Assembly (NCBI GenBank): GCA_963665255.1
Contig: OY762210.1
Location: forward strand, 715,760 to 779,759
Reading direction: 5' to 3'
Length of the DNA stretch: 64,000 bases
Source: Dehalococcoidia bacterium
GTDB taxonomy: Bacteria > Chloroflexota > Dehalococcoidia > Lucifugimonadales > UBA1123
A program made the translations under genes and the position numbers. Numbering within the stretch: position 1 is the first letter of the stretch; every line of letters begins with the position of its first letter. Shown here one piece after another: positions 1 through 64,000 of the stretch. The notes under the pieces are model-generated. The model ran no database searches, was not told the DNA's origin, and was given only the letters and a program-made list of their open reading frames with translations.

Positions 1-739
1 TGCCGATCTCGGTGTACTCTCCTTCTACGTCCAGCAGAACGACCGCCATGCCGGTTGCCTGCGCCTGCTGGATCATCCTGGATACGGTCGTGGACTTGCC
101 CGCGCCGGTGGTGCCGAGAACTCCCGTGTGACGGGGCAGCACCGACTTGCGCTCCGACGGGACTCCCACTTCGAGCTCGTCGTGACCGGACGCCAGGCCA
201 AGGGCGATGTCGCCGTCGCAGTTGAGCAGCTCCCTGGTCTCTTCAGCGTCGAGAAGAAACACCGGGCTCGACGGCATCGGCCGGAACCTCGGCGGCAATA
301 TGGTGTTCGACGACCTCTGGCCCATCAGCTCGATGTGCGCCCGCCCGTGGTACTGTGGTAGCAGGAGCCTGCCGCTGCGCACCTGCACCGTCACGACAAG
401 AGGAGCGTCGCCGCGCAGCCCGTCGGGTTCGGCGAATGGCCCCTCCTGCACGATGCCCAGGTACGTACGATTGTCCTGCCTGCTTTCGATGCGCACCAGT
501 CCGCGGTTCGGGACACGTCCAACTTGGTCTTTCGGCATAAGGGCCACGACCGTGCCGTCGCGCGCCGTGGGAGTGTCGAACATCGTCCAGCCGATGACTC
601 CCTCGCCGTCCTCCAGGGACACGACGTCTTCCACGCCGAGCAGCTCATCATCGATCACGTCGTCCGGAACGCTCCTGACGCTCGTGGGCGAGTGGCCGTT
701 GGTCTGGTTTTCAATGGGCGTGTCTGCTGTGTGTTCCAT
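1..739 (-). CDS. HerA/DUF87-like ATPase, N-terminal part (gene continues past window start)
   Basis: Absent from the ORF track because it has no stop in the window. The minus frame is open from ATG 739 (GGAG just upstream) to base 1. Translation ends ...RHTGVLGTTGAGKSTTVSRMIQQAQATGMAVVLLDVEGEYTEIG, a Walker A after a ~200-aa N-domain, which is the HerA architecture. Confidence 0.7.
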   Translation of the reverse strand, partial: MEHTADTPIENQTNGHSPTSVRSVPDDVIDDELLGVEDVVSLEDGEGVIGWTMFDTPTARDGTVVALMPKDQVGRVPNRGLVRIESRQDNRTYLGIVQEGPFAEPDGLRGDAPLVVTVQVRSGRLLLPQYHGRAHIELMGQRSSNTILPPRFRPMPSSPVFLLDAEETRELLNCDGDIALGLASGHDELEVGVPSERKSVLPRHTGVLGTTGAGKSTTVSRMIQQAQATGMAVVLLDVEGEYTEIG

Positions 740-849
740 GTTGTACTCCTTCAAGGCTGAGCCTTGACCCATAAAGGGTTTGTTGAAGGGGCTGTGACAG
801 CTATTGTCATTCCTCAAGCCCGTGTTGGTTGAAAACGGGAAGAGCGCGC

Positions 850-2067
850 CTACATCTGGGCGGCCGTCCAGGGTTCTCCGGCGTCGGTGTAGGCGATTCT
901 GAGCTGCGGCGCGAAGCTGTCCATGCCGAAGGTGGTCCGGCAGACCGTCTCAGCGAGGTCGAGCAGCACCGGGTAGCTTCTCTGCTGTTGGAGAACGCTG
1001 TCGGCTAGGGCGATCATCGCTGCGACGTGTACGTGGTCACGGTGAGCGTAGAAGACCTGGGGCGGGGCCAGCGCGGACGCCCGGAACACGCCTCGCGCGA
1101 CCGTATCCCCCACGTCCTCTCTGAACCTTGTCGCCACTGCTCTCTGGCTGTAGTTGTAGTGTCCCGTGCGCTCGACCGCCTCCATCTGATCGCTGATGGT
1201 GTCGATGACGGCGTACTCCAGCGGGGCCAGCCCCCGCCCTATCGTCAGCATGTCCCTGTCCCGGTAGCGCCTAGGAACGAACACGAACCGTTTGTGTTCG
1301 AGCAGCATTTCCCTGAGAATCGCGACTCCGGCGCGCATGAGCGGGTACGTCATCCCAGACGGACCCGGGCTGAGCAGCCCCGCGCCGGTCAACAGCTCGA
1401 AAGGCGCTGGTTCCCCCTGGCACATCTTCCACATCGCGTTCGAGTGTCGGGTCAGGAACATCCGCTGGGCGTACGCCTGTATTCCCTGTCGAGCGAGCCT
1501 GCTGACGCGGTCGCGCGACTGCGCATCTCCTCCGGTGGCCCTTCGCCGGTCGAGTACGTCGAGCATTTCAGACAGCGCGTCGCTGCCATCCGAGCGTAAG
1601 TCTCGACGAAACATCCGCTGCGACCAGGTCTGCTGGTCGCCGTCGTAGCTGACCATGCACACTCCGATCTGGATGAACGTCATCGCGAGCGTGTCATGAG
1701 TCATGGCGATGCCGTCACACGCCTCCACCTGGCCGTTCAGCAGCAGACCGCTGTGGATTCTGCCGATCTGCTCAGGGGTGGCCCGATAGACGCCCGAATT
1801 CGGTCCGGCGAGTCCGGCGGCCTCGATCCTGGGCAGCAGCCTCTCGCGCAGCGTGTTCCTTATCCTGCGCTCCTGATCGACGGAGGCCCGGACTTCCTGT
1901 TCGAGCCGCGCATAGGTGTTGGAAAGGTCCGCGCCTGCCGTCCAGAACTCGGGGTCAAGGATCCTGTCCAGGCTGTCCCCGAACTCACGAAAGAAGCCTG
2001 AATCCTGGTGGCTGTCGCCAAGGCCGTCCACGCCGGCGCGCTCAGTTGGGGAGTTTCGAGTCGTCAT
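850..2067 (-). CDS. NurA-like nuclease candidate (partner of HerA)
   Basis: 405-aa ORF directly upstream of and co-oriented with the HerA-like gene. Weak NurA-like motifs: VEACDGIAM (N-terminal Asp motif) and SYPVLLDLAE near the C-terminus. Assignment rests mainly on the established HerA-NurA pairing. Confidence 0.4.
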   Translation of the reverse strand: MTTRNSPTERAGVDGLGDSHQDSGFFREFGDSLDRILDPEFWTAGADLSNTYARLEQEVRASVDQERRIRNTLRERLLPRIEAAGLAGPNSGVYRATPEQIGRIHSGLLLNGQVEACDGIAMTHDTLAMTFIQIGVCMVSYDGDQQTWSQRMFRRDLRSDGSDALSEMLDVLDRRRATGGDAQSRDRVSRLARQGIQAYAQRMFLTRHSNAMWKMCQGEPAPFELLTGAGLLSPGPSGMTYPLMRAGVAILREMLLEHKRFVFVPRRYRDRDMLTIGRGLAPLEYAVIDTISDQMEAVERTGHYNYSQRAVATRFREDVGDTVARGVFRASALAPPQVFYAHRDHVHVAAMIALADSVLQQQRSYPVLLDLAETVCRTTFGMDSFAPQLRIAYTDAGEPWTAAQM

Positions 2068-2104
2068 CTGTCAGTGCATTCCCACCTCACGCCGATAGCG
2101 AGAC

Positions 2105-2857
2105 TCAGGACTCGCGGACCAGTCCAAACCGCTCGGCTGTGGATGGGCCTCCGGTCAGTCCCCAGGCGATCCGGCCGGCATACGGCGCCGCGACCGCGCC
2201 GGGCAGTCCGAACCGCTCCTCCGCGATACGGCGTGTCGCCTCGGCCATGCCACCAAAGGGCAGATTCCCGTAATCCAAAGCGTCCCTGACCATCTCGGCA
2301 CGTGGAGCCAGAATCTCTATCGCGAGGTGGTCGGCGGAGCACTCCGCCTCCAGCGTATTCCCGCATCCGTAGCCGCCGCTGGGGTCCCGGTCCATGAAGT
2401 GCGTGATTGCTGCTGATCGAACGTTGTTGAGCCAGGCGTCGATGCGCTCAGATGGAGCGGCCGTGCGCGCGCCGTAGAGAATATCGACGTAGTCCTGGCC
2501 CATCTGCTGTGCCGCCCGACGGTGGTGTCGATGTACTTCCAGGATGTAATGAGAGACCTCGTGCGCCACGGTGAACCGTTTCTGGGGCTCGTCATCACGC
2601 ATCTCCACGAGTATCATGGCACCGCGTGGCCCGACCGCTATGCAGCCGTGCAGCTCACGCTCATCGACGCCGTCGGCGCACGGGAACCCGATGTTCTCCA
2701 GGTGCCCCATGGCAGTCGATGTCGTGAGCCCATTGATGGGGCGAATGCCGATCGCGAGAGCGCACGTCGCCGCATAGCCGATATCTACGGGTGGGGCGGA
2801 GCGTCCGCCGGCTCGTTTCCAGAACCAGCTTGCCCAGTATGCCTCGCCTGCATCCAT
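2105..2857 (-). CDS. ImmA/IrrE-family zinc metallopeptidase
   Basis: 250-aa ORF with canonical HExxH (FTVAHEVSHYILE) in an ImmA/IrrE-like context. Follows a small HTH-like gene, the typical XRE-ImmA arrangement. Confidence 0.7.
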   Translation of the reverse strand: MDAGEAYWASWFWKRAGGRSAPPVDIGYAATCALAIGIRPINGLTTSTAMGHLENIGFPCADGVDERELHGCIAVGPRGAMILVEMRDDEPQKRFTVAHEVSHYILEVHRHHRRAAQQMGQDYVDILYGARTAAPSERIDAWLNNVRSAAITHFMDRDPSGGYGCGNTLEAECSADHLAIEILAPRAEMVRDALDYGNLPFGGMAEATRRIAEERFGLPGAVAAPYAGRIAWGLTGGPSTAERFGLVRES

Positions 2858-2859
2858 AG

Positions 2860-3213
2860 TCAGTCCTGCTCCGGAGCGCCCTCGCCTCTGCTCCGGTCGC
2901 GGTCTCGCGCCGCCAGCAGCATACCCTGGTCGGATGCGACCTGGACCTGTCGCACGAGGTTCGCCAGCCCGTCGGCGCGAACCTGGAATCTGCTGGCGAC
3001 CGCTTCGATATCCTCACGGAAGTGCGGAGGCTCGGAGCGTGGAGCCCGGCATAGCGACATCGTGTTCATCATCTCCGGCAGGCAGCCAAGTTCACCGGCT
3101 ACGTCGGCAATGTCCACGGACATCATCTCCGCATAGCTGGTGAGATACCAACCCAGGTAGAACGGGTCTCTGGAGGCGAGCAGTGACAGTTTCCGGGTGG
3201 TATCACCGGTCAT
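2860..3213 (-). CDS. small XRE-like HTH protein (putative ImmA substrate/partner)
   Basis: 117-aa ORF abutting the peptidase gene. Segment MSVDIADVAGELGCLPEMMNTMSLCRAPR resembles an HTH. Start overlaps the stop of the sigma-like gene. Confidence 0.4.
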   Translation of the reverse strand: MTGDTTRKLSLLASRDPFYLGWYLTSYAEMMSVDIADVAGELGCLPEMMNTMSLCRAPRSEPPHFREDIEAVASRFQVRADGLANLVRQVQVASDQGMLLAARDRDRSRGEGAPEQD

Positions 3214-3842
3214 GGAGCAGGCAACCCCTTTCTCTGAATACGCTTCTTTATGCGGTCCTTGACCCTCTTGACCTCTCTTGCCTGGTGTCGGACGGCCAGA
3301 TCGTCGATGTTCAGAGCGGCTGCGGCTGCCTCGGTGCTCCGCTCCCCTTCGACCATCAGGAAGAACACGTCTCGCTCAGCGGATGTCATGCCCTCTGTTA
3401 GCTCCTCGTACAGACGCTGGCCATCAATGCTGTCCACAACAGTCTCCGCTACATCATTCCCGTCAGACCGGTCGAACTCGACACTTTCAAGAGGGGTTCT
3501 ACCGGTAGCGTGGCGGGACTCCTTCCTGAGCATGTTCTGAAGATCCCGCTTTGCCGTGAGTCTGAGATACGTCATCAGTCCGCTTCGTGCGGGATCGTAC
3601 CTATGCGGACTCTTGAAGTAGTCGGTTAGCGCGTCATGGATCGCCAGAATGTAGATGTCGGGATCGACGCCGGGGCCGGTCGAAGGGAACTGATAGCGCA
3701 GGTAGTGCTCAAGCGCTGGGACGACCATCTCGAAGAAGTCCACGGTCGCCACGGGATCGTCCTCAAGTAACCGCTGATGCAGACTCAGCAGCTCATCATT
3801 CAGGTCTGACTGATGTGGCGATTCCATAACACTGCACGTCAA
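3210..3842 (-). CDS. ECF-type sigma-70 family factor (candidate)
   Basis: 210-aa ORF. Region-2-like ...DALTDYFKSPHRYDPARSGLMTYLRLTAKRDLQNMLRK and region-4-like LTEGMTSAERDVFFLMVEGERSTEAAAAALNI...VKRVKDRIKKRIQR. The true start may be the MESPHQ Met at 3827. Confidence 0.55.
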   Translation of the reverse strand: MTCSVMESPHQSDLNDELLSLHQRLLEDDPVATVDFFEMVVPALEHYLRYQFPSTGPGVDPDIYILAIHDALTDYFKSPHRYDPARSGLMTYLRLTAKRDLQNMLRKESRHATGRTPLESVEFDRSDGNDVAETVVDSIDGQRLYEELTEGMTSAERDVFFLMVEGERSTEAAAAALNIDDLAVRHQAREVKRVKDRIKKRIQRKGLPAP

Positions 3843-4145
3843 GGAGATGTGAGTAAGTCACATGGGGACGACATCATGAGTGTATATGTGGCCAGCACGG
3901 GTGTCCAATCATTAATATCCCCGATGTGCACTATCTTAGGTGATGTTGTCTGACGCCGACAGCATTCCAGCAGCCAACCCATATCTACACATCGAGGGGC
4001 GAGGTATGAGAGGCTTTCTAAAGTACGTGGAGTTCAGCCAGCGTCACGGCGACCCCCGTATTGGATCCTGTCGGGACTTATATGTGTCGTTCCCATGCAA
4101 AGTCCCTGGTGCCAGCGGGCATAATGCCAAAACTCGGAGTTTAAT

Positions 4146-4179
4146 AAGAGCGCCCTGCCACGATCGGCAGGGCGTTCTT
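4146..4179. terminator. bidirectional rho-independent-type hairpin
   Basis: AAGAGCGCCCTGCC-acgatc-GGCAGGGCGTTCTT followed by ATTTT. Lies just downstream of the small minus-strand CDS 4214-4372. Confidence 0.5.
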
Positions 4180-4213
4180 ATTTTCAATTCTCTCTGAGCT
4201 TAGAGATCAGGGA

Positions 4214-4372
4214 TTATTTCTTGGGTGGGTTGTTGCCTCTTTCTCCACCTGATGGATTGCCGGTCGTGCTGGGGAAGTTAGGGTTGCCTCCCTTGTTGCC
4301 GCTCTTGCCGCCACCACTCTTGCCACTACCACCGCCTCTGCCACCTCGTCTTGCTTCAGCCGTTGTTGCCAT
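4214..4372 (-). CDS. 52-aa Gly/Lys/Arg-rich small protein (KGG-repeat/stress-protein-like)
   Basis: Below the ORF-track size cutoff. Strong RBS AAGAGGAG 8 nt before the ATG. Translation MATTAEARRGGRGGGSGKSGGGKSGNKGGNPNFPSTTGNPSGGERGNNPPKK. A terminator hairpin follows. Confidence 0.5.
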   Translation of the reverse strand: MATTAEARRGGRGGGSGKSGGGKSGNKGGNPNFPSTTGNPSGGERGNNPPKK

Positions 4373-4569
4373 ATGATTTTCTCCTCTTGATAATAGGTAT
4401 AAAAGTGCACCGACAAGGGTAGGAGTGCGTACAACGGGCTGTCAATACCCTAGGGCAATCGAATCTAAACGATACGGATGTTGGTGAAGGTTAGCGGTTG
4501 TCGTAGTTGGGTGCGCGAAGTTTGTGAGATTGGCTACAGTGAGGGCATCTTCTCGTGTGGAGAGTGCCC

Positions 4570-4812
4570 ATGAACGACATCGGCGACGGCTCACACATAG
4601 GGGACCTGTCAGACAAGCTTTCGATTCTGTCGGACCATCGTGTGGAGCGCACCAGGCGACACAGTCTGACCAACATCATGGTGATCGCCATCTGCGCCGT
4701 AGTGTGCGGAGCCGACTACTGGGTAGACATCGAGGAGTTCGGCAAGGCGAAGAGAGAGTGGCTGAGCAGGTTTTTGGACCTGTCCAACGCGATACCCTCG
4801 CACGACACATTT
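4570..4812 (+). pseudogene. ISAs1-family transposase, N-terminal fragment only
   Basis: DHRVERTRRHSLTNIMVIAICAVVCGADYWVDIEEFGKAKREWLSRFLDLSNAIPSHDTF matches the conserved N-terminal domain of ISAs1/H-repeat transposases. The DDE domain is absent and the reading frame degenerates after ~4812. Confidence 0.65.
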
Positions 4813-4849
4813 GACACAAGCTCCTCACCCGACTGCGATGTCCACTCAA

Positions 4850-5167
4850 CCATCCGTTCAGTGCGTTCGATCCCGACTCCTGCACGTCACGCCATACACT
4901 CGTCCTCGACAGATCACAGCCCAGTGCCCCCAGCAGATGACTCACCGATCGTAGCGACAGACCCAGGGCCCAACTCAGCGCAGCCAGCCCTCTGAGTCTG
5001 TGGCTCTGGTCATGTCGGTCAACTCCCTGTGGATAGTGCCTGAACGTGCCACAACAGTCGCAGCAGCGGTACCTGTGAGCTGTGACCTCGCTGACGTAGA
5101 GGTCGGAGATCGGCTTAGTCACTGGTCCGTGTCGGTTCAGATATACGCTGCCGCAGTATGGACAGGC
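4850..5167 (-). pseudogene. transposase N-terminal fragment (Zn-ribbon + HTH), family unresolved
   Basis: CPYCGSVYLNRHG...RYRCCDCCGTF zinc ribbon followed by HTH-like LGLSLRSVSHLLGALGCDLSRTSVWRDV. The first CxxC lies upstream of any start codon, just after an in-frame stop. There is no catalytic domain. It abuts the ISAs1 fragment. Confidence 0.5.
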
Positions 5168-5698
5168 TGACGGTCGAGTGTCTGGGTGAAGCTTGACCCC
5201 GTTCTACAACGGGGCAGGCTCTGTGAAAGTGTGAATCTTACTCTGGGCATCGGCAGGGTCTCTTGGCTTGGGTGTGTTGTTGTAACCCAAACCTTACCAA
5301 GACTCCCTGCCCTCTTCATTCCACACCGTATGTGGGACGGTTACAGTCTGGATACCCAACATACTACACACAAACCTGACCCTTGTTGCCTGTGCACGTC
5401 GTGGCGACAGTCGTTTTCCCAGTGCGGACAAACGACTGTTAGCCACAGTCGGTATGCAGCAGAGGTTACCTGCCTGCCGCGGCCGGGTCCTATCCTGCGG
5501 CCCCTTCAGGGAGGTGCGCTTTTTGGTTGCATCCGGCAAAGCAATGCAAGCAGGCGGTACAGGCCGCACCACGTTGACAAGCCTGTCCGAGCGAGGTGCG
5601 TGTTCAGTTTAAGACGTTCAGGGCACAAAGCCGACTAGACGCCCAACTTGCGCTGAAATTGACCGGACCAATTGTTCGGTGCGTATGACAGGAGTCCG

Positions 5699-7978
5699 TC
5701 AGACTGGCATCATGAGACCGTTTCGGAATCCTCGGTCCGGCCCACGGTGAACTGCTGACAGGAGGTTCTCAGCCAGTTGTATCCCTATGACCTTGTCTAT
5801 GTTGGCGTTACTGATGTCCCAGGACTTGGCGGGTTCGATGCAGTTTTGGCACCCCGAGGAACACTGGCAATTTCGCGCTATCTCCAGGCCCTTCTCCAGA
5901 GCGACGTGCCACACGTTGAAGAGCTTCTTGGCGACGCCAATTCCTCCGGGATAGTTTTCGTAGCAGTATGCGGCCAGTTCGCTACCCGTCCTGGAGCATG
6001 TGCTGGTGTCGAACCGGTCCACCGGTATGACGAACATGGCCCCGACCCTGATCATGTGCTCCACCGCGCCGATTCCACCCAGTGCCTCTTCGCTTTCGGG
6101 GACGTCGATCCAGAAGGAATGCAGGTTGTTCAGAAAGAGAGCGTCGCTGTCTCCTCCCGTTCTGACGGTCTCGCCGTTTCGCTCGTCAACCAGCTTGTAC
6201 CCGGTGAAATTCATGACGATGTTGAGAGAGCCGTGGTATGCACTGATGTCCCCATAGCCGATACCGTCGAATATCTCCGACCTTGAAAGGACCGAAAAAA
6301 ATCCGGCCTCAGTTTTCAGGTGCTGCTCGGTGTCCTCCAGGACGACGGCCTGCTCCTCGTGGGACCTGACGTGGTAGCGCTGGCCGAAGAAGGGGAAGAC
6401 GGCCCCGATGTAGGCCTCTCGAAACCGGCGTATGGCCGATATTTGCCCCAGTTCTTCGCCGTTCCTCCTGAGAACGAATGACTGCCCTATGCCGCCGCGC
6501 AGGTTCAGGTGGGGTTGCGGCTTGAAGTTTTTCGGCACAGTTGCGTTCATCCCGGCTGCCGTGTTGTAAAAGGGTGTGCCCAATATTTCCTCGTCGGTGG
6601 GGGAGAAGTTGGCTTCCGTTTCCTCAAAAAGCGATGGAAGGTGTCTTCCGATGAGTTCCTCGTTTGCAGGGTCCACCACCAGTTCGTCGAAGGGTTTATT
6701 CAGGAACGCCTCCAGGTTGCCCACAAAGAACTGATCGATGGGATCGTTCATGGCATAGAACAGCACGAATGCTTCCCTGTCCCAGCTCCGGCCTGCACGT
6801 CCTATCTGCTGCCACGCGGACATTATGCTGGGGGGGAATCCCGCCAGTATCACTCCGTCGAGGCCACCGACATCCAGACCTATCTCAAGGGCATTGGTGG
6901 TGAACACGACCCGTATGTCCCCTGACTTGACACTTTCTTGGATCTGCTGGCGTTGTTCCGAGTTAAGGTCGGCGTGGTATGCGGAGAGTTGCTCCCGATC
7001 CAGTCCGATTTCCATAGCCTTGCGCCTGGAGCTGCTGAAGGCCGCCTCTAGGAACCGTTTGGTCGGGCAGAAGACAAGCACTTGCAGTCCTTCGGCAAGA
7101 GAGGCCAAGGACGCCTGTTCGATGCGCCGGCGAAGGATCTCCCAGTACTGGTAGTCCGGAATTTCGGGTTTGACGAAGATGAAGCTCCGTTCGGGCCGGA
7201 GCACGTTTCGGGCAGATATCACTTCCACGTCCCGACCTGTGAGGGACTGGGCATGTTCCTGGGGGTTCGCGCAGGTGGCGGTGGACAGGAAGATCTGCGG
7301 GCTTGCGCCTATGCGGTTGAGGTGCAGGAAGAAACGTCGCAGGAGGAGGGCCATATTGCTGCCGAAGAAGCCTCTGTATTCGTGCATTTCATCTATGATG
7401 ATAAATCGCAGCGACCTAAGAAACCTCGCACCTTCTTCGGTCTTATTCCACGCATCCCTGCTCCCGAGGAAGGACATGTTCAGGTACTCGGGGTTAGTCA
7501 ACAGGATATGCGAAGGCTGTTGTCGAAGGACTGCGCGGATCTCATCTCCGGTGTCTCCGTCGTAGGGCCAGGACTCGATTCCAAGCGGCCGGCACACCTG
7601 CCTGATCTGCTCCCGCTGGTCGAAGGCCAATGCCTTCATCGGGTAGATCATCATTGCGCGGGAGCCGGTCTCCTGTTTGAGGGCATGGAGCATCGGAGCA
7701 GTGAAGGCAAGAGTCTTGCCGCTGGCCGTGGGGGACTCCATGACGACGTCGTAGCCCCGAAGAGCCTTCGAGATGGCCTCAGCCTGGTGCAGATATGGCC
7801 GGGCTATACCTGTTCCAATGAGGGAGTCGCGGACTTGAGGATGCAGGTCCGCAGGCCACTGGTCTGCAAATTGCGGCTCGATTCTTTGCGCGCTGCCTTG
7901 AACTATGGTGTCTGCTTCCCTCAGTGCGTCAAAATCCCCGAGTTTTGCGATCAACCTGTCGATGTCAAGCGATACCAC
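5699..7978 (-). CDS. MrfA/YprA-like DExH-box helicase with C-terminal 4-Cys (DUF1998-like) domain
   Basis: Motif I SPTASGKTLAF, motif II IIIDEMHEYRG, motif VI QQIGRAGRS, C-terminal ARNCQCSSGCQNCIEP. The start is set at GTG 7978 (AGGAGA RBS). The ORF track's maximal start is 8113. Confidence 0.75.
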   Translation of the reverse strand: MVSLDIDRLIAKLGDFDALREADTIVQGSAQRIEPQFADQWPADLHPQVRDSLIGTGIARPYLHQAEAISKALRGYDVVMESPTASGKTLAFTAPMLHALKQETGSRAMMIYPMKALAFDQREQIRQVCRPLGIESWPYDGDTGDEIRAVLRQQPSHILLTNPEYLNMSFLGSRDAWNKTEEGARFLRSLRFIIIDEMHEYRGFFGSNMALLLRRFFLHLNRIGASPQIFLSTATCANPQEHAQSLTGRDVEVISARNVLRPERSFIFVKPEIPDYQYWEILRRRIEQASLASLAEGLQVLVFCPTKRFLEAAFSSSRRKAMEIGLDREQLSAYHADLNSEQRQQIQESVKSGDIRVVFTTNALEIGLDVGGLDGVILAGFPPSIMSAWQQIGRAGRSWDREAFVLFYAMNDPIDQFFVGNLEAFLNKPFDELVVDPANEELIGRHLPSLFEETEANFSPTDEEILGTPFYNTAAGMNATVPKNFKPQPHLNLRGGIGQSFVLRRNGEELGQISAIRRFREAYIGAVFPFFGQRYHVRSHEEQAVVLEDTEQHLKTEAGFFSVLSRSEIFDGIGYGDISAYHGSLNIVMNFTGYKLVDERNGETVRTGGDSDALFLNNLHSFWIDVPESEEALGGIGAVEHMIRVGAMFVIPVDRFDTSTCSRTGSELAAYCYENYPGGIGVAKKLFNVWHVALEKGLEIARNCQCSSGCQNCIEPAKSWDISNANIDKVIGIQLAENLLSAVHRGPDRGFRNGLMMPV

Positions 7979-8393
7979 TTCCGTCTCCTGTATGCTGCGG
8001 TGCTTCCGATTTCTTCCACGAATTGTAGTCTTTGTTGTGGTCCTTTCAACGCCGAGGTCTGACCACTTCGCCCACCGCGTCACACACTGCACATCCCCCA
8101 GTGGGACACGCACCCACCGACAGGCCCCGGAACCGGCCGCCGTACCCGCCTGATAGCGGTGGTTAGTTGAAAGTCGAGCTTAGAGTCTGCCTCGTGCTCG
8201 ATACGGAGTATGTATTGCCGATGTCGGAAAGTGGGTGTGGAATCGACTCAAAGAGACAGATGGATGGGAGTGGTGCAGGAGAATGACATGGCTTGTGATG
8301 AATGAATTGCTCAGGGAGATGCGGTCAAGGACCGCTCGACTCTGAGCCTGATGTTTCGTGGACAGCCTAAGCCTCTCTCAGGCAGGTTCCAAC

Positions 8394-11300
8394 TCATATC
8401 CTGGATAGCAGCAGCCTATGTCGCAGCCGGGAGAGCTCCTGCGATATCGACAGAGAGACCCGGTGTATAACGACCAGCCTCACCGCGTAGCCCGCCCAGG
8501 CAAGTCCAAGCAGAGACAGCAGGACCATCACCCAGAGGGAGAGTCTCCATCCGGACTCGCCAGCCTCCATCGGCAGCGCAGTCTCACTCTCAGACTTGCC
8601 TTCAGTCGCGGACTCGTCGTCCCTCAAAGACCCTGCCGGTCCTGGCGTGGGCTCCAACGGCGGCAGCGCCAGCTCAGGCTGATGGGACTCCACCGGCTCG
8701 ATGGCGAATCCTACGACCACCTTCGACACGCCGTCAGACTGCTGAGTGAGGTTGCGGTACCTACGCTCAGAAAGCGGCGACATCAGGGGTCCAGCAGAGG
8801 CCGGCTCAGGCGTGCCGGGGGGGACGGGCTCATTCACCTTCGCGGGGACCGGCGAGAGATCAGGCTTCGGTGGTTCTGTCACCGACACGTTGAACACGCT
8901 GGCGGCCCGCAAGCCGCTGGGATCGGTTGCGTCGACCTCGAGTGACACTGAACCCGCGCCCACGGGTGCTATCGACAGAGTGTTTCCATCGACCATTACT
9001 ACAGCCAAGTCTGCATTGGACTCTCCGGCAATCCCGTAGGTCAGCGTGTCGCCGTCCGGGTCGGTGAAGAACCTGTCCAGGTCCAGGGTCCACGGCGCCT
9101 GCCCGGTAGTCAGATCGACCGACGGAATCGCCACGGCAGCCACCGGAGCCTCGTTCACGTCGTCTACGCTCACCGAAACGTCGATCTGTGACGACAGCGC
9201 GGGTTCCCCATCGTCCGTGGCAGTTATCGTCAGAGTGTGGACGTTGCTCCGGTCAGATCTGCTCGGAGCCTCGAAGTCCAGGGCGCCCACAGAGGACAGG
9301 ATACCCTCACTGTCGATTTCGAATCCGTGTGCGTCAGGCCCTGTAAGAGACCATGTGATTACTCCCCTCTCGGGGTCGTCAACTTCGTACCGTGCGATTT
9401 CTCCGGTGTGGTTCTCGGGCGCCGACAGCTCGACGTCACCACTAATCGCTCCGAGTTCGTTGACCTGCGTGACAGTGACGTACGAGTTCAGGACGTCATC
9501 TCTTCTTGGCGACCCAACTACCTCCGCATGAACCTGGACCCAGTAGGTATCGCCTTCCAAGGTGGATAGGTTCTCGTAGTCAGGTGGGCTCCTGAAGCTC
9601 AGGACCCCGTCGCTGGAGATCGTGAACGGTCTTCTCTCGCCGTACACTGACCAGATCACTTCCTCCACGTCCGAGTCCTCGATGGTGTACCTGGCAACTG
9701 CGTCTGTGCCGTTCTCCGGGTAATCCAGACTCACAGGTCCCAGAATTCGCAGTGTCGGGCCGCTGCTGTACGTTGAGTGTGAGTCATCACTTCGACTGGC
9801 GCCGCCTGAGCCTGAGCCACCACTGCTGGTGGTGGGTGTGGTTGGAGGAGTCGGCTTCTGCGGCGGTTGGGGAGCCGGGTCGGGCAGAATCAGTCCAGCG
9901 TCGAACCTGCTGAATGCCCTGATGTTGTACACGGTAATCTTTCCGCCACTGGACGTCCGCGTCAGGCCATAGCACTCAGAGCTCCCGCGGGGGTCGGCGC
10001 ACTGTGGAATCTGGTCCCATGATGTGTCGGTCGGGCCATGGCCCTTCCACATTGTGAAGCTGTCACTGGCGAGGTCTGCCTGGACTGCGTCGTACTGCTG
10101 CTGGGTAAGGGATACACTCAGCGTCGCAGCAGAGTCGAGACTCTCCTCTATCGACTCGGCGCCCAGGTCGAACAGGTCGACCAGGATGCATAGACGCCGT
10201 TCGCCAACAGGGGACTGGCCGCCGCAGTCGTTGCTCAGGGCGTCGATGGCTACCTGGAAGAACTGGTCCTTGGCTCCGGCCGGGAAGGTTACCGACAGAC
10301 TGCCGTCGCTGGAGATGAGAGTGGTCTCGACCTCGGGGTCGACGATATGCACGGTCTCCGTGTTCGTGCGTGGCAGCACGGGTCTGTAGACTATCACCCT
10401 GAACTGTTCTCGGATGCCCGGAGTGTCTGAGACTGTGAGAGTGGTGGTCGCCACGCCGATTCCCTGAGGCGTGATAACCAGGTAGCCCTCGGAGACCTCG
10501 ACGGTCGCGATGCTGGTGCCCGATATAGTGACCTGGTATGGCGGATATCCGTCGTCGGAGTCGGAGAAGTGGTCCGACAGGAGTATCTCCCTGTCTCCGC
10601 CGTTGATCGGGACGAACTGCCTCGGGATGGACTGAAGCAGAGTCGTTCGGCTGCTGGTAGCCCCCGAACCATCGCTGGTGACGGTGATGGTCACGTCGAT
10701 GGCGTCGTCAGTCGCGGTGTCCGCGTTGCCGTCGGCGTCTTTGCCGTCGCTGGCTGACACGGTCACCGAGTAGCTGGACTTGCTGGCCCGGTCCAATGCG
10801 GACTTCGTCGTCAGTTGGCCGGTGGAGGTGGCGATACTGAATGACGAGGCGTCACTTCCGCTCAACGAGTATGTGAGCGCATCGCCCTCTGGGTCCGTGG
10901 CTTCTACCGGCGCGCCAATGTTTTCGCCTGTGCCCGTTCCATCGGCCGCACTTCGAGCGGTGCTGCTGCCAGCGAACTGAGGACGCTCGTTGACGTTGGT
11001 CACCGTGACCGTCACGACCAGTGTGACCGTGTTGGTCCCATCGGACGCCTCAACCGTTACGTGGTACACATTGTCTTTATCGGCATCGGTAGGGTCTTCG
11101 AAGTCAGGCCCGGCGTTGAAACTGAGATCGCCTCTAATGATCGAGAAGACGGCGCCGTCGGTCCCCGACAGGGACCAGACTATTTGGCCGTTTTCGGGGT
11201 CGGTCGCGGTGTAGGTTGCAACTGGGCCTGTGGCATTCTCGGCGTATGCCAGTGTGGTATCTCCGGTCAGGGTTGGCGGTTGGTTAGACGGCGGATTATT

Positions 11301-12770
11301 CTGTGGAGGCTGTTGAGGTGGTTGCTGTGACGTGGAAGCGTCGTCGTCTGCGACGTTCACTGTTGCCGATGCTGGCGAGCCGACGGTGTAGCCAGAGCCG
11401 CTCTGCACCGTGGCCGTCACCGACCCGTCGGCTTCGTCTACATTGTCGTCACTCGTCGTTATGGTGTAGGTCGTGGTAGCCCCACTGACGCTGACCGTGG
11501 CTGTGCCCACCGCTCCGAAGCTGCCGCTCTGAGACACCCCCACATTGACGGTGATCGGGCTGGCAGGGGCCGGATTCGCGCTGATGGTGAAGGTGGCCGT
11601 GCCGCCCTCGGTAATGCCGCTTCCTGCGGTGATGGTGACTTCCGGCACATCGTCATCCGACACCGCTACCGTCCCCGATGCTGGCGAGCCGACGGTGTAG
11701 CCAGAGCCGCTCTGCACCGTGGCCGTCACCGACCCGTCGGCTTCGTCTACATTGTCGTCACTCGTCGTTATGGTGTAGGTCGTGGTAGCCCCACTGACGC
11801 TGACCGTGGCTGTGCCCACCGCTCCGAAGCTGCCGCTCTGAGACACCCCCACATTGACGGTGATCGGGCTGGCAGGGGCCGGATTCGCGCTGATGGTGAA
11901 GGTGGCCGTGCCGCCCTCGGTAATGCCGCTTCCTGCGGTGATGGTGACTTCCGGCACATCGTCATCCGACACCGCTACCGTCCCCGATGCTGGCGAGCCG
12001 ACGGTGTAGCCAGAGCCGCTCTGCACCGTGGCCGTCACCGACCCGTCGGCTTCGTCTACATTGTCGTCACTCGTCGTTATGGTGTAGGTCGTGGTAGCCC
12101 CACTGACGCTGACCGTGGCTGTGCCCACCGCTCCGAAGCTGCCGCTCTGAGACACCCCCACATTGACGGTGATCGGGCTGGCAGGGGCCGGATTCGCGCT
12201 GATGGTGAAGGTGGCCGTGCCGCCCTCGGTAATGCCGCTTCCTGCGGTGATGGTGACTTCCGGCGTAGGCGGAGAATCCTTAATCGTAATAGTAGCAGAT
12301 AGTGTTTTGACCTGATTTTGGCCGTCGTAGAATCTCACGCACAGGTTCTTTGGTTGCTGCAGCGTGACAGTCGCTGTCTCGTCATCTTCCACATGATTGT
12401 CCGTCCGAGAATAAAAATGGAGGCCAACTGTAGACCCTTCTTTTAAGAAGGTCATAGATCCATAGGAGGCCGGCTGTCCATCAAGTGGTGGCCGAGTTTG
12501 GTAATCTACATAAGGTCTCGCAATCCCCTGCTCTTCGTAGAAATAGTCCCCGTCCACTTTGAATTCAATTTTACAATGATCCATCAGAGTCACTCCATTA
12601 GGCAGGTACAGGTATAGGAGGGCATTTTGTCCCTCGAATATAGTCGTACCAGCATCACCTAATCGTGCCTCAGGCCCTTGAGTAGAGGCCTCTGCGGTGA
12701 TTGAGGAAAAAGCAAAGACGACCGCAAGAATCAAGAGGACTGGATACAGTTTAGTAAGTGGGATGTACAA
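8394..12770 (-). CDS. giant secreted/anchored surface protein with Calx-beta-like and cadherin-like repeats
   Basis: 1458 aa. N-terminal signal-like LYPVLLILAVVFAFSSITAEA. Three 103-aa Calx-beta-like units (…TATFTISANPAP…DDNVDEADGSVTATV…VSDDD). Cadherin-like units ending VNERPQF / VNEAPVA. Pro-rich linkers. C-terminal TM WRLSLWVMVLLSLLGLAWAGYAV. Confidence 0.8.
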   Translation of the reverse strand: MYIPLTKLYPVLLILAVVFAFSSITAEASTQGPEARLGDAGTTIFEGQNALLYLYLPNGVTLMDHCKIEFKVDGDYFYEEQGIARPYVDYQTRPPLDGQPASYGSMTFLKEGSTVGLHFYSRTDNHVEDDETATVTLQQPKNLCVRFYDGQNQVKTLSATITIKDSPPTPEVTITAGSGITEGGTATFTISANPAPASPITVNVGVSQSGSFGAVGTATVSVSGATTTYTITTSDDNVDEADGSVTATVQSGSGYTVGSPASGTVAVSDDDVPEVTITAGSGITEGGTATFTISANPAPASPITVNVGVSQSGSFGAVGTATVSVSGATTTYTITTSDDNVDEADGSVTATVQSGSGYTVGSPASGTVAVSDDDVPEVTITAGSGITEGGTATFTISANPAPASPITVNVGVSQSGSFGAVGTATVSVSGATTTYTITTSDDNVDEADGSVTATVQSGSGYTVGSPASATVNVADDDASTSQQPPQQPPQNNPPSNQPPTLTGDTTLAYAENATGPVATYTATDPENGQIVWSLSGTDGAVFSIIRGDLSFNAGPDFEDPTDADKDNVYHVTVEASDGTNTVTLVVTVTVTNVNERPQFAGSSTARSAADGTGTGENIGAPVEATDPEGDALTYSLSGSDASSFSIATSTGQLTTKSALDRASKSSYSVTVSASDGKDADGNADTATDDAIDVTITVTSDGSGATSSRTTLLQSIPRQFVPINGGDREILLSDHFSDSDDGYPPYQVTISGTSIATVEVSEGYLVITPQGIGVATTTLTVSDTPGIREQFRVIVYRPVLPRTNTETVHIVDPEVETTLISSDGSLSVTFPAGAKDQFFQVAIDALSNDCGGQSPVGERRLCILVDLFDLGAESIEESLDSAATLSVSLTQQQYDAVQADLASDSFTMWKGHGPTDTSWDQIPQCADPRGSSECYGLTRTSSGGKITVYNIRAFSRFDAGLILPDPAPQPPQKPTPPTTPTTSSGGSGSGGASRSDDSHSTYSSGPTLRILGPVSLDYPENGTDAVARYTIEDSDVEEVIWSVYGERRPFTISSDGVLSFRSPPDYENLSTLEGDTYWVQVHAEVVGSPRRDDVLNSYVTVTQVNELGAISGDVELSAPENHTGEIARYEVDDPERGVITWSLTGPDAHGFEIDSEGILSSVGALDFEAPSRSDRSNVHTLTITATDDGEPALSSQIDVSVSVDDVNEAPVAAVAIPSVDLTTGQAPWTLDLDRFFTDPDGDTLTYGIAGESNADLAVVMVDGNTLSIAPVGAGSVSLEVDATDPSGLRAASVFNVSVTEPPKPDLSPVPAKVNEPVPPGTPEPASAGPLMSPLSERRYRNLTQQSDGVSKVVVGFAIEPVESHQPELALPPLEPTPGPAGSLRDDESATEGKSESETALPMEAGESGWRLSLWVMVLLSLLGLAWAGYAVRLVVIHRVSLSISQELSRLRHRLLLSRI
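11334..12260 (-). repeat. 3 x 309-bp in-frame tandem repeat inside the surface-protein gene
   Basis: The same strings recur at +309 nt (ctctgcaccg at 11401/11710/12019). Shadow ORFs 11459-11656 and 11768-11965 are identical. Nucleotide identity appears perfect from ~11368 to 12260. Confidence 0.9.
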
Positions 12771-13485
12771 CTTTGACTCTCTATATTGGCTCGGTGGACT
12801 CTAGCCTCGACTTTGTACAGTGGATGTGACGGTCCTGCTGCGCGAGGCCAGCACTGTGCCCACGAGCAGCGTCTGCGCTTTCAACCAATGTCCTAGCCTG
12901 AAAATCGGCGCGAACGGACTGAGAAGGGATGCAAAGCATCGGGCAGGGTGAACATGACTTGACCTTTCGTGATGGTTCGGTCTTGTCAGCTTACCCTGTT
13001 CCTACCTGAGTCTTGTACAAGGTCAAGCTAAATACCTAGGAAATAGTTAAACCACATAAGGCTGGTTCATTACAACATGTTTTTGGGTCATCTTGATGAT
13101 GTCAACTTCTGAAAGGTCAATTCATACTGGGGGCGAGAGTCGGAGGACCATCTAGTTTGACCGCTGCCGCGTTTATGACACCCTAGGCCTCGGGCAGCAT
13201 TCCCGGGCAACCATAAGTCCCGCACTGATAGACAGGCAGTGTGTAAAGCTCAAGAAAGAGCGCATACATGGACTGGCGGAGATTGCAGCAATTCACATAA
13301 CGGCCCGTTGGCCACTGAATGCTGGAGCGCTGGGGAAGGAGCGCAAAACTAGGATGGCTGAAAGGCAGACAGGCCTCCTCGCGTGTGATTTGAGACGCGT
13401 TGCGACCTGGCTGCTGGACGAGTTCGACATCTCTCAGAACGGTTCTGTTACATTTGGGGGGTAGGTTGAGGTCACGTAACAATGG

Positions 13486-14412
13486 ATGAGAATCATGAGT
13501 AGGCACAACGACCTTCGAGATGCTATTGCCCGGAATTGGCAACAGTCCCTAACCACCAGAATTGACCCTGTGTTGTCGATCAAGTGCGAATGCGGTGTAA
13601 CTGCAAACAGCTTGCTTGCTGGCGCGGCAGAAGTGGGTATTGAGTATCCTTGGCAAGGTAAGCGTCCAGACATCGTGCTCCTAGATGCCCAAGGCGCACC
13701 ACGTGGATTTGCAGAGGTTGTCGATTCACACCCACCCTCAGCCGAGATGTTAGAGCTCTATGAACGGACGGGCATTCCAGTTTTCATTATCCCCTGGTCT
13801 AGTCATAGAACCTTGCGCGGCTTTTGCAGTGTCCAATGCTGGAATAAGCGACCAGGGACACTTCACCACCGACTCGATCTCTCAGAAGAACCGGAAGAAC
13901 CCTTAGACGGGTCTCTATTGTGGTGTAAATCTTGCGAGTGTCGGCTAACTGAGCGCGAGGCTATCGTTGACTGCACAGGAGACTCTTGCCCGAACTGTAT
14001 CGGCAAAGGCATCATTCACCTCTGCTGCTGGGGCCGCCGCGACCCGTTCAACGGGGGCGGGTGGCTTGACCCCGATCCTACGCTCGCTGAGAAGCTGGCG
14101 TTCTGGAATACCGTCGACTTCTGGCGGTTCGTGTGGGATAAACGGTTGCGTGAACCAAAGGAACTTCGAGAGGAGATTCCAGATGAGCAGCTCACTCAAA
14201 GTGCTCTCATCTTTGTCTGTACTGCAATCGCATACAGCGAATGGGCAAGAGCCTATCATCTGTTATTTGATGTTGGGTACAAGCCGCTGACCGCATGGGG
14301 CAGGAGCAATTGTCTGACAGTCGCTCAATGCTGGGCACAATTGGAGGAGCACGCAGAGAGTTTGTTACCCCAAAGTTGGGAGATCGAGCGAAGGGGGCCT
14401 GATTGGGATTGA
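13486..14412 (+). CDS. hypothetical protein, CoiA-like PD-(D/E)xK nuclease fold candidate plus Cys-rich region
   Basis: 308 aa in a lower-GC patch. KRPDIVLLDAQGAPRGFAEVVDSHPPSAEMLELYERTGIPVFII resembles the CoiA-type D...E-x-x-x-S nuclease core. Followed by CKSCEC...CTGDSCPNC zinc-ribbon-like cysteines. Confidence 0.45.
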   Translation: MRIMSRHNDLRDAIARNWQQSLTTRIDPVLSIKCECGVTANSLLAGAAEVGIEYPWQGKRPDIVLLDAQGAPRGFAEVVDSHPPSAEMLELYERTGIPVFIIPWSSHRTLRGFCSVQCWNKRPGTLHHRLDLSEEPEEPLDGSLLWCKSCECRLTEREAIVDCTGDSCPNCIGKGIIHLCCWGRRDPFNGGGWLDPDPTLAEKLAFWNTVDFWRFVWDKRLREPKELREEIPDEQLTQSALIFVCTAIAYSEWARAYHLLFDVGYKPLTAWGRSNCLTVAQCWAQLEEHAESLLPQSWEIERRGPDWD

Positions 14413-14431
14413 GGACGTGGCTGAACTCTGA

Positions 14432-14614
14432 ATCACCCCGCAAACGCAACAGAACTCTCAGAACGAGCTGGTGCGCCTGTGCGATCTATCGTCGGCGTAC
14501 ATGTCGCAGCTGATGAGTGGCGCTCGCAGCCCGTTGGCGCAGGTGAGCAGGGACATTCAGGAGGCGCTGGGCGTGATCGACTTCGATGAGCCGCCTAGCG
14601 TGAGCCGAAAGTAA
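14432..14614 (+). pseudogene. 5'-truncated XRE-family HTH gene fragment
   Basis: Open frame without a start: ...QNELVRLCDLSSAYMSQLMSGARSPLAQVSRDIQEALGVIDFDE. About 45% identical by eye to the intact XRE gene at 46224-46463 (QNELARLSGISSGYLSQLMTGTRRP...ALGVSRFED). Helix 1 is missing. Confidence 0.55.
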
Positions 14615-14657
14615 AGGGGCCAGAAACGCAAAAAAGGCCGCATATACGTGGCCCTGC

Positions 14658-14690
14658 GGGGGAGGGACGCCATCATCACGTCCCTCCCCC
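14658..14690. terminator. 12-bp-stem GC hairpin between convergent genes
   Basis: GGGGGAGGGACG-ccatcatca-CGTCCCTCCCCC, located between the HTH fragment (+) and the 14702-15199 gene (-). Confidence 0.4.
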
Positions 14691-14701
14691 GTGGGCTGCC
14701 A

Positions 14702-15199
14702 TCAGGGTATGGGTCCCCTAGAATAGCCGCAGCGTCTGCTGCTCCGCCTCTGCCGCCTCCGTCCCGGCACTCGTGTCCCGCGCCTCCTCTCGCCCGCGCC
14801 GGTCCCGGCGACTGGCCGGTGGAGTGGGCCGAGAATAACCGGGGTGCTTCGGAGTCTCCTCCCACCTGGCTCTCGCCCTTCGACCACCGCCAGTATATCC
14901 TGCGCCAGCCCCGATATTTCCCGGTCGTCGAAGGTCTCGATGTGCGGATCGCAGGAGGGACGCTGCACCCCGATGGTTGCCATGCCTCCCCTGATGGATA
15001 CGACGACCTTCAGGTCCTCCGGTGCGTCGGTTTGCGACTCGGCGTCGTCAGAACCCTGGTTGTGCTGTTCGGCCCTGTCCTTGGACTCCTCCTCTTCCGC
15101 AGCCGGGGAAGCCGTGTCGTCCGGCGCATCTCCGAAGGGGCTCCCATCGGCGCCCGGGGCGTCGGAGCGGGTAGATTCAGTTCCGTTCTCGTCAGGCAT
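14702..15199 (-). CDS. acidic hypothetical protein (ICE)
   Basis: Start set at MPDENGTE (RBS GGAGAT). Acidic N-terminal half, then VVVSIRGGMATIGVQRPSCDPHIETFDD. The C-terminal 55 aa are Arg-rich, and another frame reads more protein-like, so a frameshift is possible. Confidence 0.45.
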   Translation of the reverse strand: MPDENGTESTRSDAPGADGSPFGDAPDDTASPAAEEEESKDRAEQHNQGSDDAESQTDAPEDLKVVVSIRGGMATIGVQRPSCDPHIETFDDREISGLAQDILAVVEGREPGGRRLRSTPVILGPLHRPVAGTGAGERRRGTRVPGRRRQRRSSRRCGYSRGPIP

Positions 15200-15242
15200 G
15201 GTATCTCCTTCCACTGTCTGTTCTTCGACTGAATTCACGTCA

Positions 15243-15635
15243 CTAGGCCGCCATCCTCGACGACCCTCTCCTGATCTCGCCGAGGGTCGTCGGCTTCCAG
15301 TAGAGGTCGCGCTCCACGGCGGGAACGCCGCCGAACACGGTGGCCTCGGCCATCTCCGAAAGATCGAAGTACCCCAGTTCCGTCTCGAACCCCTCGACGA
15401 GGCCGAAGCAGGTTCCGGTCTCCGCATCCCATTCCGTGATGTACCAGGTCCAGTTGGCATAGGGGCTGAACAGCTTCACCCTTGCAACGACAGCGTCGGG
15501 GTCGTCCGCTCCGTCATTGGCGTACAGGGGCGGGATGGTGTCGGCAAGCTCCTTCGTCATCAGCTTGTGCCTGCGGAGCCCGCTGTGATTGTCCTGCCAG
15601 ATCGTGGTCGTGGTGGTGCCGTTGTTGTCAGACAT
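15243..15635 (-). CDS. DUF2958-family protein
   Basis: 130 aa. VKLFSPYANWTWYITEWDAETGTCFGLVEGFETELGYFDLSEMAE...VERDLYWKP matches the DUF2958 signature common on conjugative elements (recalled from memory). Confidence 0.7.
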   Translation of the reverse strand: MSDNNGTTTTTIWQDNHSGLRRHKLMTKELADTIPPLYANDGADDPDAVVARVKLFSPYANWTWYITEWDAETGTCFGLVEGFETELGYFDLSEMAEATVFGGVPAVERDLYWKPTTLGEIRRGSSRMAA

Positions 15636-15682
15636 GGTTTCTCCTCTCTTATTCGTTCTTTGGGTTCGTCCATGTGCGCCGA

Positions 15683-16483
15683 TCACTCGGCGTAGGTCCC
15701 CACCGTCCGCTCCACCGCCTCCGGCGTGACGTAGGTGGGTGTGACCGTGCCCAGGTCCATGTCCAGGTAGAGGGCCATGAAGGGGCAGGTGCCCGCCACC
15801 ATGCGGCGCACCACCTGGAGCACCAGGGAGGCCATCATCTGGTTGATGGTGGGGTCCTGGTCGGTGAGGTCGAGGGCGGCCGCGCAGTCCACGTCCGGCG
15901 GCCTGGTCGAGACCGCCGTCAGCAGGTCGGGCCGCTGGAGCGTGGGCGCCGGGGCGAGGTAGCAGGTCTCGCCCGAGAAGGCTGGCTCGTCCCAGCTCAC
16001 GTTGCCGGAGACGTTGCCCACCAGCACCTGTCCCCAGTTGGTGTCGTTGCCCGCGTCGATGAGCCACCGTCGCGGGTCGCCCGGCAGGCACTCCGCCATC
16101 GCCTTTCGTGCGAGGGCGTTGTCGGCGCAGCCGATGATGAGGCTTTCTCTGTAGGCGGGCAGGCCAGGGTAGCCGTGCTCGTGGGGCTGGTCGTTGTACT
16201 CCTTGAATGGGTAGACCGAGTAGCCGACGGGCCGCCCGTAGGCTTTGGCCAGCCGGTCTGCGAGGACCTGGCTCTTGAAGCCGCCCACGTCGCCAGGGTA
16301 GAAGTTCTGGCGGAGCAGGTTGTGGGGCTCCACCCGGTCGTGGTCGACCAGGACGATGTTGGCCTGCCGTCCCTGGAAGAGTCGGCAGAGGCCCTCGGCA
16401 ACGAAGCCGCCCGTCCCGCCGCAGCCGACCACCGTGATCCATGGGTCGTCCAGCAGGAACGCGTTGTCCAGGTAGTAGGGCAT
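15683..16483 (-). CDS. PRTRC-system ThiF-family E1-like adenylyltransferase
   Basis: 266 aa. Rossmann motif VVGCGGTGG, then VDHDRVEPHNLLRQNF and IIGCADN. Sits immediately after the JAB and E2-like genes. Confidence 0.85.
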   Translation of the reverse strand: MPYYLDNAFLLDDPWITVVGCGGTGGFVAEGLCRLFQGRQANIVLVDHDRVEPHNLLRQNFYPGDVGGFKSQVLADRLAKAYGRPVGYSVYPFKEYNDQPHEHGYPGLPAYRESLIIGCADNALARKAMAECLPGDPRRWLIDAGNDTNWGQVLVGNVSGNVSWDEPAFSGETCYLAPAPTLQRPDLLTAVSTRPPDVDCAAALDLTDQDPTINQMMASLVLQVVRRMVAGTCPFMALYLDMDLGTVTPTYVTPEAVERTVGTYAE

Positions 16484-16486
16484 CTC

Positions 16487-17125
16487 TCAGTCACCTCCTT
16501 GTATTGGATTGGCTGCCTCCGGCTCCTCGCCCACCAGCCGGAGGCCGGGGTCCGGGCCGTCGAAGACCTGCGACCACTCCACCGGGGCGAAGTGGCCGTA
16601 GACGCCGACCCGGAGGCTCAGCTCGGGCCGGTCGGTGTCGAGGCGTCCGGCGACGCCGTAGATGCGGAACCCCTGCTCGTCGCCGTCGTCGGTCTTCGAG
16701 AAGAAGGCGCGGGAGCTTCCGTGGGAGTGGAACTCGGCCACCACCTCTGCGGGAGGCCGGTATTCGAGGCGCGTGGCCGTCCCTTCCTGTTCGGGGACCA
16801 CCATCCGGTAGGAGCGCCCGTCCCACCTGACGGCGAAGAACCGCTCGGTGTGCGGGGCGTCCTCGAACCAGAGCAGCCCGATCTCGAAGAGCCGGGCCGG
16901 GATGGGGCCGTGGGCAAGCTCCACCTTCCCGGTCACGGGAGCCAGCCCCCGCACCTCGCAGGGGGCCACGAGGATCCTGGCCGTCAGGTGGGCGCTCTCG
17001 GACTGGACGTAGAGGCCGCCCGCTCCGAGCACGTAGTCGAAGCCGATGCCCTGCGCTCCGGTCAGCCCGTCCTTGTTATTGACGAGGTAGCCCACCGGAC
17101 CCCGTGTGTCGCTATCGATAGCCAT
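16487..17125 (-). CDS. JAB/MPN metallopeptidase (PRTRC protein A-like)
   Basis: Start set at MAIDSD. Complete JAMM motif EFHSHGSSRAFFSKTDDGDE (H-x-H-x7-S-x2-D). Confidence 0.8.
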   Translation of the reverse strand: MAIDSDTRGPVGYLVNNKDGLTGAQGIGFDYVLGAGGLYVQSESAHLTARILVAPCEVRGLAPVTGKVELAHGPIPARLFEIGLLWFEDAPHTERFFAVRWDGRSYRMVVPEQEGTATRLEYRPPAEVVAEFHSHGSSRAFFSKTDDGDEQGFRIYGVAGRLDTDRPELSLRVGVYGHFAPVEWSQVFDGPDPGLRLVGEEPEAANPIQGGD

Positions 17126-17822
17126 AGCCCCGTCTCCCCTGGGAGGCCGCGATGGCCTGGGCCACCGTGCACTGGGGAACAAGGTCCTCAACCGGGTACT
17201 CAGTCTTTCCATCCAGCTCCTCCCATAGCGCGTACAGGTTGTCGGGGTGCTTCTTCGAACGCTCCCGCGTGTCCCCGGTGCAGGAGAAGTAGGACTGGAA
17301 GAAGGACTCCGGTATCAGCCCCACCTCCTCGGGGAACCGGTGGCTTCCGGGGCAGACCCGCCCGTCCCGGAAGACGTTGAAGGCGGGCATCCGGTAGAGC
17401 CGGTCATCGGGGTCGGTCGGCCTGTCCAGGGCCGCATAGACCCAGGGGGCGCGGCCCGGCGAGCAGACGAATACCAGCCCCGGCATGGGGAGCCGGAGCC
17501 GGGCGGGGGCCTTGAACGCCTCCCGTTGCGGGGCCACCGGCCAGACCTGCGGCGCCCTCCAGAGGGCCACCATCTGCCCGGTCTCGCCCTGGTTCCACCA
17601 GAGAGCGTCCTGGGGCAGCAGCCCCGAGGAGAACCCCAGGTGCTGGGTGAACACGTTGGCGATCTCGTCCGCCGAGACGGTCCTCACCCAGGTTGAGTCG
17701 CCCTCGAAGCCCCGCAGCAGGAGCGTCTCGTCGTAGACCTCCAGTTGGAGGTTCAGCTTGTCCCTGGGCATCTCATCCGGTCCGGGCAGGGACCACTCGG
17801 TCTTCTCCGCGTCAGTTGTCAT
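17112..17822 (-). CDS. PRTRC protein B-like, prokaryotic E2 (UBC-fold)-like candidate
   Basis: 236 aa. MPAFNVFRDGRVCPGSH resembles the E2 HPN...G.iC active-site region. Position between the Ubl and JAB/E1 genes matches PRTRC cassettes. Confidence 0.6.
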   Translation of the reverse strand: MTTDAEKTEWSLPGPDEMPRDKLNLQLEVYDETLLLRGFEGDSTWVRTVSADEIANVFTQHLGFSSGLLPQDALWWNQGETGQMVALWRAPQVWPVAPQREAFKAPARLRLPMPGLVFVCSPGRAPWVYAALDRPTDPDDRLYRMPAFNVFRDGRVCPGSHRFPEEVGLIPESFFQSYFSCTGDTRERSKKHPDNLYALWEELDGKTEYPVEDLVPQCTVAQAIAASQGRRGYGYR

Positions 17823-18582
17823 GGTCGTCGTCCTCCTTTCCTTGTTCTTGTTCGGGGAGCCGGGGCAGGACGTCGTCCAGCATCTTGGCGAAGCGGGCCG
17901 GAAGGTCCTCCTCCAGCCAGTCGGCTAACGTGAATACCGAGTCCATCAGGGCGCTGGCCCTCCGCCACTCCTCCGTGCCCTCGGCGATGATCTCGTCGTC
18001 CCAGGGGTCGCAGAACCCGTCATAGTTGCCGTCCTCGTAGCAGTGGTCGAGGAAGAAGTTGCCCGTCTCGGCGAAGACCCAGGCGGCGGCCTTCGCCGCC
18101 CCCTCGAACCGGGTATCCTTCACCGCCTCGGTGAGGCTTTCGACGGGTATGCCGCCCTGGGGAATCCTCTCCAGGGTCTCCTTGGGGATGCGCTCGGCGG
18201 CGGACTCAAGCCACGCCGTCCGTATCTCGTCGGACTCCCCGTAGAAGGAGTCCGGGGGGTTGGCCAGCAGGAGCAGGGCCGATATGCCGTCCCGGTAGCC
18301 GTTCCACAGCTCGTGGAGGCCGTCGTAGCCGAAGCCCATCAGGTCGAAGGGGATGCCCCTGCGCAACCAGCTCCAGGGGGGTTCTTCCCCCTCCCATTCC
18401 ATCCAGTATTCGATGAACGGTCCGTAGAGAGGGAAGTGACGCTCGCCGAAGAGACTGGCGAAACGCTCCACCCTGGTGCGCACGTCGGGGGCCGAGAGCG
18501 CCGCCTCCGCCTCGTTGGGGAAGAGGCGGCGCACCAGTCCCATGAACCATGCGTAGTCGTCGGCGTAGCCGATCACGGTCAC
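17812..18582 (-). CDS. PRTRC-associated hypothetical protein (possibly the C-terminal part of a frameshifted PRTRC-F-like gene)
   Basis: Protein-like sequence runs from ...LSGLSQLLLRRPPLLRELVTVIGYADDYAWFMGL to an acidic C-terminus. No ATG. GTG 18582 is used as a provisional start. The upstream 200 aa of the 468-aa track ORF are Arg-rich overlap with other genes. Confidence 0.5.
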   Translation of the reverse strand: MTVIGYADDYAWFMGLVRRLFPNEAEAALSAPDVRTRVERFASLFGERHFPLYGPFIEYWMEWEGEEPPWSWLRRGIPFDLMGFGYDGLHELWNGYRDGISALLLLANPPDSFYGESDEIRTAWLESAAERIPKETLERIPQGGIPVESLTEAVKDTRFEGAAKAAAWVFAETGNFFLDHCYEDGNYDGFCDPWDDEIIAEGTEEWRRASALMDSVFTLADWLEEDLPARFAKMLDDVLPRLPEQEQGKEDDDHDN

Positions 18583-18632
18583 CAGCTCCCGCAGCAACGG
18601 CGGACGCCGCAGGAGCAGTTGGGAAAGACCGC

Positions 18633-18863
18633 TCAGGAGCGCCGGGGCCGCAGCTGCCACCGCAGCGCCTCCTTGAGCCGACCCGTGGCCGAGGCGTAGT
18701 CCTGCGCCTGGGCGCAGGCCATTTCGACATCCTTCTGGCGTGCGGCCGCGGCGTCCAGGTCGAGGGCGCCGTCGGGCCGTGTGAGCTCCGCCGTGAGCTC
18801 GGTTATCTTGAGGTCCGTAGGCGGTGTGACCGCCAGCAGACCGGCGAAGGTCCGGTTGTCCAT
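18633..18863 (-). CDS. 76-aa hypothetical protein (possibly the N-terminal part of the same gene as 17812-18582)
   Basis: MDNRTFAGLLAVTPPTDLKITELTAELTRPDG... Its last residues (LRPRRS*) look out of frame, while the adjacent frame continues with protein-like sequence. Confidence 0.45.
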   Translation of the reverse strand: MDNRTFAGLLAVTPPTDLKITELTAELTRPDGALDLDAAAARQKDVEMACAQAQDYASATGRLKEALRWQLRPRRS

Positions 18864-18875
18864 CGGATGCCCTCC

Positions 18876-19073
18876 TTACCGGGTGAAGGCCCCCTTGGTG
18901 CCCACCCGCCGTTGGAACTCGTAGATGGTGTCCTCGCCCCTGGTCGTCTCCTTGACCGAGGCGTTGGCGATCTCGCCGTAGAAGTCGCTGAGCGTCGCCT
19001 TCACCTGGTCGACGGTCATCTCGGGGTCGGGGTCCGGGAACTCGCGGTCGTCGTATACGAATACTCTTGCCAT
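18876..19073 (-). CDS. small ubiquitin-like (beta-grasp) protein, PRTRC protein C-like
   Basis: 65 aa: MARVFVYDDREFPDPDPEMTVDQVKATLSDFYGEIANASVKETTRGEDTIYEFQRRVGTKGAFTR. Size, position and pattern fit prokaryotic Ub-like PRTRC_C. RBS AAAAGGAGAAG. Confidence 0.6.
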   Translation of the reverse strand: MARVFVYDDREFPDPDPEMTVDQVKATLSDFYGEIANASVKETTRGEDTIYEFQRRVGTKGAFTR

Positions 19074-19118
19074 CGTTCTTCTCCTTTTCTTGTCTGGTAC
19101 TGTTTCGGTTCCATGTGT

Positions 19119-19153
19119 GGGAAGGCTGCTGCCAATGGAGCAGCGGCCTTCCC
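19119..19153 (-). terminator. intergenic hairpin between SNF2 helicase and Ubl gene
   Basis: GGGAAGGCTGCTGC-caatg-GAGCAGCGGCCTTCCC (one bulge). Confidence 0.4.
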
Positions 19154-19166
19154 GTGACTCTGCGGT

Positions 19167-21521
19167 CTAGCGTCCCGCGCCGACCGGCTCTTCCTCGCGC
19201 TCCATGCTCATCGCCCACTCGAACATCGAGAGGGTCGCGGGCCGGGGCTTGCGGCGCTTCGTCTCGACAGGCTCGTCCGCCATGAACTCCGCCCAGGAGA
19301 ACAGCGACTGCTGCGCCCCGGCCTCGTCGTGGTGACCGTTGCCGTTGTCCGGGGCTGGCGCGTGGACGTTGCCACTCCCGTTGGCGGGCACGTTGTCGCT
19401 TGGTACAAGCTCGACCGTCGGTCCGATGGGGAGAGCCTCGTGGTGTCTGTTTCCGTTGACGCCGATGGTCTCCGGTTCCACCGGCTTCCAGTCTTTGTCC
19501 ACCAGCAGTTCCTCAGCGTCGGACTCCGCGTCGCGCGCCTCGGCGAAGGCCGACTCCACCGTTTCAGCGTCGTCCTCGCCGCTGACGATCTTCCGCGCCA
19601 GCGCCATCATCAGGTCGTCGCCGTCGTCCCCGTATGCGGCCAGACCGTCCTCCGGCAGCTCACCCTCGACGGCCAGGGAGCTCTGGAGCTTCTTCGCCAC
19701 CAGCTTCAGCGCGTCGGCCTGGAGCGTGTTCCGGTAGGACATGTAGACCACCTTGACCGGGCGGGTCTGCCCGATGCGCCACGACCGTCGCGACGCCTGG
19801 CGCATCACGTACACCGAGTAGTCGGTCTCGTACCAGCAGATGGTCGGGAAGTCGATCAGGTCGAGGCCGGTCTGTACCAGGCGCGGGTGGCAGATGAGTA
19901 CGTCCAGACCCTTTTTGACCCTGTCGGCCACCCAAGCCTCCCTCTTGTCGGGCGCAACCGCGTCGGCCTTCATAACCGCCACCCGGAAGCCGTGCCTGGT
20001 GAGGATGTCGTCCATTCGCCCGGTGATGTCGCGCGTTCCGGTGTGGGTGACGTACACCAGCACCCTGCGCCCGGCCATCCGCTCGGCGGCCACCAGGTCG
20101 ATGAGCGCCTTCTCCTTCGGGTAGAGGCGCTCCTCAGACAGCGGTGGCACCTGCACGATGACGTCGCCGGTCCTGGGGTCGAACACCGTCTCCCCCCTGG
20201 TGCAGCCGTCCGGGTAGGCGAGGAGGGTTTGCAAGTAGGTTGCCAGCAGCCGCTTGGAGCCGGCCTTGAGCGCCTTCGCCAGCTCCTCCTTCAGAGTCTC
20301 GAACACGCGTCTGTAGGCGCTGCGCTGGGAGTAGCCGGTGCCGTCCTCCTCCGTGTCCATTGAAGAAAGCAGCACCTGCTCGGTGTAGTCAGGCAGCCCG
20401 GAGGCCACGTCCGCCAGCCTGAGGAAGACGGTGTTGCCGATGATGTGGAACAGCGCCGAGGGAACGAGTCCCGGCTTCTCCCGCACCACCTTTCGGAACT
20501 TGCGGCGTCTGCTGTTGCGCCCGTCCTCGACCGCGCCGTCGTCGGGCCTGCCGATGGTGTGCTCCTCGAAGCCGTACCGCTTGATCCAGCGTCCCTCGTC
20601 CGATCGTCCGAACTCGGTCCTGATCTCGGGCGAGAACCTGTACAGCAGGTGGAAGAGCGTGCTGGCATAGCCTCCCATGAGCGTCCCGGACAGGCTGAGG
20701 GACTTGCCGCAGACATCCGCCAGGATGCCCGCGGCGATGCCCTGGGCTGAGCCGCGCCCCTTGTACTCGTGCACCTCGTCCCCGATGAGCAGGTCGAAGA
20801 AGCCCTTCATCCGGTGCTTGACGTAGTCTGCGAGCGGGTAGCGCTTCGGCCCGGCCTTGTCGGCCTGCCAGAGAGGGGAGGTGCAGCTTGCGCAGTAGCG
20901 CTTTCTGCGGTTGAGCGCGGCGTCCGTCAGCGGCACGCCGTCCTTGTCCACGACCTGCGCGGTGCAGTCCGGGCAGCATGGCACCCTGAACGGCTCCTTC
21001 GTCTCCGCGTCCCGCACCAGCCTGCCCTTCGAGACCGCCCACCGATGTATCACGGACGCCTTCCAGCGGTACGACAGCTTCGCTCGTTCCCGGCTCATGA
21101 CCGCGAACAGCGGGCCGGAGCCGGCAGACAGGCGGAGGTTCTCCAGGTCGGTGATGGACGTTACGATGGCGGCTCGTGCGAACGGGACCGTCTGCTCCAC
21201 CTCCCGCTTCCACTTCTTCGTCAGGTGCGGCGGGCAGAGGATCAGCACCCTCTCGAAGCCCGCCATGTGCGCAGCGGCGGCTCCGATGAAAGTCTTGCCG
21301 GTGCCCATCTCCCCGACGACCGTGGTGCCCCGGTGTGTTTCGAGGGACAGGGCCGCGCCCCTGATGGCGTCGGCCTGGGCTCCCAGCGGCTTGCGCAGCA
21401 GGTGGGGCAGACTGCCGCCGTCACCCGAGGGGCGGTACAGCGGTGGGTAGGACTCGACCACCCTTCGGGCGATGGCGTCCTTGAAGGTGTCGATGAACTC
21501 TCCGAGGTTCATTTCTGGCAT
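19167..21521 (-). CDS. SNF2/RAD54-family helicase with zinc-ribbon insert
   Basis: 784 aa. Motif I GEMGTGKT, motif II DEVHEYKG, motif VI QASRRSWRIGQTRPVKV. Insert CCPDCTAQ...YCASCTSP. Confidence 0.85.
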   Translation of the reverse strand: MPEMNLGEFIDTFKDAIARRVVESYPPLYRPSGDGGSLPHLLRKPLGAQADAIRGAALSLETHRGTTVVGEMGTGKTFIGAAAAHMAGFERVLILCPPHLTKKWKREVEQTVPFARAAIVTSITDLENLRLSAGSGPLFAVMSRERAKLSYRWKASVIHRWAVSKGRLVRDAETKEPFRVPCCPDCTAQVVDKDGVPLTDAALNRRKRYCASCTSPLWQADKAGPKRYPLADYVKHRMKGFFDLLIGDEVHEYKGRGSAQGIAAGILADVCGKSLSLSGTLMGGYASTLFHLLYRFSPEIRTEFGRSDEGRWIKRYGFEEHTIGRPDDGAVEDGRNSRRRKFRKVVREKPGLVPSALFHIIGNTVFLRLADVASGLPDYTEQVLLSSMDTEEDGTGYSQRSAYRRVFETLKEELAKALKAGSKRLLATYLQTLLAYPDGCTRGETVFDPRTGDVIVQVPPLSEERLYPKEKALIDLVAAERMAGRRVLVYVTHTGTRDITGRMDDILTRHGFRVAVMKADAVAPDKREAWVADRVKKGLDVLICHPRLVQTGLDLIDFPTICWYETDYSVYVMRQASRRSWRIGQTRPVKVVYMSYRNTLQADALKLVAKKLQSSLAVEGELPEDGLAAYGDDGDDLMMALARKIVSGEDDAETVESAFAEARDAESDAEELLVDKDWKPVEPETIGVNGNRHHEALPIGPTVELVPSDNVPANGSGNVHAPAPDNGNGHHDEAGAQQSLFSWAEFMADEPVETKRRKPRPATLSMFEWAMSMEREEEPVGAGR

Positions 21522-21664
21522 CTCCTTCCTTGTTGCCGGAGAGTGACGCCGCGACCCGCCCCCTGTGGGAGCGTTCGGTCTCCGGCAACGCCCCCAGGCG
21601 GTTGCTTGAATGTGCGAGGCGCCTCAGGTGGCTGGCCTCGTTGTGTGCGGCTCAGCTGAGCCGT

Positions 21665-21859
21665 CTACGCGGCGTTCGGGAGGGACTCCCCGAGCCCCTG
21701 GTCGTCGTAGCAGCGTCCCCGCAGGTGGTATGTCTTCAACGGTGAGGCGACTGCCCTGCCGTCGATGATGTCCACGGATGCGGTCTGCATGAACGGCTCC
21801 CCGGGAGAGATCGGCTGACCGCACCGGGAGCACGCTTCGAGCGTCATCGTAGTCTGCAT
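21665..21859 (-). CDS. 64-aa hypothetical protein
   Basis: Start at MQTTMTLE with RBS GAGGAAAGGA. Contains CSRCGQ. Lies inside a longer shadow ORF. Confidence 0.4.
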   Translation of the reverse strand: MQTTMTLEACSRCGQPISPGEPFMQTASVDIIDGRAVASPLKTYHLRGRCYDDQGLGESLPNAA

Positions 21860-21915
21860 TCTTCTTGTCCTTTCCTCACATGTAGGGGTTCGCCTTAATA
21901 CATCCGGTAAGAGAA

Positions 21916-21953
21916 AGGCCCCGCCGGTCTCCGGTGGTGGAGTGGCGGGGCCT
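21916..21953 (-). terminator. hairpin downstream of the methyltransferase gene
   Basis: AGGCCCCGCC-18 nt-GGCGGGGCCT. On the minus strand it is followed by TTTCTCTT. Confidence 0.5.
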
Positions 21954-21984
21954 CGCGGATGTTCGGTACGGAGTCTCGGACCGT

Positions 21985-23025
21985 CTATGCCGCAATGTCG
22001 GTTATCGCGCCGTCTTTCAGGTCGAGGGCGACCACAGTGGTCCTGAGCTTCTCGCGGTGGACTTCCTTCTGGAGGGTCTCCTCCACGAGCACCATCTCCT
22101 TGCTGGTGCGGCCCTTGACCAGTATGCGCCGCCCGTCCCCTTCGAGGACGAGGTTGTCCAGGAAGCCCGCTGCAACCAACATCGCCATGTGTCCCCTTCG
22201 CAGGGGCATTAGTGGGCGGGTGCGGCTGTCGCCTGCGGGCCAGAGGGAGTCGGTGATCTCCGTGTTCGCCCACAGCCCCGACCGGCGCGCCTCAGCCACG
22301 GCCGCCACCGGATCGACGGTGCGTGTTGCGAACAGCACGTCCCCTCCAGGTGTGGTTGGCGCGGTGAAGAACGGGTAGCGGATCCCGCCCAGCCTGTCGA
22401 GGTCCCCGGCCGACCATCTCAGCACCGTCTCCTCGGCGGCCGTGTCCGGCGTGGGGTCTAGCTTCCGGTAGCCCAGGAGCACGACCTGGTCGAAGACCTC
22501 GCGCTCGGGGTCAGGGAAGGCCCAGCAGCGCATCCGTCCGTAGTGGGTGGACAGGTAGCGCGCCGAGACCGCCAGCCGCTGCCTGGGGACGATGAACACC
22601 AGCAGGCCGCCCTCGACGAGGTAGCGCGTACAGTGCGTGAGGAAGGCGTGCTCGACGCGCCTGTCTTCGCCTGAGTCGAAGTCATACGGCGGGTTTAGGT
22701 ACAGTGCGCCGAAGGCGCCGTTCGCAATCGAGGTGGCGAACAGGTCTGCCGAGAGGGCTCGGTCCAGCTTACGCCCCGCCTCCTCGGCCCTCTCCCGGTG
22801 AAGCTCCACGCCGTAGGTGAAGACGGGCAGGCTTCCCCTGCCGCGGAGTTTCTCAGCGAGCTGCGCCACTGCGTCGCCGCCCCCGCAGCAGGGATCGAGG
22901 ATGCGCAGCGTCTCCCCGTTCCTGTAGTAGTTACCGGAGGGGGCGTTTACCAGTCCCGCGATCATCCCCACCACGCGGTCGGGCGTCGGGTAGTAGCCCC
23001 CCTTGGCCTGTGCAGCCAGTCTCAT
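21985..23025 (-). CDS. N6-adenine DNA methyltransferase (NPPY type)
   Basis: Start set at MRLAAQAKGGYYPTP (RBS GAGAGGAGAG). SAM motif ILDPCCGGG and catalytic LYLNPPYD. Confidence 0.75.
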   Translation of the reverse strand: MRLAAQAKGGYYPTPDRVVGMIAGLVNAPSGNYYRNGETLRILDPCCGGGDAVAQLAEKLRGRGSLPVFTYGVELHRERAEEAGRKLDRALSADLFATSIANGAFGALYLNPPYDFDSGEDRRVEHAFLTHCTRYLVEGGLLVFIVPRQRLAVSARYLSTHYGRMRCWAFPDPEREVFDQVVLLGYRKLDPTPDTAAEETVLRWSAGDLDRLGGIRYPFFTAPTTPGGDVLFATRTVDPVAAVAEARRSGLWANTEITDSLWPAGDSRTRPLMPLRRGHMAMLVAAGFLDNLVLEGDGRRILVKGRTSKEMVLVEETLQKEVHREKLRTTVVALDLKDGAITDIAA

Positions 23026-23285
23026 GTCGTCTCTCCTCTCTCGGTTTCGGTTGTCGTATTCGGCCCGAACCGGCAGGGTCCGGGCTTGCAGAAGTGGCAG
23101 TTCCACCTCAGTCCATCGGGGTAGGTGTACTGCTCCACGGTTAGCGCGAGGAACACCACCTTCCCACCGCATGACGCGCAGTGGTAGGTGGCCCCGGCGT
23201 GAATGTCGATGCTCCGCTCCTTCGTCCCAGCGAAGGGATCGTGGCAGTTTGGGCAGCTGAAGACCAGGGTCGGCTCTGCCGTCAT
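23022..23285 (-). CDS. 87-aa multi-CxxC zinc-ribbon protein
   Basis: CPNCHD..., HCASCGG..., NCHFCKPGPC. Stop overlaps the methyltransferase start. Confidence 0.5.
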   Translation of the reverse strand: MTAEPTLVFSCPNCHDPFAGTKERSIDIHAGATYHCASCGGKVVFLALTVEQYTYPDGLRWNCHFCKPGPCRFGPNTTTETERGETT

Positions 23286-23309
23286 GGTCCCATCTCCTTT
23301 CCGCCGCCT

Positions 23310-23741
23310 TCAGGCGGCCATTCCGATGTCACTGTGGCCGGCCTCGATGCCGATAAACTCGCCGATAGCTAGGTTGCGCTGGTAGCACAACACCTGGGCG
23401 GTTCCGATGTCCTCGGCGCAGGACAGGCAGTAGGCGGTTATCAGCTCTGCGCGGTTGGCGACGACGATCCGCCGCACCAGCATCGAGCCACCCTCCGGTG
23501 AAGCCTGACCCGTATTCGATACGGGGTCGTGCAGGTAGAGTGTGAGGTACGGGTCGCGCCTCTCCGCCTCCGTAGCAGGACGGAAGAAGTGAGGCTGTCC
23601 CGAGGTCATCAGGTGGTGTGTTATGTCGTGTGGGCAGTAGCGGCAGGTGTCCCTGTCTGGCGCGAACCGCTCCCACGCCCCACCGTTGCGAGCGATGCGC
23701 CGCCTGTTCTTCCGCTTCGCCCGTTTCAGGGTCCTATCCAT
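23310..23741 (-). CDS. hypothetical protein (Cys-containing, basic N-terminus)
   Basis: 143-aa ORF in the operon, with CRYCPHD and CLSCAED. No recognised family. Confidence 0.45.
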   Translation of the reverse strand: MDRTLKRAKRKNRRRIARNGGAWERFAPDRDTCRYCPHDITHHLMTSGQPHFFRPATEAERRDPYLTLYLHDPVSNTGQASPEGGSMLVRRIVVANRAELITAYCLSCAEDIGTAQVLCYQRNLAIGEFIGIEAGHSDIGMAA

Positions 23742-24363
23742 CGGATGTCTCCTCCCTGGGCAGCGTCAGCCACCCTGTAGCCACCGCGTCGGACAGGTCA
23801 CTCCTGAGCTTCTTCGCCTCCGGGGAGCACCTGTAGGCGGAGACGCCCACCGACTGGAGCGGGACTATCTCACCCTCCTCCATGCCACGCGTCCAGAGCC
23901 AGTTGGCCCATGAGCCATGCAGCGGAAGCGGGCTGCGCCTGTCGAGGAAGCGGTGGTGCAGCGCCGGGGCCTCCTCCTCGGATTGAGCCAGCAGCAGAAA
24001 CGAGTCCTTCTCGTAGCCGTACTCGGCCTGCTTCGTGTAAACCAGCGCGTGCCAGCCGCCGGACACAGGCAGCCGGGCGATCTTCGTAGTCCATGTGCCC
24101 AGCGTCTCGTACGGGATCACGCACCGCTGGTAGCCACCACTGAGCGCCATGCCGTCCGCTCCCCTGATGATGTGCGCGGTGTCCGGGGGCTGCTTGAGCA
24201 GCGACGCCCAGATCGCCTTGAGCGCGGTCTGGGAGCCGACCATCGAGACGAACCAGAGGCCGTCCGACCCGTCGTCTCGGGCGAAGGCGTCCACGGTGGC
24301 CGAGAATCCCCCGGCGTTGATGGTGTAGAGATCTTCGGGGTTTACGGTGTTGGTCGCGAGCAC
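23734..24363 (-). CDS. hypothetical protein
   Basis: 209-aa ORF, GTG start with RBS AAAGGAG. Non-biased composition. No recognised motif. Confidence 0.5.
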   Translation of the reverse strand: MLATNTVNPEDLYTINAGGFSATVDAFARDDGSDGLWFVSMVGSQTALKAIWASLLKQPPDTAHIIRGADGMALSGGYQRCVIPYETLGTWTTKIARLPVSGGWHALVYTKQAEYGYEKDSFLLLAQSEEEAPALHHRFLDRRSPLPLHGSWANWLWTRGMEEGEIVPLQSVGVSAYRCSPEAKKLRSDLSDAVATGWLTLPREETSDG

Positions 24364-24484
24364 TTCGAGTCTCCTTTGTCATATGGGTTGATAGGCGACG
24401 CGCGCGGGAGCGCATCCCACGCGTGAGGGCCGGACGGCTCACGCTGTCCGGTCTTTGAGAACCTGTCCCGTACTTGAAACGGGT

Positions 24485-25030
24485 TCAGGACATGAGACCC
24501 CGGCTCTTGAGGCTGACGTGCGCCTCACCGCCGATGACGACGTGGTCGAGTAGCTCGATCTCCAGCAGCTCCGACGCCTGCTTCAGCTTGCGCGTGATCG
24601 CCACGTCTTCGGGGCTGGGAGTGGGGTCCTGGCTGGGGTGGTTGTGAACGATGATGATGGCGGGCATGGACTCGACCACGGCGGGCCTGAACACCTCTGC
24701 CGGGCGGACCATCGACGAGTAGACGTTGCCCTGGTAGATCACCCGCTGGCCCAGCACACGGTTGCGCCTGTCGAGCAGCAGAACGCGCAGCTGCTCCTGT
24801 GCCAGGGCTGACATCTCGGGTCCCAGCAGGTCGTGAACGTCCTGGGCGCAGCCGATGGATGGAGGGTCGTCTGGACCGTCCGACCTGGTGGCGACTTCGT
24901 AGCGAACCGCCAGTTCTCCGAGCAGGCTCAGGTTGGTGCGCAGCGCGTTCAGGATCGCCTGCCCCTCCGGGGTTGGCTCGGGGTTGGGGTTGACGGTCTG
25001 CTCGCTGGTGGACTTGTTCTCTCGGGGCAT
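24485..25030 (-). CDS. radC: RadC-like JAB-domain protein
   Basis: 181 aa. IIVHNHPSQDPTPSPEDVAITRKL is the RadC/DUF2466 JAMM signature. Confidence 0.85.
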   Translation of the reverse strand: MPRENKSTSEQTVNPNPEPTPEGQAILNALRTNLSLLGELAVRYEVATRSDGPDDPPSIGCAQDVHDLLGPEMSALAQEQLRVLLLDRRNRVLGQRVIYQGNVYSSMVRPAEVFRPAVVESMPAIIIVHNHPSQDPTPSPEDVAITRKLKQASELLEIELLDHVVIGGEAHVSLKSRGLMS

Positions 25031-25064
25031 GTAGGCCTCCTTCGTTATCGGTCTGAACAGAAGC

Positions 25065-25094
25065 GGGGCCGCCCCTTCAATCGGGAGCGGCCCC
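25065..25094 (-). terminator. hairpin downstream of ssb
   Basis: GGGGCCGC-14 nt-GCGGCCCC between the SSB stop and the radC start. Confidence 0.4.
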
Positions 25095-25151
25095 GTGGTT
25101 GGTTGCGGCCGTCGGAGCGGGCGTCTCTATTAGGCTGTGGAGCGTTGTCGC

Positions 25152-25541
25152 CTACTCGAAGGGCGAGGCCGGCGAGTGTTGTCCGGCGTCTCCGTTCCCG
25201 TGACCGACCCCGTTCCCGGTGGCCGAGTCGAGGAACACGACCTCCTGCGCGTGCACCTCAGTGCGGTAGCGGCGCTGTCCGTCGTCGCCCTCCCACGAGC
25301 TGTGCACCAGGCGTCCGGCGACGTACACCCGCTGGCCCTTCGTCACGTACTCGTTGACGGCCTCGGCGGTCTTTCCCCAGACCACCACGTTGTGCCAGTC
25401 GGTCTCGTTCTCGGCGTCCCTGCGGTAGCGGTCGGTCGCCAGCCGCAGGTTCGTGACGGCGGTTCCATCCGGCGTGTAGCGCATCTCCGGCTCGATTCCG
25501 ACCCGTCCCAGAAGCTGTACGCTGTTGATCGTCCCTGCCAT
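25152..25541 (-). CDS. ssb: single-stranded DNA-binding protein
   Basis: 129 aa. MAGTINSVQLLGRVGIEPEMRYTPDGTAVTNLRLATDR...WHNVVVWGKTAE...YVAGRLVHSSWE is an OB-fold SSB pattern. Gly-rich tail ends in PFE. Confidence 0.85.
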   Translation of the reverse strand: MAGTINSVQLLGRVGIEPEMRYTPDGTAVTNLRLATDRYRRDAENETDWHNVVVWGKTAEAVNEYVTKGQRVYVAGRLVHSSWEGDDGQRRYRTEVHAQEVVFLDSATGNGVGHGNGDAGQHSPASPFE

Positions 25542-25660
25542 TTCGTTTCTCCTTTCGAAAGTGGTGTGGCGCGGCCTGTCCGTGCCCGTCTGAATGAGAA
25601 GCAGAGCCGTCTCCTGTAGAAGAGAAGGCGACCCCGTTGTGCGCTCCCACCGGGAAGCGT

Positions 25661-26752
25661 CTAGTTGACCCGTACCGACTCCGACTCGCTCTCTGTCACT
25701 ATCCCGGCTCTGGTCTCAGGGTCGAGCAGCGAGTTGAGCCTCGGGTGGTTGACCGAGTACCTCGTCGTGCTGACGAGGCTGACCGTACGGCCCCCGATCT
25801 TCACCTTGGTGTCCGTCTGCCCCCGCATCCACGCCTTGAGGGTGTCGAGCGCGGCGCGCTTCGCCTTTCCGGGATCCTTCAGGGCAGCCTGCGCCTTCGT
25901 GTATGCCGCCACCGCGTCCCGCGCCTCGTCGTCGCTCACGTGCTCGATCTCCATAGCCCCGTCATCTTCCACAGCACCCGGCAGGCAGATGTCGAGGAAC
26001 GGGCAGTAGCGGCACTGCCAGTCACCCGCGGAGAAGTCCCGGTCGGGCAGCGCGTCGGGGTCAGGTCCGTTGAGTGAGTGGTGGGCGGCAAGCCCGGCGA
26101 GCCACTCGCAGGCGTCCTGCAACGCCCGCCTAAGCCGGTCTGCCGGAATGACCTCGTGGTCCCACGTCCTGTTTCCGGTGTCCATCGTGACGATTGCGGC
26201 GTCGCGCATCTCCCCGTACAGTCCGAGGGTGTAGAAGGCGGCCTGCGCGACCGATTCGGGGTGGCTGCGCTCAGCTCCGAGAGTCCGCCATCGCTTGAAG
26301 GCGTCCGGCGCGCGGGTCTTTATCTCGACGAGCATCTCGTCGCCGTGCGTGGGAGCGGGAGGCTCATCGTCGAAGAGGAACAGCTGCGGCGCCCGCGTCT
26401 CGTCTTCCGCCAGGGGCATCCGTCCCATCGCGTCGGGGTGTCCGGTCACGATCATGTTCGGACCGATCCTCACGGCGACCTGCCGGGGGTCATGGGGATC
26501 GGCGGCGTCGACCAGCCAGCCTGCTCGCTCCATCGCCCGCACGACCACAGGCTCAAGCGCGTTGCCCGCCTCCATCGCAGTCAGGGACTCCTCGCTCGGC
26601 GGGTTGGTGGGCCGGTAGTCTGTCGCGGCGTGCCAGAGGGCTCGGCGGCAGCTGAGCGCCGCCGAAGCGCGCACCTCGATGTTGCCGTCGTCGTCGAACC
26701 GTGCGGCAGGACGGGAGAACACCTCCGCCCTGTCCATCGTCTGAGTCGTCAT
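25661..26752 (-). CDS. PD-(D/E)xK nuclease, Cas4/RecB-like with C-terminal Cys cluster
   Basis: 363 aa. ...HPDAMG..., MLVEIKTRAP (E-x-K), and C-terminal WQCRYCPFLDIC as in Cas4/AddB-type nucleases. Confidence 0.65.
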   Translation of the reverse strand: MTTQTMDRAEVFSRPAARFDDDGNIEVRASAALSCRRALWHAATDYRPTNPPSEESLTAMEAGNALEPVVVRAMERAGWLVDAADPHDPRQVAVRIGPNMIVTGHPDAMGRMPLAEDETRAPQLFLFDDEPPAPTHGDEMLVEIKTRAPDAFKRWRTLGAERSHPESVAQAAFYTLGLYGEMRDAAIVTMDTGNRTWDHEVIPADRLRRALQDACEWLAGLAAHHSLNGPDPDALPDRDFSAGDWQCRYCPFLDICLPGAVEDDGAMEIEHVSDDEARDAVAAYTKAQAALKDPGKAKRAALDTLKAWMRGQTDTKVKIGGRTVSLVSTTRYSVNHPRLNSLLDPETRAGIVTESESESVRVN

Positions 26753-26768
26753 GTCTCTCGCTCCTGTG

Positions 26769-26818
26769 TCCTGTAAACGGGAAGCGGGGCCGCGCCCGAA
26801 GGAGACGACCCCGCTTCC
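26769..26818 (-). promoter_or_regulatory. conserved intergenic cassette: hairpin + GTTTACAGGA + RBS (copy 1)
   Basis: Minus strand GGAAGCGGGGtcgtctccttcgggcgcggCCCCGCTTCC-cGTTTACAGGA, then RBS and ATGACGAC. About 80% identical over ~75 nt to the copy at 27778-27824. Confidence 0.5.
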
Positions 26819-26839
26819 GATTTCCGATGTACGCGCCGC

Positions 26840-27268
26840 TCATGCAGCGGCACTCATGCCCGTTTCCCGTGCTGCGTCTCCCTGCTCCGCCGCCCTGATG
26901 CGGGTCCTGGATCGAGTCCTGGACAGGCTCTTGAGAACGTGCGCTATGCCGTCGCCGAGTCCCAGGACGGCCACACGGGTGCCGTCCGCCAGCAAGTTGT
27001 AGTACGGCTGCATCTCGGCGATACCCTCGCACTGCTCGATGATCTCCTCGACCGGGGTGCCTCGTCGCAGGTGCAGCGAGATGAGACGGCAGGCAAGCTC
27101 GGTGACCCCGTGCTGGAAGCTGCCGCCCTTGCCGAGGAAGCCGAACACCTCGAACGGCTCGCCGTCCTCGTCCGTAGTGACGGTGACGTACAGGTTGCCG
27201 AACTCCGTGCTCAGCTTCGTGGTCGTACTGGGCAGGCTGCGCGGCCTGGGCCGTGTCGTCTCGCTCAT
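26840..27268 (-). CDS. TSCPD-domain protein
   Basis: Start at MSETT. EVFGFLGKGGSFQHGVTELACRLISLHLRRGTPVEEIIEQCEGI resembles the TSCPD domain (RNR-associated fold). Confidence 0.55.
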   Translation of the reverse strand: MSETTRPRPRSLPSTTTKLSTEFGNLYVTVTTDEDGEPFEVFGFLGKGGSFQHGVTELACRLISLHLRRGTPVEEIIEQCEGIAEMQPYYNLLADGTRVAVLGLGDGIAHVLKSLSRTRSRTRIRAAEQGDAARETGMSAAA

Positions 27269-27765
27269 GTCACCCTCCTCTCCACTGTGCAGAGCGGCAG
27301 CGTCCGGCTGCACTCCACGGCCTCCATCCTGCCGTGGACCCTGACCATCTCCCGGTCTCCCACGAAGGACTCAGCCTCGACGCGCGTGTCGAACCGCTCG
27401 AATGGGTCGGTTGCCAGGCCGCCGAAGAAGGCTATGGCGTGGTAGTGGAGGCCCGGTGGTTGGGAGCGGATGAACGGCAGGGCGGGCGCGTAGCGGTCGA
27501 AATAGCCGGCAACCGTGAGCGCCATCTCCCTATCCCGGTCGTCGCCGATTCCCAGGAGCGTCCTCATTATCGGCTCCTCGCAGTCCTCCTCGGCGAAGCT
27601 TTTGTAAAGCATCACGCCCTGCACGGTGGGGGGCAGTTCATCCCAGCGCTCAGGGCTGAGCTTCAGCCCGCCGTGGCTGGGGGTGGAGACCCTCCAGACG
27701 CCTTCGGCAAGCTCCTCGATGTCTCTTGTCCAGCCCCAGGGTGTGGGGATTACGTTCGTCGTCAT
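27265..27765 (-). CDS. hypothetical protein (TPWG...HGG motif, DUF7007-like from memory)
   Basis: Start at MTTNVIPTPWGWTRD...VSTPSHGGLKLSPERWDELP. 166 aa. Confidence 0.5.
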   Translation of the reverse strand: MTTNVIPTPWGWTRDIEELAEGVWRVSTPSHGGLKLSPERWDELPPTVQGVMLYKSFAEEDCEEPIMRTLLGIGDDRDREMALTVAGYFDRYAPALPFIRSQPPGLHYHAIAFFGGLATDPFERFDTRVEAESFVGDREMVRVHGRMEAVECSRTLPLCTVERRVT

Positions 27766-27777
27766 CGGTCTTCTCCT

Positions 27778-27824
27778 TCCTGTAAACCGAGAGCGGGGCC
27801 GCCCATGAGAGACGAACCCCGCTC
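27778..27824 (-). promoter_or_regulatory. conserved intergenic cassette: hairpin + GTTTACAGGA + RBS (copy 2)
   Basis: Minus strand GAGCGGGGttcgtctctcatgggcggCCCCGCTC-tcgGTTTACAGGAAGGAG...ATGACGACG. Confidence 0.5.
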
Positions 27825-27853
27825 GATTCCGAACCTTTGATGCCACCGGCTTA

Positions 27854-28732
27854 CTAGGCCGCCTTCTGCATCTCACGCAGCTTGTTGTCGGCGGCCTTCA
27901 CCAGCGGCGCGAGCTCGTCGGCAGTCAGCTCGTCGACGCCCTTGCCGGTCCTCTCCACTACGGCGGCGCGAACACCGTCCTCGTCAAATCCCTGCTCAGT
28001 CGCGATCTCGAAGAGCCGCCTGCGGAGCATCTGTGCCTGCGACTCGCCGTGGTCCTCGGGCTGTGACCCGCTGGATCCGTCAGTGGTCTGGCCGTTGGTC
28101 TTCGGAGGTACGCGCTGCGGCCTGGACGAGCCGCCGGTCCGAGACTTTGGCTCCCCCGAGCCTGTCGAAGGTTCCCCGTACAGGCCGTTGCCGAAGCGGT
28201 CTCCAAAGCTCCTGAGCGCGCGCTTGAGGCCGTCGGTTACGGCGCCCTTCAGCGCGGTCTCGTGGCCGTCAGGCGTCTCCTCGGTGACGGCGTGGAAGCC
28301 GACGTCGGTGCGCGGAGGCGCGCCCGGAACTGTGACCCGTACAGGCGCGCTGTAGGCGCGGATGAGCTTCACCTCCCCGGTCCCGGGATCGACATTCTCG
28401 ATCTCCCGGAGCGTCACGTCCGCGAGCAGCTCGTACCCCCAGCCGCCGTATCCGAACACCCTGTTGGCCTCCGAGATGGCGACGTGGCCCTCGATGTACG
28501 AGAAGGTGCGCCCGGCGCGGCCCCTGCGCTGGGAGACCAGCGCGGGGTCGAGGGGCTGCGCGAGAGCGTTGGTGACGGCGGGCGAGAGGCCGTCCCAGTA
28601 CAGAGCCTGCCCCGCACTCGATGCGGGGTCGTGCTCGCCGACGATTGCGGCGTCGGGCCTGTGGCCGTTCATGTGGACGAGGCCGTTGCCGGTCCCGTTG
28701 CGGTCGTGTCCGTTGTTGGTGCCGTTTGACAT
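27854..28732 (-). CDS. Rad52/22-family single-strand annealing protein
   Basis: Start at MSNGT. FSYIEGHVAISEANRVFGYGGWGYEL plus ALKGAVTDGLKRALRSFGDRFGNGLY match the Rad52-like annealase core. Confidence 0.7.
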   Translation of the reverse strand: MSNGTNNGHDRNGTGNGLVHMNGHRPDAAIVGEHDPASSAGQALYWDGLSPAVTNALAQPLDPALVSQRRGRAGRTFSYIEGHVAISEANRVFGYGGWGYELLADVTLREIENVDPGTGEVKLIRAYSAPVRVTVPGAPPRTDVGFHAVTEETPDGHETALKGAVTDGLKRALRSFGDRFGNGLYGEPSTGSGEPKSRTGGSSRPQRVPPKTNGQTTDGSSGSQPEDHGESQAQMLRRRLFEIATEQGFDEDGVRAAVVERTGKGVDELTADELAPLVKAADNKLREMQKAA

Positions 28733-28913
28733 GTCCTGTCTCCTTGTGTGTCGTTCCTGTAGCGAATGGCCGATGCGGGATCCCAGGCGGGAAGCCGTGA
28801 GCGGGGCAAGCCCCGTCGATTTGGGATGAAGCGGGAGCGGGGCCCGCAAGCAAGGGGCGGAGCGGTCAGGGCTCCGTCTGAGGGGAAGGTGTCGAGGGAG
28901 TGTAGGGAGGCCG

Positions 28914-29960
28914 CTACCGTGCGGAGCGGGCTGCCCGCACAAGCAAGCGCAAGAAAAGCGAGCGGCTGTTGGGGATGGCGGCAAGCTCGGCCACGTCGCC
29001 GACACCCTCTGGAAGGGTGACCACAGCGGCGCGGTGTCCAAGCAGGGCCGCAAGACGCAAGGTGGCCTCAAGTCCCCCGTCGTCCGAGTCGAAGGCTAGG
29101 AAGACCCTGGGGCAGCCTCTCAAGGCCACGGCGACCCGCTCGACGCCCTTCGTCCCAAGGGCAGCGCAAGCCGGGATGTCCCAGGCCGCAAGCGCAAGCC
29201 AGTCGAAGACTCCCTCGGTCACGACGACCCACTGTGGCGTGGGTCCGAGCCTGCCAAGTCCAAGCACGGGTTTGGGACCCGGAGGGGCCTGGAAGCGAGG
29301 CTTCGCGTCGGAACTCACCGCGCGGCCCTTGAGCCAGCGGACAAGACCGCCTGAGACCTCCGGGACGACCACCATCCCGGAGAACCGCTCCGCTCCGCGC
29401 TCCATGAACAGACCGGAGTCTCGGATGCGCCTTGTGGAGAAGCCCGCCGACTCAAGTGACTGCCGCAGCCCGTGTCCAGGCGAGTAGCCGAGTCCGAGCC
29501 GGATTGCCGCGTCAGGCCCGACACCCCGCGAGGCGAGGTAATCAAGCCCTTCTGAGTGACGGCGGAGCTGCCGTGCGTAGAACCGTGCCGCCGCCGTCAG
29601 CAGCGCCGGATCGTGGGGTGGCAGAGCAACGGCCTTCCGACGCCTGGCCCGCACCGCACGAGTCACTGTGGGGTAAGCGCCCCCGTCGAGCCGCCTGATT
29701 GCCTCGGGCAGCGTGAGGTTCTCCGCGCGCCGGATGAAGTCCAGAACGTCCCCGCCAAGACCGCAGCCGAAGCAGTACCACCGCTCCGAGTCGGCGTACA
29801 CCGTGAAGCTGCCCTCGGCCTCCTCGTGGAACGGGCAGACGCCCTGGCGGACCCTGCCGCGCCCCCTGAGCCGAACTCCCGACGCCTCCACCGTGTCGCC
29901 CAGGGGGTGACGCGCCTTCAGCGTCGGGATGTCGACCGAAGCGTTGGTCGCGACCATCAC
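28914..29960 (-). CDS. DNA primase (CHC2 zinc finger + Toprim)
   Basis: 348 aa. CPFHEEAEGSFTVYADSERWYCFGCGLGGDVLDF (zf-CHC2). Toprim VVVTEGVFDWLAL ... LAFDSDDGG. Confidence 0.8.
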   Translation of the reverse strand: MMVATNASVDIPTLKARHPLGDTVEASGVRLRGRGRVRQGVCPFHEEAEGSFTVYADSERWYCFGCGLGGDVLDFIRRAENLTLPEAIRRLDGGAYPTVTRAVRARRRKAVALPPHDPALLTAAARFYARQLRRHSEGLDYLASRGVGPDAAIRLGLGYSPGHGLRQSLESAGFSTRRIRDSGLFMERGAERFSGMVVVPEVSGGLVRWLKGRAVSSDAKPRFQAPPGPKPVLGLGRLGPTPQWVVVTEGVFDWLALAAWDIPACAALGTKGVERVAVALRGCPRVFLAFDSDDGGLEATLRLAALLGHRAAVVTLPEGVGDVAELAAIPNSRSLFLRLLVRAARSAR

Positions 29961-30460
29961 GCACCTCCTCCTTCGACAGGCTCAGGACAGGTTCTTTTCA
30001 GCGGTCTCAGACCGCGCAGGCTGCGCCGCGAGACCAGCTTGCCCGGCCTCCAGTGCATCCCCAGCACGGCCACGACCTCCAACGCGCCGTCGCCGTGAGG
30101 AACCAGCGCAGCAGCCCTGCCGGTGCTTTGGGTGTACACCAGCGTGTCCCTGTCTCCGAACCGCCGCTTCACCAGCTGCCTCCACTCTGAGAACGCCCAC
30201 CGAGCATGGTTCGTCTCCGCCCTCGCCATGTCGATGCTTCCGAGCGCCACCAGCGCGTCGTCGATCTGTCCCGCCTGCCTGAGCCGCCTAGCCTCGTGGA
30301 CGCTCCGCGCCACGCTCGGCGATGCCATCAGAGCCACAGTCTCCGGCTCCTCACTGAACAGCGCGGCCATGAGCCGGTCGACCATCTCTTCGAGGCTGCG
30401 CCTAGGCCGGGCCGCCGTGTTCACCGTCCGTACGTGAGTCACCAAACTTGACGTCGTCAT
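29957..30460 (-). CDS. hypothetical protein
   Basis: 167-aa ORF. Its 3' end (…CPEPVEGGGA*) contains an 18-nt REP-like string that also occurs at 51596-51613. Confidence 0.45.
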   Translation of the reverse strand: MTTSSLVTHVRTVNTAARPRRSLEEMVDRLMAALFSEEPETVALMASPSVARSVHEARRLRQAGQIDDALVALGSIDMARAETNHARWAFSEWRQLVKRRFGDRDTLVYTQSTGRAAALVPHGDGALEVVAVLGMHWRPGKLVSRRSLRGLRPLKRTCPEPVEGGGA

Positions 30461-30531
30461 CGTTGCTACCTCCTGTGTCGTCGTACTTGCCGTGTCGTCT
30501 TTGGATCAGCGCCCGATTTCGGGCAAAGAAG

Positions 30532-30560
30532 AAGGGCCGTCCCCGGAAGAGACGACCCTT
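30532..30560 (-). promoter_or_regulatory. related intergenic hairpin (copy 3, diverged)
   Basis: Minus strand AAGGGTCGTCtcttccggGGACGGCCCTT shares the GGGTCGTCTC...GGCCC core with the copies at 26780 and 27791. Confidence 0.4.
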
Positions 30561-30587
30561 GTGATTGGGATGGGTTGTGGAGCCGGT

Positions 30588-31055
30588 CTACCAGCGGACC
30601 CACCGCTTGAGACGGCGGGTGAACCGCCAGACCAGCAATGCTGCTACGCCGAGACCGACGAGGTTGAGGATGGCTGCCTCGACCCCGTGTCCGAGCAGCA
30701 GAGGCGGCGCGACGACCAGGGTGATCACCCCAGCAACCGCGACCCGCTTCGGCGTCCACCACGCCTGCCATGGGAACCTGAGAGCCGTGCCCCTCACGGG
30801 CTCGTAGGCGTTCCAGATGGGCAGTCCGATCAGCGCTTCCAGGTGGGTAACGACCAGCCCTCGAGTGCAGCCCCCGGTGTGGCAGCGCACGTCGATGCCG
30901 TTGCCGTCCGGCCTCTGCCTGAAAGCCAGCCCGTCCGACTTGCCTCCGTGGCAGATGGCCGTGGTGGTCCAGAACCAGCCCCTATCGAAGCTGACCCTGT
31001 GAGGTATGAGGTTAGCTATCCGCATCGCGCTCGGTCCCACGTACTGTTGCGTCAT
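30588..31055 (-). CDS. hypothetical membrane-anchored protein
   Basis: Start at MTQQYVG (RBS GAAGGAGG). Contains CHGG...CHTGGC. C-terminal TM segments VAVAGVITLVVAPPLLL and AAILNLVGLGVAALLVW. Confidence 0.45.
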   Translation of the reverse strand: MTQQYVGPSAMRIANLIPHRVSFDRGWFWTTTAICHGGKSDGLAFRQRPDGNGIDVRCHTGGCTRGLVVTHLEALIGLPIWNAYEPVRGTALRFPWQAWWTPKRVAVAGVITLVVAPPLLLGHGVEAAILNLVGLGVAALLVWRFTRRLKRWVRW

Positions 31056-31690
31056 TTTCGTTCCTCCTTCTGAGCTTGTGTCCGTCATATCCGTAGTCGC
31101 CATTCGTTGCCTCCATGCTGGATATCATGCCGTTGACTTCCGTGAAGCCGTGTGGCGTTCCGAAGACGCCCGCAGCCCGACGACGAGTCGAACGTGTGAC
31201 GCCTGTTGAAATAAGAACGCAGCTTGCCGGGGTTTGGAGACCTCCGGGGGAAGCCGCGAAGACGTGTGGCAACCAGCCTGCGATTGGCAGACCGGCGCGT
31301 GTCGAAGCTGCGGTCAACCGGGAGCCGGTTGCGCCGCAGGCATGTGAAATCGGTCGAAGCGTCAGCTGTGCCTCAACCTGAGTGTCCCGGCTTTCGAGAC
31401 GGTGTCGGAGGAGCAGTGCTCGACTCCTGGACCGGCTCACGCATCGGGAATGCGTTCGTCCCTCGTGGAACGCCGTCGGGAGAGCGGGGCTCGATCCGTC
31501 AGGTCGCTCCGGGTCAGGGACTGACCCTCCAGGTTTCTCAGGCACGAAACGCTGGAAAAAGCCGGAAAGTAAGTCGATTATCACCCGAACAGATGGGCGA
31601 ATGGAAGACCGGAAACGCCCAAATCGCCCCTATCCACACAGATTGCTTGCTGTGACGTAGCTGCTACGTGGCAGGGGCCCAGGACCGACC

Positions 31691-32515
31691 CTACTTCCTC
31701 CACAACCCAAAGGTTAGAAAGCGCAGCAGCAGCGCCCGTCTGCGATTCCTCCCCGCGTTCTCCATGTACAGCTCCCTGAGCCGGAGCTGCTGGCGCCGGT
31801 CGAAGCCGTCCCAGGGATACGTGGCAGGCGGCAGCGTCAGCTCGTGGGTGTCGATCAGCTCTATCTCGACCTCCAGCGCCTTCATCCTGGCGTCTGCCCT
31901 CTCCAGCGCGGTCCCGGTCGCCACGGCCCGTTTGTACTTCGCAGTCGCCCTTCGCCACTCGACGATCACAGGCGTGGCTTCGCCGTACACCAGCTCCTCG
32001 CCGGGTTCGGCCTCCTCCGTCACCAGCTCGCGGTGCTCCCTCCACGGAGGCCGGGAGATGGGCTTCTCAGCCTCCGCCTGAGCCGTCTCCAACGCGCCCT
32101 CGACGCCCTTCGCCGACTTCAACCGCGCCAGCCGACGCTCCAGCTGCCGGATGGCCTTCGCCCGCTCCTCCCCCGCCGCCTCGCACCTGCCCTCGACACC
32201 TTCGAGGCCGTCCCGAAGCTCTGTCTCCAACGACTCCACGCGCTCGGCCAGAGCCTCCACTCTCTCACGCTGCTGTGCGGCAGCCGAGCCGCCGCCCAGC
32301 AGCAGGTGCCTCTCCAGCGCGTGGCTCATACGCACGGTCAACCGGCCCGACTCCTCGGCCCGGACCACGGTGCGAAAACTCACGCCCAGGGTATCCGCCG
32401 CCTTCACCCTGCCCTCGCCCTCGACCATGTCCCGCAGCAGCGCCATGAGCCGCACGTGCCGAAGACTCTCCAGGCTGCGGCTGGATCCGGGGTACAGCTC
32501 ATCTTCTTTCGCCAT
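31691..32515 (-). CDS. HTH + coiled-coil regulator candidate
   Basis: Start set at MAKEDE (the track's maximal start is TTG 32542). AADTLGVSFRTVVRAEESGRL is HTH-like, followed by a long Glu/Arg/Ala coiled-coil-like region. Confidence 0.5.
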   Translation of the reverse strand: MAKEDELYPGSSRSLESLRHVRLMALLRDMVEGEGRVKAADTLGVSFRTVVRAEESGRLTVRMSHALERHLLLGGGSAAAQQRERVEALAERVESLETELRDGLEGVEGRCEAAGEERAKAIRQLERRLARLKSAKGVEGALETAQAEAEKPISRPPWREHRELVTEEAEPGEELVYGEATPVIVEWRRATAKYKRAVATGTALERADARMKALEVEIELIDTHELTLPPATYPWDGFDRRQQLRLRELYMENAGRNRRRALLLRFLTFGLWRK

Positions 32516-32521
32516 CTCGCT

Positions 32522-32620
32522 CTCCAGATTGCCTTTTGTCAATTTCCAAAGCTACCGCTGTCCACTTTCGCGCCCCGCTCCAGATTGCCCTTTGTCAATT
32601 TCCGAAGCTGCGTCTGTCCA
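32522..32620. promoter_or_regulatory. two 43-nt direct repeats (period 56 nt), each carrying TTGACA on the minus strand
   Basis: CTCCAGATTGCCyTTTGTCAATTTCCrAAGCT...CTGTCCA occurs twice with 5 mismatches. Lies in the divergent region between the regulator gene (-) and the T4SS operon (+). Confidence 0.5.
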
Positions 32621-32920
32621 ATTCCCATGGAATGAGCCCCGGAGACGAAGTGCTTGCAGGTTACGTCCTGTAGGGGGTTGATTCACGCCTGAATCAGCTT
32701 TGATCCGCCCTCGTTCAGGTCATCTCCGCCACGCTCGAATCGCTGTACACGGGTATTACACCACGACCGGCTCGACATTTATCAGGCCTCGTGAGGGGGG
32801 CCTCCGCGCGTGCTCGGGCGCGTCGAAAGGCCCCCCTCAGTCACCATTCCGAAGCGCGTTCCGGCTCCCCACACTCGATTGCAGACGACACGAATCCACC
32901 TGCAACGAGGAGGCGAAGAC

Positions 32921-33523
32921 GTGGGAACGAAAGAGACGACCCGGCGACCCCCTGGCCCCTGGCGGCTGACATCCCTGGCCGCCGCGCTGCTTCTGGCGGC
33001 GCTCGTGGCGATCCCATCGAGCGGCGTCGCACAGGCCCAGGGATCAGGGATCGCGCTGGTCAACTCCGACCGCGAGTTCGTCGAGCGCAAGAAGGGCGGC
33101 GAGTTCGTCGCCCGACCCGTCTTCGACCGCAAAATCACGACCCTCTACTACGCAGTCCGAGACGCCGACACCGGCGACTGGATAAGCGCCATGTACCGGG
33201 TGGCCGGAGGCGAGAAGCAGCGCAGCGACGGCTGGGAGTACACCTTCGAGTACCCGTCGCTTGACGAGCAGCCCGACCTCGATCCCGACCGCGCCTACCT
33301 GCTGGCGATGCTTGGCGCCTCCGGCGGCGAGAGAGATGCCTTCCACGCGGTCGTGCCCATCTATGAGCCGACCAGGATCTGGGACAGGGTGCTGTCGGCG
33401 CTCAGCCCGGCTCGCTGGGCGAGGGCGTTCGCAGGCTGGGTGATCGAGGGGGTGCACGGGACACTCTGCGGAGTGGTCGAGCGCGCGTCCGGCGAGGACG
33501 CCGACAACTGCCGGGGAGGGTAG
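32921..33523 (+). CDS. secreted hypothetical protein (first gene of T4SS operon)
   Basis: GTG start after GGAGG. Signal-like WRLTSLAAALLLAALVAIPSSGVAQA. Confidence 0.5.
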   Translation: MGTKETTRRPPGPWRLTSLAAALLLAALVAIPSSGVAQAQGSGIALVNSDREFVERKKGGEFVARPVFDRKITTLYYAVRDADTGDWISAMYRVAGGEKQRSDGWEYTFEYPSLDEQPDLDPDRAYLLAMLGASGGERDAFHAVVPIYEPTRIWDRVLSALSPARWARAFAGWVIEGVHGTLCGVVERASGEDADNCRGG

Positions 33524-33526
33524 AGC

Positions 33527-34498
33527 GTGGAAGACATCCTCACCGGAACCCCCGCCGAACTGACCTACAACCACCCGCTGGTGCGGCAAGCGTGGATGAT
33601 CGTCTGGGCCGTCGCCTCCGGCGCGCTGGTGGTCATCCTCGGATGGATGGGGCTGAGCCTCATCATATCCGAGCACCTGGGCCGCCAACAGACGGGATGG
33701 CGGGAGATGATCCCCAGGCTCGTGCTGGGCCTGGTTGCCGCGGCGTCGTCTCTGTGGTGGTGCGCGCTTGTTCTCGACGTGGCGCACGCCGTGTGCGGCT
33801 TCATCGCCGCGTCGTTCGGCATCATCCCCGGGGACCTGCTGCGCTCGACGCTGAACACGCTGCTGACGGCGGTTGAGGCCGGAAGCGTGGGAATGGCGCT
33901 GCTGCTCGCGGCACTCTACCTGGTGTACGGCCTCTTCGTGCTGTACGTGCTGGTGCAGATGATCCTGCGCCTCGCGCTGATCGACATCCTGCTCGCGCTG
34001 GCGCCGGTCGCGCTGGGGCTGTGGATACTGCCTCACACCGCTGGCTGGGGCCGCCACTGGCTGCGGCTGTTCATGACGACGACCTTCCAGCAGGCGATCC
34101 AGCTGATCGCGCTGGGGCTTGGGTTCGGGTTCCTGAACCAGGTGGCGCAGATAGCTGCGTTCGAGCCGGTGCAGGACCTGATCTGGAAGCTGCTGATGGC
34201 GCTGGCGTTCGTGTACATGGCGACCCGTGTGCCGTCGATGCTCGGCAACGCCGGGACGTTCGACTCCTGGCTCTCGACTCTCTACTTCGGCATGTCCATC
34301 CCGGCGTCGATAGCGCGCTCGGCCCGGACCGTCGGGCTGATAGGTGGAGGCGCTGGAAGCATGGCCGCCGGAGCGACGGCCGCGAGCGCCGGGCTGTCGG
34401 CTGCTGCGAGCGGTGTCGGCTCGGCAGCCTCCACTGCCACCCCGTCCGCAGGTGGCGCCACCGGGGGTGGACAGACCCCCAGGAGTGCAAGCGAGTGA
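33527..34498 (+). CDS. polytopic membrane protein, VirB6/TrbL-like
   Basis: 323 aa with at least 6 hydrophobic spans and a Gly/Ala/Ser-rich tail. Position ahead of the pilin-like and VirB4 genes. Confidence 0.5.
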   Translation: MEDILTGTPAELTYNHPLVRQAWMIVWAVASGALVVILGWMGLSLIISEHLGRQQTGWREMIPRLVLGLVAAASSLWWCALVLDVAHAVCGFIAASFGIIPGDLLRSTLNTLLTAVEAGSVGMALLLAALYLVYGLFVLYVLVQMILRLALIDILLALAPVALGLWILPHTAGWGRHWLRLFMTTTFQQAIQLIALGLGFGFLNQVAQIAAFEPVQDLIWKLLMALAFVYMATRVPSMLGNAGTFDSWLSTLYFGMSIPASIARSARTVGLIGGGAGSMAAGATAASAGLSAAASGVGSAASTATPSAGGATGGGQTPRSASE

Positions 34499-34682
34499 TT
34501 TCCAAAAAGACCAAACGACAACACATATGGCGCGAGCCGTGCCCGCGCCGGTCCATACGACGAAGGAGGTGGGAGCGATGTGCGACTAGGCGAGAGGGGA
34601 CAGCAAGATCGATAGGAACGGACGAGATCTGAGGATCGGGCATGACACGCCCGGCAGATGAAAAAGAAAGGAGAAAGAGCCA

Positions 34683-34976
34683 ATGCAAGACCTGACGCAG
34701 ACCATATCGAACCTGGTGGGCATCCTGCTGGGCGTGGTGGGAGTAGTCGGAGTGGGCTTCTTCATATACGGGGCCTTCCTGTACCTGACGGCTTCGGGCG
34801 CGCCGCACCAGATGGAGCGAGGAAAGAGCGCCATGATGACCGCGCTCGCGGGCATCGTGCTGGCGCTTGTGGCATACGGCGTCGTCGAGCTGGTTATCAA
34901 CGCGGTCGTCGGCGCACCGGTAACCATCGGGGACATCCCCGACCCCACGCCCCCGCCCACGCCAACCGGCGGATAG
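34683..34976 (+). CDS. small two-TM protein, VirB2/TrbC pilin-like
   Basis: 97 aa, RBS AAAGGAGAAAG. Two hydrophobic helices (LVGILLGVVGVVGVGFFIYGAFLYL; MMTALAGIVLALVAYGVV). Confidence 0.5.
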   Translation: MQDLTQTISNLVGILLGVVGVVGVGFFIYGAFLYLTASGAPHQMERGKSAMMTALAGIVLALVAYGVVELVINAVVGAPVTIGDIPDPTPPPTPTGG

Positions 34977-35000
34977 ACGGACGAAAGAAAGGAGAGAGCA

Positions 35001-36734
35001 ATGAGAGAACACGAGGTACCGACCCACGTGCAGGCCGAGGACAGGGTGCTGCTGTGGTTCTCGTTCCCGCAGATCGTGGCGATGACTGCGGTGTGCGCGC
35101 TGTCCTACGGGGCGTACCGCTACGCGCCGGTCGGCCCGTCAGAGGTGAGGATTGCGATTGCGGTCCTGCTCGGGCTGGCCGGAGTCGTCGCGGTCGTCGG
35201 GAAGGTAGGCGGTCGGCGGCTGCCGCTGGTGGCCGCCGACCTGCTGAGTTACAGGCTGGGGGCGAGGCTCCACAGGGGGCAGGTGTCCCAACTGGTGAGG
35301 AGAGAGCCGCCCGCCCCGGCGCAGCCGGACAGGAGCGGTCCGGGCCCAATGCGCCTGATGGCAAGAAAGGCGCGACGCGCCCTTCGCCGCCGCAGGAACC
35401 GCGAGCGGTCAGGCGGGAGGATGCCCTTCCGACCACACCGCTGGTTCGGTAAGGGCAGAAGGGGCAAAGCCGACATGGATAGCATCAAGGGCAAAGTAAG
35501 AGAGAGACGGAAGGACCGGCGAAAGAAACATCCGAAGATGCTGGCTGTCGCGGTGGTAGCCGCCCTCTTCGCGCTGGCCGCGACGCTTCCACAGGCCGTT
35601 CTCGCCGACGACCATGAGGACTGGCGAGACGAGATCGACTTCGAGCTGACCGAGCCGGTTGACGGGCGGAGGGTATTCGTCGAGGGGCTGACCATCTCAG
35701 GCGACCGCGCCGACGTGATCCTTCGGGCAGCGACGGACATAGAGCTGCGGGCGTGGGCGTTCGGAGGTCCGGACGGCAGCTGGCTGCGCTTCTGGGGCGC
35801 CGGGAGAATGGGCGAGGGTGAGAGCGTCGAGTACTCGCTCCCCCTCCACGGCCCGGCGCCGTCGTTCACGTTCTCGTGGGAGGACTCGCTGGGACAGGCC
35901 GGGGCGGTGACCGTCCCCCACGAGCGGATACCGTACCCGCTTCCCGAGATCGAAGGTGAACTGTGCGACCTGCGCCTCGTCTCCCTGGGCTGGAGGCCCA
36001 GAGGGGTGAGAGGGGTGATCGAGTCCGAGTGCGAGACACGCGTTGAGCACCCTATCAAACTCCAGACGGTGGCCGGACACGTAGGCGTCACGGAAACGGC
36101 GCTGATGGACGCCGAGGTGACGGGGATAGTGGGGACGGTGTTCGCGGAGTCGGGCGCGTCGTACGCGAGAGTAGCGTTCGTCCCCAACGGCAGGACGAGC
36201 TTCTGGCTCAACGTTCCCGACGGCGATGCCATCCACGACGTCGCCATCGACGTCGACGTGGAGGCGTCGCTCCGCATCGCCATGCCCCCGCTGACACGGC
36301 TCATCCATCACGAGGAGCGGGTCGAGGAGCGCACGGAGACCGTGAGCCTGTACAGGCCGGGAACGAGCAGGACCGTGAGCAAGACGGTCACGGTCACCAG
36401 TCCCGACGGCACGACCACCGAGCACGTCATATCGGCAAGGCTGTCGATACCGGGCAGGACGGTCCAGAAGGACGTCACGCTCACCATCGTCCACCCCGAA
36501 CACGTGAAGGCGGAGGTGGTGAACCGCTCGCCCATATCCCGCAGCAGGAGCGAGGGTTTGTCGCTTGCGTCCGCAGTCGGCTCAGACGACCCGTACACGG
36601 CGCTCGCGCTGCCGGATCCCGAGCCTGTCGATCCGCCGGCGGAGCAGATGCCCGCCGGCGGCGACCCCGCATCCGGTTCGGAGCAAGCTCTGATCGACTG
36701 GTTCGAGCAGCTCGGATGGGATTGGCCCTGGTGA
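35001..36734 (+). CDS. PrgI-family (VirB3-analogue) N-domain fused to a ~450-aa extracytoplasmic region
   Basis: N-terminus EVPTHVQAEDRVLLWFSFPQIVAMTAVCALSYGAY matches the PrgI-family pattern. A third TM lies at ~res 180. The remainder is unrecognised. Confidence 0.55.
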   Translation: MREHEVPTHVQAEDRVLLWFSFPQIVAMTAVCALSYGAYRYAPVGPSEVRIAIAVLLGLAGVVAVVGKVGGRRLPLVAADLLSYRLGARLHRGQVSQLVRREPPAPAQPDRSGPGPMRLMARKARRALRRRRNRERSGGRMPFRPHRWFGKGRRGKADMDSIKGKVRERRKDRRKKHPKMLAVAVVAALFALAATLPQAVLADDHEDWRDEIDFELTEPVDGRRVFVEGLTISGDRADVILRAATDIELRAWAFGGPDGSWLRFWGAGRMGEGESVEYSLPLHGPAPSFTFSWEDSLGQAGAVTVPHERIPYPLPEIEGELCDLRLVSLGWRPRGVRGVIESECETRVEHPIKLQTVAGHVGVTETALMDAEVTGIVGTVFAESGASYARVAFVPNGRTSFWLNVPDGDAIHDVAIDVDVEASLRIAMPPLTRLIHHEERVEERTETVSLYRPGTSRTVSKTVTVTSPDGTTTEHVISARLSIPGRTVQKDVTLTIVHPEHVKAEVVNRSPISRSRSEGLSLASAVGSDDPYTALALPDPEPVDPPAEQMPAGGDPASGSEQALIDWFEQLGWDWPW

Positions 36735-37048
36735 GGCGGGCACTTGTTGCAACGCTTCTGTCCGGGGCTGCGCTGGCGACGACCGGCGCGGCCCCGGACG
36801 CTGAGCGGGCGATGCTTGCAGCGTTCGACGCGGTGCTCACCGCGATGGCCTACGCCGCAGCGGGCATCTGCGTCTTCGCCATCGCATGGGCAGGCTTCCT
36901 GCTGATGGCCGAGGGAGCCGACGAGCGCGGAGGCGGCAGGGCGAAGAGCGCGGTGATCCTGGCCGTCGTCGGCCTGGTGCTGGTGCTTCTCGCCAAGGGC
37001 CTCTCCACGCTGCTGCTCAGCGGCATCGTCGGCCTGCCGACCCCATAG
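36716..37048 (+). CDS. second VirB2/TrbC pilin-like small membrane protein
   Basis: 110 aa. Signal-like N-terminus plus two TM helices (AAAGICVFAIAWAGFLLM; AVILAVVGLVLVLLA). Start uncertain (ATG 36716 or GTG 36731). Confidence 0.45.
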   Translation: MGLALVRRALVATLLSGAALATTGAAPDAERAMLAAFDAVLTAMAYAAAGICVFAIAWAGFLLMAEGADERGGGRAKSAVILAVVGLVLVLLAKGLSTLLLSGIVGLPTP

Positions 37049-37068
37049 ACCGAAAGGAGGACACTCCG

Positions 37069-39315
37069 TTGAAGAGCCTTTTCAGAAAGATCACGAGACG
37101 CGGAGCGGGTACCGTCCCCGCTCCGCATGACGTTTCGGGAGATGGACAGGAGACCGTCGCCCAAGCCCAACCCCCAGGGCAAAAACCCCCGCCCGACCTT
37201 CCGTTGTTCTTCATGCTCTCGCACGTCGAGGACGACGGGCCGGTGCGATTGGACGGGGTGAAGCTGGGGGTGTGCGAGGTGATGGGGCAGGAGATAGACG
37301 AGCCGAAGCTGGGAGCGTTCGCGGGCGCACTCAACGCCTGCGACTTCCCGTTCCAGCTTCTCATCAGGCAGCACCCGCCGAGACTGGACGGGCTGAGGGA
37401 GAGCCTCAAACAGGCGCAGCCGGAGGGCCTGCCTCCGCAGACGCGGGCGGCGGCGGAGTCGCTCGGCAGGCTGCTCACCGACCTCGAAGCGCGCGACGGC
37501 ATACTTGACCGGCGCTTCTACGCCGTCTGCGAGTTCGCGCGCGTCGACGAGCTACGCGGGCTGCTGGCGAGGGCCGGGCTGTCCGTCCACCCGCTAAGCG
37601 GCAGGCAGCTTCGGATGTTCCTGGTGTCGGCTGCGCTCGGAGGCACGCCGGGGGAGTTCGACGGGGAGACGGAGATCGAGGTCGAGATCAACCGGCGCGA
37701 CGCGCGAATCGGAGACCGCCTCGTTCGCTCGCTGCACCTGGGCAAGTGGCCGCGCTCGCTTGCCCCCGGCTTTCTCCAGGGGCTGATGGCCGCGGGCGCG
37801 CCGATGGACCTGTCGATCCACCTTGGCCCGATACCGGCCGAGCAGGCGGCGAGGACGCTCGAGTGGCAGAAGGTGCGCTTCGAGTCTGCACAGAGCCTGT
37901 CGCTAAAGCGCGGGCGCTCGCTGTCGCCCGAGGCGGAGATCGCCCTGGAGGACGTGACGAGGCTCCGTGACGAGGTGCAGCGTGGCAGGGAGCGGCTGTT
38001 TCACTCGTCGCTGTCGGTGACGCTGCACGCCGGGGAAGAAGACGCACTGAAGGAGATGACCCAGCGCGCGAAGGGACACTTCGCAGCCACCCTGGGCAAG
38101 CTCGACAACCTCACGTTCCGACAGCGCGTTGGTCTGCTTTCTACTCTCCCCCTGGCCATGAACGCCGTCGCGGTGTGGCGGACGCTGGATACGTCCTCGC
38201 TTGCGAGGCTGTTCCCGTTCTCCCCACCCGATATGGACACTCGCAGCGGCACGCTGTACGGCATAGACATGCGCGCCTGCTCACCCGTCGTGTACGACCC
38301 GTGGGACGGGACGCATCTGAACGCCAACACGGCGGTGCTCGCAAGGTCGGGTTCGGGGAAGTCGTTCGCGACCAAGCTGGGAGTGCTTCGCGGACTGTGC
38401 CGGGGCGTGACCGCGTACGTGATCGACCCTGAGGGGGAGTACGCGGACATGGCCCGCGCAGCCGGGGGACGGGTGCTGTCCCCCGGAGTTCCGGGTCAGG
38501 GCATGAATCCCTTCGTCATAGACAGGGGGGACTCGGAGGAGCTACTACAGCGCATAGGCAGCCTGAGACGACTCATCGAGGTGATGATCGGCGAGCGGCT
38601 GTCAGCCGAGCGCCGCGCCTCCCTGGATCACGCGCTGGCGGGATACTACGCAGAGGCCAGGGAGCGCACCGGCTTCCGCGACTTTTACGCCTACCTCGAA
38701 GGGGAGGCGGAGGACCTCTCCCGGCTGCTCAGGCCCTTCGCCACCGGCAGCCTGCGCAACCTGCTCTCTGACGAGGGAGACGACCTGCTGGGCAACGAGG
38801 CGCTTGTGACGGTCTTCGACCTGCGGCTGCTCGAACCCGAGCTGAGGCCGGCGGCGGCGATGGTCTGCACCGAAACGGTGTGGGCTGCGGCGGCGCAGGA
38901 CCCTAAGCCCCGCCTGCTGGTTGTGGATGAGGTGTGGAGCATCATGCAGCACCCGGAGGGCGCGGCGTTCATGGTGTCCATGGCGAAGCGCGCCCGCAAG
39001 CACCGGTTGGGGTTGCAGTTCATCACACAGGACGTCCAGGACCTTCTCTCCGAGGACACGTCGAGGGCGATCACCGGCCACTCGGGAAGGGCGCTGCTAC
39101 AGAACGCCGCCTTCAAGCTGCTGCTCCAGCAGGACGCGGCTGCGATAAGCACTGTCGGAGACGCCTTCGACCTGCCTGAGGAGCTACAGCGATGGCTGCT
39201 GTCGTGCCCAAGGGGAGACGGGCTGCTGCTGTCGAAGGGACACCGCTTCCCGGTGCGCATCGAGGCTACTCCGGAGGAGACGGAGGTGATCGAGTGGAGA
39301 CCGGGCAGGCGCTGA
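37069..39315 (+). CDS. VirB4/TrbE-family conjugative ATPase
   Basis: TTG start after AAAGGAGGA. Walker A VLARSGSGKSF, Walker B RLLVVDEVWSIM. Size ~750 aa. Confidence 0.85.
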   Translation: MKSLFRKITRRGAGTVPAPHDVSGDGQETVAQAQPPGQKPPPDLPLFFMLSHVEDDGPVRLDGVKLGVCEVMGQEIDEPKLGAFAGALNACDFPFQLLIRQHPPRLDGLRESLKQAQPEGLPPQTRAAAESLGRLLTDLEARDGILDRRFYAVCEFARVDELRGLLARAGLSVHPLSGRQLRMFLVSAALGGTPGEFDGETEIEVEINRRDARIGDRLVRSLHLGKWPRSLAPGFLQGLMAAGAPMDLSIHLGPIPAEQAARTLEWQKVRFESAQSLSLKRGRSLSPEAEIALEDVTRLRDEVQRGRERLFHSSLSVTLHAGEEDALKEMTQRAKGHFAATLGKLDNLTFRQRVGLLSTLPLAMNAVAVWRTLDTSSLARLFPFSPPDMDTRSGTLYGIDMRACSPVVYDPWDGTHLNANTAVLARSGSGKSFATKLGVLRGLCRGVTAYVIDPEGEYADMARAAGGRVLSPGVPGQGMNPFVIDRGDSEELLQRIGSLRRLIEVMIGERLSAERRASLDHALAGYYAEARERTGFRDFYAYLEGEAEDLSRLLRPFATGSLRNLLSDEGDDLLGNEALVTVFDLRLLEPELRPAAAMVCTETVWAAAAQDPKPRLLVVDEVWSIMQHPEGAAFMVSMAKRARKHRLGLQFITQDVQDLLSEDTSRAITGHSGRALLQNAAFKLLLQQDAAAISTVGDAFDLPEELQRWLLSCPRGDGLLLSKGHRFPVRIEATPEETEVIEWRPGRR

Positions 39316-39370
39316 CAGAGAGATGAAACGGACAAGCACAGAGGTAGCCAGTAGAGAGAGGAGAATACGA

Positions 39371-41974
39371 ATGAAACTCAACCTGTCGAAGATACTAGGG
39401 AAGTCGAAACCCAAGCCCCCTATGCTTCTGGCGGTGACGCCGCCCAGGACGGGCGAGCGCACGATGCTGGGTGTGGAGAACATGCTCCAGTCCATCGCAG
39501 TGCCGGAACCGTTCTCGCTTGAGCTTGCCGGGGACGCGGATGGTGTGACCCTCATGGCGCGCTGCCTCGACGATCAGGTGGTGCGCGGCCAGATCTCCGC
39601 GCACTACCCCCAGGCGCGCATCCACGAGCTGTCGGAGGACGAGGACCCGCTGCGGATCAAGGAGGGCGAGGCGGCGTGGGCGATGACGCTGCGAGCCTCC
39701 GGACCAGAGTACGTGCCGCTGAGAGTATTCAGAGACGACGACCTGCTCGACCCCGGCTCAGACCCGCTGATCGCGCTGCTGGGCGCGCTGTCGAGCCTGA
39801 AAGAAGGCGAGCGCGTCGTGTCGCGGCTGATGCTGCGCTCCCTGGGCCCCGACTGGTCGCAGGCGCACATGGAGAAGGCCCACCAACCCGCCGTGGAGCA
39901 GAGACGCGACTCCTCCTACACCTACAGGACCGGGCCGCTCCAGACCGACGGCGTGACGATGGCCGTGCTGGGGGTGGCCGCGCTTGCGGCGCTGAAGGGC
40001 TACCTGTGGGTGCAGGCAGGGGAGGCGTGGAAGGCCGCGCTGCTGGGAGCCGGGATCGCGATCGCGCTGGCAGCCGGAGGCTGGGCGTGGCACCGCTTCA
40101 GGAAGGCCCGCAACCGCGTCTTCGACCCGCTGCTAATCAGGGAGAAGGTGGCGCGCGTCGCGTTCGACGCGGAGCTACAGGTGATCGCCGTCCTGCCCGC
40201 GACCGACGACCCAAAGGACGACCGCGACCGGGCGAGCGAGCTGCTGGAGCCTGTGGCCTCCGCGTACCGCCACTACGACAACCCCGCGGGGGCGCGGTTC
40301 GAGGTAAGCCACGCGCGGCCAGTCGTCCCGGAGCCGTCGATGATGCACCCGTCAGGCCCCGGACTGTTCGGGAGCCGCAGCGTGCTGGGAGTGCGCGAGG
40401 CCGCAGCGCTGTGGCACCCGCCGGGCGCGAGGGATGAGACCCCGCTGGTCGAGAGATCGGGCGCGAGGGCGCTGGTGCCATCCGCAAGGGGAGTCAGGGG
40501 AGGCGCGCTCGTGGGCGACACTACGGCTGGCAGGCCCAGGACGATCCACTTCCCCGACGACCTGCTCAGGCGTCACCACCTCTACGTCGCCCGCACCCGC
40601 ATGGGCAAGTCCACGCTCATGCACCACGTAGTCGGCCACAAGCTCAGGGAGAAGGCGGCCGGCAGGGACGGAGACGCCATCGTCGTCGTAGACCCACACG
40701 CCGACCTGGTGGACGCGCTGCTCAGGCAGGTGCCGGAGTCGCTCGCTGACGCCGTGCGGCTCATAGACCTCGCAGACCGGAGGGGAGCGCCGGGCATCAA
40801 CCTTCTCGACACCCGCGTCTTCTCGGACAGAGACCGCACCGCCGACTCGGTAGTGCGGGTGGCGAAGGGCCTGTGGGAACAGTGGGGGCCGAGGATGCAG
40901 TCCATAATCGAACAGACCGTGAAGACCCTCCACGAGGCGAACGAGCACCCGTCCACCGGCGACGACGAGCAGCTCACCATCCTCGACGGGCTGACGCTGC
41001 TCTCTGACGGGAAGTTCCGCGACGGCGTATTGGCCAGGGTGACGGACCCGTACCTGCTCCAGTGGTGGGCCAGGGACTTCGGACAGTGGCGGCGCGAGAC
41101 ACGCGCAGACGCGCTCGCCCCTGTGCAGACGCGGCTGTCCTACTATGCCTCCTCCAAGCGCGCCAGGGCAATACTCGGCCAGCCCCGCTCCACCATAGAC
41201 CTGCGGCGCACCATCCACGACGGCGGCATACTCCTCGTCTCCACCGCCCAGGGGGATGTGGGCAGGGACGTGTCCGCGCTGGTGGGAGCCTCGCTGCTCA
41301 ACCTCGTGGACGCTGTGATACGCGAGCAGGGTAGCCTGCCGCCGGACAAGAGACGCGGCGCGCTGGTCGTCGTTGACGAGATGCAGTCGATGCCCGGCGT
41401 GGACTACGAGTCGATGCTCAGCGAGCTGGGCAAGTTCGGCGCGTCGTTCGTGCTCGCCACCCAGAGCCTCGCCAAGCTCGACGACCTCTCGCGCACGATG
41501 CGCGACAGCATCCTCGCCAACGTGGGGTGCCTGGCCGTGTTCCAGGTGGCGGGCAGCGATGCCCGGCAGCTGGTGTGGGAGCTTGGCAAGGAGCGCGTGA
41601 CCGAGGACGACATAGTTTCGCTGGCAGTGCACAACTGCTACGTCCGCGCCACCGTCGGAAAGGAGCGGATGCCCGCGTTCTCGATGACAGTCAGAAAGCC
41701 GGAGGACGGAGACCCGGACGTCGCCGAGCGCATCCGCTCAGAGGCCGCCGGATACGTCACCTCCGCAGAGGAGATGGCCGCTCAGCAGGCAGAGGCCCGC
41801 AGGCGCGCTGACGAGTACCGTGACACGGTCAAGGACGTCAGGAGCGGCAAAGATCCCTCTGAGAAACCGCAGGGCGACGCTCCAAAGGAGCTTGTGCGCG
41901 GCAGGCAGCGCAGCAAGCACTTACAGCCGCCCCCCGGAAAGAGTTCGGGGAAGGACGCGGAGGCTGGGGAATGA
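39371..41974 (+). CDS. type IV coupling protein (VirD4/TraD-like)
   Basis: Start MKLNLSK after GAGAGGAG. Two N-terminal TM helices. Walker A ARTRMGKST, Walker B ALVVVDEMQSM. Confidence 0.8.
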   Translation: MKLNLSKILGKSKPKPPMLLAVTPPRTGERTMLGVENMLQSIAVPEPFSLELAGDADGVTLMARCLDDQVVRGQISAHYPQARIHELSEDEDPLRIKEGEAAWAMTLRASGPEYVPLRVFRDDDLLDPGSDPLIALLGALSSLKEGERVVSRLMLRSLGPDWSQAHMEKAHQPAVEQRRDSSYTYRTGPLQTDGVTMAVLGVAALAALKGYLWVQAGEAWKAALLGAGIAIALAAGGWAWHRFRKARNRVFDPLLIREKVARVAFDAELQVIAVLPATDDPKDDRDRASELLEPVASAYRHYDNPAGARFEVSHARPVVPEPSMMHPSGPGLFGSRSVLGVREAAALWHPPGARDETPLVERSGARALVPSARGVRGGALVGDTTAGRPRTIHFPDDLLRRHHLYVARTRMGKSTLMHHVVGHKLREKAAGRDGDAIVVVDPHADLVDALLRQVPESLADAVRLIDLADRRGAPGINLLDTRVFSDRDRTADSVVRVAKGLWEQWGPRMQSIIEQTVKTLHEANEHPSTGDDEQLTILDGLTLLSDGKFRDGVLARVTDPYLLQWWARDFGQWRRETRADALAPVQTRLSYYASSKRARAILGQPRSTIDLRRTIHDGGILLVSTAQGDVGRDVSALVGASLLNLVDAVIREQGSLPPDKRRGALVVVDEMQSMPGVDYESMLSELGKFGASFVLATQSLAKLDDLSRTMRDSILANVGCLAVFQVAGSDARQLVWELGKERVTEDDIVSLAVHNCYVRATVGKERMPAFSMTVRKPEDGDPDVAERIRSEAAGYVTSAEEMAAQQAEARRRADEYRDTVKDVRSGKDPSEKPQGDAPKELVRGRQRSKHLQPPPGKSSGKDAEAGE

Positions 41975-43608
41975 ACCCCGTCGAGGTCGATACGCTGAGA
42001 CTGCTTGCGGCCATGCCCCTCATCGACCGGCTGGAGGCGGTGGCACTCTCAGGCCGGTCGAGGGGAGCGATCTACAACGCCTTCGAGACGCTTGAGCGCG
42101 ATGGCCTGGCCTGCTCAGTTACTCACGCATCCGGGCTCGTACCTTCCACCCGCCGATACTTCCTCACCCCCAAAGGGCTGCGCAGCCTGGCCCGTGAGGA
42201 CGGCGTGAACGTGTACGATCTGCTCCGCAGCCGTCCGGTGTCTGCGCAGTGGAGGCGGGTCCTGGTGGAGCGCCTCGACGCCGTGGCCGTAATATACCGG
42301 CTGGCCTCCGCCATATCCTCCGTACAACGCCCAATACGCCTCCGGTGGTTCAGGGCCATGCCAATGGACGCCGTGATAGCGCTCCCTGACGGGCGCGTGA
42401 TCGCGGTCGTCAGGCAGGGTCTTACCACCGACAGGACCGGCTTCTCCAAGCGGATATGGCGTCTCAGAGAGCGTGAGCGGACCGCCGCCGTTCTCATGCT
42501 CATACCGGACGAGGCGCGGCTGAGGTACGCGCGCAGGCTTCTCACGGGCGCTCCGGCCATCGCCTACCTCGCGCTTGAGAGCGAGGCGGCGTCCGCAGGC
42601 GCGGGAGCGTCCATCTGGCGCACCCCGTCCGGGGCCGCCATCCTCGACCTGCGCACGACCCTGGAACACACCGGGCCGCCCGGTCCCTGGCCCCACGAGG
42701 AGCCGGCTGCAAGGGCGTCTCTGCCGGAAGACGTCGAGGAGGAGGGTGTGCAAGATTGGATGCTGCCGTCGCTGCTCAAGCCCGTGGAGAAGTGCGCCCT
42801 CGATCTGGTATCCGACTGGCCCTGGATGACTCCCGCCCACATTGGCGCGATCATGGGGCTGAAACGGTCGAGACTCTCAGAGGTCGTCGCGCGACTCCGC
42901 GAGTTGCGCCTGGTCTTCGATGCGCCGGTCGAGGGACGCCGCCGTCTCGCAGTCACCGATAGGGGCATGTCGATGCTGGCGCACAGGGACCGCGTGTCGG
43001 TCGGCGCAGCGAGGAAGCGGTGGAGCGTCGCACCTATCGACGACCGAAAGCCGCTGACGTGGCGCAACGTCTCCGGCAGGCGCAGCAGGCAACTGCTCAG
43101 GAACGTCGAGCACACCGAGGCCGTGCACAGCTTCATGGCAGGGCTCGCGAGGCAGGCGTGCTCGCGCTCGATGGAGATCGTGCAGATCGACCCGCCGCGC
43201 CGTGCATCCAGGTACTTCCGACATGCTGACCGGATGCGTTCCATACAGCCTGACGCCTTCGGAGTCCTGAGAAGGGGCAATGCCATACGGCCCTTCTTCC
43301 TGGAGTGGGAGCGCCGAGCCGTGCGTCCTGTCACCATGGCAGCCAGGCTCGCCCCCTATCTGCGCTACTACTCCTCGCACCGGCCCACCGACGATCACGG
43401 CGTTCAGCCCGACGTCCTGGTCGTATTCGACGACGACATCGCGCAGACCCACTTCCTCAGAGTGGCCCGCGAGGAGATGGCGCGCACCGGCGTGACTGTA
43501 CCCTTGCTGGTCTCCCACAGGAGACTGCTCGAACAGGAGGGACCGCTCGGACGCGCCTGGCTCACCCCCGGCGTCCTGGAACCGGCCCAAGCATTCCGCG
43601 CCCCCTGA
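41971..43608 (+). CDS. Replic_Relax (replication-relaxation) family protein, tandem double domain
   Basis: 545 aa. Both halves begin with a wHTH-like segment (…LSGRSRGAIYNAFETLERDGL… / …MGLKRSRLSEVVARLRELRLV…). The second half has HTEAVHSF...IQPDAFGVL...FFLEWERR, typical of Replic_Relax. Confidence 0.65.
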   Translation: MNPVEVDTLRLLAAMPLIDRLEAVALSGRSRGAIYNAFETLERDGLACSVTHASGLVPSTRRYFLTPKGLRSLAREDGVNVYDLLRSRPVSAQWRRVLVERLDAVAVIYRLASAISSVQRPIRLRWFRAMPMDAVIALPDGRVIAVVRQGLTTDRTGFSKRIWRLRERERTAAVLMLIPDEARLRYARRLLTGAPAIAYLALESEAASAGAGASIWRTPSGAAILDLRTTLEHTGPPGPWPHEEPAARASLPEDVEEEGVQDWMLPSLLKPVEKCALDLVSDWPWMTPAHIGAIMGLKRSRLSEVVARLRELRLVFDAPVEGRRRLAVTDRGMSMLAHRDRVSVGAARKRWSVAPIDDRKPLTWRNVSGRRSRQLLRNVEHTEAVHSFMAGLARQACSRSMEIVQIDPPRRASRYFRHADRMRSIQPDAFGVLRRGNAIRPFFLEWERRAVRPVTMAARLAPYLRYYSSHRPTDDHGVQPDVLVVFDDDIAQTHFLRVAREEMARTGVTVPLLVSHRRLLEQEGPLGRAWLTPGVLEPAQAFRAP

Positions 43609-43638
43609 ACCCAAATCTCGACCGAAAGGACATGAGCC

Positions 43639-44421
43639 ATGAAGCTGTACTACATCGACGAGTCAGAGGGTCCACATCACTACGTCCGCTCCACCCTCGG
43701 CGTGGACGCGGAACGGTGGAACGATCTGTCAAACGACATCCACGCATGGCGCGTGGAGCTGAGGGACGGGTACGGCATACCCATCGAGAGGGAGCTTCAC
43801 GCCTGCGGTCTTTTGGCCGGGCGTGGTAGGCTGGCCCGGAGCGGCAGCGCCGACCGCAGGCTCACACCGAGACAGGGAGTCGAGGTCTTCATCGCAGGAC
43901 TGCGACGCATCGAGGACGCGGCTCTGAATATCGGCGGAGTCGAGGTAATCAACGTCTGCCTGCACAAGCACGACGTGAGGGGATACGAGCGAGCCAGCCT
44001 GGACCGGCTGCTCAACCGGATCAACACCTCCGTTGCCTCAGCCGATAGACACGCCTTCCTCATCTTCGACGAGGGCCGAGAAGAGATAGTCTCACAGCTC
44101 TACCGAAGGCTCAGGGGGCGCAACCACATCCCCAGCAGGTACGACGCCTGGGAGGGTGGAGCGCGCACGAAGAACATCCCCATAGAGAGGGTCATCGGAG
44201 GCCCCGCCTTCCGCGACTCGGCCTCGGACCACCTCTTGCAGATGGCCGGCCTCATCGCACACGCCCTTCTCAAGCAGGAGGAGCAGCCGTCACCCAGAGC
44301 CGGCCCCGTACTCGATACGGGGCCGGAGCGGTTCGGCGTCGCACAGGCTTTCGGCATCCTTGACCGCGCCCTCAACCACAGGGCGTCAAGGCGAGATCCC
44401 CAGGGGGTGGTCAGGCGGTGA
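43639..44421 (+). CDS. DUF3800-family protein
   Basis: 260 aa beginning MKLYYIDESEG, the DUF3800 hallmark (from memory). Confidence 0.55.
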   Translation: MKLYYIDESEGPHHYVRSTLGVDAERWNDLSNDIHAWRVELRDGYGIPIERELHACGLLAGRGRLARSGSADRRLTPRQGVEVFIAGLRRIEDAALNIGGVEVINVCLHKHDVRGYERASLDRLLNRINTSVASADRHAFLIFDEGREEIVSQLYRRLRGRNHIPSRYDAWEGGARTKNIPIERVIGGPAFRDSASDHLLQMAGLIAHALLKQEEQPSPRAGPVLDTGPERFGVAQAFGILDRALNHRASRRDPQGVVRR

Positions 44422-44452
44422 TAGGTGCACGTTTCAACACGGACACAAGAGA

Positions 44453-44480
44453 AACGAACGAGTGACTCCGAGCGTTCGTT
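44453..44480 (+). terminator. 8-bp-stem hairpin after the DUF3800 gene
   Basis: AACGAACG-12 nt-CGTTCGTT. GC content drops from here rightwards. Confidence 0.3.
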
Positions 44481-44544
44481 AACTTAAAGTGATTCGTGGT
44501 CTCGGTCCCGCTGGGGATTGGGCAGGTTTTGCCATTGAACGACT

Positions 44545-44856
44545 TTGGAGAAGGACATCGTGGACGAGCGTACTCGGGAACAAATCGAACGCGACACACT
44601 CACCGCGACAAATGCCCAGCGTGTTTATCAACTTCTCAACAATTTCGAGTCACGGCGAGACCGTGTACAGACACGCTGGGTATGGGAACTGTTGCAAAAT
44701 GCACGTGACGCTTCTCCAAGTGGTCCGATGAGTCTCGTGTGCTCGGTACGATGTGAACAAGGAGACGTTTTGCTTGAGCACAATGGATGTCCCTTCAAGG
44801 AGCAAGAAATAGCTCGCGTCATTTACCACGGATCTACGAAAGCCGAAGATGAGTGA
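44545..44856 (+). pseudogene. GHKL (HATPase)-type ATPase, N-terminal remnant
   Basis: WVWELLQNARDA is the GHKL N-box (sacsin/MORC-like). The ORF stops after 103 aa. Confidence 0.55.
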
Positions 44857-45248
44857 TCCTCAAGACGGTAGCCGATGAGAGTTGGTTTTTAGAGGTAAAG
44901 GCCACACGGACTAGCGATGCGCGCATGACTCCGAGCCAGGCAAGAAAGGCAGTCAAACAAGGGGACCACTTCCTGCTCTGTGTCGTTCCTGTGGGCACCG
45001 AAGATGAACCGGACATAGACAGCGTTAAAGGCAATATGAGGTTCGTGGGGGACATTGGTGGACGTGTGTCGGGGTTATGTGACGAGCTTGATAAGTTCGA
45101 GAAGGAGCGAGGCGAGATCAGCGGCGAATACACAGAAGGTGTGCAGCTGATTGTAACAGGTGGGAAAACGCGAATAAGCATCGCCGATTCGATCTGGGAA
45201 AACGACGGGTTTCCACTGACAGAGTTGTCCACCAGACTGCTGCAATAG
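44853..45248 (+). pseudogene. DUF3883-like C-terminal remnant
   Basis: WFLEVKATRTSDARMTPSQARKAVKQGDHFLLCVV resembles the DUF3883 (E-V-K) nuclease-like C-domain normally found fused to a GHKL N-domain. It is in a different frame from the preceding remnant. Confidence 0.5.
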
Positions 45249-45597
45249 CGGATTGCAGAGGATTGTAACGCTGGAAGGCAGCCCACCAACGACAACACAG
45301 GAGAGACCGACAGCAAGAGGAGCACACGAACTACAGCCAACCATGTCAGCATTTGTCAACTTCCACGGACGATTTCAATAGGGTCAACCTAGTGGGACCT
45401 TCAAGGGTATGCCCCTACGGTGCACTCTCACACAAGTTCGACGACTTCCACGGGATGTACTCAGACATCTCTTTGCTAGCGATATGGAAGCTGAGCTCTA
45501 TTGTTCAAAGTGCGAGGTGTCGGGGTTTCTCCAAACACCATGAGTGCTAGTACCGAGGACTACGCGCCCTCACTGAGGCTAATGACAGTCAGCCGAT

Positions 45598-45894
45598 TTA
45601 TCGCCTAATCTCCTCCGGGTCATATCCTTCGGGCATGTCCCGTTCGGGACACATCAGGATGCCGTCCCGCAGTCCCATCCCCTCGGCGATGGTCAGCAGG
45701 AGGAAGAGATGCGCGGGATTGGGGGCCACACCCTTGTTCCGCCACTGCCTGAGCCGGTGGAGGCTGACGCCGAGCAGACGCGCAATCGCCCGCCAGCTAA
45801 GTCCGCTCTCCTCCTTGAACCGCTCAAGCCGCTCAGGGAAGTCGGGAGGAAGCACGCACCTGAAGGGACGATGGACCCGTCGCTGCGTTCCCAC
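45598..45894 (-). CDS. 98-aa HTH protein (paralogue 2)
   Basis: FPERLERFKEESGLSWRAIARLLGVSLHRLRQWRNKG. Same length and pattern as 45898-46194. Confidence 0.5.
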   Translation of the reverse strand: MGTQRRVHRPFRCVLPPDFPERLERFKEESGLSWRAIARLLGVSLHRLRQWRNKGVAPNPAHLFLLLTIAEGMGLRDGILMCPERDMPEGYDPEEIRR

Positions 45895-45897
45895 GGC

Positions 45898-46194
45898 CTA
45901 TCCCTCCTGTTCGTCCAACCCGAACCCAACCGCCAGGGGCGGCTGAAGCATTCCGGACGGCGGTATGACGTGAACCCCAAGCAGCGTATGTACGCCGCCC
46001 GGGACACGGGCCGCCAGCAACAGGAGGGCGAACAGTCCATCGCCGCTGGGCTTGGTTCCATTGCGCCACCTCTGAAGCTGGCGAGGGTCCACGCCCAGGC
46101 AACCGGCTAGTCCGTCCCAGGTGAGGCCGCTGGCCTCCTTGAAGGCATTGAGGCGGCTGGGGAAGTCGTCCGGCAGAAAGGTGATGCCGAACAT
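45898..46194 (-). CDS. 98-aa HTH protein (paralogue 1)
   Basis: Start at MFGITF. FPSRLNAFKEASGLTWDGLAGCLGVDPRQLQRWRNGT. Confidence 0.5.
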   Translation of the reverse strand: MFGITFLPDDFPSRLNAFKEASGLTWDGLAGCLGVDPRQLQRWRNGTKPSGDGLFALLLLAARVPGGVHTLLGVHVIPPSGMLQPPLAVGFGLDEQEG

Positions 46195-46223
46195 CAGATG
46201 AGCGGGAGGTATGGACGGGTGCC

Positions 46224-46463
46224 TCAAGAGACGTTCTCCAGGATGAACAGGTCCTCGAACCTGCTGACGCCCAGCGCCTTCATGAGCCGCCTGCGCAGCT
46301 CCGCAGAGGGTCGTCGCGTTCCGGTCATCAGCTGAGAGAGATAGCCCGACGAGATACCGGACAGCCGCGCCAGCTCGTTCTGCGTCATGTTGAGACGGTT
46401 CAGAAGCTCCCACACCCTGTCTGGGTTGAGCCTGACCCGTGAGGAGGGCTGCCTGCGCTTCAT
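46224..46463 (-). CDS. XRE-family HTH regulator
   Basis: 79 aa. LNMTQNELARLSGISSGYLSQLMTGTRRPS. Confidence 0.7.
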   Translation of the reverse strand: MKRRQPSSRVRLNPDRVWELLNRLNMTQNELARLSGISSGYLSQLMTGTRRPSAELRRRLMKALGVSRFEDLFILENVS

Positions 46464-46627
46464 GCCGCATCCTCCTTCCGGACTGTGTGAGGATCGTCCC
46501 CGACTGCGTCCTTGTGGTACAGGTGGGGATTGGCTAGGTAGTGGCGAGCGATGATGCGGGCCAGTATCCGCAGCCCATCGATGCGCTTGCGCTCCTGCCT
46601 TGCAGTCAGCTTTCGCTTGCTACTCAC
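46460..46627 (-). CDS. 55-aa basic small ORF translationally coupled to the XRE gene
   Basis: Below the track cutoff. GTG start. VSSKRKLTARQERKRIDGLRILARIIARHYLANPHLY... Its TGA overlaps the downstream ATG (ATGA). Confidence 0.35.
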   Translation of the reverse strand: MSSKRKLTARQERKRIDGLRILARIIARHYLANPHLYHKDAVGDDPHTVRKEDAA

Positions 46628-46790
46628 GCGATCCGTCTCACTTCAGAGGTTCGCCGCGCCGCGAGGGGTGGCCTCGCGGGTGCCGGTGATGTATGCTTGG
46701 TTTACGATTAGAAGATTAGTTCTGTGCGCATGAGTGTATCAACATACTCAAGTCATAGGCAACGGGATACAGGGGAATAATAGAGATTAA

Positions 46791-46820
46791 TTGACACATT
46801 GCTTGCAATACTGTAACAAT
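46791..46820 (+). promoter_or_regulatory. sigma-70-like promoter for the XRE/ImmA-like operon
   Basis: TTGACA-17 nt-TAACAAT in an AT-rich divergent region. Palindrome ATTGCttGCAAT sits in the spacer and GCTACA-10 nt-TGTAGC lies just downstream. Confidence 0.4.
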
Positions 46821-46903
46821 AATGTGGCTACAACGTATCTGTGATGTAGCAGATGGGCCGTGCGCGAGGGTGTCCGCGACCACGGTGACAGGGGGAGACC
46901 ACT

Positions 46904-47332
46904 ATGGTCGAGCAAGACGACAGGAACGCAGGCGAACGAGGGAAGTTGGACGGGAACGAGGACCTCGGGACGCTGCTTCGTAGGCTGAGGGGAGAGCTGA
47001 GCCTGCGGGACGTGAACAGGCTCTGCGGCGTCTCGGGCTCCTACCTCTCCCAGATCGAGCGTGGACAGCGCAGGCCGGGACGCAGCCTGGTCCTTAAGCT
47101 GGCCGAAGCATACGACGTGGACGGCGAGGAGATGTTGAAGCGCGCCGGGCACGTGGGCCAGCCGTCCCCCAACAGCAGAGAGACCCTGGACATCGAGCGT
47201 GCCTTCCAGTTCGTGCTGGCGGATCCCGACTTCCGTGTCGGCACCAGGCCCGACGGTCCGCTGTCCGTAAACTCCAAGCGTTTCATCGTCGAGATGTACG
47301 AACGTTTTACCGGAAAGAGGCTGCTGGAATGA
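46904..47332 (+). CDS. XRE-family repressor (ImmR-like)
   Basis: 142 aa. LSLRDVNRLCGVSGSYLSQIERGQRRP. Stop overlaps the start of the next gene (ATGA). Confidence 0.75.
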   Translation: MVEQDDRNAGERGKLDGNEDLGTLLRRLRGELSLRDVNRLCGVSGSYLSQIERGQRRPGRSLVLKLAEAYDVDGEEMLKRAGHVGQPSPNSRETLDIERAFQFVLADPDFRVGTRPDGPLSVNSKRFIVEMYERFTGKRLLE

Positions 47333-48252
47333 GTGCAAGCAGAGAGGACTTCTGCCGCGACCTGCTGGACGACGACCACGACCGCGCCGGCATAGACCCT
47401 GAGGGAGTGGCCGCCCGGTTCGTGAGCTACTTCGGAGTACCGGACAGGCCGACCATGGCAGTGCTGAAGGCGCTGCTGGAGGATGCCGGTTTCGGGACCG
47501 TTTCGGGCGCGCACCTGGACTCGATGAAGGGCGTCCACTTCGGTACACGCGGGGGCGGATACGAGATCTACTACCGCCAGGACCTCTGGGACGGAGCGAA
47601 GGCGCACACCGTGCTTCACGAGACCTACGAGATCATCTGCGAGACGCTGTGCGAGCAGGTAACCGGCACGTCACTGAGGAGGAAGGTATGTCGACCGGCG
47701 GACCGCTTCGCCGCGGCGGTGCTGATGCAGCCGGAAAGGTTCTCGCTAATGGCAGAGGCGTCGGGGCTGGACGTGCTGGCACTGCAGCGGACGTACCGCT
47801 GCTCATACTCATCGGTGACGCTGCGGCTTGCAGAGGTGGTTAGCGAGTTCCCCCTGATGACGGTCCTGTACGAGCGACACCGCGATGATGGACAAGACCC
47901 CGAGGGGTGGACCGAGCCGCCCGACCTGCGCGCGACGGTCGTGCGTCGCACACGGGGCTTCGGCTCTCCCGACTCGGCGCTTCTGTGTGGAAGGCGGGGA
48001 GGTGTTCCCATCCGGGGCAGGAGACCGTCGCCCGGTTCTCTGGCGTACCGGGTGGTCGGATCAGGAAGGGCCGAGTACGACGAGGACGGCGTATTCTCCG
48101 TCATCGCAAGGCCGGTGATCTGGAAGGGGAGGATAGCAAAGGTGGCGGTGGTCGCCGTGCCCTATCCACACCGCGCGATCCTCGACCCTCAGAAGCCCTC
48201 ACCCGGCTTCGGCAATCCCATACGTGGTCTGGCGTCGTCGGCTCCCTGGTAG
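47329..48252 (+). CDS. ImmA/IrrE-like protein with degenerate metal motif
   Basis: 307 aa, translationally coupled to the XRE gene. The expected HExxH position reads HETYE (AHTVLHETYEIICE). Confidence 0.5.
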   Translation: MSASREDFCRDLLDDDHDRAGIDPEGVAARFVSYFGVPDRPTMAVLKALLEDAGFGTVSGAHLDSMKGVHFGTRGGGYEIYYRQDLWDGAKAHTVLHETYEIICETLCEQVTGTSLRRKVCRPADRFAAAVLMQPERFSLMAEASGLDVLALQRTYRCSYSSVTLRLAEVVSEFPLMTVLYERHRDDGQDPEGWTEPPDLRATVVRRTRGFGSPDSALLCGRRGGVPIRGRRPSPGSLAYRVVGSGRAEYDEDGVFSVIARPVIWKGRIAKVAVVAVPYPHRAILDPQKPSPGFGNPIRGLASSAPW

Positions 48253-48319
48253 TCGAGGCCGGGTGTGGTAATATCAAGAGTAAGACAGCGTACTACCACC
48301 ACAGGCAAAAAGAGAGACG

Positions 48320-48544
48320 ATGCCCACCAAGCACAGGAACACCGCCACCATCACCTTCTCGCTTCCGCCTGAGGTGGCCCAAGAGCTAAGGCAAGTGGTC
48401 AAGGAGGAGGACCGCACCGTCAGCGAGCTTCTGCGAGAGGCCATCCGCCTCTACATGGAGGAACGTGAGTGGCGCATACGAGAACGATTAGAGCGACTGC
48501 GGTCCCTGCAAATCGAACGAATAGAAACGGAAGGGAATTGTTGA
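48320..48544 (+). CDS. ribbon-helix-helix (CopG-like) protein
   Basis: 74 aa. TATITFSLPPEVAQELRQVVKEEDRTVSELLREAIRLYM is the beta-strand plus two helices pattern of RHH. Confidence 0.6.
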   Translation: MPTKHRNTATITFSLPPEVAQELRQVVKEEDRTVSELLREAIRLYMEEREWRIRERLERLRSLQIERIETEGNC

Positions 48545-48565
48545 CTTATCTTCGCAAGCTCTGTC

Positions 48566-48787
48566 TCAGCGGTTTCGAATCCAAAAGATAGCGTATCCAA
48601 TGCCCACTACTGCTGAGACGACCACGACGAAACGGGACAGTAGAACAGGAAACCTCCACATCTCGTACTTGTCAGGGCTAAAGGACTCAATCCCCAGCCA
48701 ATTGCATATGGCAATGACCCAGAATGCTGCGAGCAGCAGGACAGCATAGCCTTTTGGAGAAGGTTGCATGGGATGATTGTACCACAT
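48566..48787 (-). CDS. 73-aa two-TM membrane protein (hypothetical)
   Basis: YAVLLLAAFWVIAICNWL and FVVVVSAVVGIGYAIFWI. Low GC. No RBS checked. Confidence 0.35.
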   Translation of the reverse strand: MWYNHPMQPSPKGYAVLLLAAFWVIAICNWLGIESFSPDKYEMWRFPVLLSRFVVVVSAVVGIGYAIFWIRNR

Positions 48788-48831
48788 GAGAAGTCAAGAA
48801 GGTGATTCTCGAACGGAAGGAGTAACGGAGC

Positions 48832-49059
48832 ATGAACGACCGACTCGATCTGATACCGGCGGCCCTCTACGCGAGGGTCTCCAGCGAACTGACGGGGCGC
48901 AGGTCCTTCTTTGAGTCGTTCGTGAAGGAGATCATAGTGATTCCTGGCCAGACCGAGGTGCACTACACGATGCCCATGACGCCAGATAGTCGGATTGCGG
49001 GGATGGGCGTCGAGAGGTTGGAAAGAGACCAAGGCCGGCTCAGTCGGCTGAACAACTAG
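48832..49059 (+). pseudogene. internally deleted serine-recombinase relic
   Basis: N-terminus IPAALYARVSS (catalytic-Ser motif) is joined directly to FFESFVKEIIVIPGQTEVHYTMPM. That segment aligns with the C-terminal FLGTFIRRIDFTKEQVGIQYTVPV of the intact recombinase downstream. Confidence 0.6.
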
Positions 49060-49090
49060 CCGCAGTATTGGAGATCAGGAGATAGGGAAG

Positions 49091-50731
49091 ATGAAGCACA
49101 ATGGTCCCATGAGAGTCGCAATCTACGCTCGCGTCTCTTCCGAGCGACAGGCAGAGAAGGAGCTGTCCATTCCTGCTCAACTGAAAGCTCTCAAGAAACA
49201 TGCGCTTAACCGGGGATGGGATGTGGTAGCGGAGTATGTCGACGAGGCGGAGAGCGCGAGATCGGCCAATCGCCCTGCATTCAAGGATATGATTGCCGCC
49301 GCTAAGAATAAGGTGAAGCCGTTTGACTGCATCCTCGTCTGGAAGCTATCCAGGTTTGCGCGGAATAGGGAAGACTCGGTCATCTACAAGTCGCTGTTGA
49401 AACGGCGGAAGATCTCTGTCATCTCCATGAATGAGCGTGTCGACGAGAGTCCAGCAGGGTCGCTGCTGGAGGGCATCATCGAGGTGATTGACGAGTTCTA
49501 CTCGGCAAACCTTGCCCAGGACACTATCAGAGGGATGAAGGAGAATGCGGCTCGTGGATTCCGCAACGGGGGAACGTCCCCATTCGGATACAGATGCACA
49601 TTGGAGTCACATGGTAGCGTCACCAAATCAAAGTTGATCCCAGATGAGAGAGAAGCTCCGATTGTGAAAAGGGCATTCGATCTGGCAGCACACGGGCAGG
49701 GCGCAAGGGAGATTGCGAGTTCACTGAACGCTGAACGGTTGAAAACGCGCCACGGCAAGCACTTCTCTGCCACCACTATCAACCACATGTTGAGGAATGA
49801 GGCCTATGTAGGGACGATTGTCTGGAATAGATATAGCAAAGTCTCGGGTGCCAGGCAGAGAAAAAGTGATGATGAGATTATCCGTGTCCCTGACTGCCAT
49901 ACGCCACTTGTAGACAAGGACGTATTCGAGGTAGTACAGGCGCTGTTGACATCCCGGCGCCCGTCGGTGACGCACTCCAAGAGAGTCTATAGCCGGTATC
50001 TCCTCAGTGGTCTGGCTCACTGCGCACAGTGCGGCTCGCCAGCCATAGGTGCAAACGGCAAGTCTGGGCAATACCTCTACTATAGGTGCAACGGCAGGCT
50101 GACGAAGGGGGCTGCAGTGTGCAATGGTCCAATGATTAATGCCAAGAAACTGGAAGCATTCGTGGTGGACCGAATCAAAGAGAACATACTTACCGAGGAG
50201 AATCTGAGGGCGCTGGTGGATTTGGTCAATGAAGAACTACGTCTGCAAAAGCGCCGTGCGGCAGAACAACTTGATAATTTGAATCGGGAAGCCAAATCAG
50301 TAGAGCAGAGCTTGGCGAATCTGTACATCGCCTTGGAGAGTGGGAAGGTGGATATCGACGACTTGGCACCCAGGCTGAAGGAACTGAGGGCCAGACAACG
50401 GGAGATTGATGAGAAGAAGGATGAAGCGCTGGATGAAATGAATCAGACAGACGGAAGCGTCTTCGACCCGTTGGCGATGAACCACTACCTTGAAGACTTG
50501 AAGACGATTCTACAGAGCGCATCATTTCTTCAATGCAAGACCTTCCTCGGCACCTTCATAAGGAGGATCGACTTTACTAAGGAGCAGGTCGGGATCCAGT
50601 ATACGGTGCCGGTCCCTATCGGAAATGGGTTAACCAAGATGACCGAAGTACTGCCTGTTAGGGGGGTTGGCTCCGCAGGTAGGACTCGAACCTACGACCA
50701 ATCGGTTAACAGCCGACCGCTCTACCACTGA
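49091..50731 (+). CDS. large serine recombinase (integrase)
   Basis: 546 aa. MRVAIYARVSSERQ, resolvase core, recombinase domain, zinc ribbon CAQCGS...YYRCNG...C, coiled coil. The last ~21 codons are antisense tRNA-Asn sequence. Confidence 0.9.
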   Translation: MKHNGPMRVAIYARVSSERQAEKELSIPAQLKALKKHALNRGWDVVAEYVDEAESARSANRPAFKDMIAAAKNKVKPFDCILVWKLSRFARNREDSVIYKSLLKRRKISVISMNERVDESPAGSLLEGIIEVIDEFYSANLAQDTIRGMKENAARGFRNGGTSPFGYRCTLESHGSVTKSKLIPDEREAPIVKRAFDLAAHGQGAREIASSLNAERLKTRHGKHFSATTINHMLRNEAYVGTIVWNRYSKVSGARQRKSDDEIIRVPDCHTPLVDKDVFEVVQALLTSRRPSVTHSKRVYSRYLLSGLAHCAQCGSPAIGANGKSGQYLYYRCNGRLTKGAAVCNGPMINAKKLEAFVVDRIKENILTEENLRALVDLVNEELRLQKRRAAEQLDNLNREAKSVEQSLANLYIALESGKVDIDDLAPRLKELRARQREIDEKKDEALDEMNQTDGSVFDPLAMNHYLEDLKTILQSASFLQCKTFLGTFIRRIDFTKEQVGIQYTVPVPIGNGLTKMTEVLPVRGVGSAGRTRTYDQSVNSRPLYH

Positions 50732-50742
50732 GCTACTGCGGA
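50668..50742 (-). tRNA. tRNA-Asn (GUU)
   Basis: Cloverleaf by hand: acceptor UCCGCAG/CUGCGGA, D stem GCUC/GAGC, anticodon stem GUCGG/CCGAU with loop CUGUUAA, T stem GUAGG/CCUAC with loop UUCGAGU, discriminator G, encoded CCA. Confidence 0.9.
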
Positions 50743-51100
50743 GCGTTCAAGGGGAGGTGGCCCGAATTACAGGCCGCCCAATTATCATATCACCGGAATC
50801 GGACGGCGCTCAAGTTCAGTTTAGCGTCGGAATCCAGATCTGGCCGGTAGGCTGAGGCCTCACCCCAACCCGTTCACCCTGTTGAAAACCCGCTGCGGCG
50901 GGAGCCCGCCGAAGAACAACGCCCACCCCGCCCTAAAGAATGTTCGAGCAAAAGGCACAACCGCATCCCCCACACAACCAAATCATGTAAATCCCAAAAT
51001 CAGACAAATCCGAGTTCAGACACTACGGATCTTGACATGCAAGTACATCTGTTCTATTCTGGTGCCAGACACATAACCACCAAACCCAACAACCAAACCA

Positions 51101-51877
51101 ATGACACTCTCAGAATTCATCCTAGAAGAAACCGACGACGGTATCGACATCGCCAGAGTCCTCATCGACGTGATGAACGGATTCATCCGCGGTGTCACAC
51201 CCAGTCATAGGCTCACCGCAGCCAGACTGCTCACCATCTACGGCTTCCAGGACGCCCGAGACTTCATCGACGACAACATCCGTCAACCCTCTGACGGGGG
51301 ACGAGAGTGGGTAATAAGCGACCCCGAACTCTCCAGGCTCATCAGGGCCAACACCAACGACGGCCAGGAGATGTGCCTCTTCCTCATAGATGTCATGTGG
51401 GGGAAAGTCGAAGGCACCCGCATCGGACACCGCGTTTCAGCGGCAAACGAGCTGCTGAACAGGGCGTTTGGAAGGAGCCAGGGCATACCACTGCCCAATC
51501 CTCCACGCGCGACAGCTCCCCCGGGAACGATCCCAAGGCCAGACCAGCAGGTCCAGGCCGAGACAACCCAGGAAGCCGAGCCTGCGCCCGTTCATCCTGA
51601 GCCTGTCGAAGGACAGCTCCAGACCGAGACAGACCAGGGAGTCGCGACCGCCCCCGTTCGTCCTGAGCTTGTCGAAGGACAGCCCGAAACCAACCCCAAC
51701 TTCGACCCCAACGTGTACAGGGCAGCGAGCAAGTGCCTGGACCCCAACTTCGATCCCATGCGCGCCGCCTCAGACGAGGAATACTGGTTCAACTACGACG
51801 GCTGCGACAACATCAGCTGCCCGTTCCACGGCGATCCCGAAGACCCCGACTACGACCCCAACGCCCAACACTACTGA
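51101..51877 (+). CDS. hypothetical protein with internal duplication and two in-frame REP-like units
   Basis: 258 aa. Duplicated ~40-aa segments (IDVMNGFIRGVTPSHRLTAARLL / IDVMWGKVEGTRIGHRVSAANELL). PVHPEPVEGQ and PVRPELVEGQ are encoded by repeat units 66 nt apart. Confidence 0.45.
   Translation: MTLSEFILEETDDGIDIARVLIDVMNGFIRGVTPSHRLTAARLLTIYGFQDARDFIDDNIRQPSDGGREWVISDPELSRLIRANTNDGQEMCLFLIDVMWGKVEGTRIGHRVSAANELLNRAFGRSQGIPLPNPPRATAPPGTIPRPDQQVQAETTQEAEPAPVHPEPVEGQLQTETDQGVATAPVRPELVEGQPETNPNFDPNVYRAASKCLDPNFDPMRAASDEEYWFNYDGCDNISCPFHGDPEDPDYDPNAQHY
51587..51682 (+). repeat. REP-like family A, two units (CCCGTTCrTCCTGAGCyTGTCGAAGGACAG)
   Basis: Units at 51587-51616 and 51653-51682. A 26-nt exact inverted copy lies at 55905-55930 and an 18-nt copy at 29969-29986 (minus). 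Confidence 0.7.
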
Positions 51878-51954
51878 CCTTCGCCATCCCTGCATCAACA
51901 AAATCACGGCAATCACAAGAATCTGATGAATCACAGTTCAGACATCTATACTGC

Positions 51955-52019
51955 CCCCTCTCCCTCAGAGCCTGCCCCGGACTTGATCCGGAGGAGAGGG
52001 CTGGGGTTAGGGTGAAAGG
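51955..52019 (+). repeat. REP-like family B palindromic element, copy 1
   Basis: CCCTCTCC-ctcAGAGCCTGCCCCGGACTTGATCCGGAGGAGAGGG. Outer arms CCCTCTCC/GGAGAGGG, inner arms CCGGA/TCCGG. Confidence 0.6.
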
Positions 52020-52112
52020 TTCGACTCCAACCTACTGGACACCATCTGCACACCTCTGGATTCCCGCTTCCGCGTGAATGACGGTCAGTGAATACATACC
52101 CCTGTCAACTCC

Positions 52113-52151
52113 CTAAGAGCCTGTCCCGGACTTGATCCGGGGGAGAGGGGA
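52113..52151 (+). repeat. REP-like family B element, copy 2
   Basis: AGAGCCTGTCCCGGACTTGATCCGGGGGAGAGGGG shares a ~35-nt core with copy 1. Confidence 0.6.
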
Positions 52152-52155
52152 TTCT

Positions 52156-52578
52156 CTACTCCTGCGCGAGTTCGCAGTTGACCTGCCAGTTGATGCCGAA
52201 CTTGTCGGTGCAGGCGCCGAAGTAGGAGCCCCAGAACATCTTCTGCATCGCCATGGATACGGAGCCGCCGTCTGACAGCTTGCCGAACAGGTCGTCGGAC
52301 TCTTCACGCGTGGTCGTGCTGACGCTGATCGAGAAGTTGTTGCCCTGCTTGTGGTTAGCTCCGAAAGTCGAGGGCACGTCGCTGCCCATTAGGACGCTAG
52401 ACCCGATTGGTAGGGATACGTGCATGATGTTTTCGAGTTCGGCCTCTGGCATTGGAAAGTCGGGCGGCCCGTTGCGGAACGTCTCCATGACCATGAACTC
52501 GCCGCCGAATACGGAGCGGTAGTACTCGAATGCCTCGCGGCAGTTGCCTTTGAAGGACAAGTAAGTGCTGAGTGTCAT
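52156..52578 (-). CDS. VOC-superfamily protein (PhnB/YjdN-like)
   Basis: Start at MTLSTYLSFKGNCREAFEYYRSVFGGEF. ...MFWGSYFGACTDKFGINWQV is typical of the PhnB-like glyoxalase-fold family. Confidence 0.7.
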   Translation of the reverse strand: MTLSTYLSFKGNCREAFEYYRSVFGGEFMVMETFRNGPPDFPMPEAELENIMHVSLPIGSSVLMGSDVPSTFGANHKQGNNFSISVSTTTREESDDLFGKLSDGGSVSMAMQKMFWGSYFGACTDKFGINWQVNCELAQE

Positions 52579-52787
52579 TGTTCTCCCTTTGCTGTGTGAT
52601 TTTGCTTGTAGCGTCAAATTGAGAAGGCCTGCACCGTCCCCATCGTCAATCGTAGTCCCGATTCTGACGGGCAGGCTATGGGATTATGGGTTTTCAAAGG
52701 CAGAAAGTCTCCAGGAAGAGTTGCGCGAGCAGTGCCTGCCCCTGTGCTATAGTCAGGCCAGTCCGAGTAGTGTCAGGAGGTTCGATC

Positions 52788-54062
52788 ATGGTAGATAGCC
52801 GGCTCGCAATAGATGGTGGGACACCTGTTGTCTCGGAACCCCTGCCCGATGGTGTTTCCGGGCCAAGCGTCATCGGCGACGAGGAGATAGCGGCGGTCAG
52901 TGACGTCCTAAGAAGCCAGGAGCTGTTTCGCTATCCCAAGGAGCAGAGCGAGGCGGCGAAGTTCGAGGAAGAGGTGGCGGAGTACCTGGGCGTCGAGTAC
53001 GCGCTGATGGTGAACTCCGGTACCAGTGCGCTTACAAGTGCGCTGATGGGCGTGGGTGTCGGGCCGGGCGACGAGGTCATCGTTCCGGGATACACCTACA
53101 TCGCCACAGCCGCGGCAGTGATGGCAGCCGGCGCCGTGCCCGTTATCGCGGAGGTTGACGAGTCGCTGGGACTGGACCCGCAGGACATCGAGCAGAAGAT
53201 CACTCCATATACCAAGGCGGTTGTACCTGTTCACATGCGGGGCGTTCCTGCTCGCATAGACGACATCATGGCGGTTGCCCGCAAGCATGGGCTCAAGGTC
53301 GTCGAGGACTGCTGCCAGTGTGTCGGCGGGGCCTACATGGGTCGCAGCGTGGGCACATACGGTGATGTTGGCGCGTGGAGCCTGAACTACTACAAGACGA
53401 TCTCCTCGGGCGAGGGTGGGCTCGTGTTCACGAATGACCGCGACATCTACGAGCGGGCGTGTTTTGCTTCGGACCCAGGTCTGCCCATGTGGACGGCCAA
53501 CGAAGAAGACGTAGAGTGGCAAAACGAGCCTTTCCCGAGACATACGTATCGCCCAAGCGAGGTGCTGGCAGCGGTAGCTCGGGTGCAGCTATCCAAGATG
53601 GATGACATCCTGGAGCATCAGAGATCGCTCAAACGAGCATTCCTGGAAGGGCTGGAGGAGGCGAGGGGATATCGTCTTCAGCATGTGGACGATCCCGCTG
53701 GCGACACGGGAGTTTCAGCGTCGGTCATCGTGCATGACAAGGAGCTGGCGGTCGGCTACTCGCACGCACTGAACGCCGAGGGTGTGAATGCCGCCACTGT
53801 CTATAACGACGGTTTCCCGGACAGGCATATCTATACCTACTGGGACTCGATTCTTGAGAAGCGGTCACACCATCCCACGGGGTACCCCTGGGGCGATCCC
53901 AACTACAAGGGCAACGTCGAGTACTCGAAGGACATGTGCCCTCAGACGCTGGATGTCCTGGGGCGGAGCATCCGGTTCGACTTCAACATGAACATGACGG
54001 TCGAGCACGCGCGACTGATGGCAGAGGCGCTGAACAAGGTGGACGCGGCGGTGGGGGGCTAG
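52788..54062 (+). CDS. DegT/DnrJ/EryC1/StrS-family PLP aminotransferase
   Basis: ATG after AGGAGG. VVPVHMRGVPARIDDIMAVARKHGLKVVEDCCQCVGG...GAWSLNYYKTISSGEGGLVF (PLP-Lys region). Confidence 0.8.
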   Translation: MVDSRLAIDGGTPVVSEPLPDGVSGPSVIGDEEIAAVSDVLRSQELFRYPKEQSEAAKFEEEVAEYLGVEYALMVNSGTSALTSALMGVGVGPGDEVIVPGYTYIATAAAVMAAGAVPVIAEVDESLGLDPQDIEQKITPYTKAVVPVHMRGVPARIDDIMAVARKHGLKVVEDCCQCVGGAYMGRSVGTYGDVGAWSLNYYKTISSGEGGLVFTNDRDIYERACFASDPGLPMWTANEEDVEWQNEPFPRHTYRPSEVLAAVARVQLSKMDDILEHQRSLKRAFLEGLEEARGYRLQHVDDPAGDTGVSASVIVHDKELAVGYSHALNAEGVNAATVYNDGFPDRHIYTYWDSILEKRSHHPTGYPWGDPNYKGNVEYSKDMCPQTLDVLGRSIRFDFNMNMTVEHARLMAEALNKVDAAVGG

Positions 54063-54205
54063 TAGGGGAGTCTTGTTGCCAGGACTGTTCCCATAACTGG
54101 CCTGTACCAAAGCCTCTGGACTCCGGCCTCCGCCGGAGTGACGGTAGCCAAGTCAGTATAGGAGTAAGGGCGACCACAAGGGTCGCCCTTACGTTTTCTA
54201 GAGCA

Positions 54206-55843
54206 TTACCTGTACTGGTCGATTCCTACGGTGGTGATGCCTTCGCCTGTTGGCATTACGAGGGTCTTGGCTCGGTCTGCGCCGACGACTACGATGTGCC
54301 AGCGGTCGACGCTCTCAAGCAGTGGCACGGTGATGTCGAGTCGCTCCTGCTCGGTCAGACCTTCCAGCCAGCTCCACTGCTTGCCGACACGGGCGTCGTC
54401 TATGGGCATGTACTGGATAAGCTTGCCCAGGCTGTGGTTGGCGTGGTAGTGGATGAACTGCTTAGCCTCTAGCTTCGAGAAACCCTCTCCGCCCACGGGT
54501 CGCGCGACGTCAGGGGGCATGAATATCAGTCGCTCAGACCCGTTGGCCGAGCCGAGTCCCATCGTGCCGAACGTGCTGCCGTAGGCAAGGTTCTTCAACA
54601 GAGCTTCGGCAGACGTGTTGCCCTGGTCCTGGACGTCCAGCTCGCCGTCGGTGATGAACACGCTTACTGTGCTGTCTTCAGCGCTGTATCCCTGGTCAAC
54701 GTGGAGCGGCTGCCACGGGCTCATCTCCTCGTTCTCTGCAATGCAGTGTACGAACTTGCGAGTGGTGCCGATGGTGTCCATGTCCATCTGGCCTGGGTAC
54801 CAGTAGCCCAGGTTTCGCAGGCACAGTGAGAAGGCGCGGCCGATGGTGATGTTCACCTCGTTGTCGCGGCCGGGTCCGAGTGCTGAGCGTGGGTTGATGC
54901 CCAGCTCCTTCGCGATCGGGCCGTTGATCACGAGCATGGGCGCGTGGGGGCTGGTGGACATCAGCAGTGACTTTCCTCCGTGCGAGCCGACCTCGGAGAG
55001 CGCCTTGACGGCGGCTATGATGACGGGCACCTGCTCAGGCTTTGCCCCTGCCATCGCCGCGTTGATGGCGATCTTCTCGACTGTGGCCAGTCCGAAGCCG
55101 GGCGGCATGTCGCAGACCAGATCGTCCCTGTCGAGACCGGTGCCGTTAACTAGTTCGGCTACGGCTTCAGGAGTCGGCGGATGCAGTACGAGGGAGTCTC
55201 CCCAGTCGCGCATGAGCCACTGCTCGTTCATCTTGAGGATAGCGTCCCACCTGTCCTCGCCCTCGAATCGCTCGATGGCCGTGGTGGTGTCGCGCTCCCT
55301 GCGCGCATGACCCTGGTTGACTGTGAGCACCTCGACAATCTCGTCTATCACGGCCTCAGTCTGGCTGATGCACAGGTCCGGGGCCAGGTTCCGGTAGATG
55401 CGGGGGACTATGACGAACTGCAGGTCCGGCATCGCGAATGCGCGGGAGCTTGCGATGGCGTCCTCTTCAAAGCGTCCGGATACGATCGGGATGGCAGGCT
55501 TGCCCGTCTTCTCGATCTCAATCATGTCGTGGACCATCCACGACGCGCACGTCCCTCAATCAGCTGTGGCGCCGATGACGACGTCGCACTCCCTTGCTGC
55601 CTGCTGGACTATCGGGGGCGGCGTCGGGTAGTTGCCGCCGGTGTAGAAGTTGACGGTTACGTTGTCGAACCGCTCCTGGATCATCTCTCCGGCACGGTTC
55701 AGGGCGAGGTCGCCGCCGTGGGTGCCGCTCCAGATTAGCCCGACGATCTTGTTGTCGAGCGAGTCCGGTCTGGGACTGATCTTGAGCGAGTTCATCAGCC
55801 CTCGCTGCTGGCCGATGGGATTGAGCACTTCAAGAAGATGCAT
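54206..55843 (-). CDS. candidate UGSC-family selenoprotein fused to a ~350-aa uncharacterised domain (in-frame TGA at 55556-55558)
   Basis: Track ORFs 55556-55843 and 54206-55537 are in the same frame, separated only by TGA. The junction reads VVIGATAD-U-GTCASWMVHDMIEIEKTGKPAIPIV, matching the U/C-G-S/T-C motif of the UGSC family (from memory). A hairpin lies 11 nt after the TGA. Confidence 0.6.
55526..55544 (-). promoter_or_regulatory. SECIS-like hairpin candidate
   Basis: mRNA GUCGUGG-AUGGU-CCACGAC (7-8 bp stem, G/U-containing apical loop) starting 11 nt 3' of the UGA. Confidence 0.4.
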
Positions 55844-55904
55844 TGATCAGAACCTCCTGTTGAACTGTTGCTGGTGGTTGGTGGCTGCCGTCCCTCGACA
55901 AGCT

Positions 55905-55930
55905 TCCTTCGACAAGCTCAGGACGAACGG
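55905..55930 (-). repeat. REP-like family A unit (inverted)
   Basis: TCCTTCGACAAGCTCAGGACGAACGG is the exact reverse complement of 51655-51680. It is preceded by a partial duplicate CCCTCGACAAGCT and is intergenic. Confidence 0.7.
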
Positions 55931-55947
55931 ACGTGGTGGCGAGAGGA

Positions 55948-56787
55948 TTATATCCCGCGCCAGTAGCGCTTGCCCTCGAGTCGGGCGAAGCGGCCGATGT
56001 GGCGGTCTGGGTGGAAGTGACCGGCGGCCACGACCATGTCTTCGCGTTCGGCGCGGTCCATGAAGGCCTTCCTGGAGCGGCGCGTGTCGTCCGGGTTGGT
56101 GTCCACGAAGGCACACCAGTCGGGCTCATGGATCTGCACCGGGTTGTGGATCAGATCGCCGATGATGGCGGCCCTCTCCCCGTTTGAGCTTATGAGAATC
56201 ACCTGGTGGCCGGGAGTGTGGCCCGGCGTCTCCAGGGTGGTTATCTCGTCGGTCACGTTGTGGCCGTCGTCGATGAACTCGATCAGTCCGAGCTCGTCCA
56301 GCGGGATGACGTTCTGGGTTATGTGGCCAGCAGTCGGCAGCACTTCAGGCTGCATGAAGTGCTCCCAGTCCTTGCGAGGGCCGAGGTAGCGGGCGTTGGG
56401 GAAGTACGGCCTGGCTGCGTCACCTGAGCTGTCTACGTTCCACCCGACGTGGTCGGGATGCAGGTGAGTGTGAATGACGATGTCGATCTCTTCAGCCCCG
56501 GCGCCGGCATCACTGAGCGCGCCAAGCAGGTTCCCAGTGCGGTTCTCCAGGTGCGCGTGCGGGCCTGGGCCCATGCCGGTGTCGACGAGTATGGTCTGGC
56601 CTCCCGACCTGACGAAGAAGCTGCCGTAGTAGAGCTGCAGCAACCCGTTTTCCAACACCTCGTCTTCGTAGGGAACCCATGCCTCGCGTGGCTGGTCCGT
56701 GATGAAGACGGTGGGGTCGCGTGGCGGCGGCACCATGTCCAGCACCGCGACTATCTCGACGTTTCCGACTCGGATCATGTCAGTCAT
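55948..56787 (-). CDS. MBL-fold metallo-hydrolase
   Basis: 279 aa. IVIHTHLHPDHVGWN (HxHxDH), downstream TPGHTPGH. Confidence 0.8.
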   Translation of the reverse strand: MTDMIRVGNVEIVAVLDMVPPPRDPTVFITDQPREAWVPYEDEVLENGLLQLYYGSFFVRSGGQTILVDTGMGPGPHAHLENRTGNLLGALSDAGAGAEEIDIVIHTHLHPDHVGWNVDSSGDAARPYFPNARYLGPRKDWEHFMQPEVLPTAGHITQNVIPLDELGLIEFIDDGHNVTDEITTLETPGHTPGHQVILISSNGERAAIIGDLIHNPVQIHEPDWCAFVDTNPDDTRRSRKAFMDRAEREDMVVAAGHFHPDRHIGRFARLEGKRYWRGI

Positions 56788-56852
56788 ATGTCATCCATCC
56801 TTGCGTTACGTTGTGGAGATATGAGAAGAGGCTCACGGGCCGTCTTGGGAAG

Positions 56853-57524
56853 CTACTCTCCAAGCTCGAATGTCTTGCGCCACACTCCGGGCGATTCCGG
56901 GAGGTGAATCATCGCCTCCCTCATCCGAGCGTTGTCGGGATGTGCGGTCTGCTGGGTTAGCCATTCCTGGCCCTTGGAGACCTCTGTGTGGTCGAACTCG
57001 TACATCGTCATGTACGCCGGCGTGCCAGTGACGGCCGTGTAGCGGCGTCCTCGCCTCACACCCGGTACGGTCTCGTAGTTCGGGACGTAGACGGTGTCGT
57101 ACCAGTTGTTCCACTCATCTTCGGTTTCTGCGGGGATGCCCATCCTGCCGATCTGAAGCGCTGGAGCCATGGGGCTGGAGGCGATTTCGTCGGTCAGCCC
57201 CGACGGGTGAATCATCTCGTACACGTTGCGGACGTAGGTGGTGGCCGTAAACTCGGGTGACATCCGCTTGGACCACTCTGTCGGGTTGGACCTCACCCTG
57301 ATGTACTCATCGGACTCCATCACGGCTGAGTTCTCGAGCTCGTAGACGGCGAGGTGCTTCGGCCCGCTCACTACGGCCTCGTAGCGCGCCGCGCTGAGAA
57401 TTCCCGGTATCGACAGTCGTTCCTCGATGTGCTCGTCGTTGTACCAGCGGTTGAACTCGTCCTCAACTTCGTCCGGCACCTCGCACCACACCATGAGCAG
57501 ACCAGTGCCCTTCTTCTTCGCCAT
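56853..57524 (-). CDS. hypothetical protein, tandem ~100-aa repeats (dimeric alpha/beta-barrel/EthD-like guess)
   Basis: Start MAKKKG after AAGGAG. Repeated EDEFNRWYNDEHI... / EDEWNNWYDTVYV... modules. Confidence 0.45.
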   Translation of the reverse strand: MAKKKGTGLLMVWCEVPDEVEDEFNRWYNDEHIEERLSIPGILSAARYEAVVSGPKHLAVYELENSAVMESDEYIRVRSNPTEWSKRMSPEFTATTYVRNVYEMIHPSGLTDEIASSPMAPALQIGRMGIPAETEDEWNNWYDTVYVPNYETVPGVRRGRRYTAVTGTPAYMTMYEFDHTEVSKGQEWLTQQTAHPDNARMREAMIHLPESPGVWRKTFELGE

Positions 57525-57730
57525 TGTGCTCTCCTTAGACTTCGATGGAACGTCGCTTCGGGGGGTGGCCATTCTGGAACGGAGGCCAGCTTTGGGCGGA
57601 TTGTATCACGCTTGCCCATGTGGTCGACTCGTCGGTATCAGAAGCTGCATGAGTCCCTCAAACACAACGCGCCAGCGACCTTGGGGGCCGCTGGCGCACT
57701 TAAACTCTATTGCCCGAGTGGGCTACTGCG

Positions 57731-59509
57731 TCAGCCTGAGAACTTGACGTGCCGGAGTTTCGGGATGGTCATCGGAGTGAGGCGGTAGTCTTCGATGTGG
57801 CCCTTTATCAGCACGTACTGCTCGCCCGTATACCACAGGGGCAGCAGTGGGGCGTCCTGCACGATGAGGTCCTCGGCCTGGTGATATAGCTCAACCCGCC
57901 GTTCGACGTCCGGTTCGGTGCGAGCCTGCTCCAGAATCGCGTCTAAGTCGGGATTCGAGTAGGAGGTGTGGTTCTGCTTGCTGTCGGTGTGGAACAGGAT
58001 GTCCAGAAAATCTTGGGGGTCGGGATAGTCGGCCTGCCATCCACTTCCACCGAATGCCTGGAACTTGTTCGCATTGAGGTCCTGGAGGTACGTGGCCCAC
58101 TCCACCTGCTGGATCTCGACCTCTACTTCGAGCTCCTGTCGCCACATCTCGATTACGACTTCCATATCCAGTCCGATAGATCCGCCGGTGCCGGGCACGG
58201 TAACGACGATTCTTGGCCTCGTCTCTGCGTCAGCGTACTTCGACTCGCTCAGGAGCTGCCTCGCGAGATCGGGGTCGAACTGCAGCCCCTCAAGGTCTGC
58301 GTTGTAACCGGGGAATCCGGGCGGGAGTACGCCGTACGCTGGTGTAACCAGTGTCGAGAGTACCTCGTTGGCGATGAGGTCCTTGTCGACGGCATGGGTA
58401 AGTGCCTGTCTGAACTTCGGGTCGTCAAAGGGCGGCTCTGAGGCGTTGAAGCCGATGTAGAACGTGGTGAAGCTCGGTGGGGCTATCACGAGTTCCTTGT
58501 TCAGCGGTTCAGTGGGGTCCAGCACCCGATCGAGTTCGAACAGTCCTACTCCGGTTATGTCGATCTCGTCGTTCTCATACATCGCCATGGACTGGCCGCC
58601 GGCAAGGTTCATGATGACGGAGTCCAGGTGCGGAGGTTCGAGGTAGAAGTTCTCGTTTCGCTCCAGCACGATCACCTCACCCACGGTGTACTCGGCCAGC
58701 CTGAACGGGCCGGAGCCGTTGGGAGAGTCGGTCCAGCTGTTGCCGCCAGCCTCTACGTTTTCCCTGTCGAGGACGTAGGCGGTGGGGTAGGTCATCTTTG
58801 CAAGGAAGTATGCCTTGGGGGCGTCGATTTCGATCTGCAGCGTGCGGTCGTCAATGACACGTACTCCAGCGATGTCGGTAGTCCTGCCTTCGAGTACGTC
58901 GTCGACACCTACGATGTCGCTCAGATATGTATCCGCAACAGGGGAGGCAGTGTCAGGACTTGCTGCACGCTCAAGTGACCACTTGAAGTCGCTTGCGGTA
59001 ATTGGCTTGCCATCATGGAATCTTGCGTTGTCCCTGATGTAGAAGGTGTAGGTCTTGCCGTCCTGGCTGATCTCCCACCTGTCGGCGACGTCAGGCACGA
59101 GCTGGAGGTCGGTGTTCAGCGCCACCAGGCCGCTGAAGATCTCGACCACTACGCCGGCCGAGGTGGTGTCTCCAGATAGGTGGGGGTCGAGCGTTGGGGG
59201 GTCGGACCACAGTCTGCGCAGTACGCCTCCCGTGCGCTCTTCCATTTCCTGCTGTTCCTCGACCCTGGCAGTGGCAGGGACCTGTGCAGGCGCCGGCTGC
59301 TGGCTTCCTGTTGCCGCAGGGGAGGGCGTTGCCTCTGCTTGCTGCTGGGATGCCGCGGCAGATTGCGACGTATCGGTGGCCGGCGCTTCGGTCGGCGACA
59401 CGGCCGCCGTGTCAGGGGCTACGTCGCTGCTCTCATCCTCTCCGCATGCAACGGCAGCAACTGAGACCAGTGAGATCAACGCAATCAGCAGTAGTACGAT
59501 TCTTGTCAT
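57731..59509 (-). CDS. ABC transporter substrate-binding lipoprotein (peptide/nickel family 5)
   Basis: 592 aa. Lipobox VAAVAC. Family-5 SBP-like core (...DPHLSGDTTS..., ...RWEISQDGKTYTFYIRDNARFHDGKPITA...). Confidence 0.85.
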   Translation of the reverse strand: MTRIVLLLIALISLVSVAAVACGEDESSDVAPDTAAVSPTEAPATDTSQSAAASQQQAEATPSPAATGSQQPAPAQVPATARVEEQQEMEERTGGVLRRLWSDPPTLDPHLSGDTTSAGVVVEIFSGLVALNTDLQLVPDVADRWEISQDGKTYTFYIRDNARFHDGKPITASDFKWSLERAASPDTASPVADTYLSDIVGVDDVLEGRTTDIAGVRVIDDRTLQIEIDAPKAYFLAKMTYPTAYVLDRENVEAGGNSWTDSPNGSGPFRLAEYTVGEVIVLERNENFYLEPPHLDSVIMNLAGGQSMAMYENDEIDITGVGLFELDRVLDPTEPLNKELVIAPPSFTTFYIGFNASEPPFDDPKFRQALTHAVDKDLIANEVLSTLVTPAYGVLPPGFPGYNADLEGLQFDPDLARQLLSESKYADAETRPRIVVTVPGTGGSIGLDMEVVIEMWRQELEVEVEIQQVEWATYLQDLNANKFQAFGGSGWQADYPDPQDFLDILFHTDSKQNHTSYSNPDLDAILEQARTEPDVERRVELYHQAEDLIVQDAPLLPLWYTGEQYVLIKGHIEDYRLTPMTIPKLRHVKFSG

Positions 59510-59884
59510 AGCAAATCCCTCTGCATGTTCTGGGAAGCTTCGGAATGTCCCGAAGCTGGAACTTCAACAGCTATACATCGTTCCGGGCTCACCTCGTGCG
59601 CGCATATCTCAGGGCGCCCTTCACGTCCGTTGAATTCGCCGGCGTTTGGACTGTTCGTAAGGTACAACGCAATGCTTCCCAGTAAAGTTATCAAGGCATT
59701 TACAGACTATATGAGTAAGCGGTTGGGTTTCCAATGGGACAGACGACACGAAATCGTCGAATTACACCTGATCTGTTTCTATCAGTCGACAGTTACTCAA
59801 GAAGTGGCGTCAGGGCGGCGCACTGCTGCGGACTAGGGGTGCTGAGCGCAAGGGATGGAAACAACGCAACAGGGAAGGAGAGGG

Positions 59885-59961
59885 TGGTGGGCGGTACTGG
59901 ATTTGAACCAGTGACCTCTGCGATGTCAACGCAGCGCTCTAGGCCTCTGAGCTAACCGCCC
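59885..59961 (-). tRNA. tRNA-Val (GAC)
   Basis: Acceptor GGGCGGU/ACCGCCC, D stem GCUC/GAGC, anticodon stem CUGCG/CGCAG with loop UUGACAU, T stem ACUGG/CCAGU with loop UUCAAAU, discriminator A, encoded CCA. Confidence 0.9.
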
Positions 59962-60039
59962 GGGGGTGCTTCGGCAGGTCTCAAGTCTAGCAAGCGTACT
60001 AAACACGGTCAAGAAACTGCGGGTCTTAAGAATCGAGTA

Positions 60040-60070
60040 GGGGGCGGACTCGTTTTGAGAGTCCGCCCCC
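60040..60070 (-). terminator. rho-independent-type terminator after rpoC
   Basis: GGGGGCGGACTC-gttttga-GAGTCCGCCCCC, 46 nt downstream of the rpoC stop. Confidence 0.6.
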
Positions 60071-60115
60071 TGGCTATTCGATCGATTGGGCCCTGGTCAG
60101 CCCCGCTGTCCTGGG

Positions 60116-64000
<3,885 letters not shown>

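Follow-up and report, generated by a model that had tools for sequence, protein, structure and literature searches.

A PRTRC-like ubiquitin-like conjugation operon on a Dehalococcoidia mobile element

A run of minus-strand genes in a 64,000-nucleotide stretch of Dehalococcoidia DNA (the window) was read in an earlier note as a complete set of ubiquitin-like protein (Ubl), E2-like protein, JAB peptidase and E1 on a conjugative element. Is this an intact operon, to which family does it belong, and what might it do for the element that carries it? Here, we find that positions 15,243–19,073 hold an intact ubiquitin-like conjugation operon, on a mobile element, an integrative conjugative element (ICE), of Dehalococcoidia (Chloroflexota). 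All four genes were recovered intact, where they had been placed and on the minus strand (Table 1); the interval also contains three further genes that had escaped description, encoding the 76-aa, 282-aa and DUF2958 proteins.

Organization of the operon and its proteins

The genes for the 76-aa and 282-aa proteins lie between those for the Ubl and the E2-like protein. DUF2958 and one more gene follow E1, and the conserved unit extends to this last gene. The genes are co-oriented and tightly packed, as had been claimed: the 282-aa and E2 frames overlap by 11 nt, the E2 and JAB frames overlap by 101 nt, and 3 nt separate the JAB stop from the E1 start. An AGGAG-type ribosome-binding site lies 5–9 nt upstream of every cassette start, and no promoter-like or terminator-like sites were found on the minus strand between 14.3 and 23.5 kb. 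Together, these features indicate a single operon. GC3 reaches 0.8–1.0 in exactly the cassette reading frames, dN/dS values of 0.15–0.45 point to purifying selection on every cassette gene, and 80 related loci share the gene order, all of which argues against a chance pattern. In alignments of these loci, the catalytic residues of E1, E2 and JAB are all conserved.

Table 1. Features of the operon and its surroundings in the window
Feature	Coordinates	Strand	Matches and properties
Last operon gene	14718..15199	-	acidic low-complexity N-terminal part; invariant C-terminus …QQTL(R/K)LF
DUF2958 protein, 130 aa	15243..15635	-	DUF2958 E 2.9e-10; dN/dS 0.24
Single-domain ThiF-type E1 adenylating enzyme, 266 aa	15683..16483	-	ThiF E 3e-12; PRTRC_ThiF 96 bits
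JAMM/JAB metallopeptidase, 241 aa	16487..17212	-	Prok-JAB 25.9 bits; PRTRC_A 55.7 bits
E2-like protein, 236 aa	17112..17822	-	Prok-E2_D E 8e-16
282-aa protein	17812..18660	-	GTG start, AAGGAGG 7 nt upstream
Small 76-aa protein	18633..18863	-	GC3 0.83-0.9 in frame; SD taaggaggg upstream
Ubl precursor, 65 aa	18876..19073	-	Prok_Ub E 5e-15; PRTRC_C 50.4 bits; dN/dS 0.15
SNF2-like helicase	19167-21521	-	ResIII and Helicase_C; directly upstream of cassette
DUF6094 methyltransferase	21985-23172	-	DUF6094 E 9e-28; methylase-helicase pair with SNF2-like gene
Host ICE, ~36 kb, approximate limits	14650..50740	.	left limit from homology loss; tRNA-Asn at right
tRNA-Asn	50668-50742		adjoins serine recombinase

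Profile searches bear out the Ubl family, with a match to Pfam Prok_Ub and a score above the NCBIfam PRTRC_C cut-off of 45.95 bits. A beta-grasp fold is predicted from the Pfam model and the order of secondary-structure elements; the structure model itself is poor (pLDDT 59.5). In the 80 loci, the Ubl shows no variation as far as Gly61, where the domain ends (…RRVGTKG), and the tail beyond it, AFTR in the window, varies in sequence and in length (4–10 aa). Canonical PRTRC_C homologues terminate at the equivalent Gly, while relatives carry 1–5 extra residues or an additional domain of 92–127 aa past it, and in relatives L087 and L089 the Ubl is fused to other domains. This pattern lends good support to the earlier suggestion that the JAB peptidase removes the tail after Gly61, a step predicted from the alignments.

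The JAB protein scores barely above the Prok-JAB cut-off of 25 bits, and its motif is intact: HSHGSSRAFFSKTD (H-x-H-x7-S-x2-D) begins at residue 162, with Glu123 upstream. E123 is conserved in 79/79 loci, and H162, H164, S172 and D175 in 77/77. The N-terminus can be aligned to those of canonical PRTRC_A proteins, whose conserved Arg-Pro-Trp is, however, missing in the Dehalococcoidia enzyme. In the E1, the GCGGTGG and DHDRVEPHNLLRQ motifs are both present in the translation, as first read, and Cys200 is the candidate thioester residue. G20, G22, G25, D47, D49, N55, R58, Q59, K70, R77, D121, R126 and C200 do not vary among five phylum-spanning sequences or in 75–76 loci. The nearest solved structures are UBA3, UBA5, TcdA, Cap2 and ThiF, and MoeB is also among the relatives.

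In the 236-aa protein, FNVFRDGRVCPGSH can be seen in the translation, and the candidate catalytic residue, Cys157, lies in the motif N149-V-x3-G-x-V-C157-P-G. The earlier note had made the E2-like reading depend on conservation of this cysteine; of 54 diverse representatives, 53 have it, as do 80/80 loci. N149 is conserved too, and the family is likewise borne out by the Prok-E2_D match. In a profile-profile alignment (hhalign), N149 and C157 line up with N77 and C85 of human E2s, within a local match of 18 columns around the active site (probability 49.6%). The AF2 model is confident (pLDDT 90.8), and Foldseek searches with it returned no solved E2 or UBC structure, so the expected UBC-like fold found no support at this level.

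A gene for a protein of 73–95 aa occupies the position of the 76-aa gene in every relative examined; identity is 73–97% in 77 loci, and the L087 equivalent is weakly homologous (E 4e-5). The 76-aa protein matched nothing in Pfam, NCBIfam, PADLOC or PHROG. The GTG start of the 282-aa gene is kept in 70/75 loci, and the gene caller's product (P0391, 282 aa) is identical. Homologues occupy the same slot in L087, L088 and L090 (E 1e-24 to 3e-46), and a TGNxxLD…D.W…W motif is conserved. This slot is that of the type 6d 'alpha-helical protein' and of PRTRC_F, to which the 282-aa protein has no detectable similarity; we consider it a candidate specificity factor or target. DUF2958 is a co-transcribed neighbour found at this place in nearly every related copy of the ICE. 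The last gene is intact in 69/75 loci, with a conserved C-terminus; in the window it is frameshifted, since tblastn with the intact L004 protein joins two frames at about 14,879.

Relation to PRTRC and other bacterial Ubl systems

The best NCBIfam matches are PRTRC_C, B, A and ThiF, and the gene order, C–small–large (~280–340 aa)–B–A–ThiF, is identical to that of the annotated PRTRC locus on plasmid pSTJ1, in agreement with the assignment made in the earlier note. Operons of this type were predicted in 2006 as type '6d' (Iyer, Burroughs and Aravind, PMC1779556) and received the name PRTRC afterwards. On sequence grounds, the data support equating the cassette with operon type 6d and with PRTRC (TIGR03735-03742), the same as the 'prokaryotic Ub' operons of comparative genomics. 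Shared features include a Ubl with a conserved terminal Gly, a Prok-E2_D protein with a conserved Cys, JAB, a ThiF-type E1 and residence on a mobile element; the NCBI name of one Dehalococcoidia homologue is already 'PRTRC system protein C'. There are also differences. Only PRTRC_C passes its curated cut-off, with B, A and ThiF scoring well below theirs; the Dehalococcoidia Ubl has a C-terminal tail, which canonical members lack; and the cassette resides in a Chloroflexota ICE whose recombinase is of the serine type. Among the ICE genes scanned, we found no ParB, as had been noted, and no PRTRC_D, PRTRC_E or PRTRC_F. The cassette is a new member of a known family so far uncharacterised in the literature: our literature search turned up no experimental study of PRTRC/6d, in line with the earlier note.

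Several characterised systems resemble the cassette in part. Like Bil (BilABCD, types I and II), it has separate Ubl, E2, JAB and E1 genes, encodes no E3, needs an exposed C-terminal Gly on the Ubl and is expected to use cysteine-thioester chemistry. However, BilD is a multidomain E1 (IAD-AAD-CYS; PMC10557695), whereas the E1 here has a single domain of 266 aa; the E2 belongs to another Pfam family, PADLOC gives no match, and the context is a conjugative-element backbone rather than a defence island. Bub (6E/DUF6527) is likewise a bacterial operon of Ubl, E1, E2 and peptidase, in which a JAB enzyme frees the Ubl by cleaving the precursor (BubCD cuts BubAB), and fusions of the Ubl with other domains occur, as they do in L087 and L089. 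Yet Bub E1 and E2 lack catalytic cysteines, form oxyester intermediates and are encoded with a DUF6527 serine protease (PMC11601596), whereas the Dehalococcoidia cassette conserves both cysteines and has no DUF6527 protein. Type II CBASS Cap2/Cap3 shares an E1 adenylation domain and JAB, and our E1 matches the nucleotide-binding region of Cap2; in contrast, Cap2 has its E2 and E1 fused in one protein, and what it conjugates is a CD-NTase and not a dedicated Ubl; the cassette includes neither a CD-NTase nor an effector.

The host element and the proposed role of the cassette

The left end of the ICE is occupied by the cassette, and the limit on this side is marked by the loss of homology to other loci 0–100 bp past the last operon gene. 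The left arm carries establishment-type genes (RadC, SSB, TSCPD, DUF7007, Rad52 and primase) along with the cassette. The right arm encodes a T4SS and relaxase (VirB6-like, T4SS pilin, VirB4, T4CP, Replic_Relax), an HTH and Peptidase_M78 pair resembling ImmR/ImmA, and a large serine recombinase (Resolvase/Recombinase) beside tRNA-Asn. The T4SS has no outer-membrane parts, and the claim of a monoderm-style element stands. The novelty attached to such a host does not: cassettes of similar gene order are found on plasmids of Bacillus and Alicyclobacillus, and Bacillus cereus and B. thuringiensis were already among the hosts in 2006 (PMC1779556).

We are inclined to think that the genes form a working PRTRC/6d conjugation cascade, a backbone operon of the ICE that serves the element's establishment, replication or survival of host defences. 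The steps are proposed from conserved residues and from the behaviour of E1, E2 and JAB enzymes elsewhere. The 65-aa Ubl would be made as a precursor, from which the JAMM peptidase would cleave the tail past Gly61. The single-domain E1, with ATP, would adenylate the exposed Gly carboxylate, probably forming a thioester on Cys200, and pass the Ubl to Cys157 of the E2-like protein, for joining to a target lysine. Because no E3 is encoded, target choice may rest with the conserved 282-aa and 76-aa proteins. The same JAB enzyme, proposed to serve in both processing and deconjugation, could undo the mark. Modification of an element or host protein would aid the ICE after transfer, a role suggested by gene context only. 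One caveat to the cascade is the structural evidence: the Foldseek result, the 18-column alignment and the poor Ubl model all count against it.

Conservation and context argue for a role in establishment. Dehalococcoidia/SAR202 MAGs contain about 80 syntenic copies. The cassette stays at the same place in nearly all of the 80 related copies of the ICE, and its conservation (about 80–91% identity) exceeds that of the RadC, SSB and methyltransferase genes on its flank (about 60–75%). It is co-oriented with genes for primase, Rad52-type annealase, Cas4/RecE-like exonuclease, SSB and RadC and with the methylase-SNF2 pair, which is syntenic in related loci and of a kind described as an entry-phase anti-restriction module (PMC5512222). 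In distant relatives, the cassette lies beside SSB, primase, dnaN, DUF6094 methylase and helicases, with DUF6094 and helicase again nearby in L087 and L090. A tblastn search with the E2 found 54 plasmid records and none in GenBank phage; this, together with the lack of PADLOC matches for the Ubl, E2, JAB, 76-aa and 282-aa proteins, also favours establishment.

It is also possible, but doubtful, that the cassette is antiphage cargo carried by the ICE for the benefit of its host. Immunity is the function of the characterised bacterial Ubl/E1/E2/JAB operons and the predicted function of other families (PMC11601596, PMC10557695). That all characterised relatives (CBASS Cap2/Cap3, Bil and, judging from context, Bub; PMC11601596) have antiphage ties counts against establishment, as does the location at the extreme end of the ICE, a frequent cargo site. 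Protection against invading replicons was among the options considered in 2006 (PMC1779556), and the adjacent helicase and methyltransferase match ZorD, DpdE and mad2 weakly in PADLOC. However, no PADLOC model is matched by the Ubl, E2, JAB, 76-aa or 282-aa proteins, and no CapW/BrxR or CapH/CapP regulator adjoins the cassette. Its E1 is minimal, unlike BilD, its presence and position are invariant in the ICE family, unlike variable cargo, and its neighbours across phyla are replication, recombination and transfer genes. Host-protecting cargo is probably not the right reading.

Less probable still is an addiction or regulatory module, in which conjugation by E1 and E2, opposed by JAB deconjugation, would set how stable or how active a protein of the element is (such as the relaxase, a replication/partition factor or a repressor), and with it copy number, maintenance or excision. 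By definition, a ParB homologue accompanies the canonical PRTRC cassette, as its name and TIGRFAM models convey, which would suit such a module, as would the 2–3 related ICE copies in several genomes. An addiction-like system whose activities run in opposite directions was suggested by Iyer et al. (PMC1779556). Against this, ParB, PRTRC_D and PRTRC_E are missing among the ICE genes scanned, the sequence gives no sign of toxic activity, and the module is hard to tell apart from an establishment function.

Finally, sulfur-carrier pathways, which are reviewed by Iyer et al. (PMC1779556), can also combine a single-domain E1 of ThiF/MoeB type, its small beta-grasp partner and a JAMM enzyme for trimming, and the solved relatives of our E1 include ThiF and MoeB. 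That the E1 thiocarboxylates the Ubl, as in ThiS/MoaD, CysO-Mec+ and QbsE-QbsD, with JAB only exposing or releasing the C-terminus, is nonetheless highly improbable, as the E1 lacks a rhodanese domain, no biosynthetic genes lie nearby, and the cassette resides on a mobile element and encodes the E2-like protein separately, with an N-x8-C motif whose Cys is near-invariant.

Operon layout and family assignment

The cassette consists of eight densely packed minus-strand genes, running from the Ubl gene to the last operon gene (see table). G+C content in this region is ~66%, and third-position GC consequently shows the coding frames clearly. Each start has an AGGAG-type ribosome-binding site 5–9 nt upstream. 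Overlaps of 28 nt (small ORF and the 282-aa "mid" ORF), 11 nt (mid ORF and E2-like gene) and 101 nt (E2-like gene and JAB gene) link successive genes, and 3 nt separate the JAB stop from the E1 start. No promoter-like or terminator-like sites were found on the minus strand between 14.3 and 23.5 kb. Of 75 related loci, 70 keep a start codon (GTG, ATG or TTG) at the GTG start of the 282-aa gene, and a public gene call gives an identical product. Across all cassette genes, dN/dS lies between 0.15 and 0.45; a value for SSB, computed on ill-chosen coordinates, is disregarded as unreliable.

Positions of the cassette genes and of two recombination genes in the left arm of the host element
Feature	Position	Strand	Basis
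Ubl, 65 aa	18876-19073	minus	Prok_Ub, PRTRC_C
Small ORF, 76 aa	18633-18863	minus	coding frame, RBS
"Mid" ORF, 282 aa	17812-18660	minus	GTG start, gene call P0391
E2-like, 236 aa	17112-17822	minus	Prok-E2_D
JAB, 241 aa	16487-17212	minus	Prok-JAB
E1, 266 aa	15683-16483	minus	ThiF
DUF2958, 130 aa	15243-15635	minus	
Last operon gene, frameshifted in the window	14718-15199	minus	
Cas4/RecE-like exonuclease	25661-26839		
Rad52-family annealase	27854-29095		

The earlier note had described a Ubl/E2/JAB/E1 cassette here and placed it in the PRTRC family; profile matches and gene order bear out both the observation and the assignment. The Ubl matches Pfam Prok_Ub (E = 5e-15), the E2-like protein Prok-E2_D (E = 8e-16), JAB Prok-JAB (25.9 bits, above the cut-off of 25) and E1 ThiF (E = 3e-12). 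The PRTRC models that the note had called for gave a divided result: PRTRC_C (TIGR03738) recognises the Ubl at 50.4 bits, above its curated cut-off of 45.95, whereas PRTRC_B (62.9 bits, cut-off 131.45), PRTRC_A (55.7 bits, cut-off 101.8) and PRTRC_ThiF (96.1 bits, cut-off 144.75) are the best NCBIfam matches of the E2-like protein, JAB and E1, though well under their cut-offs. Such scores indicate that these three proteins are divergent PRTRC relatives rather than equivalogs.

Gene order (C, small ORF, F position, B, A, ThiF) and gene sizes agree with the annotated PRTRC locus of pSTJ1, in which an unnamed 74-aa ORF follows the Ubl gene in the place of the small ORF, and with four distant relatives of the cassette (L087-L090). 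Similarly ordered cassettes occur on Bacillus and Alicyclobacillus plasmids, and one Dehalococcoidia homologue is already named "PRTRC system protein C" by NCBI. The family corresponds to type "6d" among the operons of Iyer, Burroughs and Aravind (2006), who listed as its parts a Ubl ending in Gly, an alpha-helical protein that diverges fast, a Cys-bearing E2-like protein, a JAB with an N-domain and an E1, in Bacillus cereus, B. thuringiensis, cyanobacteria and Bacteroides (PMC1779556). The cassette is well preserved and represents a divergent branch of a family known since 2006; its recognition is a matter of annotation, not the discovery of a new kind of system.

In several respects this clade differs from canonical PRTRC loci. 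It is missing ParB and PRTRC D, E and F, its 282-aa protein has no detectable relation to PRTRC_F, and its Ubl has a C-terminal tail. In type 6d, Arg and Trp are conserved in the JAB N-domain; by a four-sequence alignment, which sets S-A-H against the canonical R-P-W, these residues appear to be missing here. Models for PRTRC D, E, F and ParB had no match in the scanned ICE genes or the two unassigned cassette proteins, and no ParB-type Pfam domain was seen in the scanned ICE genes. Within those genes, and by both profile sets, ParB is absent as had been claimed.

Judged by domain content, the cassette is not a Bil, Bub or CBASS system. The E1 of Bil (BilABCD) is a multidomain IAD-AAD-CYS protein (PMC10557695), whereas here it is a single adenylation domain of 266 aa. 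Bub (6E/DUF6527) has a DUF6527 serine protease and E1 and E2 proteins without a catalytic Cys (PMC11601596), whereas Cys157 of the E2-like protein and Cys200 of E1 are conserved here, and no cassette protein matches DUF6527. CBASS has an E2-E1 fusion; E2 and E1 are separate in this cassette. The Ubl, 76-aa, 282-aa, E2-like and JAB proteins have no PADLOC or PHROGs match.

Conserved residues and the probable Ubl precursor

Among 1.84 billion cluster representatives, 732 relatives of the E2-like protein were found, and the E2 alignment comprises 54 full-length relatives of 26–62% identity. A separate scan of species-representative genomes confirmed 176 E2 relatives, the best 80 of which are the loci counted below. 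Among the 54 representatives, G159 is invariant and P146, N149, G154 and C157 are nearly so. Conservation of the E2-like cysteine among homologues, on which the earlier note had made its reading depend, is evident: 53 of the 54 representatives have Cys157, the lone exception looking frameshifted in that stretch, as do all 80 loci. Type 6d is described as having a conserved His downstream of this Cys (PMC1779556); His161 is found in all 80 loci of this clade but in 26 of 54 representatives across the family, and His192 in 25 of 54. Spacing in the motif N-V-x3-G-x-V-C equals that of HPN...C in eukaryotic E2s. In hhalign alignments, N149 and C157 fall on N77 and C85 of UBE2D2, UBE2N and UBC9 at an identical spacing of 8 residues, over only 18 columns and at a probability of 49.6%.

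Structural comparison did not confirm the folds. The AF2 model of the E2-like protein (pLDDT 90.8) opens with an additional sheet of three strands at the N-terminus; a helix and a beta-meander follow, then an extended Cys loop and finally three helices. Compared without superposition, this order of elements appears compatible with UBC. Foldseek returned no solved E2 among the top 50 PDB matches of this model (best E = 0.42), so that the proposed check for a UBC-like structure yielded a confident model but no E2 match. The E2-family profile found only chance matches to MgtE among PDB sequences, and the Ubl and JAB profiles gave no match at all. For the Ubl, the Prok_Ub profile match stands, while the predicted structure does not confirm the fold: the model, of order strand-helix-strand-strand, reaches a pLDDT of only 59.5, owing to a shallow alignment of near-identical sequences, and its Foldseek matches are meaningless. 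With these nulls, the UBC and beta-grasp calls depend, as in 2006, on matches to Pfam profiles, on the motif at the active site and on how the secondary-structure elements are ordered.

The suggestion that JAB trims the Ubl after Gly61 has been strengthened. Across the 80 loci the Ubl does not vary as far as ...RRVGTKG(61); the 4–10 residues that follow vary in both sequence and length (4 in the window), and G61 is also invariant in the distant relatives. The PRTRC_C proteins of pSTJ1 and Deinococcus gobiensis stop exactly at ...GTKG and ...GRKG, whereas other relatives extend beyond the equivalent Gly, by 1 residue in L088 and 5 in L090. This is the pattern expected of a modifier whose C-terminal Gly is exposed by cleavage. 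By analogy with BubCD, which is reported to cut the BubAB fusion (PMC11601596), the JAB of the operon would be the obvious candidate for this step. Two distant relatives encode natural Ubl-fusion precursors, with a 127-aa extension bearing a DUF6166 domain (L087:8369-8935) or a 92-aa extension (L089:8467-8928) directly after ...KG.

Residues E123, H162, H164, S172 and D175 of JAB are kept in all loci that cover these positions. In E1, the GxGxxG loop, D47, D49, N55, R58, Q59, K70, R77, D121 and R126 are invariant among sequences from Dehalococcoidia, Burkholderia, Leptolyngbya, Deinococcus and Sulfuricystis, as is a single cysteine, C200 (PSCS / VDCA).

No Pfam, NCBIfam, PADLOC or PHROGs entry matches the 76-aa or the 282-aa protein. 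Attempts to assign them to PRTRC_F or another family by hmmscan (E up to 10), BLASTP and hhalign failed, the 282-aa family aligning with the PRTRC_F-like protein of pSTJ1 at an hhalign probability below 1%. The fast-diverging 282-aa protein lies between Ubl and E2, in the position of the "largely alpha-helical" protein of type 6d (PMC1779556), and its homologues in L087, L088 and L090 occupy the corresponding place. As conserved partners, the 76-aa and 282-aa proteins could account for target choice in a system that encodes no E3.

The host element and related loci

Homology to related loci stops no more than ~100 bp past the last operon gene, which places the cassette at the left extremity of a ~36-kb ICE. 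The last gene is frameshifted near 14879 in the window and intact in 69 of 75 related loci (for example, L004:12610-13146). Co-oriented with the cassette, the left arm encodes a DnaG-type primase, a Rad52-type annealase, DUF7007, TSCPD, SSB and RadC, together with a Cas4/RecE-like exonuclease, a DUF6094 methyltransferase and an SNF2-like helicase. The exonuclease, SSB and annealase form a recombination set at 25661-29095, which the primase adjoins. On the plus strand, the right arm encodes VirB6-like, T4SS pilin and VirB4 proteins, a coupling protein and a Replic_Relax relaxase, then an ImmR/ImmA-type HTH/Peptidase_M78 pair and a large serine recombinase. No outer-membrane T4SS component was seen in the ICE.

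The 3′ end of the recombinase ORF (49091-50742 region) overlaps a tRNA-Asn gene (50668-50742) on the opposite strand, which is probably the integration site. No convincing att-type direct repeats were found at the ICE ends; a serine recombinase is not expected to leave flanking direct repeats. In the divergent intergenic region between the arms (32522-32623), a 46-nt direct repeat occurs twice (87% identical), and these copies may be operator or oriT-related sites. Outside the ICE lie a gene for a secreted protein of 1458 aa (8394-12770), whose internal repeats are nearly identical and look cadherin-like by eye, and a 66-nt tandem repeat within an ORF (51548-51679).

Almost all of the best 80 of the 176 E2 relatives come from Dehalococcoidia, SAR202 or Chloroflexota MAGs, and among them several genomes have two or three copies of this ICE family. 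The related loci all retain the same gene order between SSB and the last gene. In two multi-copy examples (L002/L010/L015 on OY760104.1 and L038/L069/L077 of CBDBNU01), 2–3 diverged copies per genome share ~80–94% E2 identity. In the cassette dS is lower (~0.3) than in flanking genes (~0.6–0.7). The E2 query matches 54 plasmid records and none of 50,697 GenBank phage records; queried with E2 and with P0229, IMG/VR viral contigs gave no relatives. One distant relative, L089 (GCA_016934645.1, JAFGSL010000119.1), has a prophage-like setting, flanked by an integrase/ParA/primase block and terminase/MuF-like genes. In another, an HNH/RRXRR endonuclease gene (L087:11609-12967) separates JAB from ThiF, the cassette being collinear elsewhere.

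Possible roles of the cassette

The conserved residues argue strongly for a biochemical conjugation cascade. Less firmly, we favour a backbone function in ICE establishment or maintenance. The cassette is present without exception, is better conserved than the genes around it and appears co-transcribed with genes of the DNA-entry-phase type, including the methylase-SNF2 dyad and RadC, both discussed in that context previously (PMC5512222). Its distant relatives lie beside SSB, primase, dnaN, DUF6094 methylase and helicase genes. The lack of PADLOC matches, and the occurrence of E2 in plasmid but not phage records, point the same way. The main alternative is that the cassette is cargo with a Bil-like antiphage function. 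All characterised relatives are immune systems, and for this reason antiphage cargo is a serious possibility. Extended to PRTRC/6d as a whole, the backbone reading is less likely than not: the system would serve conjugative elements and plasmids rather than immunity, being expressed in the entry phase with SSB, annealase/exonuclease, primase and methylase-SNF2 genes, and would tag a host or element protein such that incoming DNA establishes itself or escapes defence.

CBASS Cap2/Cap3, Bil and Bub have established that real ubiquitin-like conjugation occurs in bacteria, each tied to phage defence. Type 6d/PRTRC cassettes lie on plasmids and ICEs beside replication and transfer genes; they were predicted in 2006, and in the literature searched, which extended to leading-region anti-defence and to ICEs of sponge-associated Dehalococcoidia, we found no experimental or functional study of PRTRC/6d, Prok-E2, PF14460 or DUF2958. 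A backbone role, if true, would make this the first bacterial ubiquitin-like conjugation pathway serving a mobile element's own benefit. With hundreds of natural variants, conserved catalytic residues and a clear precursor cleavage site, the clade suits a first test, and the value of the cassette is as a good starting point for studying, for the first time, the function of a family uncharacterised since 2006. On the backbone reading, one candidate target is a replication factor such as the sliding clamp. The nearly invariant C-terminus of the last gene product, ...QQTL(R/K)LF, resembles a sliding-clamp-binding motif, and dnaN adjoins the PRTRC-type cassettes of pSTJ1 and an Alicyclobacillus plasmid.
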